Assembly (NCBI GenBank): GCA_009602735.1
Contig: WELA01001229.1
Coordinates: forward strand, 10,853 to 74,852
DNA: 64,000 nucleotides
Source: Mesotaenium endlicherianum
Lineage: Eukaryota
Direction of reading: 5' to 3'
A model generated the notes under the pieces. The model was given only the letters and a program-made list of their open reading frames with translations. It did not search any database and had not been told where the DNA came from. Shown one piece after another: positions 1 through 64,000 of this stretch. Every line of letters starts with the position of its first letter. The stretch's first letter is position 1. The position numbers and the translations under genes were made by a program.

Positions 1-54
<54 letters not shown>
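1..54. repeat. (AG)n microsatellite, running off the window start
   Basis: Perfect AG dinucleotide run at 1-54. Confidence 0.98.
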
Positions 55-56
<2 letters not shown>

Positions 57-127
57 AATCATTTGGAGTTCTTTTCACAGATTGAGCTAGATACTGCACT
101 ATATCTCATTACACCATTTTCTTACAT

Positions 128-631
128 GTGACTGTCTCCAATGGCAGGCCGCCTCTCGACGAGGTTGTCTACTATCCGATGAGCAGTAGCTTCATCTGCG
201 TTCCTGCTGTCTTCTTCGGAAAAGCGTGGGCACAGAAAGAGGTGGGCATACATCATGCTTACGTCTTCTTCAATGGCCAGTGCATAGAGGTACAGAAAGG
301 CATATTTGCAGCTTTAATCTGTGATAACAACGAACCATTTTGGGTCTCAGAAAAGATTGTGAAAGAATATCACATTAAGCAGGATGAGGTTAAGTACAGC
401 AGGGGTAGCACCGCAACTCTTTCCGAATAGTGTAGAACCTTTGTGGTCAACAACCCCAGCCTGTCGTTGGAAGCAAACATTGTAAAGACCAGGAAGGCAA
501 AATTGCCTCCCTACTTGACTCTGTTCTGGGGGTTGTATAGGGTTAGTCCCATTCCGCGCGGTTGTCAGTCGGATACTTCAATCCATCCGGCTGGATCCGA
601 AGCTGCTGCTAGTTGTCATAGTTCAGGGTAG
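128..631 (+). pseudogene. Decayed ORF, paralogue of the unknown N-terminal domain at 2801-3313
   Basis: ORFs 128-430 and 443-631 share a frame across one TAG. FICVPAVFFGKAWAQKEVG...FFNGQCIEV...FVVNNPSLSLEANIVKTRKAKLPPYL aligns by eye with YIRLPGRFFGEDWATQKHG...FYEGLCLEV...FVFKNPRLHSDASIEVIRRCKLPSFL. Confidence 0.65.
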
Positions 632-1111
632 TTATGCAGGGGAAGGTCCTTGGAAAACAGCGATGGCTGTAACCATAGTCCCTTGTACTGTATCGCCCAC
701 TAGTGTACAGGTGTCACTGTGTTAGATAGGTATTTAGGATCATGACTCTTCCCCCTAGGATCGAGCAGATGTAGAAGAGTTAATGAAAGTCTCGCAGCAG
801 AAGCCAGTTGTTTTTTAGTGGCCTCGTGGAAGTTGTATCACAAGAGTCCAGCACATATGAAATCACAGCTGATTATTCAATTGAGTTGGAGGACACCAAC
901 AAGCATTGAGTGTGAGGTCAAGGTTCAGCGCTTTCCAATAGGGTATTCTACCTCTGAGTTTTGTGCAGTGAATTCAGCGCATGTTCAAGTCTGGCAGCAT
1001 TCCAAATAATCGTCACTCAAATGATCACTACTTAAAGCAAATCACCCACTGCGAAACGTCACGACATACTCATTGCTATTTTAACTTCCTCCCACACAGT
1101 GGATGACGTCA

Positions 1112-3313
1112 TCAGAGGAGTCCTATCAAGCACCTGTTCTTATAGATACTGAGAGACTTGTTGCCCCTCTGCCAGTGAAGGCCGTCAATCCCCACGAGCG
1201 TGCTCACATGCTTTCGGTTACACTTGTGCTGATGCTCGCCATGTGCACTTTTCCCAGAAAGCCACGTGTCGAAGGCAGCTGCTAGCGTGTCACAAGTAAG
1301 ATGACCCAAGTCCTTCTTTACTCTAATCTCCTCCTCCACAAAGTGGCCAAAAGGCAATGCGCACCTCAGGGCACCACAGTCGTCTGTCACGGGCTTTAGC
1401 CTTCCAGTAGACAGCAGGTTCAACGAGGCCTACTGTTTGTTCGTGAGGCCACCCTCGACTCGTGGCGGAGCGCAGGGCTCATTGCGTGTGGACAATGCAT
1501 CGATGGCCGCCTGGCAGAGGGACGCACGACACGTCGCCAGCAACGCGTGTCTCAGGGGCTGTGCTAGGCTTCCAATGCTTGCCCACTCCTTGTCACACCG
1601 CAGCCGATTGAACCACCGCACGAGTTTGCTCTTAGCGCACTTTTGTTCCTCGATTGACCTGTGCACGAGAGAACCGGGTATGGGAGCAATGGGAGGTGCA
1701 TCTACCAGCGCCGACACGTGGATCGCTTGATGTATCCTAAAATCACCAGTCTGTATCTGCCAGGCAGCCTTCGACCAGGTGGCCACCTCGTGCAACGGCG
1801 GGTCCTTGCTGAAATTGTACTTGTCTTTGTAGGCATGAGATATTCTACTCTCAATCCATGCCGAAAGACCTACCGGAAAGGCATTACCAAAGTGGTAAAG
1901 CTGACGCTTTGCATGGGCCATACAATTTGTCCAGCCAATTAGGAATCCTTGCAGGGTCTCTATGTCCTCCACGCCTAGCACCCGGAGGCGAGAGGTGCGG
2001 CCCACCTCCTCTGCCACGACGAGGAGGTTGGAATTCACGCACGTAACTGTCAGACAGAGGCCGTGTCTCTTGTAGGGCGATGCCTCATTCAATCTCAATA
2101 CCCACTCTCCCTCGTACTCTGTCTTCTCCACCAGGTTGTGATGGGCACAAATGCATATTTCTGTTTGATTGCAAAACGCGCGAGGAGTCAATAACAGGTC
2201 ACGCGGATCTCCTCAGCGCTTGGCAAGAATGACGACCCGCTCCCTAGCTTGGGGCTGTCCAAAGGACAGGCACTGCACGGTTTTGTAAGCCCAATTGTAA
2301 CCCAAGGCGTGCAGATTGTGAGCAACATGGGATATATAGGGAGTCCCACTCTGTGTTTTTCTCGTGAGCAGCCCCGGGACATTCTCCAGGATGACGATAG
2401 GCACTCTCTGCTGTTCTAAGAGGCGCCACAGGTGTACAATGAGACTAGTTCAATACAACGACGCAACCTCCCCGCCTGTGTTACATCTCGTCGACACATC
2501 CTGGCAGGGAAAGCCCGCCAGGACAAGGTCAATGCCTGGGGGAAGACTGCCCATGATCAGTACATCCGAATGGACTTGAACACCAGGAAAGTGCTCCCTG
2601 AGGAGGGCCTGACAGTGGGGATTACTTTCAACAAAAACAAAGACACATATTTCGTGCCCCTGGACGTGGAATGGCAAGTCGAAGCCACCTATACCAGCAA
2701 ACAGACTGCACACTTTCAGGGGTACTCTTCTTTGCCGTCTCTCTTCAGGTGAAACCATTTGCCCAACAAAGTGGGGCGGTACACGCATGGCAGACAAGAA
2801 TTACCAAGAGCCCAAGCTTAGCTTAGTGCAGTGGACTATTGTGCCAATATCTGGTGGGTAGTCATAAACACCACTGGTAATAAAATGGGGATGTAGGAAG
2901 CTGGGTAGTTTACAGCGCCTAATAACCTCTATACTGGCATCACTGTGCAGCCTAGGATTCTTGAAGACAAAAGCATCTACGTAGTTGTGTAGATCATATG
3001 TGCACTCAAAAGTAGCACGCAATTTAACTGTGGGTACGTGATATTGTGACACACTATTCTCGTCCACCCAATAACAGTCGCCTTCATTTCGCTCGCCATG
3101 GCGGTGGAATATGGCTCCAAAGATATGCAGCTTTACCTCCAAGCACAAGCCTTCATAGAAGATAGTGTCAGCCTGCCCGCCATGCTTTTGGGTCGCCCAG
3201 TCCTCTCCGAAAAAGCGGCCGGGAAGGCGAATGTAGGATGCTGCCATCTCGAATGGGGGCCTGAAGGGAGTGTAAGACAAACATAACATGAGTAGCTTCA
3301 GGGCAGGTGTCAT
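1112..3313 (-). pseudogene. C5 cytosine DNA methyltransferase, prokaryote-like and intronless, with an unknown N-terminal domain; broken by in-frame stops
   Basis: ORFs 2801-3313, 2450-2797, 2213-2404, 1430-2191 and 1112-1423 share one frame, separated by single stops. Motifs occur in canonical order: I SLFAGIGG, IV AGFPCQDVS, VI ILENVPGL, VIII PQARERV, IX RLRVLGVEDIETLQGF, X FGNAFPV. Confidence 0.88.
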
Positions 3314-4370
3314 ACGTTCAGGTTGAAGATCCGCTACTTAATCAGATGAATACGTGCCATGTTTGCACAAGGGTGGCACAAAAAACCAACAAATTTGCCT
3401 TGTTTCATCATTATATCATGCCACTTATGGCCTACATTCACCTCCAAAGCACAGGTGAATTACAATGTACCTCTCGGGATGTATAATCATCCTCTTCTGT
3501 GGGCGGGGCGTCGCATAATAGACCGTCATCTTCCTCTTTCGTAGGCGGGGCTTCCTAAGGTCCATACCAAATCAGAGGAAATAGGATGAAGAATGTTGCA
3601 GATACAGTGTGTGCATGTAGTAATACACTATTCACATGGGAGGGAAACTCCCTTCGAGAATTCGGATGCAATAGCGCCCAAAATTCTTTGATACCTGAAA
3701 AAAGCGACCTGAAATCAGAATGTCAAGATGAGTGTATTGGATTATCGACCTTTAAACAAATAAATATGTCTCGATAGATAACTATAAGCGAACGTGGAAA
3801 ATCTAGTGAAAGGATTTCAAATATCCGAAAAATTAGCGCCAGTTTCCCCCCCATGACTATTCACGACCATTTGTGTAACCACTTCCTCGTGGAGCCGCAC
3901 TCTGTCATTGAAATCGTCGAACGTCCCTCGTCGACGAATTAGTATGCGCCAACGACAATGACGCTAACATGGAGGTGGTTGTTCGACGGCAGGCGTCAAG
4001 GTAATACGTCAAGACCACGTCAAGAACACTCACTGTGTTTCCCCACGTTGTACATGTCGGTACACCCAGATGACGAAGTGTACGGCGAAGCACGCGTGGT
4101 TGCTTCACGTCAAGACTAACCGTTGTGTTTCCAAATGACGAAGTGTACGGTGGTACCTGGGCGCGTTCGCGGATTTATTCGCAGCTGATACAATCAATAA
4201 ATCAGGTACGGTACTGTACTCCCACCGCAACTCAGAGCACTCCGGCAACAGAAATGGCTGCGTAATGAGGCATCTCTTGCTGATCTATCTCGCACAATGG
4301 CAGAGTCAAAGTCGGTTGACGGGATTGAAGTGTTCCTGAAATGGAGGGTGTAAGAGCTCATATAACCAAT

Positions 4371-5100
4371 ATGTTGGAAGACGTCAATGAGGAAATTCGG
4401 GATTTAGAGCTGATTATTATGGTTAATAGTAGCTTGCTATAGGCAAGAAACAAATTGCTTGGAGTAGATTTCAAGGAACACGTTAGGCGGCAACTCGAAG
4501 ATGCACAAATGAGCAAGTTGTTTAAAGACTGGCAGAAGGATGACAAGAAGGATAAGGAGCAAATGACGTGTCTTTTAGACAGGAGGAAGCAGCATGAAGA
4601 CAAAATTACGGCCTTATAATATTATACATAATATTAGGCAGACCAGGCAATGCAAGTGAGCAGTGAGGTGGAGCACACAAACGATGCATAGTGGGTGATG
4701 AATTCAATGGAGATTCCACATACAGCAAAAGTAACAGCTTTGCCTTAGTATGAGGCAGGATAGATGTATGTTAGAGAGACGAGTGAGGTGGCCTCATACA
4801 TTGTATAGGGGATTATTCTCCACATGGATGATAGCAAACCAGTATACATAGGTTCGTGTGTGCGCATTAGCTGTGTATTCAGGCAGTCGTGGGCTTGCAT
4901 TTCATCCACATTTATTTTTGAAGCTTTCATTATGAAAGAATGCCTTTCAAACGGAGTGGCAACATCTTAAACAAGCTGTGTGTGCATGTAGAAGAAGCAG
5001 TACATAAGGTGTAGGAAAACTTCATTCATATCAATCTACATACAGCTTGCGCAACTCCTCACCATTGCCAGATGTATAAGACCTGTTCAATCTTACTGGG
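4371..5100 (+). pseudogene. Heavily decayed ORF: coiled-coil region followed by a possible GIY-YIG-like motif
   Basis: A single frame from 4371 reads through several TAG/TAA stops: charged helical segment, then YIV*GIILHMDDSKPVYIGS (~4797-4856). Resemblance only. Confidence 0.25.
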
Positions 5101-8100
5101 TATTGCACTTGCACTTTTCACTACTATCACCATCTAAGACTCTGGCTATTGTGCTATGTACACCTTATGTCTCATCTTCTATTTCATTATCTCATCCTGT
5201 ACACATGGCTCCGGCCTATCTTGCCCCTACTCAGTAGGCCCCATTCTATAAAACATCACTGACGATCAAGCCTCATCGAGTTGAGCAACAGCGACGTGGA
5301 CGAGTGTGCAGCGCACACATAAATCTCTTCAAGTTGAATTCTTGTAATAATTTGGTGAATATGGGTCCTAATCCGGTCCTGAGCACCTCCCCAGCAACCA
5401 ACATGTCAGTCGATGACTTCACACTCAGTATGCTTGTGTCCAAAAACTTATGCCTGCTCTAAGCATCAACAACAGATGCACATGAATGAAACATGGTTGG
5501 CACTTGCGTGCAAATGCCGCGACGCACCTTCCATATACTTCTTTATATAGTCGTCAACTTGGCCATACCACTCCGGTTGCTCCTGGGAAGTATTGTGAGA
5601 GGCTGCCGCGGATAATGAAACATAACACGGTAAGACGTTGAGTGATTCCATAGGTACCATGCGCGGATTATTTTGTCCACCTGTACAGAGGAGGGATGTG
5701 AGGTTACGCTTGGGTTACGCAAACTAGCAATATAATGAGACAGGAAGTCATGTTGAGGTGTGCGCAGGTGCTCACCTGTGGGGGCCCTCTCATCACGCGC
5801 AACTGATTGCTGAGACCTCCTAACTACCAGTATCGAACACCTTTCACCTCTCCTCAGCACCGCCTCAGGAATTCAACGGCTGGACCTTCCACCGCGCCTA
5901 CAATGCGGCACGTATTCTTTGGAGACCGTCCCCTAGGCTTCTTGGGTCCAGAGCTGGGGTCCCCCTCTTGTGGCCATGACGTTGGGGGCCTCCCCTTCCT
6001 CTTCTTTTTGCTCTCTGCACCAGTGGGGCCTTGTCCCCCGCCATTGTTTGCTGCACACATGTTCAAAATGACACATATGCTCACTATCACCTACAACTCC
6101 TGTTCATATCTGGCTCCATATGCGATGGCAGTGCACGAGGTTGCGAGGCAAGATAACTTGATCACGTGCATGGAAATTAGACAGCGATAAACTGCAGCCA
6201 CTCACCGCGTGCCATGAAATGTGCAGCCCCTCCTCCCTGTACATTGCATATGTCTGCATAAATGACACAAGCACACAAGCACATCAAGCACGTCTCCATC
6301 ACTAATACACAAGATCCAATTCAGTCAAGACTCTTCAGTACTAAACGTAGACAAAAAAGAGCGAGTAAAAAAGATAGGCGGTAGATCTCACTTTTGTGAA
6401 TGTGATCCACAAGGCGATTATAAAGCAACAAACTTCAAAACCATGCTTCCTAAACTCTTACATTTACAAGAAGCTCATGTAAATATTCTATTGTCTACCT
6501 TGAATTAATTGTGCCACCTTCCAGCTAAGGCAGAGACTAGTAAACTGTATCAACATGCACACTCTGTGAAACCAAGTTGCTGGGGTCTCGTACCCTGCGT
6601 GGCGACTCGGGCCCTGGCAAGCAACTCCTGGCACCTGCTCGCCGCGTAGCTTCCCTCCACGTGGTTACAGTGAAATCCGAGATAAAGATCCAATGCATCT
6701 TGCTTGATGACACTCAGCTGTCGACGGCAGAACCTCCCCAATTCAGCCGTAAGACAGCGACGGTGCTCTAACAGCCCTCCTTTTTCCTTGTCCAGCTCGC
6801 CTCCCACCTCTTCGAGTTTCGCTCTTTCAAGTCGAAGCTCCACTTGCAGCCGCATGCTAACAATGTCATGCTCCTTCTCTGCGCGCTCTCTTTTGTCCAA
6901 CCCAAGACTTTCGTCACGACTCTTCCTTAGATAATAATTTGCTAATTATTCTAGGTCTGAAACAGTGGAACCCATCTTGCCTCAGTTGGTGTCAACAACC
7001 TCCGCCGTTTGAAATGCTCACAGTGGGAGAATTATAGAAAAAGGCACGCAATTGCGCATCAATACCACACTTCCCACACTTTATTCCGTAAGCACAAATG
7101 AGCAATTTCTTAATCTCGAAAAGGCTTTGTGAACCACGAATGATCCTCATTGGACACATCGCGTAAGAAAATAAAGAATAATAAGCTTGCATGGGGAAAC
7201 ACAAATGCTCCTCTAAATCGTGCTCAAGATTTTCTTACTCCAAAACTCATAGTCGTCAAACATCATTTTGCACGAAACAGCAGGTGCATGGCTCAGCATG
7301 TGTTTGTCCAATAACCTCCACACGTGTTAAGATACATGCAGCTCATTGGATACATGCATTAAGAAGAAGGGACGGCAAGAGAAGAAATAAGATGTCGAGG
7401 AGCCTATGTTTCTCTTATCTCGTGAAGGTCTCCACCAAGTGCCATGCAAGAACTTTGGCTATTGTCGTCATACCATGTATTTTCGCAAAGGCTGTGCCTC
7501 ACGTGAGCTTAGATCATCTTTATAGTCGGCACTGGTCGGCACTTGCTCTCTGCAGGTATGGCGTACGGGCTCCCCCCTAAACGTCAAAAGCGTACGACGT
7601 TCGACAACAACAAACAACATTTGACACTTCCAGTGACTACGTTTTTAACCGCCACCTTAGTAACGACACGCCACACATGACGAATGTCATAGTGGAGGCT
7701 CAAATAGTGTCGCGAATTAGTTCAACGACGCAAACTACCATTCAACTAAGAGATAATGCTGGATGTTGAGGTGAATCACAAAATTGTATCATAATCTCCA
7801 AATAATGATGCCAACCATTCCGAATTCGCGACTGCGAATCGAGAGTGGAAGACATATAGCAACGTGTCAGCCGCAGACGGCCGGAAAACACAGCAAATGA
7901 TTACAAGTTCCGTTTTGCTGTGGATCGGCGAGGAGCGCCGGAGAATTTTGCTTTCCATGGACAGAAAAATCCATTTGAGGCCTCAAATGGAACAAAATCC
8001 ATTCGAACGGGCCAATTCGGCTCGAATGAAAATCCATTTGGTAAAGTGGTCAAAATGGAACGGTCTAGCCCATGTCCAATGTCAAGGTGTGGTACATGAG

Positions 8101-8215
8101 GTAGTTTTCCCATGTATTGGTATATGTAATGGGGAGTATGTCCAGCCATTAAATCACTGCTGTCTCAAAAGGCCAGCCCCCCATAGCTAGTAGATAGTAA
8201 GTTCCGCACCATCTC

Positions 8216-8978
8216 GTCGACTTCCCCCTAGGCTACGCATAATTGACTTGTCCAACTTATGATTATTTCTGCCAAAGGCTTGTAAATGGGTTGAGTGATT
8301 GGATGTGTTAAGATATACCTGGTGGAGCATTCCCACCCTTTTTATCCCTCATCCATCAAAATGACAACCCTCCAGAGCTTATATCCAATTAGTTGCGTTT
8401 TTTGTCGTCGACTTCCCCCTAGGCTACGCTGAACTCACAAGTCACTCTTATGAGTATTCTTGCCAAAGGCTTGTAAATGGGGTAAGTGATTGAATGAGTT
8501 AGATACATTTGGTGGAGCATTCCCACCCTTTACATCCCTCATCCATCAAAATGACAACCCTTTATAGTTCAGCCAGTTAGTTGCACTTTCTAGTCGTCGA
8601 CTTGCCCCTAGGCTACGCTGTACCGACTTCTTACTTTTGTGAGTATCCTTGCCAAAGGCTTGTAAATGGGGTGAGTGATTGGATGTGTTCAGATATATTT
8701 GGTGGAGCATTCCCACCCTTTTTATCCTTCATCCATCAAAATGACAACCCTCCATAGCTCAACCAGTTAGTTGTGCTTTTTAGTCGTCAACTTCCCCTTA
8801 GGCTACGCTGTACAAACTTGTCACTTTTGTGAGTATCCTTGCCAAAGGCTTGTAAATGGGGTGAGTATGTCAACTTCATTATGTATATACGATGGATCAT
8901 TTCCACCCTCTACATTCCTCATCCATCAAAATCACAGTTTTCCATAGTTTAGCCAGTTAGTTGCGTTTTATGTCGTCG
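8216..8978. repeat. Tandem repeat, 4 x ~190 bp
   Basis: Units start at 8216, 8407, 8596 and 8786 (GTCGACTTCCCCCTAGGCTACGC...GCCAAAGGCTTGTAAATGGG...ATCCATCAAAATGACAACCC). Periods are 189-191 bp. Confidence 0.95.
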
Positions 8979-9611
8979 ATAAGTGTAGATATTCCTCAAG
9001 AAGCGATGAATATCAAGAGTAGATCAAGCGAGATGAAAACTCATCGAGGGTGGAAATAATCTTCAAATTCGTGTGAAAATCTGAAAATGCTCGTAAGATT
9101 TAACAATAATGCCACGTACTGCCACGTATAACCAAAACATCCACAATTTGCCATTGAAGAAAATCTTGCTATACATCCAATCATATTCAAACAAATCACC
9201 ATATATCACACTTCAAGCCACTTCATGCCACTTCAACAACCTTCACATGCAAGAATAAATCGACACACACTGACACATACTCACATGTGACAACTCATGC
9301 CACTGGCGTCAACGTACGTCGACGTCTCTCGACATAATATTACATAAGTAGACAAAATCAACTTAAACAGACAAAAACACAACAAAACACTGCGAACTTT
9401 GTTACAATGAAAGCATTTGCACATGAATTGTTGAGAAAAAGCGTAAAATACAACAATTTTGGAGGTGTAAGCGCAAAAAATTCAGATTTTATGAAAACGT
9501 GCACAAGAAATAACAAATAGTTGATTTGGAGCGCCAAATAACGCAAACAATCGATTTCGAGCGTAAACCGCCAAAATATTTGATTAAATCGCAGGCAATG
9601 GCCGGCAGTGT

Positions 9612-10773
9612 TGTCGCGACTGCTATCCACTTCACGTTGCCGCACGCGCGGCGCAAGTCACGACCGCCCAGGTACGGGAAGTCAGCATTGACTCACCGAC
9701 CAGAGGACCGAGATATCTCAGTCAGCGGTCATGTTGAAGTTGTTATCCTTGTCAAAGTGGTCACGACTCGTCAAACCCACACCCAGGAGTGGATGGGGAT
9801 AAGGACAGAGTAGTTAGCCGAAAGGCTAGGGGCATGGAACCAGCAATGAGCCAGCCCAGCGAGTGCCAAGAAAGGTACTGATCAATCGGCTATCTAAGCC
9901 AAGTACAGCAGGGATGTTGCAAAGGGCGTTGTGTGCCGCCTCGGCCAGACCCTCAGGTGACTAGTCACGGCTTGAGCGTTCATCCTAAACGCTGCCAGTC
10001 TGCCACATAGGCGTGATTGTCAGCTGAAAGGCTAAGCGGTCACGCGCGACAATCCCAATGCATGCATGCATGCTGAATGATAACTCCTAAGGACAGTGTG
10101 TGGTTCCTGTGAAAGGCACGAGTCTTGCCTGAAGCTGCCTCATTCTTGCTCGCATCGTTGTCAAAGGAAGCTGAAGAAGCAGAAGGAGGGCAAAGAAGAA
10201 GGAGTTCCCAAGGCCATAGAAGAGCCGGGGCGCCACGCTTCTATCGACGCTGGAAGATTTCTTCCTAAGTATATCATAGAAAGGTTAGACCTCAGGAGTT
10301 CCCAAAAAAGGATCTCGCTGGTAGAAAGTAGAAAGCTGCAGAATAGAATCTGCTAGAAGATTAGCACAGATTTGGGTCAAACGCCGCAAGCGTGCGAGGA
10401 TCACTTAAAATGGTGAGTGCTGTGTTAGTTTCCACGTTCTCAGAAGTCTCGATTGTCGAATTGCTGATAGCAAGAGTAGTATTAACAAGTAAAGCTCTCA
10501 GTGAAGAACTGAGTGAGCCCAGCCAAGCAGTGAAGAGTTGTTAAGGCGCGGTGTTGAGCGAAGAGCTCAAACCAGGCCCGCATAGATGTGCAATTCAGAG
10601 TTTTGTAAGCTGTGACTTGTGGAAGTTAAGCGAAAGCCTTGAAGAGCAATTTTCTCTGAATTTGACATTGCCTGTTGAGCTGCTTAGACGTGATTTCTGC
10701 AAACTACCAACTTGTTCATTGTGTAAATCCTCAACTTGGGCGAAAGCCTGTGTGGAAGTAAGACGCTTCTGTC
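9612..10773 (+). repeat. Element A left repeat: 5'-truncated LTR plus probable PBS/leader
   Basis: Collinear with 29145-30380 except for a ~70-bp deletion near 10090. Candidate LTR end ...CTTAAAA followed by TGGTGAGTGCTGTG at 10411 (possible PBS, uncertain). Confidence 0.85.
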
Positions 10774-11703
10774 CTACTTGTGAGAACTTGGTTGATTGGT
10801 TCAGGTGAGCAATAATTCCCAAGTCAGTTAGGGATTGAGGCCTGTGAAGGCTGCCGGTGTTCAACCTGGAAGGGGACCCGGAGAAATTCAACTGTAAATG
10901 CGATTGAGGAGTAAAAGACTTTACCACTCTGTGGAGCCTGCACAAAGGTTCTGATTCTAGCCAAAGTCCACGAGAAAGTGAGACGTCTGAGCATACTGAC
11001 AATCGGTGGAGTGAGCAACCGTCGAGAGACGAGTCTCGTCATAACTCCGCAAGCGATGAGAACCCAGATAACACACGAGCCTTTGAACCTGATTTGGACA
11101 GAGAGCAAGACGTGTGGGGAAGAGTCAGTGAGTCCTGCTCACCGTTCAAAATGGCCGGTGATCATTGAGATGAAAATTCTAATTTCAAGCTGTCTGCAAA
11201 GTGTTTTAGCGGACGAACCAGCGGAGTGGTCTTACTTTCGAAGAGTTTGATGAGATCTATTGGACAAAATTCTTTGAGAAGATTCAGAAGGATTCTTCTT
11301 ATACGCAGTCCGTCGCATTTACAGGCTTGGTTCAGTACTTGGACAAGGATGCCTTGCTGTTATATTGCAAACTCCGGAAGGATGAGGATCTCACCCAAGA
11401 ATGGACGTTTGGAGAACAGATAGGGCTAGGGATTTGAAAATCCAGAAAGAGGTTGCAAAAGCCCAAATGTCTGCTTTATCTTCAGGAAGACAGTGACAAT
11501 TGCACCTGTTGAGAGCATAGACCTAGCTGCACTAACACAAGAATTAACAGAGGCCATGAGGCAACTCACTGAGGGCCAGCGGAAGGCTGCCACTCAAGAT
11601 GATGATGCCGGCTATGTCGCAGGATTGCAAAAGGTGTGTGCAAAATTGCCTGAAAAGATTGCTAAAGCTCAGGAACGAGTAACACGCAGAGCTACACCTC
11701 TCA

Positions 11704-12759
11704 ATGGTCAGCAGCAATAGCGCCACAACAGAGGCAAGCCATGCGCAAGCCTTGGCTAGCTGTCGTAAGGATATGGAGGCTAGGGATGACCAGCTAGACT
11801 CTAAGCACTGCCTGCGTCGTTTCTTCAAGTTGCTTGAAGCACGATTCCTAGAGGATCGCAGTTTTAAGGTGCATCGTTATGTGCATTTTGTTCGTCAGAA
11901 GAACGAGACAGTCATGGAGGTCAAATCCAGATTGTTAGACCTCGCCAAAAAGGCAAAAATATACGAGCCCAGAATAGTGGCTGACAAGTTTTTGTTGTGC
12001 TTGGGCAAGGAAACAGATCGTGAAGTCAGGCCACATCTGTCCCCAAAGCACGGGATTGACTGGGACATCGACGAGGCGGCTGAAATAGCACGTAATGTCA
12101 AAGAAGGTAAAGTGTGGTATAAGGAGGCTTCCAGGACGCTTATGGCTCCTGAGAGGAGAGAGGAATTCTCTTCGTCTAAGGCCAACAACTCTAATTTTCA
12201 ATTTAAGAAAAAGAGCGGGTCTTTCAATAAGTTTGCTAAGCACGCCAACACTGCTGAAACAGCAGAGAGTTGTTGCAATTGCGGGAAATCAGGACATCAG
12301 GAGAGAGATTGTCCGTACCCAGATGCTAAGCAACTATCTACTAGCAAGGCGCAGATATGCGCACATTGCAGTAAGAAGGGACACTCGGAAGATGAGTGTT
12401 GGTCTAAGAACCCAAATATAAAGCCGCCCTGGGCAAATGCTGCCATGAAAGAGGCCGACAAAGAGAAAAAGAAAGAAAAGGGTGGCTCTGGTAATTGCAA
12501 GGGTAACCAGAAGTATGAAGCTATGAGTGCAAAAATCGCTGAGTTGAAAGCGCAGTTTGCGAAACTAAATGCGCCCAATGTCTACTATGATGCAGATATT
12601 GCAAAAAAGACCGTCTGCAAAGGCGAGAAGCGGATGCCCAAAAAGGCTGTGGATGCAACGGCTGCCGAGCAAGCAGATCACAACCGTCTGGTGCCAAGGA
12701 ATGTTGGGAAGCTTCCTCAGACTTTTTGGATCACTCTGGATGAAAACGAGATCTCGTAG
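11704..12759 (+). pseudogene. gag: Element A gag with two zinc knuckles (N-terminus decayed, probably starts further upstream)
   Basis: CCNCGKSGHQERDC and CAHCSKKGHSEDEC CCHC motifs. Confidence 0.85.
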
Positions 12760-12801
12760 CTACGACAAACCAGGCCCGGGTCGCGCAAGACATTTAGTTT
12801 T

Positions 12802-13440
12802 TTGCTGGAGAAGCTGAAGGCCCTGGTGGAACACCGGATCCAGCATGCTCCTTTGCTTTCTCTCGCCGATTTGCATATCACTTACCCATTCATGGTTGAA
12901 GAGGGCGGACATCAGCTGGATACAGCTCAGGAAGGTGCAAATAGCGCCTCATTGCCCACCAATTTTAGCACCGTGAGAGTGCAAAATAAGGATGGTGCAT
13001 TGATCTTCAACAACTGGGCAGCTCCCAACATTCTGTTGGATACAGGCGCACAGCCAGTCATTTTGGGAAAACGAGCTGTGAAAGCTCTAGGATTGACGGC
13101 AAGGGACTTGAAAGAGAGTCCTTTTCAGCTGAGAACTGCCTCAGGACAAGTCTCAAAGTCTTGTGAGATTACCCGCAAGCCTGTGAAAATCACAGTAAAT
13201 CCAGGGAAACCTGAAGAAGCGTCACTACTCATGGAGTGCACAGTGACGGAAGCTGAGAACTATAATGTTCTCTTGGGAACAGAAGCACAGATTCCCTTGG
13301 GTATGGTCATTGATCTGCAGAAACAGAGGGTGACTTACCAGTCAACAGATAGGCAGCCGGCAGGAGAAATACCTGTGAAGATGGTTTGCATAGGAGAAGC
13401 AAACTACGGATTGCTAGACTGCTACATTAATGACAGGTAA
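12802..13440 (+). pseudogene. Element A aspartic protease
   Basis: ILLDTGAQ catalytic motif and YNVLLG flap-closing motif; in frame with gag across one TAG. Confidence 0.85.
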
Positions 13441-14662
13441 CCTAGAAGCCAGCGACAACCTCATGAAGCAAGAAGAGGAAGGCTATACAAGCATCAACAT
13501 GCCAACACCCTTGGTATGGCAACCCCGGATCATGAAGCAGCTGGAAACTGTGAGTAATAGGGACCACGGCCCGCAAGAGTTGCTGCCAGTACCCTACCCA
13601 GTTACCTCCACTGCAAATTTGATGCCTGGAGTGGAGCGGCTGCTGCAAGGCATTGTCAAGATGGAAGATCCTTTCCGCAAAAGGGGAGTGGTGGTGTTGG
13701 AATTATTTGCCGGACTTGGCTCTGGGACCATAGCATTGATCCAGCAAGGAATAGAGGTGGCCAAAGTCCTGTATGTGGACAACGATGACCACGCTTTTCT
13801 AGCATTCCAAGAAGTCATGAATCAGATGCGACAAATGCATCATTTTAAAGGGTTGGCGCCCGCATATAGCGATGTCGAGCGCATCGCCGGAGGCAACATT
13901 ATGAACGTGAAGCCTGCATACCTGTATGGCTACAAGATTGATTGGATCTTTGCTGGATTCCCTTGTCAACCATTTTCTCAAGCTGGAAACAGGAGGGAAT
14001 TCAGTGATCCACGAGCACAACACTGGGGATGGATGGTGAAAATCAGCATGCTGCGGGAACGTAAGCACTATTACCCACCTGTGTTTGTGATTAAGAACGT
14101 ACATCCAGGAATGGATTACAAGCAGATGAAGCCGGGAGAACTATGGCTGATTTTTGACTCCACTTTGGGCCATCGTGTGCTAATCAACGACGCCAAGCAC
14201 GGAGGATTATCCCATAGGGCCAGGATATTTTGAACCAATGGCATGTTTATTGAGGTTCTGAGAGAAATGGAGGACATTACACGGCGATCACCAACGGCAT
14301 TGACAGTGAAAAAGGCACTGGCGGTGCCTACCAAACCAGTGACCAGGAGGGATTCCTATCCACAGTGTGTCATCAACGAACCAGGCCAGCCAAGAGTGGT
14401 ACTGCCAACCTTTACAGCATATCCAGGATCTCGAGCCTTCATAGGAGGTGGACTAGGAATGGTCAAAAACATACATGAAAGAGACGCCGTGTGGAGAGAG
14501 CCTACCGCGGTGGAAATGGGCAAATGCCTTGGAATACCCGACACCATAGCTCGGCATATAGCCGGTGCTGTAGGGTCGGATGAAGCTGCAAAGATTTTTG
14601 CCATCATGATCGGGCAGCACTCGATGACTTGGTTGGTGGAAACAATCATGACATGGCAATAG
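13430..14662 (+). pseudogene. Retrotransposon-encoded C5 cytosine methyltransferase domain (DNMT3-like)
   Basis: VLELFAGLGSG (I), AGFPCQPFS (IV), VIKNV (VI, ENV mutated), SHRARIF*TN (VIII; compare DNMT3 AHRARYFWGN), REPTAVEMGKCLGIP (IX). Same frame as ORFs 14783, 15581, 16874 and 17090 (RT). Confidence 0.9.
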
Positions 14663-16873
14663 TTGACCTTCACTGACAAGCCTATGCCGAGACCAAGACC
14701 AGTGACAATTGGGTTCAATGTGGTGCCAACATCTGATTAGAGGGCTATCAGAACGGCACATCAGCAACAAGAAGAATACTGGATGCAAAGAGACGCAGCA
14801 GAAGCCGCTGTAGACAAAGCATTCAAGAGAAATAGGGTGGCAGAACTGATGAGATGTCAGGATCTGTTGGACCGGATTGATAACCGGACCAACGAATTAC
14901 AAGCACCTCTAGAAAGGGAGGATACACCCATGAGGGATCAGGCGCCTGAGCAGGCAGCGCCGCTACCACGAGTAGAAGACGATACGCATGGCACTCCGTC
15001 ATCTGCAAGAAACGCCACTCACAGCCAGATTTTTGGGAGCTCACATCCCGGAGCCACGACATCAAGACGTGAAGAGACTCCAGAAGAGGCTAGGTTAGGG
15101 TATGATACCCACCTCAGCCCAAGAGCAGCTGGGCGCGGAGACTATAGGCAGGAAAGCTCAAGTAGCTGGGAAGCTAACCAAAAGTGTCTATCGTCTTCAC
15201 CAGAGCAAGCGTCGTTACAAGACATGTTAGAAGAATCTGAAAAGAAGACTCTTGAGCCTACGGCCGAAAATACTGGATACTGCTTAAACCAAGTACTAAT
15301 GCAAGAACGCCAGTGCAATCTTGGTGAATGGGCTGAAGAGAGTAGCCACAACTCAAGAGATTTTGGAGGGTCAGCAAAGACCATATGTCTCGAAGTGATA
15401 TTTGAAGAACGCCAGGAGGAGTTGGACAAGAAATTGCCTACAACACCTGTCTTGATGAGCCCAGAGCCGCAGGCTAAGGGGTAACAGCAGGGTTCAGCCA
15501 GTCAAACAGCTGAATCCATTGCAAGGCAAATCGTGGAGCAGCTGCTGGACGTAGACGCTTGACAACACAAGGAAAGGGAAGTGGCTAAGGCGGCAAGTGC
15601 TCTGCAATCAGCCATCGTCAACCTGGCGAAGGTCAACACAGATAATGAAGGAGAACCGCCACCACCCGGAGAGGAGAAATCAGTTGAAGATGAGGCCGAG
15701 ATGCCAGACCTTCCAGGGTTCGACCTGCCGTCAGTCACCAATGAAGAGGAGATTTGGGAAGAAATTCCACGTTTTTCTACCCCAGAGCTGGACCTGTTGG
15801 AGCTACAAGAGCTCAGAACGGATGATTGGGTGGACGACCACTTGATGATGGAAGGACCTAGCTCGGCCGATCTTTACAACGATCTAAGGTCGCCCACATC
15901 CAGCACTCCAACCACCAGTTTTCCAGCACCAGAAGCTACCCCACATCAGCTACAACAGCCGCAAGAAGTGGCTGCCTGCATTGCTAAGGTGGAACCAACA
16001 CAAGAAAATCCTCTCGGTCGCGCAAGCAGACCAAGAAAGGTGGCCCGAGAAGGGAAAGCACCTTTCAGGCGGATGCTGATGCGTTATCTCAAGTACAGGG
16101 GAACAGCTCAGAGAGAGGGGGTTCCAAAAGGAACCACGACTCCTCCTCCGCAACCTATCCTGGAGATTTTGCAGATAGAGGGAGAGGATGGCTTAATTCG
16201 CAAAGCCATGGCATTGGGAATTCACATTCCTATGGTGCGCCCCTCATCCACTGGAAAGTGGGAGAAGGACAGTTCAGCTCCTAGGACACCTGCAGTGTTT
16301 GAAAGGGAACTAGTAGAGCTAAGAAGCACCATAAGCCGCTTGACAGCAGAGAATGCTATAAACGCACAACTAGCCGCGGCTCAAAGATCGCAGACTGTGA
16401 CACAAGCATGGAGGGTTACGCCACCAGCCATGGTGGAGTTTGGCACAACCGTTGCGCGCATAGCTACCATTGAGCGCGAGTGGGGTTGGACAATTGGCCC
16501 CAGAGCAGATCCAGCAGGGTGGCCTTTGCCAAACCCACCACGTGAAGAAGGAGGAACAGGGACCAGCTGGACTGCAGCCGATGAAGAAAGATTCTTGAGG
16601 CAGCCCATCCGGAGGCGTCTGACCTACTCCACGCAACAAGAGAGGCGACGATCTATCGGAAAAGGTAAAAGGCCTAAGAAGCAGGCCACCGAGCCTAAGA
16701 CAGAGGAGGAGCAAGCTGCAAAGCCTGCCACTCCACCGCCTAACAATCAGGCAGAAAAGCCTGAAGGCCAGGATGAGGGCGAAAAGCCCCCACCTGGACC
16801 CAAAGAGTAGCAACTACTGGATGCCTGTGTTGGGGAAAAGCAACCAGCAACTGAGGTTTTCATCATTGGAAGC

Positions 16874-19208
16874 ATGGTCTCAGCCCAACGGAGAGCACAA
16901 GTAGGGAGGCTGCCGAAGAAGCACCGCAAGGTGTTTGCTTTTACGAAGGAGGAGATTGGTAGAACCACTGCCAGTATGTGTGAGATCACACTAACTACTA
17001 ATGAACCAGTCAGACTTGGGCCGCATAAGCTCAGTCAGACCGAATGGGACTGTGTGGAGGAAACTTGCTAGGAGCTGCACAAGCTCAGCATGATTGAGAA
17101 ATCTACCTTAATACATGGAGCTCCCACGGTAGTAGTTGCCAAGAAGGACGAGGATGGCAATTATACAACCACTCGTATGTGTGGAGACTACAGACAACTG
17201 AATCTTCACACGAAATCAGACAGCTATGTGATGCCTACACCAAAGCGGATCTTTGCGATTGCTACCACCGGGAAGGCGTTCAACATCATTAATCTACGCC
17301 AAGGCTTCAACCAGATCCCTGTGAAAACAGAAGATTGAGGTAAGACCGCTTTCTGGGCCCAAAGGGAACTTTGGCCATGGACGGTAATGCCGTTTGGGCT
17401 GAAAAATGCCCCAGCCATCTTTCAGAGGACTATGGATAAAGTGCTGGAGGGGCTGGATTTTGCAAAACCATTGATGACGTAGTGGTGTTCAGCAAGTCCA
17501 TAGAGGAGCACCTCGAGCACTTGGAGCAAGTGTTCCAGCGCCTGGAGAAATTCCAGATGACGCTGCACCCTGGAAAGTGCAGATTCTTTGAGGCACATGT
17601 GCCTTACTTAGGACATGGGAACAATGCTATGTCCCCTCGGACTGTAAAGATTGAAGCCATTTACAAGATACCTGCACTAGCGAATGTGTCTAAGCTGAAA
17701 CCTCTGTTAGGGCTAAGCGGATACTATCGTAAATTTGTGAAGGATTATAGCAAAAATGCTAGACCCTTGACAGAACTCCTGAAAAAGGACGTACCTTTTG
17801 TGTGGACGGAAGCCAAGGAAAAGGCCATGAACGAGCTCAAGGAGCGGCTGGTAACGGCCCCAGTCTCGCGAACACCTGACTACTCCAAGCCGTTCAATCT
17901 ACACACCGACTGGAGTCGTGTGGGAGTTGGCGCAGTACTCACTCAGGCCGAAAGTCCTAGAGAGGAGTACGTCATTGCCTATGCCTCGCGCTCTAACAAC
18001 CGAGCGGAGAGCAACTACTCATCCTACGAAGGAGAGCTACTGGCTGTGGTTTGGGCTGTTGCACATGTCAGAGAGTATCTATGGGAAAGACCCTTCACGC
18101 TGATCAAAGATCACTCGCCATTACTCTGGCTGATGAAGAATGGAGACCTCACTGGTAAACTGGCTCATTAGGCTCTCAAGCTCCAGGAGTACCAGATGAC
18201 ACTAATACACCGAGCAGGTATACTCAACAACGACGCCGATGGACTTAGCAGGAACCCGGACCCATCCGCAGACGACCAAACAGGAGCTCGAGAAGACGAA
18301 TATCCGAGCAGCCCAGGAGAATTGGCAGCCTGCCGGGCCGAAATGGCTAGAATGGTAGCATCAGGAGAAGCTGAGCTTCTACCTCTGTTCAGTCCAGAGA
18401 TCTGGAAAGATCAAACCACTATGCATTGGCTGAAGACGGGAGTCTATATAGAAGGATTATCGGTGAAAGAAAAGGACCAGGTGGGCTATTGAGCTAAAAG
18501 GTTTTGTTGGAAACGCAATAACCTCTTCAAGATTGAACAAACTGGTCAGGAGAAGTTAGTGCCAGAACCCACCAAAAGACGAGCTATGGTGCAGGAAATG
18601 CATGAGAATACTAGACACTATGGTGTCAAGAAGACATACAGTCTTCTGGAGCTGTCTTACTGGTGGAGGGGCATGAAGCAGCAGTGTGAGGATGTGATCA
18701 AGGCCTGTACAAGCTGCGATCGCGTCAAGGCTGGTTTTAAGCGGCAACACCCACACCTGCAACCTCTGCCAATCATGGGCCTAGAATACCGGTGGAGCTG
18801 CGATCTCGTAGGTGAGTTATCGCTGTCCAACCGAGGTAACAAGTACATTATGGTCATGATTGAGCATTTTCCTAAGTGGATAGAGGTTGTGCCTCTAACT
18901 GCTAAGGAAAGCTTGGCGACCAAGGAAGCGCTCCTCAATGGTGTGATTGTACGCCATGGAGCCCCAGTAAAAGTGCTGACAGACCAAGGGTCTGAGTTCC
19001 AAGGATCTTTTCAGAAACTCCTGGACAAGTGTTTCATTGACCATCGCACTACGTCTAGAAACCACCCACAAGCAGATGGTCTGGCAGAACGGATGGTGCA
19101 AACCATCAAGTCTGCTTTGCGCAAATTTTGCCTTGAGCATGATAAGCGTGATTGGGATCAGGCCCTGCCATGGCTGGTTATGGGTTACAAATTTAACAAG
19201 CAAGCTGC
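16874..19208 (+). pseudogene. pol: Element A pol: RT, RNase H and integrase core (stops and a frameshift)
   Basis: RMCGDYRQLN, MPFGLKNAP, LHTDWS, NYSSYEGELLAVV, HHCC zinc finger, VLTDQGSEF, HPQADGLAERMV. Confidence 0.92.
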
Positions 19209-20000
19209 TGTAATGAATCAGTATAATAGTAGATATAATGTTCATTTAAATATAATAGTTAATTAAGTTCAGCCTACTGAACTTTATGTAGTATTGAGTC
19301 TGCTGGACTTTATATAATTATCAGTTTAAGGACTCAGTTGGAAGCAGCAGGCTGAAGCCAACTTAAGTCAACTTGCTGACACATTCTTTGACAGCCAACT
19401 GACTTCCATACTCGGTAGCAGCGAACTGCCTAGATATGCATCTTAGTGTGGTGTGCTAGATGAATGGCCAGATGACATCCCATTGATGGATGGCGATTCG
19501 GGATGATAGGAGATGGGGGTGGATTTGGTTAACCGAGGTCCTACCAACGTGGTTAACTCCCAGGTAGGCGGTGCCATCGCACTGGCCGTTGAACAGTAAA
19601 CTCATTCCATGTACATATACTAGGCATTGCTCTCGAGTTCGGCATTCGGAAACGAGGCCAACTCTTTGGTACAGCTTATTGAGAGAGATCTGAATCCAAG
19701 GCGAGAAGCCATTGATACGCACTGTCTTCCAATCTTGCTTATGTATGAGTTTACTGATTGCATTATTGATGCTAGTTTACTTGCATTTGACTTACGAGTA
19801 TTATTCACTGCTAGTGTGCTGTCCTTTGTTGTCGAATCAATTAACGGAAAACACCATAAAGATTACTTACTGATATAAAGATGTTTATTAACTATTAATC
19901 GCCTATTTGGTAAGTCAATTCATTTCAGTGGTATCGGAGCGGTTATCACAGTCTTCTTTGTATGGTAAGGACAAGGTCTCAACTTAGCAACTCCTGAGAC

Positions 20001-23000
20001 ATGGAGAACCAGGATAACGAGAATGTCAAAAATCAGGCGGAAAGCCATGTAGCGGGAACCCGTACCTATTCTGAAGCAGTGGCAGATACTGCAGCTCGAG
20101 AGGCTGCAGATGAGGCAGCTGCTATTGCCGCAGTCGCAACACAGCAAGCTGAGGAGGAGAGAGCCAGATTAGAAGCTGAACAATTAGCAAAAGCTGCTGA
20201 AAATACAGAAAGGAGGGAAGGACAGCCAACTGACGAGCGCACTGTCGAAGAACTTATGGCATCAAGGGCCAATGTTCTGAACCCACCTCTTGCTGTACAA
20301 CTCAATGTACCCCTAGGTCGAATTTGTGACCGGCTGAACGCGGCAGGAATTGCAGTTGCAAGAGCGAGAGGGACTGTTGAGGACACTACTCTGTGAGTAG
20401 ATGCCACTGCTGCTGCTGCATTTGCTAAAATCCCACCTCAGTGTAGACTTGGGAGCATTGTTCGTTCAAATGCGGTCGCAAAAGGCGACCATGTATCAGT
20501 CTCAACAGGAGGACAAAAGAATCATAATGTCTCTACTTCGGGACAGAGACCAATTGGGTTCTCAAACCACTGGTGGTGGTGGCAGAGGGCCTAGTAAGCC
20601 CAAGCCGAAACCTCCCAAGAACTATGATCCTGAGGGACACAAAAAATATTACCTGATCAAGTTTCTCGCGGATGTTGAGCAGTGGCTGGAGAACTACCCA
20701 GAATTGCAAGATTACGAGAAGATCAAACACACTGGTGCGCTACTGAAAGGCAGTGCCGCAGACTGGTGGCTATACTGGAAAGGAGGGCGTAAGCTCAGCA
20801 ACTCGGTGACCCTTCGTGGGTAGAGTTTGTCAAGAAGTTGCATGAGAAGTTTGACGTCATCAACTAGCAAGAGAAAGCTATCTATGTGATGATCTCCTTG
20901 ACACTGAAGGAGACCACTTCAGTTGCTAAGTTTGCTCAAAAGTTCCAGGAGAACATAATGAAACAGCCAGACTTGCTAGAACGGTATAGGCTAGCATACT
21001 TCGGGTATGGCTTGAAATCCGAAGTCTCTGGTCATTTTGCTGAGGAGAAGTATGAGAAATTGGCTGACTTGATCCAGGATGCTGATGCCTGGGATCAGCA
21101 GCAGTTCAATCACAAGCGCCAGAGTAATGCTTTGGTGTCTAAGATTGTCAAAAAGCCCCACGGTTCCTTCAATGCAATTAAAGGAGACCAGGCTGAGGAT
21201 GATCAGGGTGATGAATATGGGTATGAGTACAATGCTATGCAGTCTAGAGGGAGAGGTGGTTTCTCTCGAGGCAGCTATGGAAGAGGTGGTGGTAGGACTA
21301 AGCCGAGACCAGCCTCAACAAAATCGATTTGCTTCCATTGCCAGCAGCCAGATCACTTCAGAGAGCAGTGTCCAGACAAGCACCTTCCAAAGTTCGAGAA
21401 AAAAGACCAGCCTTTAAAAGACAGCAACAGTCAGTTTCCAATCGACTGACTGTGAGGATGCTAGAGATAATAAGTCGTCACTAGCTGCCCTCGTAGCAAA
21501 TATAATGGGTCCTGCTGAACTCGATTCACTATGCATGCCTGACAACCACATAAACAAGACCATCAGCAACATAGACTTCCAGAGAGGGCACACTCTGGAT
21601 GCTCTTGTTCCACCTGATGTCCAACATTTCTTTGCTAAGTCAGGAGAACAATGCGAAAGTCAGGAAAAGACAGTTCCCCCTATCCTTTTGCATTGCATGA
21701 TTGCAGGTAGGAAGGTGAGGGCATTTGTTGACGGAGGGGCGTCACATACTTTTATCCATAAGGACTTAGTTAAGCGGCTAAGGCTGCCTATTGTCACCCA
21801 AGGGAATAGAAAAATATTCCTTGGAGATGCCTCAAGTATCTCGGGAGGAGTTATAACCAAGCCTATTGAGGTCCAGTCAAGTTTTGGCATTGCAATTCTA
21901 ATTGAAACGCTTACATTTGAGGTACTCAACACTGGCTTTTATGATCTCGTGCTAGGCAGAACCTGTCTTAACAGACATTGAGCTGAAGTGTGTTGGAGCA
22001 GAGGTACAGTTAAAGTGAGAGGAGCCAGTGATGGGCAGACTGACTTGGCACCCACCAGTGCTCTTCCTCTTGTCCTGTGTGGATGGCAAATGAAGGAAAA
22101 GAAGAGGCTTCCAGAAGGATGCAAGTTGCTGAATGCAATGGAGTTCGTCAAAAGCTGGAACCAGGAGGAAGACAGAATTATTTGTATGCTACTAAGAGAG
22201 GTACCTCCTCAACCTGAAGAAGTGGTGGAGAAAAAGGTAAGCCCTCCGGAGCACCCTCCTGCTGCAAAAATTGTTGCTCGGTACACGAATGTATTTAATA
22301 TGCCTCCAGGACTACCCCCTAAGAGGGAAGTAGATCATAGGATTGATTTCTTACCTGTGAATCAGCGACCCTGGCAACGCACTTATGGCTTGTCTTATAT
22401 GGAGAGCGAGGAGTTGAAAACACAGATTGCAGAGCTTAATAAAAATGGTTATATTTCCCCTAGTAAATCACTTTACGGCGCACCCATCCTATTTGTTAAG
22501 AAAAAAGAAGTCAGTATGCGGATGTGCGTGGATTACAGAGCTCTAAACAGAATTACAGGTTAGAACAAGTATGCTTTTCCCAGAATCGAGGACTTGCTTG
22601 ATACCCTGTCTGGTGCTGAAGTGTTCAGTAAGATAGATCTCAAGAGTGGTTATCATCAAATTAGAATTGTTGAGGGGGATGAACACAAGACTGCCTTCCG
22701 CACACGTTATGGACACTATGAGTTCAACGTGATGCCATTTGGACTAACAAATGCTCCTGCGACTTTCATGGGTGCTATGAATGACATTTTCAGACTTTAC
22801 CTGGATAAGTTTGTGCAAGTCATCCTGGATGATATTTTAATTTTCTCTAAGGATGAACCTCAGCATGCTGAACACTTAAAGACAGTCATGGACACTCAGA
22901 GAAGGAACAAGTATGCTAAAATGAGCAAGTGTGATTTCTTCAAAGAAAGTATTGAATTCTTAGGTCACGTTGTCAGCAAAGAAGGCATCAGTGTGGATCC

Positions 23001-25217
23001 TAAGAAAGTCCAGACCATAAGGGACTGACCAGTACCACAGTCTGTCTTTGAAGTTAGATCCTTCCTCGGGTTGGCTAACTACTATAGGAGATTTATTGAG
23101 AATTATTCTACAAAGGCCAGTAAACTGACTGACCTTACTAAGAAAGACATAGGGTATGTGTGGGGGGAAGAGCAGCAGGCTGCCTTCCAGACCCTTAAAG
23201 ATGCTCTTTGTTCTGAGCCTGTGCTAGCCGTGTATGATCCCAGCAAACCGGTGCAGGTGGTCACTGATGCCTCTGACTTTGCCATGGATGCTATCTTGTT
23301 GCAGCCTGCTGACAAAACCACAAAGGATGGTAAGGTACGGCAGGAGTGGCATCCTGTGTTGTACGAGTCTATGAAATTTAATCCAGCGGAGATTAATTAC
23401 TCAGTACACGATAAAGAGCTGCTAGCTATCATTCATGTGCTCAAACAGTGGAGAGCATACTTACATGGTAAAGCTTTTAAGGTGATTACAAATCATCTAG
23501 CTCTGACTCACTTTCAAAAGAAATCTAAGCTGTCAAGGAGGGAGAACCGCTGGAGCCAGATTGTGGAGCAATTTCAAGTCCACATCGACTGCAAATCAGG
23601 GAAGTTGAATCCTGCTGATGCACTTTCTAGAAGACCTGACTTGCAAGAAAGGAACTTTAGTCAGCATGCTGTAGATGAAGTCCTGTGTGCACTCACTTCA
23701 CTGAAGGTGAAAAAGTCCTTCCTTGAACAACTTAGGAAAGCCTACCTTTCTGACTCAACATTTGAGTCCAGCCCCACTACTGGTGTGTGTCGTGCTACTG
23801 CACTCGAGTATAAACTTAAGGGAGGAGTCTGGGTGACTGAGACCACTTCAGGCAGGCTGAAGCTGATCATTCCTAATAACTTGGAAATAAGGTCTTTTTT
23901 ATTGAGTCAAGCACATGACAGTTTACTGGGTGGGCATTTGGGGCGGGCCAAAACTGTTGGCAAATTGGCAAAACATCATCATTGGGAGAGATTAACTCGG
24001 GAGGTCTTGAAATACGTTAACTCCTGTGACCAGTGTTAGAAGAATAAGTCGAGGCACACACCACCGGGGGGCCTCTTAAAACCGCTGCCCATCCCAGCTG
24101 GCCGTTGGGAAACACTATCCATGGACTGGGTGGTCACACTGCCACGAACTGCCAATGGGCATGATTGGATATTGGTAGGCGTGGATAAACGGACAAAAAT
24201 GGTCATTTTCATCCCCACAACGTCAAAGTAACTGCACTCGAAACAGCGAGACACTCCTACAACCATGTAGTATGCCAACATGGGCTACCCTCTAATATAA
24301 TCTCAGACAGAGACTTGAAATTTTCCTCTAAGTTCTAGAGGGCTTTAATGGGGTTAATGGGAGTCATGCAGCTGCTCAGCAGAGCAGACCACCCTCAGAC
24401 TGATGGGCAGATTGAAAGAACTAACCGAGTTCTGCAAGAGGTACTGAGAGCCTATATTAACCAAAAACAAGATAATTGGGATGACCTGCTACCTCAAATC
24501 CAGTTTGAGGTCAACAGTGCGGTGCACGCGTCAACGGGCAAGACTCCTTTTGAACTGAGCCTGGGTAGAGTCCCTAAGTCTCCTTCGAATGTACTGGGGG
24601 AGTCTTTAACTCACCCTGAAGAGATTGCCATTCCGGTCTCCCTCCAAGTTAACACAGGAGTTTGCTGACACCCTGTCAGAAGTCCAACAGAACCTGCACA
24701 AAGTCCAGGCAAACCAACAAAAATACGCTAATCAGCACCGTCGAGAATTGATATTTTCTAAGGGCGATTTGGTCAAACTGCATTCTCAGCACCTGTACCT
24801 ACCTAATGTGGTCAAGAAAAAGCTTGGTCCTGTCTGGGTCGGTCCATATTCGGAGGTGCGTCGTGTCGGTCAGAATGCTTACAAACTGAACATGTCAGCA
24901 GAATTCAAGGGTCACCCGGTCTTTAATGTCTCCTTCTTGGAACCATACATCAAAGGGGACACACTGTTCACAAGTCGATTACCTGTCCAACCGAGACCGG
25001 TGCCCGCTGTCCGGGATGGTGACCCTGAGGAATATGAGGTTGAGGAGATTTTAGACGCGCGCTCGGTTCGTCGATCGTCTAAATATGTCATGAAGTACCT
25101 CATTTAATAGAAGGGTTACGATGCCTCTGGGGACACTTGGGAATTTAAGGACCATTTGACCAATGTCAAAGGGGCGTTGAAACGGTTCCACCTTTGGGCG
25201 GCTGGAGCCCCTCCATA
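20001..25217 (+). pseudogene. Element B gag-pol (PR, RT, RNase H, IN, chromodomain) with many stops and frameshifts
   Basis: [72 protein letters not shown]...KGY...TWE. Confidence 0.95.
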
Positions 25218-25599
25218 ACGGTCATTTCAGTTGACACGGGAAGGTGACATGAGGTCCTGTCTCCATCTAAGTTGGAGGGAAAATATATGACAGTAAGTCT
25301 GCGAGAGCGAGAAAGAGACAGTTATGTGAACCTTAAGTGTCAGCATAGTGACAGATGGGACGGTTATGTGAATCCTAAGTGTCAGCATAGTGACAGTGGG
25401 GACATCCTGGCCCACATAAAGCACCTTGGGCGGAAGGAAATAGGGCCTCGCACAGCAATACATCACTTAACGCACCTTAAAACACATTCATACGTTTTTG
25501 TCTAGCGCACCGCAACTACGTCAACTCCTAGCAATCACCCTGTAAGTTAAACAGGAGCGAATCTACCATACTAACACAAACTACTTCCTTCCTGCAATT

Positions 25600-27332
25600 C
25601 CTATGAAAAAGGTCGATATCCTACTAACTTGTGCCCTGGTTACATGTGCAGGATGGCTCCCACCACACAAAAGGAGGACAGAAAGCGCAAGGCAGAAGAA
25701 GCCAGGAGGACAATAGAGCAATACCAGAAGGAGCTGGCGGCGACGTCCCTCACCAGGAGAGAACAAGAAAGGGTCCGCAGACAACAAGAGGCGGCAGAAG
25801 AAGCATAGAGTAAGAAGGATCAGGAAGCGGAAAACCTCAGGAAAGCTGAGGAGGAGAGACAGAAGAAACAACAAGAAGAAGCGGCAGCAGCAGAGGAGGA
25901 GAGAAGGAAAACGGCTGAAGCGGACAGGCAGAAGAGCTTGGCCACTTACAGGTATACTGTGATGGGTGGCCAAAACTTTGATAACCTGAAGGAAGCATTG
26001 CTGGCAGCCCAAGAGATCAACAAGTTGGAACAACCAACACTGCTACAGAGGGAAGGAGCTGCAGCACTCGATAGGAACATTGAGGCACACACTGGTGTGG
26101 TCCTCTACGAAGATTATGCCAAGATGGTGGGCTATACAGCAGAGCAGGCCCGGTACCTTGCAGATGATTCAGAGAACAAGCCGGTCCCAATACCGGGAAT
26201 AGTGGGAGATCAGAGACTCATCAGGCGGGTGAGCATGCGGCCCGATAGCTTGAAGGATACGGTATTCTACCTCACACTACTGCCAGCTTACAATGAAGTT
26301 GAGAGAAGGAGCTGGGAGTACTTGGCCAGGGAAGCAGGACAGCAGATGTTCTCTCCCCACTGGTTCCCATGTAAACTGAGGAAGGCTGAGCATGGACCCC
26401 CAGCACTACCAGCAGCCAACAGACTGGAGGTGGATGACCGTCACAAACAAAAAGCAGGAGTGTGATCGAGCCCAACCGGATGACTTCCACGATGGCCTGA
26501 ACGGCTACCTCATCCTACCACCTCACATTGCCCCTTGGGACTCCAGGCTGAACGGCTGCCTGAGCAATATGAATGCAGAGACCAAAGAGCACAGGAGGAG
26601 GGGGAGAGACTACTTCTCTAAGGGAAAGCATGCTTTCGTCAAATGGGCGAAGAATGCAGGCCGGATAGATATCAGCAGGCTGAAGGCCAAGCAACCTCCG
26701 GCGCGTCCTAAGAAAGGGAGGTCAGTAGACTACTCCATGTCTACCAGGGAGCAGGACAACTTAGTGGACGAGACTCCTACCCTCTCAGAGGAGGAAGATG
26801 AGGAGGATGAGGAAGAAAAACAAGGCAGAGGAGAAGCATCAGGACCTGGTACTCAGCACACCCAGGGGCAGGCAAGAGCAGGGCTTCCTCAAGAGCCAAG
26901 ATCAGGAATATGGCATTTGACCCCGGCCATTGAGGTAACTGAACCGCGCCTCGCTCCCCCAGCCCACCTACCCAAGCAGGGGAAGACGCTGATCTGACTG
27001 TACTTGGCAGCAGACCTAGGCAGAAATCCCCAGAGGACAGGGGTGCCAGAAGAGGGACACGCGGGGTGGCCAGAGATATGCCGGCCTCTCCCTTTGCTCA
27101 GGAGCATGTACCTCTTGCCAATGTATTTCAGCACCCTACTGGAATGCCTGTCCATGTGGGGATCAACACCCAAGTGGTTGAAGAGCAGGCTACCATCCTT
27201 CGTTCTCCTCGAGGTCCAACTGTAGAACAAACGGGGTTCTTTAGAAGACCAGCTGACAGACCTAGAGGGCTGTCCAGATCTAGGTCCAGATCTCAATCTC
27301 CTGATTTTGAAGCCCCAGGAACAACCCCCTAG
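25600..27332 (+). pseudogene. Additional 3' ORF region of element B, unknown function
   Basis: Sense-strand coding-like stretch between pol and the 3' LTR: E/K/R-rich coiled coil, globular part (25938-26997), acidic and RS-rich tail. Copy D has an analogous charged start at 61327. Confidence 0.6.
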
Positions 27333-28163
27333 GTGATAGGCTGAAAAGGCAGTCAGTTGGGGAGGCTGGTCAGGATCAGTTCCCTGACCAAAGACTTCTG
27401 CAGTTTAATGTTGTCGAGGCGACAACAAGTTAAGTTGGAGGGATTGTAATGAATCAGTATATTAGTAGATATAATATTCATTTATATATAATAGTTAACT
27501 AAGTTCAGCCTACTAAACTTTATGTAGTATTGAGTCTGCTGGACTTCATATAATTATCAATTTAAGGACTCAGCCGGAAGCAGCAGGCTGAAGCCAACTT
27601 AAGTCAGCTTGCTGACACATTCTTTGATAGCCAGCTGACTTTCATACTCAGTAGCAGCAAACTGCCTCGATATGCATCTAAGTGTGGTATGCTAGATGAA
27701 TGGCCAGATGACATCCCATTGATGGATGGCGATTCGGGATGATGGAAGATGGCGGTGGATTTGGTTAACCGAGGTCCTACCAACGTGGTTAACTCCCAGG
27801 TAGGCGGTGCCATCGCACTGGACGTTGAACAGTAAACTCATTCCATGTACATATACTAGGCATTGCTCTCGAGTTCGGCATTCGAAAACGAGGCCAACTC
27901 TCTGGTACAGCTTACTGAGAGAGATCTGAATCCAAGGCGAGAAGCCATTGATACGCACTGTCTTCCAATCTTGCTTATGTATGAGTTTACTGATTGCATT
28001 ATTGATGCTAGTTTACTTGCATTTGACTTACGAGTATTATTCACTGCTAGTGTGCTGTCCTTTGCTGTCGAATCAATTAACGAAAAATACCATAAAGATT
28101 ACTTGCTGATATAAAGATCTTTATTAATTGTTAATCGCCTATGTGGTAAGTCGATTCATTTCA

Positions 28164-28802
28164 GCTGCTTTGGCGAATTACTCGCCTTATCAGATTCTGT
28201 TTAGAAGAAGTTCAGTTGTGCCCAGTAGCATCAAGCAGGAGATTAAGCAGGTGAAAGACCTGGACAATCCTGATGAACTGCTAAAGGTCATGTTGCGCCG
28301 CAAGGTGTTATTTGAGCACATGATGCCTGCTGCCCCGGACAATCTGAAAATTGCACAGAAAAGAGACACGCAGCGTTTCGCCAGGACGCGAGATGGGACG
28401 CAGATCCAGGAAGGAGACTTCGTCTACCGCAAGCGCCAGACTAAGACCACCATTGACACCAGTTCAGGTGCAGTGATCTTACGCGTGAAACATGCGTTCG
28501 ACAATGGTGTGTTGGAACTGGAAGGTTTTGATGGTAAGACCATGAGAGATCACGTGCAAAACTGTTTGCTGTGCCATTTGCCAAATATCGATTCTACGAT
28601 TAAGACTGTGCCCGAGGAATTGGTGCCAGCCACGCCTTGTGCCAGCTGCAAAGTGCTGGATGATCAAGAAGCAATGGTAACTTGCGATAAGTGTGGTGCC
28701 CGTTGGCACACCTTCTGCATTGGTGAAGAAGAGATTATGGCAGGACGGGGGGAATGCCCTGACTGCCTTCCCAAAAGCCCCAGCCACAGAGCCAGGAAAT
28801 AG
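28164..28802 (+). pseudogene. Element A integrase C-terminus ending in a PHD finger
   Basis: Resumes after element B (AALANYSPYQILF...). C4HC3 pattern CASC-x11-CDKC-x4-H-x2-C-x12-CPDC at 28638-28766. Confidence 0.88.
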
Positions 28803-28848
28803 AAGCTTTCAACAGAAAGGCAAGGACGCCTCAGCTGAAAGGGAGGGG

Positions 28849-30380
28849 TGTAAGGGAAACTGAAGATAAGCTATCTTTTCGAATTTTTCCTGCTAAGTGT
28901 TGAATGAGGAACTGATTGAACATGGGAAGCACTGAGTGTGAGATGCCTCACCGCATGATGCAAGTGCAGGATGACCAGGAATGGGTCAAACCCCAACCAG
29001 TCTGTCACCGACACACGTGCAAGGGACGATCAACCCGGTCAATCCCCACGTGCAGCGACGCACCGACACGTCAACCAAGTCGAAGACACACGTGCTGAGA
29101 AGCCACGCTCGTGCCAGGAGTCCGACGCTGAAAGGCACGACAGCTGTCGCGACTCCTATCCACTCGACGGTGCCGCACGCGCAGCGCAAGTCACGGTCGC
29201 CCAGGTACGGGAAGTCAGCATTGACTCACCGACCAGAGGACCAAGATATCTCAGTCAGCGGTCATGTTGAAGTCGTTATCCCTGTCAAAGTGGTCACGAC
29301 ACGTCAAACCCACACCCAGGACTGGATGGGGATTACGACAGAGTAGTCAGCCGAAAGGCTAGGGGCATGGAACCAGCAATGAGCCAACCCAGCGAGTGCC
29401 AAGAAAGGTACTGATCAATCGGCTATCCAAGCCAAGTACAGCAGGGATGTTGCAAAGGGCGTTGTGTACCGCCTCGGCCAGACCCTCAGGTGACTAGTCA
29501 CGGCTTGAGCGTTCATCCTAAACGCTGCCAGTCTGCCACATAGGCGTGATTGTCAGCTGAAAGGCTAAGCGGTCACGCGCGACAATCCCAATGCATGCAT
29601 GCATGCTGAATGACAACTTCTAAGCTGTGTGAGAGCTGCTGGGTAAGGACGGCATGCAAGCTAAGCGCTGTGACTAAACACTGGCATTCTCGAGAGAGGA
29701 CAGTGTGTGGTGCCTGTGAAAGGCACGAGTCCTGCCTGAAGCTGCCTCATTCTTGCTCGCATTGTTGTCAAAGGAAGCTGAAGATGCAGAAGGAGCGCGA
29801 AGAAGAAGGAGTTCCCAAGGCCATAGAAGAGCCGGGGCGCCACGCTTCTATCGACGCTGGAAGATTTCTTCCTAAGTGTATTATAGAAAGGTTAGACCTC
29901 AGGAGTTCCCAAGAAAGGATCTCGCTGGTAGAAAGTAGAGAGCTCCAGAATAGAATCTGTTAGGAGATTAGCACAGATTTGGGTCAAACGCCGCAAGCGT
30001 GCGAGGATCATTTAAAATGGTGAGTGCTGTGTTAGTTTCCAAGTTCTCAGAAGTCTCGATTGTCGAATTGCTGATAGCAAGAGTAGTATTAACAAGTAAA
30101 GCTCTCAGTGAAGAGCTGAGTGAGCCCAGCCAAGCAGTGAAGAGTTGTTAAGGCGCGGTGTTGAGCGAAGAGCTCAGACCAGGCCAGCATAGATGTGCAG
30201 TTCAGAGTTTTGTAAGCTGTGACTTGTGGAAGTTAAGCGAAAGCCTTGAAGGGCAATTTTCTCTGAACCTGGCATTGCCTGTTAAGCTGCTTAGACGTGA
30301 TTTCTGCAAACTACAAACTTGTTCATTGTGTAAAACCTCAACTTGGGCAAAAGCCTGTGTGGAAGTAAGACGCTTCTGTC
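28849..30380 (+). repeat. Element A right LTR plus probable leader
   Basis: Starts TG directly after the PPT. Homologous to 9612-10773 from position 29145 onward. Confidence 0.88.
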
Positions 30381-30382
30381 TT

Positions 30383-30672
30383 TGTAAGGGAAACTGAAGA
30401 CAAGCTATCTTTTCGAAAATTTCTGCTAAGTGTTGAATGAGGAACTGGTTGAACATGGGAAGCACTGAGTGTGGGATGCCTCACCGCATGATGCAAGTGC
30501 AGGAAGACCAGGAATGGGTCAAACCCCAACCAGTCTGTCACCAACACACGTGCAAGGGACGATCGACCCGGTTGATCCCCGCGTGCAGCGACGCACCGAC
30601 ACGTCAAGCAAGTTGAAGGCACACGTGCTGAGAAGCCACGCTCGTGCCAGGGGTCAGACGCTGTTAGGCACG
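30383..30672 (+). repeat. Third, partial A-family LTR (first ~290 bp)
   Basis: TGTAAGGGAAACTGAAGA... collinear with 28849-29139. Confidence 0.92.
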
Positions 30673-31350
30673 GAAGTGTCGAAAGAAAACCACACATTTT
30701 GTATTTTTCACAAGGTGTTGCCCGATTTGAAAACAAGCCGCAAAACAATCGAAAAGTTGATAAAAATCACAAAAGGGTATAGCACGTTGATTTTTGTCGC
30801 AAATTACAAATCCTATGATTTTTCTTCGCAGAAACGACCCTCCTGGGGAAAAGAGTTAGCACCCCATGGCCAATTCGGCCAGTTAGTGTTCCTATGTCGG
30901 CTAATGTCGGTTTCAGCGGAGACTCCAAGTCAAGAAGCAAAAAAACGCTCAATTCTTCTGCTTGCACTCGAGTCCTACTCTTTGGAGACGGTCTTGGTCA
31001 CCTTTTGTCACTGTTAGCCAGTGTATATGCTGCAGTCCCATGGGCTGTGATGATTGTCTTCAGCCAAATTCCTTTCAAGTTGACGAATTACAGCAACGCT
31101 AACAACGAGTGGCTGAATGTGTACTTTGACGCAATCCCCTCCGCCTAGATGAAGGCTAAAAAATATGTACTTTGAGCCAGCGGTTAGTATGGGGAAATCT
31201 GTTTGGAGTTCATCACCTTACGTACTAGAGCATGTCCTAAGGACATAGTCTTTTTTTGGGCGTACAAGCGTGGTGGCATATTCTTGGGCAATCATTGTTT
31301 CCCGGCTGAGTTATTGTTCTCCTCTGGTACATACTGGTTTACTGTCCGCC

Positions 31351-34300
31351 ATGACCCACGAAGAGTCCGTTCTTTCCAAGCAGATGGAAAAAGATGCTGA
31401 TGTTGGAAAAGTAGACGACAAAACCACCACTCAGGGTTCCGTGCAGGAGCTGACTGATCAAGTCCTTCATCAAAGCAGTGATAAACAAAAGGCCCTAGCT
31501 GCCGGTTCAAAAAAAGAGCCAAAAGGAAAAGCGGATGAAATAACTCCTTCTCAACAAGTGCATGCCAAGTCTTCCAGGCTGGAATGCGCCTTGGCATTGT
31601 TGGTCCCGCTTATAGTAGCATGTCTCATGTCAGGCTTGGTGTATTGGCACTACCTGACTAAGGACTTCGAGGATATAACAAAGACCACTGATTTGCTCCC
31701 CTCTGAGAAGCAAGCCTTGTTTCAATTTGAAGACACAACCATGGCAGGTGAAGTGCCCATACCTCATCAAACCAGGAACTGCATTGGCCTCTTAGTAGTG
31801 TGTGCTGGTCATCCTCTTTACTGAAATGTTATGACGAATGTGCTTGCTGCACCTTGACAATTGACATGCCATGTAGTATTCATTTCTACAGCATGTATAC
31901 CTGACTGTTTGCAACGCTTTGCATGTCTGCCGTTCCGGTGTGCAGACATCCATGAAGCGTATAGAACAGGCACTCTGACGTCACTCCGGCTCACGGAGCA
32001 CTATTTTACAAAAATAAAGTTATTAAACCCGTCACTTACAGCTGTCATAGAGACAAACCCTGATGCTCGTGCTCTGGCCTCTCAGAGGGACACCCAGCTG
32101 CAGAGTGGGGGAGGGCGGATAGGGTACGTGCATGGCATGCCCATTCTGGTCAAGGACTGCATTGCCACCTCAGACAAGATGAACACCACTGCAGGCTCGG
32201 TGGCGCTGCTGGGCTCCAGGGTGTCCTCCGCAGCCTCTGTGGTGGACAAGCTCAGGTTTGCAGGAGCCGTCGTGCTGGGTACCACTAGCATGCCTGAGTG
32301 GACGTCCCTGGGAGAGCATGATAAGCCGCCTCGCGGTGGCTGGACTCGAGTAAGCCTCCGCTCCCCTTCCCCCCGCCCTCCCCTCCCCTCCCCTCCNNNN
32401 NNNNNNNNNNNNNNNNNNNNNNNNNNNNNNNNNNNNNNNNNNNNNNNNNNNNNNNNNNNNNNNNNNNNNNNNNNNNNNNNNNNNNNNNNNNNNNNNNNNN
32501 NNNNNNNNNNNNNNNNNNNNNNNNNNNNNNNNNNNNNNNNNNNNNNNNNNNNNNNNNNNNNNNNNNNNNNNNNNNNNNNNNNNNNNNNNNNNNNNNNNNN
32601 NNNNNNNNNNNNNNNNNNNNNNNNNNNNNNNNNNNNNNNNNNNNNNNNNNNNNNNNNNNNNNNNNNNNNNNNNNNNNNNNNNNNNNNNNNNNNNNNNNNN
32701 NNNNNNNNNNNNNNNNNNNNNNNNNNNNNNNNNNNNNNNNNNNNNNNNNNNNNNNNNNNNNNNNNNNNNNNNNNNNNNNNNNNNNNNNNNNNNNNNNNNN
32801 NNNNNNNNNNNNNNNNNNNNNNNNNNNNNNNNNNNNNNNNNNNNNNNNNNNNNNNNNNNNNNNNNNNNNNNNNNNNNNNNNNNNNNNNNNNNNNNNNNNN
32901 NNNNNNNNNNNNNNNNNNNNNNNNNNNNNNNNNNNNNNNNNNNNNNNNNNNNNNNNNNNNNNNNNNNNNNNNNNNNNNNNNNNNNNNNNNNNNNNNNNNN
33001 NNNNNNNNNNNNNNNNNNNNNNNNNNNNNNNNNNNNNNNNNNNNNNNNNNNNNNNNNNNNNNNNNNNNNNNNNNNNNNNNNNNNNNNNNNNNNNNNNNNN
33101 NNNNNNNNNNNNNNNNNNNNNNNNNNNNNNNNNNNNNNNNNNNNNNNNNNNNNNNNNNNNNNNNNNNNNNNNNNNNNNNNNNNNNNNNNNNNNNTCCCCT
33201 CCCCAGCCCCGGCCCCGCCCCATCCCGCCTGTCACTGGTGAAGCCGTTGCTGAAGGCTGCAGCAAATATTCCCTCCCTCTTGGCAAACGCGCTCGGATGC
33301 AGTGCTCCTGAAAGCACTCTGGCTGGGACCTTGGGCGATGTGCAGAACCCGTACAGTGGGGAGCGCGATGCACCTGCTTTCAGTGATGGGGCAGCAGTGG
33401 CAGTCGCGGCCAACCTGGCCGTTGCAGCTCTGAGCGTGGAGACAGATGGTGAGATCCTTGTGGGGGCCAGCAGGGCAGGAGTGGTGGGGCTGAAGCCAAC
33501 AGTGGGGCTTACAAGCAGAGCTGGCGTGCTCTCGGTGTCGCACACTCAAGACTCTGTCGGGTGCGTTTCCTTTGTTTCTGCTCTTCTGTCTGCTTTCGTG
33601 CCCATAAGCTATATTCCTTCCTTGCACCTCTGCCCGGCCCTGTCTGCTATTTTAATCATAGGCTTTCAACGACTATGTGTATGACTGAGCACCTGCCGAG
33701 CTCCACAACGTGTGGGGGACAATTGGAGAGTAATTGGTCCCGGCCTTGTACTGGCAGGGCAGGCCGATAGCAAGGACGGTAGCAGACGCGGTGACTCTGC
33801 TGGATGTCATCACGGCCCAAGTGGAGGACCCCCGTGACTCTGCCACCTCCCGCTGCTACAACATGCTGCCACGTGGCGGCTTCCGGCAGGTACAGGTTAA
33901 TGACATGTGAGTTGCATGGCGCATTGTATATATCTATCTCTCTGGCATCTTTGTTGCAATCAAAAGTGGACACTGTTACTGCCATGCTACTGTACACATC
34001 CGTCACAGCTTTTCATTACGCCTGTTGGCAAAATGAAGTTGGCCGTATACCAAGAGTGAAGCACATACTTTGGACGTGGTTGAACGCAGGCACTGAAGGT
34101 GGATGGAGCAAGGGGCAAGCGCATTGGCGTGTTGAAGCCCCCCTCCGTGCGAAAAAAGATAGACATCAACAATGATGAACAGCTGGCATTTCAGACACAT
34201 ATCAGCACACTCAGGTTCCTCCACCTTTCTCCCTACCTCGCTCCCTTCCTCCCCTCCCCTAGTTGTTCTGAAACATGAGTATGAATATTAAGTACACGAA

Positions 34301-36346
34301 TATGTGACCCAGTCTGTTAAGATCACTAAGGTCACCCTCACATCAATTTTGTGACTGCAGTTTTTGGGGGTGTGCCCACCTGACGCCTCTTAGAGTTTGG
34401 CTATGCCCCTACGCTTCACTCTTTCCTCACCGATTGCTTTCGCTGAGGAAGTGCGCCCCTGGGCCGCCTTTTGGGAACAGCTATGGCGAGGCTTTGCCTC
34501 GCCTTTAGCTGCAAAATGGATTGAAAGGGGTTTCATGGCAAAGGGCGCTCTTTGTCGTGGGGCGGACTTGTGAGAGAAGGGGCATGGAAGGTCGTGCTGC
34601 CGAGGAGGTTTAAGGAGGGAGAGAGGGGGGCAAGGGGGGAGGCGGTCAGCCGTGGCGGGGCTTAGTCGCTGTGTGTTCTGCATTGCACGTGCAGACGGAA
34701 TCGTGGCCCCTCGCAAAATGAGAACGGTTAATTGGTGTGAGAAAAGACTATAATACATAGCATATACAAGGTCTATCTTTCTCCCTTCACTTGAGACAGT
34801 TTCAATTTTGTGAGCGGCCGCTTTTCCTGGGTACTAGGTACCACGGAGAATCCCGAAAGCTATGCGAGGGGCATTGTAGTCACACAAAGATTGAGTAATT
34901 ATACCTGTGTATGAGTGCGCCGTCCAAAGGAGTGGGCTCTGTCCCCCTTGAGAGTGCCGCAAAGGGGATGAATACACACAGGCACAGACATATGACCTAT
35001 GGGGTAACAACGTCTGTCCCTCGAGGGTATGTTTGAGTGCAGGAGGCTGGGCGCAGAGATAGTGGAGGACTTGGAGCTCCCCCAACACATCCTGGAGGCC
35101 GTCATGAGTGCGACAGCAGAGCGCACTGTCGTTGTGCATGAAGCCCGGGCGGGCTTCGACAAGTACCTGGCCACCTTGCAGCACAGTCCCAGCGGCCGAA
35201 GCTTGGACGAGCTGCTGGCATTCGCGGAGGAGAGTTTGCAGTCAGACACTGCCGTTGGTAACATGCAGTTTCTGCGCGATGCTGCGCTCACGGAAGGCTT
35301 GCAGGTAGGAGGTGCTGCCGCTGCTGGATGCTAGCTACTCCATGTTCTTCTTCTGCTGCCCCATCTCGAGGGTACCTGTGCATGCGTGCTAGTCAAGAGA
35401 TGCAGGCAAATACCATCAAGCAAGATTCAGGGGTGACGATATATTTGCTCGTGTGGGACGGGGGTTTAGGATCAGCTCCTTTTCCTCTCGTTCGTGAAAA
35501 GTCCTTTATTCGTTGTGCAGGAAAAGAGCTTGCATGACTCGTCTCATCAAACATCAGCCCACATTACGCTGTGATGAAGTTAGATACTTGTGTGCTTTCC
35601 TGGAGCCCAATGTGGTGGTGGCACAGTTGCGCTGCGATAGAGAGCAATAGCATGCCTCCTGCTGTTGAGTGTATGGGTGCAGGCTGCAGCCTACAAGGCG
35701 GCAGTGGAGCTCACACAGGAGTACACTACGGGGGGCATCGATCATGTTATGAAGCAGCACCAGCTGGACGCTCTGCTTGCTCCCTCCTCCCCATCTTTTG
35801 GCCTCCACAAGCTGGCTGCTATCGCCGGTTATCCGGGTACCATTATGAGCCTGTCCCACGTGATGAGGAACTACTGAACGTTGGACCCGCTGACAAGAGT
35901 GTCTACAGCCTGCCAGCCTTGACCTAATGATAAAGTGCCACAGCCCCCTTTGTGAGATGGGCAAGTGGGTGATAGACGAAGTCTCAAAAGAAATGGTTGC
36001 TTCTTGTGCTCAAACTCAGTCCAGGACAAAATTGCCGGTGCTTTTCCCACTCCTCTTGACTTCTGCTGCCCCACTCGCACCAGCATCAGAATGAGGTGTG
36101 AATTGTTGTGCGTGTTTTGCAGGCGTCACGGTGCCTTCGGGGTACTCTTCAGAGGGCTTGCCTATGGGGCTCACTTTCGTCGGTCACGCATGCTCGGACT
36201 TGAGCCTCGTTGCCATGGCTTTCGCATTTGAGCAAAGCACCATGGCTAGGAAACCCTTGACAACGCCATTCTTGAGCATGTTGCTGACTGGGAGAACGTG
36301 TAAACTTCATGAATATGGAGAAACGTGTGCAGTTGAAGATAATTAG
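31351..36346 (+). CDS. Amidase-signature family protein with an N-terminal transmembrane helix, 8 predicted exons; probably catalytically inactive
   Basis: GT-AG exons: 31351-31747, 31946-32349, 33346-33560, 33763-33889, 34090-34214, 35043-35304, 35683-35836, 36123-36346. Motifs HGMPILVKD, TTAGSVALLG, VVGLKPTVGLTSRAG, QDSVGPIARTVADA, AIAGYPGVTVP, GLPMGLTFVG. Hydrophobic helix LALLVPLIVACLMSGLVYW. The start codon is inferred. Confidence 0.88.
32397..33195. other. Assembly gap (N run) inside amidase intron 2
   Basis: Ns flanked by CCCT-type low-complexity sequence. Confidence 0.99.
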
Positions 36347-39300
36347 TTCTATATGACTAATGTACATTGAAGTAACAGCCCAATTTTGGCAAGTTACTGT
36401 AGCCAGCTTGGTTGGTGACCCGGAGGCTTGCGCACAAGAGTTCTTCGAGCAAAAGCTCTGCTTCTTTTGCTGCCTAGGCGTCTCACGTGAGCTTTGACGC
36501 CTGTAGACGATGTTAAGCGAGAAGCTCTACATAACTTCTTATTGAAACAAGTCAGTAGAAAATGTATTTCATAATGACCCCGCAAGGAAACAAACTCAGA
36601 CCTGTGGGGTGTAGCGGTGTAGCTGACCTACAAAGCTTTTACAATTGCAACACTCTCGTCTGCCGCGAGCCAATGCATTGAGTTATTAGTGTTTCAGGAG
36701 AAAACAAAGCGAAGCATGCGCATATATCTACTGCCGATTGAGCTCAAAAGACCATCCATTTTCAATAGAGATGGCTTTGGATGTCGCACGTCCCTTCAGT
36801 AGGCACAGATTCTTCAGCACCCTCCACAACACTCCACACTGTAACAAATAATGCTGCTACAGGAAAGTCGAGGGAAGGCATGGCATCAAGTATGGCGACA
36901 AATGGCGACGGCTAAAATAAACATGCGTCACGTGTCACATGTGCTAAAAAATCGCCTCAACAGCCCCTGTTGACATTTGTCAGCCATTTTGGTTTTCTGA
37001 GAACGAAACCGACAAAGACCCACCACATCGAAACCGGCGGATGCCAACGGATGCCAACCGATACTGTCCGGCGAATGCCAGGGTCCGTGGCCTCCCGTGG
37101 CCTGGTTGACTTGGTTTTGACCAATATGGACTTGATCCATGTGACCCCGACCTCATGAACTCCTTGTAGGACATTGACATAAGTTGACTGATCTCGACAA
37201 ACCGACATAGAGGTCAAACAACATGGGCTTCAACGGGTCAACATACACCATTGGAAGTAGTTCGTATATGAAGCAATATGAAGTGAGTGAAGCGTGCGCC
37301 TTCGTTCGGGGAACGCCTCGAGGCCAAACGTCAACGCTAGAAGGTACAATCTCAAAGCTCTGTATCGGTTGCAGAGGTTCAAAGTATGTCCGGGTGGCCC
37401 GGGCTACGATAATTCTTCATTGACTGAAGCACCCAGTAATGGACCCCTGACGAGCTGACTCAGGCCAATTGACAAAGACTGCACGAATTCCATCATCTAC
37501 ACAAAAGGCCCGGCACAAACTGGCAAAAGGAAATATTCATCAACACGCTACGGCAAGTATGTCTTACTACTTCCCATATTAATTTCACATAAGCAAATGA
37601 CGAAAATTAATAAATGCCGACAGATTTAATCTGTATACTAAAGCCAGACCTTCCACAAAATGAAAGCGAACAAGCTCCTAGCTCAACTACATCGACAGGA
37701 AACATATCTGACAATGAAGCTCACAGAAAAAAAAAAAAAGCGCTCTCGAAACATTCAATATCATTTCGACGGAGACGCCTCAGACGCAGGACGCATACCA
37801 CTGCATGACATCTAACATCTTGCTGTAAAATCACCGTAGCACTGCATGCTTTTTAGAGGACCCCGTCGTATATACTTACCGCAAAACATTTCTTCCTTTG
37901 GGCACCAGTACTTCTATGCCTGGAACCGCTTCCTTGTATATCATCCTCCATATTATCCTCTCCTGCGTGATATTCATTTACGCCACGGTCACCTTGAATA
38001 GAGATTGGTGGCGAAATACTCGAAAAATCAAACAAAATCAAGAAGTCAAACAAAGGCAAGTTTTGTACATAGTAACACGACGTGAGAATTGAGTCAAATG
38101 ACACACAAGATTGCCATTAGCTATAGGCAACGTCAAACATGATAAGGAGCTGAACACCAGCTCCCTCTGATATTTCGCAGGACTTTATACAAGGTTCTCG
38201 TCAATAATGAAAGACGTACAAACCTACTTCAGGAATAGATTTTAAGTTTTAGTGTTTAAGTTTTAGCGTTTTTGTGACCTCATATATATCATAGACAATT
38301 AAAGAATGAAATTTAAGAATGAAATTTCACGTCCACTCTTCACGTTCACAAGGACACTATTGTTGCGGATAAGACCTAGGTATTGGTTGGAAAACCTATA
38401 AATAACCAACCAAATGAAAGTAAGACCGAGTGAGACTGGAATGGCACCTCCTAATTGTATGGTTATTACAAGTAAATGTTTTCTCACGAACCTGCAATTC
38501 TGTGCCAGCCAGCCAGATTACTGAACCCTTATACATCCGCAAGCGTGAAGTGTTCAACATCTTTTATGCGTCAGCAGGCTCGTTCAAATGGTTTACTCTC
38601 AGGGACTTCTTCCAAGTGCTTGAAATCGTAACCGCCTTAATTTAGTTCTTTAGCGGTATTTCCCTGTGTCAATTTGAAAGCAGTTTGACACTGATCCCAA
38701 AACCCGAAACCTTAATAGATTCGGATTGAGAATGCTCGTTCCATTGTGCCTTAGAAAGTAATACATGTAAAGAAAAAAGCTTGTATGCCAAAGCCAAGGC
38801 CTGTATGCTCTAGAGTTTATAGGGAAACAGGCGCTTTGTCTATCGTCCTAAACCCTATTCTTGCTCATGAACCTACCAAAGCTAGGAAGAGTAATAGGCC
38901 GTTTCATTGTCTTCTGCCAGTAACTCTTTAGCCTAGGGAGAGCATGTAGTCCCAATGTAGCCATGCACAATCCATGCAAGACAACCATCTCTGTGCATGT
39001 CACAAGAATCTAGCCCTTCCCAGTGTGTTGAAATGCATAATTATTTGTCTCCACAACCAACTGCTAAAAAAAATGAGTAGGCATGAAGAGACTAAAGATA
39101 CCAAAGGGTTTCAGACCCTTGGATCTTTTGTGTCGCATGCCCTGGAGGCCATGCTGGTGTTCTTCACTTGGCTGGAGCAGGTGTCTTCTGGACAGGTGTC
39201 TCCAAGAGCAGGCACCTTCCAGTCCCACACCTCCTCCTCCTCCTCCTCCTCCTCCTCTATCATGGTTGCTGCAGGTGGAACGTCTTCTGTGTCTTCGAAA

Positions 39301-40667
39301 ACCAAGAAGTCTTCTTGTTTAGAGCTGCTGCTGTCAGACCCAGACTCAGAGTTAGAAAAAACTTCCTTGCCTTTCTTGCTAGACATAGGCTTGCCTTGAA
39401 ACATGAATTCGCTTCTTACTTCAGGGACTACTACTTTGTTTTAGCCTGCAGGTTTGCACTTCTTCTTGTTAAGTTGGCTTTTAGAGTTTCGGGTTTAGTT
39501 GACTTTTAACAAGGCTAGTTTCAGTCCCTTCAACTTTGTACTAACTTGTGTGTCCAAAATGGCTGCCTAAGACAGTCTAAAATATGCCTGAGGGTCATCT
39601 TGACTCTCGAGTGCTTTTTCCGCCTCTGGCTGCTCTTGCTGCTCATTTGTCTGCTGGTATACTCCCTCAGAAAATCCATGGATCTCTCAGAGTTTTTCTT
39701 AATGCTCCCTTCAACAAACTCCTGCGTAAAGTTCTGTCTAGACTTATCATACATGAAGATCACTTGATAAACGACGCCATGGCTCTTTTGGGCCTCAATT
39801 CGCTTCTTCATCACCCCCTCTAACAACACTTCATTTCTTGCACTCAAAAGTCAACTTTAACCTTGCTGGAAGGTCAACTTTAAGCGGCTCTCTCTTTATT
39901 TTCACCCGGAAGGCAATATTTATTGACATGATCCTTCCTATAAGATCAACGCAATCTTCAATTACCAGTCAATGGTTGACTTCGACTTAGTTTTTCCTAC
40001 TTTGTGTTTTTATCCGCTGTAGGGAATTATTGATGTTTATAGAAAATAGAAATACTCGAGTGTTTTATAGTGGCTGGTCAAGTACTGTATTGCAGCTGGT
40101 GGAAGACTGTGAGGGTCAAAGGAGGAGGACATTGCGAACCATGAGGTAGACTACATTTCGCGAATTATAGTTACTAGTAAAGGCCAACAATGCATTTTCT
40201 TTAAGGTGCGTTTCGCCATCCGTCATGTTTTGTGTTTGCTGCATACATCTTGTACATGACGGTGCCCACACTACTCAAGTGGGACACATGAGTGCTTGAC
40301 ACAAATTTTTAATCCAGTGAGAGCACACATTGAGATGCTCAATGCAGAGCACAGCAATCACGTGTACAGTGGATTGCTGTGGGATGCTCAATACTACCCG
40401 CATTTGAAATCGATGAAATTTGTGAGTATTTGTCGACTGATCATTGTGTTAGAGAAATGATATTATTGTATAGCATTTCACACCTGACAAGACCTGGTGG
40501 AAAAGTTAGTTCAAGAATTGTAAGGGAACATCCAATTATCTGCCGCACCCGGCACCCGGCACCCGGCATTTCTACAAAACAAATGCTAAATAGTGTACAC
40601 AGCCTTACTGAAGCGTGCACTTCACTTCTAAGGCACTACGTAGCCATAGCCGGACATATATTTCAGG

Positions 40668-43600
40668 TCAGGGTTCAGGTTGATTGTCTCTATGTCTCGC
40701 GTAAAGAGCCGACAAATCAACAAGATGCCTCATGGTTGGCCTCCCATGGGGGCAATTCCATGGAGCATGCAAGGTTGCAAGGTTGCTGGTAATCTGCGGC
40801 AAGACTACACAAATGCTGGTCAGAAAGTCGACAGTGAGACTGTATCCTGCATAAACAAAGTAGAAAAGCTCTGTGGAAATCCATCTGATCATCATGCAGA
40901 TAGTCATATCCTTACTAAAACAAGCAGGAAGTGAAGCGTTGCTCATGTAAGGCATGGCCTCTACCTTCAGCATCTGTGCCTTGTTGAGTGCAGTACCAAT
41001 CATGACCGAGGAGCGACATGCTCTTGAAGCAAGCAGTGCCCTCACACGACTAGGTCTCGCCGTCCCTGCAAGGACCTCGGTGGTCTGCCTTGCGTCTGAG
41101 AATCCCTGAACCTCCCCCTCAATGGGCAGCGGAGCATCAGCCAGGAGAGATATGAGCTCGTGGACATCTGCACATGGGGACAGAGATACACGTGCATGAC
41201 GACAAAGGGAAGGACGTGAGAAGACAGCACACAGCTGCAGGCCTGTGGGGAAAATACACAACGTTGAACACTGGGATCAGAGCAGGGAGTGAGCAGCTCT
41301 GTACCAGCGATGCCAAAAGTGACGGACTTGGTGAAGGGCACCGACACAAGGCGCAGGCGCCTCCCTGCGGGTGCCTCTGCCACCTCCTCAAACTCAAACC
41401 CATTGCGCCTGCCATCCGTCCATCACCCACCTCACATAGCAAGCAGTGAGACAGTCCTGTGCTGGGCACCTGCCAATATCCAACCTCCCACCAGGCAGGC
41501 AGGCAAGGCATGCTTCGGCGAGGGCATACGGGGAGGAGATAATAAGCCAACCTGAAAGTGTCGCGGTGGGCAGCAACTGTGAGCTCCTCCGCCGCCGTCA
41601 GCTCCACTGGCAGCGGCCTGCAGTACCTCCCTCTCCCTCTTCGTCACAGCCATCCATCTGATATGGGAGGGGGGGGGGAAGTGCATGCTATCATGTCAAG
41701 CAAGGCGTACATGAGGAGAGGCTGGCGATTGAGAGTGACGGTGGCGCTGAGCCGCTCAAAGTTGTACTTCTCGTCTGATGCATGCTGCCAATAATAAGAG
41801 CTCCCACCCCCCAGCCACAGAAGACGGTCAGCCAGCCGAACTGGACCTGTGCTTGATAGTGAGCATGCTGCAATCGACAGTAAACATGCAGCCAGTGAAA
41901 TGACGCCGCCCGTTGACAAAGCCAGCTGAAGCACACCAGCAAGAGAGCACCTGGTCAATGATGAAGATGTCGTCGTCCAGCCGCGTGAGAATGAAGCCCA
42001 GGTTGAACTGGCCGAGGACATGCATGCGCGTGAAGTCGCCCTTGGAGATGCAGCGCTGCAGCTCACACGCTGCTGCTTCCAGCGCTTCCTCCTTGCCTCC
42101 TCCTCCTCCTCCCGCTCCTGCTCCACCTGTTGCTGCTGTTACGTCCCCATTGCCAATGGTTGCAGCTGCAAACCGCCTGTTGACCAGGAGAAAAACCACT
42201 TAAGATGTGAGAACAAGAGAAGGAGGCTTGCATGCAGGGCACCATGCTTGCACACAACCGGCCAGCTGTCTGGCTGGCTGGCTGGCTGGCTGAGTGACTG
42301 ACCTGCGCCGCTTGGAGTTGGTTGCCCGACTGGCATGGCTGCTCCAGCCGCTCGACGATGATAGCGACGGCAGGGGCAGGCCGCGCTTGCGGCGGGTGCG
42401 GAGGCTCAGGACATCCAGCGGCACCACCACGTCGTCGTGCGCGGCGTCGTACGCATCCGCCTCGTCCTCCCCCTTCTGCTGAGAAACCCGCGGTTTCAGG
42501 AATCCAATGGGAACACATTCGTCATCGTCGTCATCATTAACGTCTGTGCTCGCCTTCAAAGGACTGCCTTCATCTGCGCATGCCACGCCCTCGTCCTCCT
42601 GAAGCAAGGCGCTTCCAGAAAGACCATGGTGTACGCACTTATCACTCATAAAGGCGTCGCAGTCTCCTGAACGGGCTGCAGCTGCTGCTGTAGCTGCTCT
42701 GCTGTCAAATCCAAACCTGCCTAACGTACTCTGCCCACTTCTCCGCTGCTGCTGCTGCTGCTGCTGCGGTGCTTTACTGAGCTGGAAGAGGTCAAGTGCT
42801 TTAGAGGAGGGTGGCACCCGCTGCAGCTGGGTCTTGCAACCCTCCCCATGTGCTGCATCTGCTGCTGCCTCCTCCGCCCGTTGAGGACTCACTAAGGGCG
42901 AGGGTGGCCCCAAGCTGCTGTTCCTTTGCTGGATATCGCGTGTCATTCTCCCTATGGGGATGTCCTCCTCCTCCTCCTCCGCCCCCTTATCTTCATCTCC
43001 ATCACCTTTCCTTAAGTGTTGTTCTTGAGGACCCTGGTCTGTTTCGTCACTGCTCATGCCAGCCATGTGATGGTCGTCGTTGGTCAGCACGGAGAGGGGA
43101 GGCGAGCGTGAAGGAACCCTCCCCTGCATAGCAGCAGTAGGCACAGCGTCCAGGTGGCCGCCCACCGTGTTGGTGGTGCCGCGGCCTGGAGGGAGAGAGC
43201 TGACGCTGAAGGCGTACTGGGAGGGCGCCAGCACCTCGTGCAGGGCGTGCCGCAGGCCCGCCAGCAGCGCCGCCTCGGCATGCAGCATCACGCGCCGCTT
43301 GTCTGGTGTCACGTTGACGTCGTATGACTGCGTCGGCAGCGTGAAGTTGAGAATGGCCATGGGGTATTGCAGCGAGTTGTATGCCCTGCTCCCCCACCCG
43401 CCCACCCGCCCCCACCTTAAGTTCGTCAAAAGACATACACACGTGCGTGCGTGTCTCTTATTGATTGAGGTCATCACGCGCAACCAAAGGAGCAGCAGCT
43501 GTGTGTGGTGTCCCTCCCTCCCCCCCTCCCTCCCTCCGTCCGTCATACCTGTACACTTCGTTCAGCAACTTGCCAACCTTGGGGAGGTCCACGGGACGCC

Positions 43601-45100
43601 CATTAATGAAGAACAGCTGCCGGTCAGCAGAGGCACGGCCGGAGCCAGCACCGGGCTTGGAAACAAAGCCGTGCACTTGACAAATGTCCCCCAGAGTGGC
43701 CTCCATGGGCGTCAAGCAGGTGGCAGTCTTAGAGCTGAAGACGGACACAATGTTGTCCTTGAGGCTGCCTCTGCCCTGCGTCTGCACCAGCACGGAGCGC
43801 GGCGCCTTCCCCACCACATTGGTGCACAGCATCCTCACCTCTGTCGCCACCACCGCATATGCCTGCTCAACCTCCCGCCCGCATGTGCCTCCTTATCATG
43901 TTCATGTTGTGTGCACACGCTGCCAGTAGGAGTGACAACCCCCAGCAGAGGATGACGGACCAACCTGCAGCAAGGAAGCCAGGCGGCCGTACTCGCGCTT
44001 CACATTGCGCAAGAACTCGCGATGGCGCACAGGAAGGGGCGCAAACAGGTGCGCAAGCGCCACCGTGGTGCCCACAGCCCGCGCGCAACTGCTCTGCTTT
44101 ACCAGCTGGCCCGCGTGGTCGTACTGCAGCCGCGCAGCCACGGCCTCTGCCGCTGTGCGCGTGGTCACCGTGACGTCCGCCAACGCGCACAGCGAGCTCA
44201 GCGCCTCGCCCCGGAATCCAAACGAGCTGAGCGTCTGCAGGTCCGTGAATGCGGCAATCTTGGATGTGTGGTACTTGAGCGTCAACCCCTGCACCCCCAG
44301 CCACCACCCCGCTGCAGCAAACAAATAACTATGCCTTCCTAGACACCAGACCTATCGACTCGTCATTGCAGGTGCCGTGCTCCACAAGGATCATAGTCGC
44401 TACATGTGAAAAGTGAGGCGAGGAATGACACCTGGTAATTGGCGGGGGACACACCGGGCCCATTATCGGCAACTTCGATGAGCTCCGACCCGTACTCCTT
44501 AAGCTTCACCTCCACGATGCTGGCTCCCGCGTCCAGGCTGTTCTCCACCAGCTCCTTCACTGCTGCTGCCAGATCCAATATCACCTGCATGCACGCATGT
44601 GGACGAGCATATTTCCTTCTGCGCACTTCAGCCCTCCCATCTTTTCTATGTTCATACAGATAACTTTTCCTAGCCAGGTGCCCAATAAAGCAAGTACTTA
44701 TACAAGGAGTTAGAGAACAGCAAAACGTTCACACTTCTCGATGAAAGCTTGTGTGGGTGTGCTCTTCACCAGTACGCTCAGTGGCCGTCGGCTCAGTGCA
44801 GGTCTGGGTTCAACGTGCACTTTCTCAAACGTCTGTGAACCTCCTTAGCTGTTATTCTCTTCATTTAATCTATCCTCCGACTCTGCAAACTCATGCCGGC
44901 TTCGCCTCCCAGTATAATGCCTAACATCAGTTCTGACTGCCAACACACTTCCTCGACGGTAATAAAAAAGAACCCCACATTAAGAGAGGCTCGTGAACAT
45001 GCGCCATGTCGGCTTTTCTTACCTGGCCTGAGCATATCCTGTGAATGGCTGCCTTCTGTATAGGCTTAATAGACAAAGCCTCAGTCCCGCTAGGCTCCAT
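40668..45100 (-). CDS. PMS1: MutL-family mismatch repair endonuclease PMS1 (PMS2 orthologue), 11 exons
   Basis: Exons: 45100-45023, 44584-44432, 44288-43965, 43862-43549, 43385-42303, 42176-41951, 41784-41711, 41617-41552, 41408-41305, 41167-40965, 40793-40668. Motifs [71 protein letters not shown]. Confidence 0.96.
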
Positions 45101-45820
45101 GTTCTCAATATCCCGTTAGTTCTGAACCTGTTCGATATACTCCCAGCGCCTTCTAGCTGGGAGGAGACACTCTGCATGGAGTCACGAAAGTCACCTTGAG
45201 CCATGCAACAAACGCAGGACTACTTTGAGGATCTGCCGCATATCAAATAAACTTCACAAAGAGACCAGTGTGCCACTAAGAGACTATACTCGCACTCATG
45301 CACAAGAGGGGGAGGCTCTGTTAGCATGCTAAATTGCGATAACATGTCCACGGCATCCATCAAGGTTACATTTGCACGAACTGGTGTGAACATTGGAAAG
45401 TTCGTACCCTCCCCCGCTGCCAGCTTTCTTTACAGCTGGGGCTTCGACTCAGAACACTTGTGCCCGGTCGTGGGGAGGGCTGAGAAGGCTTGCTGAAATT
45501 CGCAAACTAGTTCCTTCGTTTGAAGTCGCACGTTTTACGTATAGTGAGCACCTATGCATCGCACTATATGCGTTCAAACAAGGAAACAGAAAACTCTCTT
45601 TCGCGTTAACCCTGGTAAACGTGGGCATTGATACGCCTGTTGCTATCCTAGTTGCACCTGTTTTGAAAGGGGATACGAAAACGGCGCTCTCACTAACCGA
45701 CTCTCGCCCGTGTGTTTAAGACCAAACAACGAACAACCCCTCAAATTCCCTTAAAGACACCTTTGTGAGCCGTCTCCTTCTTGCCCCCCTCCCTTCCCGC
45801 CGTGTCTGCGATCCTCCTAG

Positions 45821-46141
45821 TGTTAAGGTTGCGATTGCAACCTTAAAATGACAGAAAGACTGACAAGAAATTTGCGATGAAAGTGGTTGTTTATGAGAAT
45901 TGAAAATTTGTTACAATGTTTTGGACAGCCGTTAAATGAGACTTGTCCTTTGGCGGCTATCTGCTAGGCGCCGCCAAAATATTCGTAAAGAACGTGCTAA
46001 TAAAGTAGACATTTATCAATTCACGTGCTAGATGTTCCTATCGAGCCGCCTATATCGCGGAAGCTTGTATATAGGAAGTCTATTACTGATTTCTAATTGA
46101 TCTATCTGCTACGTAAGCGTACATCCTATGTGTACATTACA
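45821..46141 (-). mobile_element. Putative 3' LTR (321 bp) of a further LTR element (F), whose body is displaced rightward by element D
   Basis: TG...CA termini (TGTTA...TTACA) directly abutting a C-run at 46145-46153 (PPT on the minus strand), the same layout as element C's 3' end. No partner LTR in the window. Confidence 0.6.
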
Positions 46142-47660
46142 CTACCCCCCCCCATGAAAGAAAGCGTCAAGCCAGTTAAATTGGTTCGCGATGATGATAG
46201 GGCTTCAAACTCAGGATGTGATTAATGTGGGTTGTGTGTGGATTGGCAAGGAGGTTGTAATGAATCAGTATATTGGATATATATAATATTCATTTAAATA
46301 TAACAGTTAATTGCATTCAGCCTGCTGAACTTTAGTTAATATTTAGTCTGCTAAATATTTGATACTTAGTTAAATGACTCAGTCAAGATGTAGTGAAACA
46401 GATAGATAAAGTACTTAGTAAAACAGAATACTTTATCTATTCAAGACAAGGATCTTTGAACACAAGTGGTAGCTTCTTGAAAGAGAGATGGCTTCTTGAA
46501 AGTTAATATATTTCTGGATTTTGGCAAGTACAAGAGTAATTCTGGAATGTCTTTCTATGTTCTAGCTCTTGTTTATATACTTGCTACATAAGTAATTTCT
46601 AGGAAGGTGTATGTTGATGTGTTGGCACCCAACACATCCCAAAACTTGCCACCTCTTTCTAGAATAATGTACACATGTCCTTTTGACCTAAAAATGGCAC
46701 ATTTGACTTTTGCCACATGGAGTTCTTCTAGGTCTTTCCTCTAACTTCGAAAATGCCTTGGAAGGTTCAAAGGACATGAACCAAGTTACTAGAGTACCTA
46801 TTCACACTTGACTCCACACAATACTACTCCAAATATATTTGAAAACATTAAAATATATGCAAACTAATGTATAATAACTCAAATCACTACATCACCCCCC
46901 CCATAGAAAAAGCGACGTCTCGGCGCGTCAAGTCAGGTTTTACACATGTGGAGCAAACTAGTCAACAGTTTCAAGTCAGATGCCCCACATGTGAAGAGGA
47001 CTAGTCAAAGGCGCCAAGTCAGGTGCTACACATGTAAGGTAGACTAGGCAAGGTCGTAGGTGGTGTGACCTTATTGGCTAGCCTACTCCTTAATGATAAA
47101 GAAAATTGTACAAGTTGGCCCAGAATCTGCCACGAACTCAAAAATTCATAGCGGCCACAGAACTGCTCCAAATCTGAAAATTCGAGTGCCAGACGGACCG
47201 CGTCGGAGAACTCTACCGGGTCACCAAATTTGAGAGCATTCTCATTTCTGGAGTGTCGTTGAGAGCTGAGAGAGTAGGCACTCCTCCAAATCTGTGCAGA
47301 AACTTCTGAAAATCATAAGTCCTTCTATACTTCTCCAAATTCTGCAAACTAAGTCTCAAACTGGGCGCTGTAAGATGTTCTACCAGAGTCTTGAGTTTCA
47401 GAGCATTCCAAGTTCAGGGGAGGGCACAATGTCAGAAGGCATATTCTGCCCTAACAATGCCAGCAGCCTGACCCCCTTCTACTTAGAGCATCATATCTCT
47501 CTCACCAGTGCTCCAAATTGAGCAAACTTGGACTCTAAATGACCGGCTACTCATGGACTACAGCCAGGTAAATTTTCAGAATTTATTATGCAGAGACCTA
47601 TCACCAGTAGCAGTTTTAGTTTTCTGTCCAGAAACTGCGAGAAGAGAAGAGTGTCTAATG

Positions 47661-50600
47661 TCAATTTTTCCTCTTTCTTGTTCTTGCAGGCTGCCTCCAA
47701 GGGGTCTTCTGCTGCTTCTTGATGGTGGCAGGCTGCCTCCCTGAAGTCTTCGGGCTTCTAGTAGAGAGACTTGGGGCTGGTCCAAGATGGGGGTTGGCGG
47801 CATGGAAGCGCTTCAACTTTCTCTGAACTTTGTCAAGGTAGTGCGCCGCCACCCAACTATTCTCCGAATCTGGATATCCTTTCCACTTGATCAAGTATTG
47901 CTGCTGTCTCCTGAAATTTCTCATAGCCACTATGTCTTCCACTTCGTACTCCAAATGATCATCCACTATTGTTGGGGCTGGTGGGGTTGTCACACGTCCT
48001 GGGAACTTGTTGTCGGGTTGCACATATGGCTTGAAGAGGGAAGCGTGGAATACGGGGTCGATGTGCATAGTCTGGGGAAGTTCTAGCTTGAAAGCAACGG
48101 GGTTGACTTGCTGGATAATCTTGAAGGGTCCCAAATACTTGGGAGAGAACTTGCTGCCGGCAGGCCTGTTGTTCAGGGAAATGTTCTTGGATGATAGTAA
48201 CACGTTGTCACCCACTCTGTACGTAATTTCTCTTCTGGATCTGTTCGCCACTCTTGCTTGAGCATCTTGCGCGTGTTGTAGAGCTTTCTTCGCTGCTGTA
48301 AGGGCTGCTTCTAATGTCTCCATAAAATCTGTGGCTGCAGGTACTTCATCATGGCCAGCCGTGAAGCTCAGTGGCGTGGTCGGATGGAAGCCATAGTTGA
48401 GGAAGAATGGGGACTCTTGGGTAGAGGCCTGCGTAGTGTTGTTGTAGGCAAACTCGAGGGGGGTCAAGTACATGTCCCAGTCTTGCTCGAGGGTAGACAC
48501 GTAGGCCTTTAGAGAGGTCTTTAGGGTACGATTCATACGCTCGGTTTGCCCATCTGATTGTGGGTGGTAGGCAGTAGACATATCCAGCGATGTACCCAAG
48601 TTCTTGAAGAGATTTTTCCAGAAATGGCTTGTGAATCTTGGATCTCTATCTGACACAATTCTTGATGGTAGTCCATGGAGTCGGAAGATGTTGTCAAAGA
48701 TGAGTCTTGCAAGTTGTGGTGCTGTAGCCTTAGTCGTCGTGGGAATAAAATGAGCCATCTTGGTAAGTCTGTCCACCGCCGTGAGTATTGCATTATGGCC
48801 TCGAGGTGTCACGGGCAAGTCCACGATAAGGTCCATTGAGATGTCCGTCCATTGTCTTTCGGGGATTGGTAGTGGTTGGAGGAGTCCTCCCGCCTTTTGC
48901 GATGATGGCTTGATTCTTTGGCATGTGTCACAGCTCCTGCAGTACTCCTTGACTTGCTTAGACATGCCTGGCCAACAATAAGTCCTAGCTAGAACGCCCG
49001 TGGTCCTTAGGATTCCAAAGTGTCCTCCAAGAGGGTTGTCGTGTGCTTCTCGTAGAAGCAAGAGCCGGAGGTCTAAGTCATTAGGAACACATCTCTGGCC
49101 CGTATCTTGCCTCACCCAATAATTGCCTTCTTGCTTCTTGCATGGGTCCAAGGCTGCTTCTCCGTTCTTGTAGTAAGGGTCTCTTTCATAGGCGGCTGAA
49201 AATCGAGCTTCCAGATCTGTCTTCAGGGATACCATCACTGCATTTAATTGCAGTCTTGAGAGGGGGTCAGCCGGGTTTGTCTTGCCGGGCTGGTACTGAA
49301 TCGTGATGTTGTATTGTTGCAAGTATCCGCTCCATCTTGCTTGTCTCCTTGAGAGATACGGCTGCGTTTGGAGGTGCTTTAACGCCTCGTGGTCCGTGGT
49401 GACCAGTACTTTGCGTCCTTCAACGTAGCAGCGCCAAACCTTCAAGGCATGTACAATCGCCAATGCCTCTCGCTCCGTGGTTGTATAATTTTGCTCGGCT
49501 GGATTTAGCTTCCTTGACTCGTAGGCGATGGGCTGCAGTCCCTTGCCTTGGTCTTGAAGCAGGATTGCTCCTATTGCATAGGAAGATGCATCGGTGATGA
49601 CGTGGAAGGGCCAATCTGGGTTTGGACTTGGGAGTGTGAGCACCGGGGATGTGGTCAATCTTCGCTTTAACTCTTGAAATGCCTCTTCCTCTTTCTCGGT
49701 CCATGTATATAGCCTGTCCTTCTTGAGTAGATCTGTCAGGGGGGCTGCTATGTGCGAGAAGCCTTGGATGAATTTTCTGTACCAATTGGCAAATCCCAAG
49801 AATGACTGGAGTTCTTTCTTGGTCGTGGGGGTTGGCCATTCCTCCACCACCGTGGTCTTCTTGGGGTCTATCTTGATGCCATCAGCAGTCACGTGGAGAC
49901 CTAGGAACTCCACTTCTTGTTTGGCAAACTCGCATTTTGACTCCTTCGCAAACAGCTTGTTTTGCTTCAATACTTCAAGGACTTCTTTCAAGTGTCTCGC
50001 ATGCTCTTCAAGGGTCTTGCTGTAGATAAGGATGTCATCGATGAATACCACCACAAATCTGTCCAACATGGGCTGAAATATGGTGTTCATCATAGTCATG
50101 AAAGTTGCTGGCGCGTTGGTGAGTCCAAATGGCAGGACCATGAACTCAAAATGTCCATATCTTGTCCTGAATGCCGTCTTCTCTATGTCCGGTTCTGCGA
50201 TGCGAATCTGGTGGTAGCCGCTCCGTAAGTCAATCTTCGTGAAGTACTTGGCTCCAACCAGCCGGTCCATGAGCTCATCCATGCGCGGCAGCGGGTATCG
50301 ATTCTTGATGGTGATCTTGTTGAGGGCGCGATAGTCCACACACATCCTCAAGGTACCATCTTTCTTCTTGACAAATAGCACCGGGGCTCCAAATGGCGAC
50401 TTGCTAGGTCGAATGAAGCCATGCTCCAGTAGCTCCTTGATTTGCTTCTTGACTTCGTCTAGCTCCGTGTATGACATTTTGAACGTAGGCCGAGAGATGG
50501 GCTTGCTTCCGGGCTCCAACTCTATCTTGTGGTCTACGAATCTTTTGGGGGGTAGGCCCTTGGGCAATTCCGGGGAGAACACTTCTTTGTAGTCCTCTAA

Positions 50601-51269
50601 GACTTCTTGTATCTCCTTGGGAACGGGGCTGCCTTCTTGACTCACTTCTTGACTCTCGATGTCTTTTGGCGTGATCAAGGTCAAAAGAAGCTCGTGTCCC
50701 TTCCTCACAAGTCTCTTGAGTTGGAGGGCGGACAATAGTATCTCGTGTGCCGGCTTCTGGATGTCTTGGGTCTGGATATTCTGGATTGCGCGCAAAATAC
50801 AGATTCTTGAAGTGATGTCATTCTTGATCTTGATAGTACCGGTCCTCCAATCAACTTGGGGGTTGTGCTTGGTCAACCAAGGCGTCCCTAGGATGACGTC
50901 GTACTTGCCCAATTGCATGGGGGAGAACACTACTCTATCCTTGAAGGACTTGATAGAGAGTGCCAAGGGGTACGTCTTCTTGGAAGGGGTAGTATAGGAG
51001 AATCCATCGGGCATCATAATCTCCTCGTCGTGGTCAAGAGTTCGCATAGTAATACCGTGCTTGGTGGCAAAATCTGCAGCAATGAAGTTGCCTTGAGCTC
51101 CGCTATCCACCAAGATGTGGACCTTCTCTCCTCCAAGGTAACCTCTCAAACTCATTGGGGCTGGAACGTCGTCTTCAACGGGGGTCTCCACCTCACTTGG
51201 CGTGTTGCCTTCTCGTGAAGTGGGTCTTGGGGTGGTAGGCTCCTGGCCTACCGGCGCTGTCCGTTTTTT
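47661..51269 (-). CDS. pol: Element C pol (PR-RT-RNaseH-IN-chromodomain), probably expressed by -1 frameshift
   Basis: Uninterrupted [43 protein letters not shown]...[15 protein letters not shown]. Confidence 0.96.
51234..51269 (-). promoter_or_regulatory. Candidate -1 programmed ribosomal frameshift signal
   Basis: Slippery A AAA AAC (51269-51263) in gag phase, then hairpin GGTAGGC-CAGGA-GCCTACC (51252-51234). pol lies in the -1 frame. Confidence 0.7.
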
Positions 51270-52528
51270 GACAACTTTTTGGGGCATGAAAGTGCACGAT
51301 GGCCCTTTTCCTTGCAATAGAAGCATAGTCCAGCCGTCATGAGAGCTTCTTTTTCAGCCGGGGAGAGTCTTGCTTTCACTCCTTGCTGGTTTCTTGCATC
51401 ATAAGTGTCATTGGAGGGTCTTCCACTCTTCCGGGCAGCCGCGGGGTCCCTTTTAATAACTCCGATTTCCATGGGTGTGGGTCCAGATTCGGATGTGGAA
51501 GGGGCTGCGTACACCCGCGTCGTCGGTACCCGTGAAGATGAAGGCACGGAGTGCTTGAAATCCAAGGTATCCACCTTTTGGGCCACTTCAATGATCTTTG
51601 AGAAGTCCGTCAAGTCGCGTAACTCCACTTCCTTTGCCACCTTGGGTTTGAGGCCAAAGATGTAACGGTCAATCTTCTCCTCGAGAGACATGTTGGGGAT
51701 CTCAAGAGTGAGGGCGTGAAATCTGGATGTATACTCTTGAACGGACGTCGTTTGCTTGAGATGGTGGAGCTTTCCTCGGGCAATCTTCTCCGCATTGATG
51801 GGCATGAATTGCTTCTTGAGGGCCTCACGAAAATCTGCCCATCTTGCATATGATGGTGGGGGCTCTTGGCCGAGCATGGGGTGCGCCATAGCTTGATATA
51901 TAGCCGCTTGATAGTTACGCCACCATGATGTTGCTGCTCCTCTAAGTAAGGTAACGGCAAAGGGAACGTAGTCCTCCTCGGGTACTTCAAGGAATGCGAG
52001 GTACGTCTCCACTTGGTAGAGCCATAAATTCAGGTTGGCACCTTTCCCGGGGTTGAAAGTGTCGGGTTTGCCGGGCTTGATGAGTTTCCTTGCTCTCGTT
52101 GGCTCTTGTGGAGGCGCTTGAGCCGGGGCTGGATTTTGAGCATTGCTCGCAATAGGGGCAACCATGGCAGCCATAGCTTCTCTTGACGCTTGCACGGTTG
52201 CTTCATAGGTGGCCAAGCCCACTTGGTTGTGGACGGTCATTAGGAAGGCTGCCCACTCATTTGCGGGAACTCCTTGTGGTGGGGTCAACTTTGCTATAGC
52301 GGCTGCCACGGGATTTGACGGTGCTCCTCCTTGTGGTGCTTCTTGTTGTTGGAGATTTCCTTGAGTAGGCTCTCCCATCGACGCTGGAGGAGGGTGTGCT
52401 CCTCCTTGTGGTGCTTCTTGTTGTTGCAGATTTTCTTGAGTGGGCTCTCCCATCGGCGCTGGAGGAGGGTGTCTTGGAGAGGAAGGGCTTCCTTCGAAAG
52501 CTTGCTGTTGGTCTTGAGGATCGGCCAT
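51248..52528 (-). CDS. gag: Element C gag
   Basis: 426-aa ORF with [18 protein letters not shown] and [14 protein letters not shown]; duplicated 25-aa N-terminal repeat. Confidence 0.95.
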
Positions 52529-53707
52529 CTTCTTGTGCTACCAAAGTGCCTAGCTCCGATACCACTGTAGTGAAACAGATAGATAAAGTACTTAGTAAAA
52601 CAGAATACTTTATCTATTCAAGACAAGGATCTTTGAACACAAGTGGTAGCTTCTTGAAAGAGAGATGGCTTCTTGAAAGTTAATATATTTCTGGATTTTG
52701 GCAAGTACAAGAGTGATTCTGGAATGTCTTTCTATGTTCTAGCTCTTGTTTATATACTTGCTACATAAGTAATTTCTAGGAAGGTGTATGTTGATGTGTT
52801 GGCACCCAACACATCCCAAAACTTGCCACCTCTTTCTAGAATAATGTACACATGTCCTTTTGACCTAAAAATGGCACATCTGACTTTTGCCACATGGAGT
52901 TCTTCTAGGTCTTTCCTCTAACTTCGAAAATGCCTTGGAAGGTTCAAAGGACATGAACCAAGTTACTAGAGTACCTATTCACACTTGACTCCACACCATA
53001 CTACTTCAAATATATTTGAAAACATTAAAATATATGCAAACTAATGTATAATAACTCAAATCACTACACAAGAGCAGCAGGCTGAAGTCAATTTGGTCAG
53101 CCTGTTGACTTGGATCAGCTTGCTGACACATTCTTTGACAGTCAGCTGGCTGCCATACTCGGCAGCAGCGAACTGCCTAGCTATGCATCTAAGTGTGGTG
53201 TGCTAGATAAGTGGCTTGATGACACCCTTAAGGTGGATGGCGATTCGGGATGATGGGAGATGACTGTGGATTTGGTTAGCCGAGGTCCTACCAACGTGGT
53301 TAATTCCCGGGTAGGCGGTGCCATCGCACTGGCCGTTGAACAATAAACTCATTTCATGTACATATGCTAGGTATTGCTCTCGAGTTCGGCATTCAAAAAC
53401 GAGGCCAACTCTCTTGTACTGCTTACTGAGAGAAATCTGAATCCAAGGCGAGAAGCCATTGATACGCACTGTCTTCTAGCCTTGCTTAAATATGAGTTTA
53501 CTGATTGCATTATTGATGCTTGTTTACTTGCATTTGACTTACGAGTATTGTTTGCTGCTAGCGTGTTATCTATTGCTGTTTAATCAATTTTACAGAAAGA
53601 ACCACAAAGATTACTCGTTGATATAAAGATCTTTATTAACTGTAAATCGCCCATTGGTAAGTCAAATCATTTCGGTGGTATCGGAGCAGTTATCACAGTA
53701 GTCGTGT

Positions 53708-55159
53708 ATGGTAAGGACTAAGTCTCACACTAGCAACTCTCGAGAAATGGAGGGCGAGGACAATAATAACATTGTAGAAGGGCAGGACGAAAGTCGCATC
53801 TTTGGACCTCGTACCTACTTGGAAACGCTGCACGACGCAAGAGCTAGAGAAGCTGCTGAGCAGGCAGCAGCTCTTATTGCAGTAGCAGCCCAAATGGCTG
53901 AGGATGAGCGTTTAGCCCAAAAGGTAAAGGAGGCAGTAAAGAGGAGGGCCCCTGATGAAAGGACGGTGGAAGAGCAGACGGCAGAAAGGGCCAATCTCCA
54001 AAACCAACCTCGTGTTGTGCCTATTGTCATACCTTTCCCTCAAATTTGCAGACAGTTGAGCGCATCAGGCATAGCCGGAGCGGCAGCGATTGGGAATGCC
54101 GAAGCTGCTACTAATCAAGCTAATGTTACTGCTGCTGCGTTTGCTGGGCTACCACCTCAGACTGTAAATCTGGGAATCTTATTTGTTCAGATGCAATGGC
54201 AAATGACGAGCATGTATCAGTCCCAACAGGAGAACAAAAGGATCATGATGGCATTGCTGCGTGACAGAGACCAACTGGGTTCTCAAATCACTCGTAGTGG
54301 TGGCAGCGGGCCTAGTAAGCCTAAGCCAAAACCTCCCCAAGACTACGATCCTGAGAGAAACAAGAAGTATTACCTGATCAAGTTTCTCGCTGATGTTATG
54401 CAGTGGCTGGAGAACTACCCAAAACTGCAAGATTACAAGAAAGTCAGGCACACTGGTGCTCTATTGAAAGGCAGTGCAGCAAACTGGTGGCTGTATTGGA
54501 AAGGAGAGCGTAAGGCTCCACAACTCGGTGAGCCCACTTGGGTAGAGTTTGTCGAGAAGCTGCACGAGAAGTTTGATGTTATCAATCAACAGGAGAAAGC
54601 TATCTATGCAATGATCTCCTTGACACTGGAGCAGACCACTTCAGTTGCTGAGTTTGCTCAAAAGTTCCAAGAGAACATGATGAAGCAACCAAAGTTGCCA
54701 GAGAAGTATAGGATAGCATACTTCAGGTATGGCTTGGAATCCGAAGTCTCAGGTCATTTTGCTGAAGTGAAGTATGAGCAACTGGCTGACTTGATCCAGG
54801 ATGCTGATGCCTGGGATCAGCAGCAATTCAATCACAAGCGCCAGAGTAATGCTTTGGTGTCTAAGGTTGTCAAAAAGCCCCACGGTTCCTACAATGCAAT
54901 TGAAGGAGACCAGGCTAAGGATGATCAGGGTGATGAATATGGGTATGAGTACAATGCTATGCAGTCCAGAGGGAGAGGTGGTTACTCTCGAGGCGGCTAT
55001 GGAAGAGGTGGTGATACGATTAAGCCGGGACCAGCCTCAGCAAACTTGATTTGCTTCCATTGCCAGCAGACTGGTCACTTCAGAGAGCAGTGTCCAGACA
55101 AGCACCTCCCAAAGGTCAAGAGAAAAAACCAACCTCTAAAAGGCAGCAACTGTCAGTAA
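53708..55159 (+). CDS. gag: Element D gag (open 483-aa ORF)
   Basis: Retrotransposon gag core LLKGSAANWW and knuckle CFHCQQTGHFREQC. Confidence 0.9.
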   Translation: MVRTKSHTSNSREMEGEDNNNIVEGQDESRIFGPRTYLETLHDARAREAAEQAAALIAVAAQMAEDERLAQKVKEAVKRRAPDERTVEEQTAERANLQNQPRVVPIVIPFPQICRQLSASGIAGAAAIGNAEAATNQANVTAAAFAGLPPQTVNLGILFVQMQWQMTSMYQSQQENKRIMMALLRDRDQLGSQITRSGGSGPSKPKPKPPQDYDPERNKKYYLIKFLADVMQWLENYPKLQDYKKVRHTGALLKGSAANWWLYWKGERKAPQLGEPTWVEFVEKLHEKFDVINQQEKAIYAMISLTLEQTTSVAEFAQKFQENMMKQPKLPEKYRIAYFRYGLESEVSGHFAEVKYEQLADLIQDADAWDQQQFNHKRQSNALVSKVVKKPHGSYNAIEGDQAKDDQGDEYGYEYNAMQSRGRGGYSRGGYGRGGDTIKPGPASANLICFHCQQTGHFREQCPDKHLPKVKRKNQPLKGSNCQ

Positions 55160-58100
55160 TCCAGTCTACTGACTGTGAGGATGCTAGACATAGTGAGTCG
55201 TCACTAGCTGCCCTCGTAGCAGGTATTATGGGTCCTGCTGAACTGGATTCACTATGCATGCCTGACAACTAGATAAAGGAGACCATCAGCAATATAGATC
55301 TCCAGAGAGTGCACACTCTGGATGATCTTGTTCCACCTGGTGTCCAACATTTCTTTGCTAAGTCAGGAGAACAATGCGAAAGTCAGGAAAAGACAGTCCC
55401 CCCTATCCTACTGCATTGCATGATTGCAGGTAGGAAGGTGAGGGCATTTGTTGACGGAGGGGCGTCACATACTTTTATCCATAAGGACTTAGTTAAGCGA
55501 CTAAGGCTGCCTACTGTCACCCAAGGGAATAGAAAAATATTCCTTGGAGATGCCTCAAGTATCCCGGGAGGAATTATAACCAAGCCTATTAAGGTCCAGT
55601 TAGGTTCTGGCATTGCAGTTCTAACTGAAACGCTTATACTTGAAGTACTCAACACTGGCTTCTATGATCTTGTGCTAGGCAGGTCCTGGCTTGATAGACA
55701 TCATCAAGCTGAAGTGTGTTGGAGCAGAGGTACAGTTAAAGTGAGAGGAGCCAGTGATGGGCAGACTAACTTGGCACCCACCAGTGCTCTTCCTCTTGTC
55801 CTGTATGGATGGCAAATGAAGGAAAAGGAGAGGCTTCCAGGAGGATACAAATTGTTGAATGCAATGGAGTTCATCGAAAATTGGAACCAGAAGGAAGACA
55901 GAATGTTCTGTTTGCTGCTAAGAGAGGTACCTCCTCAACCTAAAGAAGTGGTTGAGGAAAAGGTAAGCCCTCCAGAGCACCCTACTGCTGCAAAAATTGT
56001 TGCTCAGTTAACTGATGTTTTCAATATGCCTCCAGGACTACCCCCTAAGAGGGAAGTGGATCACAGGATTGACTTATTACCTGGGAGTCAGGCACCCTGG
56101 CAACGCACTTATGCCTTGTCTTATGTGGAGAGCGAAGAGTTGAAAACACAAAATGCAGAGCTTGAGGAAAATGGTTACATTTCCCCCAGTAAATCACCTT
56201 GTGGCGCACCCATCCTCTTTGTTAACACTAGGTCTCCCAAGGAAAAGACCATATATGGTCCAATAATGCACCCTCGAAGTCACACTATATTGAAATAACC
56301 ACTGAAGCTATGACTATGTGCGATAGACCGTTAGAGAGCTTACATCACAAAGTATTGCACTGGCCATGTGGCCCGCAATTTTCGGAAAGGTTAGGTGTAC
56401 TTTCCGTACAAGGTGTGTACGGTAACAAAAAACGAGCAAATAGGGCCAACTTTACCTTCACACACTATGAATTTGGATTTGAACCAGTAGTTGTTGATTT
56501 AATCTGGGGTAGGCATGTGCCTTACCTATCATATGAAACAGATTTCACTTCATTCTAATCAGTGGCTTTGTGGAGGCACACTCTGTACTTAGTGGACCAT
56601 ATGGGTCCGGGTATTTTTTGTACTTTTTAGTGCCTCATGCACCAAAGCATCACAGTTAATAATTCATAATTTATTCCTTACACATGCAAATAGTAATTTG
56701 TAAAGTGGAGCTTGAAAGTAAAGTCTTACTTTACTTACAAAAAAATATTCATATACAAAATAATGAATTAAAATGATTAAAAATGAATTATTAGTTGCAA
56801 AACATCGCAGAATCGACATCTTTGCACACATGAAGCTGAACTGTTTATGGAGCACAATGTCTTTCATATATGTTTCTGTTGCAATTCCTTTGCTCTATAG
56901 TCCTACTTCTTACTGCTACTCAGCTTGTAGGGGCCACTATCTACATGTGCTATGTGCCTGTTGGTATGGTACTCCTCAAAGCAAGGCGCGGGGCAAAGCG
57001 CTACTCCACACGTTGCGCACCAATAGCTAGGCCTCACCTTACTCTTCTCATAGCCTAGGTCATACAACTTGCTCCTGCACACTACACATCCTGGTTTAGA
57101 GCCTTCTGGAAGGTGCTCAGGGAAGTGTCTCCCTGAGAACCTGTCAATCCCAGCCCGCCCCGCACTCCAGCGAAAGCGCCTCCCCTTATGTGGATCATGG
57201 AAGTCTGTCATCTCCGCTACAACATCTAACATGAAGGGATACCTGTCACTCTCAGGATGGGCCAGGTTGTAGAGGATGTAGGCATCGGCTAGGGCAGCAT
57301 CAAATAGACCTCAATGTAGTTTGTGCCACCACTTTAAGCTCACAGCAGAAGTCTCGACAAAGAACTTATCTCTCACACAGAGCTTGTAAAATTGATCAAC
57401 AGCGTCTTTGTGTGTTTTGTAGTGCACCACAATGTTTGGAGTAGTTATGGTTAAGGAGAAATTATGGTTATGGAGCAGTTGCCCTTCTCCTCCTCTCCCT
57501 TTTCTCATTTTTAACTGTAGGAACAATGAGCATCAGCTGCTTACCTCTTCCGGTGTCAGGCCTGCCCCTCTTCCTCATAATATCCTCCTCCTCCTCCTCC
57601 TCCTCCTCCTCTTCTTCCTCCTCCTCCTTATCCTCCTCACCATCACTAGACCTTGGCTGTGAGTCATCATTTGGATCTTAGGAGGACGAAATTAGACTGT
57701 GACCCTCATTCTCCCTCGAATTTGAAAGCAAGGAGGCCCCTGAGGAAACCAAGCCAAAACGAACTACACGCGGCTCGAAATAAAACCTGGACTCTTCAGG
57801 CACTGTAGATAGGTACTGCCTGACCTGCCATGCCTCCCAGTGCTTCTTTTCTTTTTCATACAACACTTCTATGGAGTTCTCCTTTTAAGTCCTCACAACC
57901 TCTTTTCTCACAATTCCGACTAAGAAAAACTCTATGTAATACTGTCCAAATGTCTTTTTCGCCCATGCATCTCCCCAGAAGGTGGCAGGGATGAGTAATT
58001 TACCACCCACAACTATTTTTGGCGCATTTGAAGAAGAAGCCATGGCTCTAAGAGCTTTTCAGTGACCTCGAGTATGACGGACTTTTCACTTGAGATTTCG

Positions 58101-61046
58101 TTGTGAACCTGAACTTTGAACCTCCTTCTTTTGACTCTATGTCGTTAATGATCGGAAGACCATTTTGCATTTTTTCGCCTAAGGTTCAAGTATGTACGGT
58201 TCGTTTGAGCCATAGATTGTACCAGTTGGTCAATTGTAGCACCCTGGAGGTCAGCGCTGAAAAATGGAGGTTAGCTAGACCATATATGGTCCGAGGACCA
58301 TATATGGTCCGATAAGATACCTAGTGTTAAGAAAAAGAATGGGAGTATGCGGATGTGTGTTGATTACAGAGCTCTTAACAGAATTACAGTAAAGAACAAG
58401 TATGCTTTACAAGGACTTGCTTGATACCCTGTCTGGTGCTAAAGTGTTCAGTAAGATAGATCTCAAGAGTGGTTATCATCTAATCAAAATTGCTGAGGGG
58501 GATGGACACAAGATTGCCTTTCGCACACGTTATGGACACTATGAGTTCCACGTGATGCCATTTGGACTGACTAATGCTCCTGCGACCTTCATGGGGTGCT
58601 ATGAATGACATTTTCAGACCTTACTTGGATAAGTTTGTGCAAGTCTTCCTGGATGATATTTTAATTTTCTCTAAGGATGAACCTCAGCATGCTGAACACT
58701 TAAAGACAGTCATGGACACTCTGAGAAGGAACCAGTTGTGTGCTAAAATGAGCAAGTGTGATTTCTTCAAAGAAAGTATTAGATTTCTAGGCCATGTTGC
58801 CAGCAAAGAGGGCATCAGTTCGGATCCTAAGAAGGTCCAGACCATAAGGGACTGGCTTATACCACAATCCGTCTTTGAAGTTAGATCCTTCCTTGGATTG
58901 GCTAACTACTATAGGAGATTTATTGAGAATTATTCTACAAAGGCCAGTAAACTAACTGACCTTACCAAGAAAGACATAGGGTATGTGTGGGGGGAAGACT
59001 AGCAGGCTGCCTTCCAGACTCTTAAAAATGCTCTTTGTTCTGCCCCAGTGCTAGTCGTGTATGAACCAAGCAAACCTGTGCAGGTGGTTACTGATGCCTC
59101 TGACTTTGCCATGGGTGCTATTTTGTTGCAGCCTGCTGACAAAACCACAAAGGATGGTAAGGTAAAGCAGGCGTGGCATCCTGTGTTGTATGAGTCTATG
59201 AAATTCAATCCAAGTGAGATAAATTACTCTGTGCATGATAAAGAGCTGCTAGCAATCATTCATGTGCTCAAATAGTGGAGAGCATACTTACATGGTAGAG
59301 CTTTTAAGGTGATTTCAAATCATCAGCTCTGACTCACTTTGAGAAGAAGTCCAAGCTGTCGAGGAGGGAGAACCGCTGGAGCCAAATGCTGGAGCAGTTT
59401 CAAGTCCAGATTGACTACAAACCAGGGAAGTTGAATCCTGCTGATGCACTCTCTAGAAGACCTCACTTGTAAAAAAGGAACTTTAGTCAGCATGCTCTAA
59501 ATAAAGTCCTTTGTGCACTCACTTCACTAAAGGTGAAAAAGTCCTTCCTTGAACAACTTATGAAAGCCTACCTTTTTGACCCAATATTTGAGCCCAGCCC
59601 CACTGACGCGGTGTGTCCTGCTACTGCACTCGGGTATAAGCTTCAGGGAGGGGTCTGGGTGACTGGAACCACTTCAGGCAGGCTGAAGCTGGTCGTTGCT
59701 AATAACGTGGAAATAAGGTCCCTTTTACTGAGTCAAGCACATGACAGTTTACTGGGTGGGCATTTGGGGCAAGCCAAAACTGTTGGCAAACTGGCAAACC
59801 ATTATCATTTGGAGGGATTACCTCGGGAGGTCTTGAAATACGTTAAGTCCTGTGACCAGTGTTAGAAGAATAAGTCGAGGCACACACCACCGGGGGGCCT
59901 CTTACAACCGCTGCCCATCCCAGCTGGCCGCTGGGAAACAATATCCATGGACTGGGTACTAACACTACCAAGAATTGCCAATGGGCATGATTCAATACTG
60001 GTAGTAGTGGATAAATTGACAAAAACGGTCATCTTCATCCCCACAACTGTCAAAGTAACTGCACTCAAAACAGCGAGACATTTCTACAACCATGTAGTAT
60101 GCCATCATGGGCTACTCTAAAATATCATCTCAGACAGAGATTCAAAATTTACCTCCAAGTCCTGGAGAGCTTTAATGAGGTTAATACGAGTCAAGCAGCT
60201 GCTCAGCACAGCAAACCACCCTCAGACTGATGGGCGGACTGAAAGAACTAACCGAGTTCTGCAAGAGGTACTGAGAGCCTATATTGAACCAAAGAACAAG
60301 ATAATTGGGATGACCTGCTACCTCAAATCCAGTTTGCGGTCAACAGTGCGGTGCACACGTCAACGGGCAAGACTCCTATTGAACTGAGCCTGGGTAGAGT
60401 CCCTAAGTCTCCTTCAGATGTACTGTGGGAGTCTTCAACTCACTCTGAAGGGATTGACAATCCGGTCTCCCTCCAGTTAACACAGGTGTTTGCTGACACC
60501 CTGTCAGAAGTCCAACAGAACCTGCACAAAGCCCAGGCAAACCAACAAAAATACGCTAATCAGCACTGTCGAGAACTGATATTTTCTAAGGGCAATTTGG
60601 TCAAACTGCATTCTCAGCACCTGTACGTGCTTGGTGTGGTCAAGAAAAAGCTTAGTACTGTCTGGGTCGGTCCATATTTGGTGGTGCGTTGTGTCGATCA
60701 AAATGCTTACAAACTGAACATGTCAGCAGAATATTAGGGTCACCCGGTCTTTAATGTCTCCTTCCTGGAACCATACATCAAAGGTGACACACTGTTCACC
60801 GGTCGGTTACCTGTCCAACCGGGTGCGGTCCCCGCTGTCCGAGATGGTGACCCTGAGGAATATGAGGTGGAGGAGATTTTAGACGCTCGCTCTGTCCGTC
60901 GATCATCTAAATATGTCATGAAGTACCTGGTCAGATGGAAGGGTTACAACGCCTCTGGGGACACTTGGAAATTTAAGGACCAGCTGACCAATGCCAAAGG
61001 GGCGTTGAAACGGTTCCACCTTCGGGCGGCTGGCACCCCTCCCTAA
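55160..61046 (+). pseudogene. pol: Element D pol (PR-RT-RH-IN-chromodomain), split by a piggyBac-like insertion
   Basis: Same motifs as B. The RT motif [19 protein letters not shown] is split at 56225/58327. Confidence 0.92.
56226..58326 (-). mobile_element. piggyBac-like DNA transposon, internally deleted and non-autonomous
   Basis: TTAA on both sides (56222-56225, 58327-58330), TIR CACTAGGT...ACCTAGTG, subterminal palindromes GACCATATATGGTC (1 left, 2 right). Transposase C-terminal remnants DAVDQF..KWWHKL and Cys-rich CVVC..WCATCGVALCPAPCFEEYH. Excision restores D's RT frame. Confidence 0.92.
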
Positions 61047-61632
61047 CTGTCATTTCAGTGGCCATGGACTGGTGACAGGAGGTCCTGTCTCCGTATAAGT
61101 CGGAGGGGAATGTGACAGTTAGTGACAGATAGTGACAGTTGGGACAGGCAGCCCACCTTTAAAATTAAGTTGGAGGGAGTGTGTTCCGTTTCGCCCATAC
61201 TCACTTTTTCTCTTTAACTCAATTCTCTCTTATACTCACTCACACACTCACACAAGATATTACACACTAGGAACTCTCCCTATCACGTTCTTCTTAACCA
61301 CGGGCACTCAGTAGCGGCAGAGTATCATGACTTCACTGACTGCATTGTGTTTAAGATTGAGCAGGATGACTCAGAAGTCGGAACTTAAGAGAAAGAGAAG
61401 AGCGGAAGAGGCACATGCAGAATACTTGCAATTCCGTGGCGACATCGAATCATCCTCCATCTCCGCTCGGGAATCACAACGACTCCAACAACAGCGAGAG
61501 GCACAGAAGAAGAAGGAGGAGGAGGAGCAAGCCAAGCTGAGGCAGGAAGAACTGGACAGAAAAGCTGCAGAGGAGGCCAAGAAGGCGGAAGAGGAGAGGC
61601 AAGCCGAGGAGAGGCGGAAGCAGCAGGCTGAA

Positions 61633-64000
61633 TGTGGTGAAACAGATAGATAAAGTACTTAGTAAAACAAAATACTTTATCTATTCAAGACAAGGATCTT
61701 TGAACACAAGTGATAGCTTCTTCAAAGAGAGATGGCTTCTTGAAAGTTAATATATTTCTAGATTTTGGCAAGTACCAGAGTGATTCTGGAATGTCATTCT
61801 ATGATCTAGCTCTTGTTTATATACTTGCTACATAAGTAAGTTCTAGAAAAGTGTATGTTGATGTGTTGGCACCCAACACATCCCAAAACTTGCCACCTCT
61901 TTCTAGAATAATGTACACATGTCCTTTTGACCTAAAAATGGCACATTTGACTTTTGCCACATGGAGTTCTTCTAGGTCTTTCCTCTAACTTCGAAAATGC
62001 CTTGGAAGGTTCAAAGGACATGAACCAAGTTACTAGAGTACCTATTCACACTTGACTCCACACAATACTACTCCAAATATATTTGAAAACATTAAAATAT
62101 ATGCAAACTAATATATAATAACTCAAATCACTACATCACCCCCCCGATAGAAAAAGCGACGTCTCGGCGCGTCAAGTCAGGTCTTACACATGTGGAGCAA
62201 ACTAGTCAACAGTTTCAAGTCAGATGCCACACATGTGAAGAGGACTAGTCAAAGGCGCCAAGTCAGGTGCTACACATGTAAGGTAGACTAGGCAAGGTCG
62301 TAGGTGGTGTGACCTTATTGGCTAGCCTACTCCTTAATGATAAAGAAAATTGTACAAGTTGGCCCAGAATCTGCCACGAATTCAAAAATTCATAGCGGCC
62401 ACAGAACTGCTCCAAATCAAAAAATTCGAGTGCCAGACGGACCGCGTCGGAGAATTCTACCGTGTCACCAAATTTGAGAGCATTCTAATTTTTGGAGTGT
62501 CGTTGAGAGCTGAGAGAGTAGGCACTCCTCCAAATCTGTGCAGAAACTTCTGAAAAGCATAAACCCTTCTATGCATCTCCAAATGCTGCAAACTAAGTCT
62601 CAAACTGGGCGCTGTAAGATGTTTTACCAGAGTCTTGAGTTTCAGAGCATTCTAAGTTCAGGGGGGGGCACAATGTCAGAAGGCATATTCTGCCCTAAGA
62701 ATGCCAGCAGCCTGACCCCCTTCTACTTAGAGCATCATATCTCTCTCACCAGTGCTCCAAATTGAGCAAACTATGACCGGCTACTCATGGACTACAGCCA
62801 GGTAAATTTTCAGAATTAATTATGCAGAGACCTATCACCAGTAGCAGTTTTAGTTTTCTGTCCAGAAACTACGAGAAGAGAATAGTGTCTAATGTCAATT
62901 TTTCCTCTTTCTTGTTCTTGCAGGCTGCCTCCAAGGGGTCTTCTGCTGCTTCTTGATGGTGGCAGGCTGCCTCCCTGAAGTCTTCGGGCTTCTAGTAGAG
63001 AGACTTGGGGCTGGTCCAAGATGGGGGTTGGCGGCATGGAAGCGCTTCAACTTTCTCTGAACTTTGTCAAGGTAGTGCGCCGCCACCCAACTATTCTCCG
63101 AATCTGGATATCCTTTCCACTTGATCAAGTATTGCTGCTGTCTCCTGAAATTTCTCATAGCCACTATGTCTTCCACTTCGTACTCCAAATGATCATCCAC
63201 TATTGTTGGGGCTGGTGGGGTTGTCACACGTCCTGGGAACTTGTTGTCGGGTTGCACATATGGCTTGAAGAGGGAAGCGTGGAATACGGGGTCGATGTGC
63301 ATAGTCTGGGGAAGTTCTAGCTTGAAAGCAACGGGGTTGACTTGCTGGATAATCTTGAAGGGTCCCAAATACTTGGGAGAGAACTTGCTGCCGGCAGGCC
63401 TGTTGTTCAGGGAAATGTTCTTGGATGATAGTAACACGTTGTCACCCACTCTGTACGTAATTTCTCTTCTGGATCTGTTCGCCACTCTTGCTTGAGCATC
63501 TTGCGCGTGTTGTAGAGCTTTCTTCGCTGCTGTAAGGGCTGCTTCTAATGTCTCCATAAAATCTGTGGCTGCAGGTACTTCATCATGGCCAGCCGTGAAG
63601 CTCAGTGGCGTGGTCGGATGGAAGCCATAGTTGAGGAAGAATGGGGACTCTTGGGTAGAGGCCTGCGTAGTGTTGTTGTAGGCAAACTCGAGGGGGGTCA
63701 AGTACATGTCCCAGTCTTGCTCGAGGGTAGACACGTAGGCCTTTAGAGAGGTCTTTAGGGTACGATTCATACGCTCGGTTTGCCCATCTGATTGTGGGTG
63801 GTAGGCAGTAGACATATCCAGCGATGTACCCAAGTTCTTGAAGAGATTTTTCCAGAAATGGCTTGTGAATCTTGGATCTCTATCTGACACAATTCTTGAT
63901 GGTAGTCCATGGAGTCGGAAGATGTTGTCAAAGATGAGTCTTGCAAGTTGTGGTGCTGTAGCCTTAGTCGTCGTGGGAATAAAATGAGCCATCTTGGTAA
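61633..64000 (-). mobile_element. Element E: second C-family copy (3' LTR, 3' UTR, integrase/chromodomain), truncated by the window end
   Basis: LTR at 61633-62135 (503 bp). The 62895-63992 protein matches the C-terminus of C pol. Confidence 0.97.

What the first reader, a model, noticed from the sequence alone, without database searches (positions are those of the whole stretch)
11704..28802. Gypsy retrotransposon carrying its own cytosine methyltransferase and a PHD-finger integrase (writer plus reader)
Seen: a C5-MTase domain (FAGLG, GFPCQ, HRARIF[W]TN) sits between protease and RT, in the same frame as the RT fragments, so it belongs to the polyprotein rather than being a passenger insertion. 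The integrase ends in a C4HC3 PHD finger instead of a chromodomain. Known: MTase-encoding retrotransposons have been reported in dinoflagellates and charophyte algae, so capture itself has precedent; HRARxFW is typical of DNMT3-type enzymes; PHD fingers commonly read the H3 tail. Inference: the element could methylate its own cDNA in the particle, or mark its insertion site, while PHD directs integration by H3K4 state, functionally echoing DNMT3's ADD+MTase pairing. I cannot tell whether this exact architecture is described. This copy is dead (ENV->KNV, stops).
Basis: partly seen in the sequence, partly recalled or inferred. Interest (0 to 1): 0.9.

Follow-up and report, generated by a model that had tools for sequence, protein, structure and literature searches.

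The report
Methyltransferase-bearing Gypsy element with split repeats
This is a dead copy of a jumping gene that carries a DNA-methylating enzyme and a likely histone-reading finger; its kind was described in an alga in 2018, and a junction sequence shared with its relatives suggests that it probably inserts by cutting open a DNA circle.

Summary
Observation confirmed. 9612-30675 is one decayed Ty3/Gypsy element (Gag, protease, C5 methyltransferase, RT, RNase H, integrase, PHD), split by a nested element at 19209-28163. The methyltransferase family is DNMT3-like, keeps its catalytic residues (107-108 of 108 homologues) and is not a passenger. Intact relatives have the same order (P0183, L161). 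The ends are A-coding-B-A-B split repeats, as in KnitGypsy-Dnmt3 (de Mendoza 2018), so the kind is known. PHD in Gypsy Gag-Pol and DNMT-plus-reader retroelements are also in print, and this scan noted DNMT3+PHD elements, and the permuted repeats, on other genomes. The ADD-like 'reader guides writer' idea is weakened: the domains lie about 1,900 codons apart, with a probable programmed readthrough stop between them, and some relatives lack one or the other. Best new lead: the B|A junction is a palindrome, GACA-GC-TGTC, found in 5 of 7 family loci. It marks both element ends, and a 4-5 bp target duplication flanks the unit. This fits an integrase that opens a two-repeat circle, which is inferred and untested.

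The parts
9607..9611 (.). Left copy of a probable 4-5 bp target-site duplication ((A)GTGT)
   Evidence: repeated at 30675-30679
9612..10773 (+). Repeat A1, the element's 5' end; begins TGTC
   Evidence: self-BLAST to 29145-30380, 96% identical; start matches the A side of the junction palindrome
10781..10791 (+). Candidate self-priming (Tf1-like) primer-binding site, 11 nt complementary to a site inside repeat A (exact in A2 at 30039; one mismatch in A1 at 10432)
   Evidence: 9 of 500 resamples reach 11 nt; L161 has a 13-nt equivalent, 0 of 500; no tRNA-type primer site tested
11683..12759 (+). Gag (3' part; upstream part frameshifted) with two CCHC knuckles at 12271 and 12358
   Evidence: (zf-CCHC E 0.033, below cut-off)
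12760..13437 (+). Aspartic protease (DTGA at 13039)
   Evidence: Pfam gag-asp_proteas E 4e-7
13682..14659 (+). DNMT3-type C5 cytosine methyltransferase, unpermuted; broken by K at motif VI and a stop at 14231
   Evidence: Pfam PF00145 E 6.8e-14; 105 and 55.5 bits against the retroelement-MTase profile for the two ORF pieces; C-terminal half 61 bits versus at most 11 for 87 non-retroelement hits
14741..16807 (+). Long linker of unknown function (about 786 codons from MTase to RT, versus 80-339 in 16 homologues)
   Evidence: no Pfam family above cut-off; no BLAST hit among 166 fetched proteins
16808..16816 (+). Probable programmed readthrough stop TAG CAA CTA
   Evidence: CARYYA context; L161 has TAG CAA TCA at the equivalent place (122 vs 131 codons before the RT motif); 5 of 1459 TAG triplets in the window have this context
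16817..18168 (+). Reverse transcriptase and RNase H, with stops and a frameshift near 17465
   Evidence: Pfam RVT_1 E 2e-9, RT_RNaseH E 1e-29; 43-54% identical to P0002/P0009
18493..19208 (+). DDE integrase: zinc domain and catalytic core (D 18796 region, D 18979 region, E 19078 region)
   Evidence: Pfam Integrase_H2C2 E 2e-15, rve E 1e-11
19209..28163 (+). Nested, unrelated Gypsy LTR element (not part of the system), TSD GCTGC
   Evidence: groups apart from the MTase-bearing clade
28169..28802 (+). Integrase C-terminal part ending in a C4HC3 PHD finger (28638-28766)
28837..28848 (+). Polypurine tract directly before repeat B1
   Evidence: purine runs also precede B1 in L161 and L162
28849..29142 (+). 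Repeat B1, ends GACA
   Evidence: 93% identical to B2
29139..29148 (.). B|A junction palindrome GACA-GC-TGTC (12 bp perfect here), predicted integrase attachment site
   Evidence: only exact match in the window; present in 5 of 7 family loci and 0 of 173 other loci
29145..30382 (+). Repeat A2 (74 bp longer than A1)
30383..30675 (+). Repeat B2, the element's 3' end (terminal bases mutated)
   Evidence: in L162 B2 ends exactly at GACA
30675..30679 (.). Right copy of the probable target-site duplication

Best explanation
The region is one decayed Ty3/Gypsy retrotransposon of the Gypsy-DNMT3 kind, with split A-coding-B-A-B ends, a DNMT3-type methyltransferase that likely methylates the element's own cDNA, and a PHD-tipped integrase predicted to bind unmethylated H3K4 and probably to insert the element by opening a circle at a palindromic junction. 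Shown here: domain order, family-wide conservation of the catalytic residues, the repeat layout, the conserved junction, the nested insertion and the lesions of this copy. Inferred steps: (1) The RNA is read as Gag-PR-MTase-linker, with RT-RH-IN-PHD made by readthrough of TAG-CARYYA, so the methyltransferase would be packaged at near-Gag abundance and in excess over integrase. (2) Reverse transcription, primed after A and at the polypurine tract before B, would give B-A-internal-B-A. (3) End joining would give a two-repeat circle, recorded as the A2|B2 joint. (4) A staggered cut after each CA of GACA-GC-TGTC would give the usual recessed CA-3'OH ends with 2-nt overhangs, and strand transfer would give A-internal-B-A-B with a 4-5 bp duplication. 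(5) Writer and reader would act as separate protease products in the same particle, the enzyme on new cDNA and the PHD in target choice, and not as one ADD-like unit.
For: Order and frames. Intact same-order relatives: P0183 and L161. Catalytic Cys 107 of 108, motif VI Glu 108 of 108, motif VIII Arg 106 and 105 of 108, at about 28% identity to this copy. A profile of 14 natural homologues finds DNMT3A/B at E 1e-27 to 1e-22, DRM at 2e-15, HhaI at 1e-10. The RT/RNase H tree puts this copy with the PR-MTase-RT group (SH-aLRT 92). Contigs of run X1 cover all 30 bins including the MTase. PHD: all eight ligands in 64 of 64; Gly (58 of 64), not Trp, two residues before the His; best PDB matches PHF10, WSTF, KDM5B, Lid, BAZ2B. 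Repeats match the Fig. 4c legend of PMC5890265. Junction in 5 of 7 family loci, with B2 ending at GACA in L162 and A1 starting at TGTC here. Readthrough context here and in L161; six more proteins end at the same place. Integrase cleavage of palindromic 2-LTR junctions has precedent (abstracts of PMC1905944, PMC1180852).
Against: No activity was measured, and the K. nitens enzyme gave no de novo methylation in yeast, which the authors call inconclusive (PMC5890265 passage). This copy's MTase is a long branch (1.8) that a quick tree does not place inside the family, and alone it hits HaeIII/DRM/HhaI, not DNMT3, in PDB. The B2 end is mutated here, so the TSD can also be read as a short overlap with the junction. 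Only one complete element with both flanks was seen. L161 and L162 are near-copies from one bin, so the junction count is 4 independent loci plus this window. Readthrough rests on two DNA loci, and other relatives (P0009 group, P0181-P0183) are continuous ORFs. K. nitens sequences were not retrieved, so clade membership is by features only.
Confidence: 0.7

Rival explanations
1. ADD-like coupling: the PHD reads the H3 tail and brings the methyltransferase to the insertion site, which it marks.
For: PHD features fit H3K4me0 readers, the state that DNMT3's ADD reads (recalled). PHD is listed in 52 of 78 MTase-bearing long proteins. In the larger RH-MTase-IN group the enzyme lies next to integrase and could stay attached to it.
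Against: Here the domains are about 1,907 codons apart with a probable readthrough stop between them. PHD without MTase occurs in L165/L166, and MTase without PHD in the P0009 group and Closterium. The MTase sits at two different positions in the family.
Confidence: 0.2
2. The split repeats arise without a circle-opening integrase: by template jumps that give a linear A...B-A-B cDNA, or by a one-off recombination or autointegration in this copy.
For: DIRS-type elements build the same layout in their own way (PMC5890265 Fig. 1 legend). No circle was observed. The circular contig L161 can be a collapsed-repeat assembly.
Against: A one-off event is excluded by L162, which has the same B1-A2-B2 order ending at GACA, and by the conserved palindrome. 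The polypurine tract primes at B, not at A, so the A start is not a primer-defined end. No tyrosine recombinase was found in the ORFs scanned.
Confidence: 0.25
3. The methyltransferase does not serve the cDNA. It works in trans on host chromatin or on RNA, or it limits the element's own activity to the host's benefit.
For: These options are discussed in PMC5890265 (section 11). A Gag-level ORF1 product would be abundant. MTase-less relatives exist, so it is not needed for transposition.
Against: It is always embedded in the particle-forming polyprotein, next to PR/RT or RH/IN. It is DNMT3-like rather than DNMT2-like (E 1e-27 vs 3e-5).
Confidence: 0.2
4. The methyltransferase is a passenger insertion in this copy or a neutral relic.
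For: This copy's enzyme is dead and divergent. Run X5 (organism B) covers gag/PR and RT/IN but none of the MTase bins at 85% likeness.
Against: Same position in intact relatives. Near-invariant catalytic residues. Family-specific C-terminal half. Covered by many contigs in X1. No repeats or termini of its own were found.
Confidence: 0.03

Closest known systems
KnitGypsy-Dnmt3 of Klebsormidium nitens ('Gypsy-DNMT3' of streptophytes); PMC5890265, read: part 1 of the text, sections 9 and 11, passages, searches of the three readable supplements; figures and Supplementary Information PDF not visible
   Same: Gypsy domain set, unrearranged Dnmt3-related enzyme in the polyprotein, repeats 'the same as that of a DIRS retrotransposon' (A-coding-B-A-B).
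   Different: The text names no PHD (0 occurrences in the main text and readable supplements), no domain order, no junction motif, no readthrough and no integration mechanism. Fig. 4c may show the PHD and could not be seen.
Gypsy-7a_cRei of Chlamydomonas reinhardtii; PMC9940879, passages read
   Same: Gypsy whose Gag-Pol contains a PHD finger, proposed to bias insertion; intergenic preference observed.
   Different: No methyltransferase is listed among its domains. Its LTRs have 'subparts', but their layout could not be seen.
EpiLTRs and DAM-chromovirus elements; bioRxiv 10.64898/2026.05.21.726589, passages read
   Same: A DNA methylation writer and a histone reader in one LTR retrotransposon.
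   Different: Reader is a chromodomain, the DNMT is sister to DNMT4, and a DAM domain is present; hosts are Cymbomonas and Euglena.
DIRS-order elements with split direct repeats, including SymbioDIRS-Dnmt3 (PMC5890265)
   Same: A-coding-B-A-B layout; Dnmt3 in Pol, shown active on CG in yeast for SymbioDIRS.
   Different: They use a tyrosine recombinase; this element has a DDE (rve) integrase, a polypurine tract, TG...CA-type ends and a probable target duplication.
Palindromic 2-LTR junction cleavage by foamy virus and HIV-1 integrases; PMC1180852, PMC1905944 (abstracts only)
   Same: A DDE integrase cutting an internal palindromic junction to give processed ends.
   Different: There the substrate is the end-to-end LTR junction, a side route. 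Here the site lies inside the B+A repeat and would be the obligatory route.

Membership tests
KnitGypsy-Dnmt3 / Gypsy-DNMT3 | Ty3/Gypsy domain set and order (PR, RT, RH, DDE integrase) | tested here: met
KnitGypsy-Dnmt3 / Gypsy-DNMT3 | Intronless, unrearranged Dnmt3-related C5 methyltransferase | tested here: met
   motifs I-IV-VI-VIII in canonical order; this copy matches the family profile in both halves; family profile ranks DNMT3A/B far above DRM and bacterial enzymes. Tree placement of this copy alone is unresolved.
KnitGypsy-Dnmt3 / Gypsy-DNMT3 | Methyltransferase in the same ORF as RT and RNase H | tested here: inconclusive
   same frame as N-terminal RT, but with a probable readthrough stop between; continuous in P0183, P0181, P0009
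KnitGypsy-Dnmt3 / Gypsy-DNMT3 | DIRS-like repeats A-coding-B-A-B | tested here: met
   also L162
KnitGypsy-Dnmt3 / Gypsy-DNMT3 | Conserved catalytic residues / purifying selection on the DNMT | tested here: inconclusive
   met for 108 homologues at residue level; this copy has lost motif VI Glu and has a stop; Ka/Ks among genomic copies not possible without the genome
KnitGypsy-Dnmt3 / Gypsy-DNMT3 | Same clade as the K. nitens elements | not tested
   no K. nitens sequence was identified among the hits; named relatives are Mesostigma viride, Closterium and Monoraphidium
Chromovirus | Chromodomain at the integrase C-terminus | tested here: not met
   PHD instead; no PF00385 among the 78 hits; the window's own chromovirus groups apart
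DIRS-order (tyrosine recombinase) retrotransposon | Tyrosine recombinase instead of DDE integrase | tested here: not met
   rve and Integrase_H2C2 found, no recombinase family in the nine ORFs of the element scanned
EpiLTR | DAM + DNMT4-like enzyme + chromodomain | tested here: not met
   no DAM or chromodomain family; enzyme is DNMT3-like
PHD finger (H3K4me0-reading type) | C4HC3 ligands; no aromatic-cage Trp two residues before the His; Asp after the third Cys; P-x-G-x-W | tested here: met
   64 of 64 ligands, Gly 58, Asp 54, Trp/Phe 64 of 64; this copy has Gly at that last aromatic position, so it is probably damaged. The assignment of these features to H3K4me0 reading is recalled; binding not tested.

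The most novel reading that the evidence does not exclude
A widespread green-lineage Gypsy clade has rewired LTR replication. Its DDE integrase does not use the ends of the linear cDNA but obligatorily opens a two-repeat circle at an internal palindrome (GACA-GC-TGTC), which explains the DIRS-like repeats noted in 2018. In part of the clade, a readthrough stop makes a DNMT3 enzyme at Gag abundance to methylate that DNA before a PHD-tipped integrase inserts it.
Probability: 0.5. Interest if true: 0.75.

Novelty: new member of a known kind. Interest (0 to 1): 0.5.

Why it matters
The headline pairing (Gypsy + DNMT3, plus a histone reader) has precedent, so it is not a new system. What matters is that the anatomy makes two open points testable. 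First, how a Gypsy element with a DDE integrase comes to have DIRS-like split repeats: a conserved 10-bp junction gives a defined substrate for an integrase assay and would be a natural case of integration through a circle, a route long debated for retroviruses. Second, what the captured DNMT3 does: its place on the Gag side of a probable readthrough stop predicts high abundance in particles and favours action on the element's own cDNA. The family also looks much wider than the published K. nitens case, with two positions for the enzyme and members in chlorophytes.

Tried and rejected
No whole genome was held, so no copy census, Ka/Ks or empty-site test. A word-index search of longer proteins with the MTase found nothing; the full HMMER scan found 250. 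Sequencing runs: no RNA holder listed; RNA runs X6 and X12 gave 41 and 21 laid reads, mostly on repeat A and the nested LTR, taken as no evidence on expression. Termini in other copies from the host's own runs were not obtained and remain open; no atlas look-alikes were obtained. MTase-pattern scans of metagenome and viral contigs returned 159 loci, none with the family's RT, integrase or PHD. A viral scan with the integrase alignment gave one unrelated PHD locus, and an 18-nt junction pattern found 0 viral contigs. Plasmid tblastn gave two generic RT matches. No tRNA gene in the window and no Rfam family in 9000-31000. Duplex scanning for the primer site was uninformative; only the exact-complement test was kept. 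The MTase tree cannot place this copy (long-branch warning). The RT/RH tree is the quick version, with two outgroups only. I first read the termini as a one-off circular permutation and rejected that after L162. Paper searches that found nothing: DNMT3+retrotransposon+PHD+moss+Gypsy+integrase, Klebsormidium+DNMT3+retrotransposon+Mesostigma, readthrough+CARYYA+retrotransposon. Searches listed no paper whose title or abstract start concerns Gypsy elements with split repeats or with DNMT3+PHD; I opened only PMC8557442 and PMC9940879 from them. No structure or complex prediction was run.
Full report
1. Observation. A six-frame motif scan found FAGLG at 13706, GFPCQ at 13955 and HRARIF at 14213 in one frame, and a C4HC3 pattern at 28638. 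Pfam on 22 ORFs of the window gives, in order: zinc knuckle (weak), aspartic protease (E 4e-7), DNA_methylase (E 6.8e-14), RT/RNase H (E 2e-9, 1e-29), integrase (E 2e-15, 1e-11) and, after 9 kb, PHD (E 8.6e-5, 22.9 bits against a cut-off of 24). The MTase frame has 8 stops between 13418 and 17462, against 65 and 75 in the other frames, and carries the first half of RT. Protease and the rest of Pol lie in another frame, behind frameshifts near 13430 and 17465. The 9-kb gap is a nested Gypsy element, 19209-28163, with a GCTGC duplication and LTRs 95.3% identical. Motif VI reads KNV and a TGA lies at 14231.

2. Termini. Self-comparison shows no ordinary LTR pair. The layout is A1 (9612-10773), coding, polypurine tract, B1 (28849-29142), GC, A2 (29145-30382), B2 (30383-about 30675). 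A1/A2 are 96.0% and B1/B2 93.3% identical. (A)GTGT stands on both sides of the whole unit, a probable 4-5 bp target duplication; B2's last bases are mutated, so this reading is likely but not certain.

3. Relatives. phmmer of the unbroken MTase ORF against 1.84 billion representatives gave 250 hits at E up to 0.001, of which 150 were listed. A search with the MTase region of one relative gave 78 long proteins, 52 of them with a precomputed PHD and none with a chromodomain. Of 240 proteins held, 118 carry retroelement domains and fall into two layouts: enzyme between PR and RT, as here, and enzyme between RNase H and integrase, the majority (Pfam checks on 25 and 7 of them). P0183 has exactly this window's order, PHD included. 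So has locus L161, evidently a eukaryotic contig within a bacterial bin. Named members come from Mesostigma viride, Closterium and Monoraphidium. The host of this window is unknown; a green alga or non-seed plant is my inference from these relatives. After dropping 13 near-duplicates or fragments, 108 retroelement MTases keep the catalytic Cys (107), motif VI Glu (108) and motif VIII Arg (106, 105). A profile of 14 natural homologues ranks DNMT3A/B/C (E 9e-27 to 6e-22) above DRM (2e-15), HhaI (1e-10) and DNMT2 (3e-5). This copy alone is too divergent for that: its best PDB hit is HaeIII and it is an unplaced long branch. But its C-terminal half scores 61 bits against the family's own C-terminal profile, versus at most 11 for 87 non-retroelement hits. 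On a quick RT/RNase H tree of 76 rows it groups with the PR-MTase-RT layout (SH-aLRT 92), sister to the other layout (88). In run X1, 10,817 contigs were laid and all 30 bins, the MTase included, are covered; in X5 the MTase bins are empty (depth is not copy number). The passenger reading fails.

4. The PHD. All eight ligands are kept in 64 of 64 homologues. The position two before the His is Gly in 58, Asp follows the third Cys in 54, and P-x-G-x-W closes the finger. Best solved matches are PHF10, WSTF, KDM5B, Lid and BAZ2B. From recalled knowledge this is the pattern of readers of unmethylated H3K4. This copy has Gly where all 64 have Trp or Phe, so its finger is probably damaged too. PHD and MTase are separable: L165/L166 have PR-RT-RH-IN-PHD and no MTase even at a relaxed threshold, and the P0009 group and Closterium elements have MTase and no PHD.

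5. A probable programmed stop. Of 11 stops examined, only TAG at 16808 is followed by CAA CTA (CARYYA; recalled as the tobamovirus-type readthrough signal, no paper found). L161's single in-frame stop, TAG CAA TCA, lies at the equivalent place (131 versus 122 codons before the RT motif). Background is 5 of 1459 TAG triplets. Six more proteins end 87-99 residues after the MTase with the same last residues as L161's first ORF. Other relatives are continuous. So here the enzyme is probably on the Gag side and IN-PHD on the readthrough side, about 1,907 codons away, which argues against an ADD-like unit.

6. The junction. B1|A2 is the palindrome GACA-GC-TGTC, the only exact match in the window. 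It occurs in 5 of the 7 family loci and in none of the other 173. The two family loci without it end 409 and 499 nt after the PHD; about 0.013 matches were expected in the family tails and about 1.9 in the rest. L161 and L162 are near-copies. Both layouts have it (L161, L167). In L162, B2 ends exactly at GACA and foreign sequence follows, and here A1 begins exactly at TGTC. The primer sites predict a linear B-A-internal-B-A cDNA: the purine tract precedes B, and an 11-nt (here; 9 of 500 resamples) or 13-nt (L161; 0 of 500) self-complementary site follows A (lead from note e1-7226033). The integrated form is that molecule circularised and reopened at B|A. A staggered cut after each CA would leave the standard processed ends. 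This is inference; cleavage of palindromic junctions by retroviral integrases is reported (abstracts).

7. Comparison with what is known. PMC5890265 describes KnitGypsy-Dnmt3: Dnmt3 in the Pol ORF of a Gypsy element whose repeats are those of a DIRS element, under purifying selection, inactive in a yeast test that the authors call inconclusive; it proposes cDNA methylation. 'PHD' does not occur in its text or three readable supplements; its figures and main supplementary PDF could not be seen and may show the domain. PHD in a Gypsy Gag-Pol is stated for Gypsy-7a_cRei, and PHD fingers are called a common accessory domain of Chlamydomonas elements. Writer-plus-reader retroelements are described as EpiLTRs, and TE capture of PHD and Chromo readers is surveyed in bioRxiv 10.1101/2021.11.30.470311 (passages). 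PMC6338049 (part 1 and passages) only cites the 2018 work. Searches found no paper on DNMT3+PHD Gypsy elements, on the junction or on the readthrough, within the library held. Earlier notes of this scan report the same kind on other genomes; they are leads, not support.

8. Verdict. A real, decayed member of a known kind; novelty 'new member of a known kind', interest 0.5. The strongest remaining value is the conserved junction and the readthrough stop, which turn an unexplained repeat layout and an unexplained enzyme into direct tests.

Noticed in passing
window 1430-3337 (minus strand): A second, unrelated C5 cytosine methyltransferase (Pfam PF00145 E 8e-12 and 5e-14 in two pieces, ENV intact, broken by stops), in frame with ORFs of no Pfam family; scores only 18 bits against the retroelement profile. 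Possibly from a DNA virus or another mobile element.
   Followed up: partly
window 46389-53068 (minus strand): Young chromovirus: 503-bp LTRs 99.2% identical, TSD CAAGA, uninterrupted 1230-codon pol with chromodomain; a 98% identical partial copy starts at 61632.
   Followed up: partly
window 53115-61123: Second copy (85-90% identical) of the nested Gypsy element, itself interrupted at about 56225-58325 by a stretch with a DDE_Tnp_1-like zinc finger.
   Followed up: no
window 14741-16807: About 690 codons of low-complexity linker between MTase and RT with no family match, much longer than in homologues.
   Followed up: partly
window 31858-36000 (+) and 40668-44728 (-): Host genes: an amidase with an assembly gap (N at 32397-33194) and a MutL/PMS-type mismatch repair gene.
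   Followed up: no
window 8165-8979: Tandem array of about four 190-bp units just upstream of the element.
   Followed up: no
P0046, P0053, P0213; P0017, P0090: Some relatives add a PTM/DIR17-like Tudor domain at the integrase C-terminus (after the PHD in P0053 and P0213), or a G-patch between MTase and integrase.
   Followed up: no
P0075: A 1053-aa protein combining PHD, a PCIF1-like domain and a C5 methyltransferase of this type, with no retroelement domain in Pfam.
   Followed up: no
L161-L167: Eukaryotic retrotransposon contigs sit in several prokaryotic genome bins of the GTDB set, probably binning contamination.
   Followed up: partly
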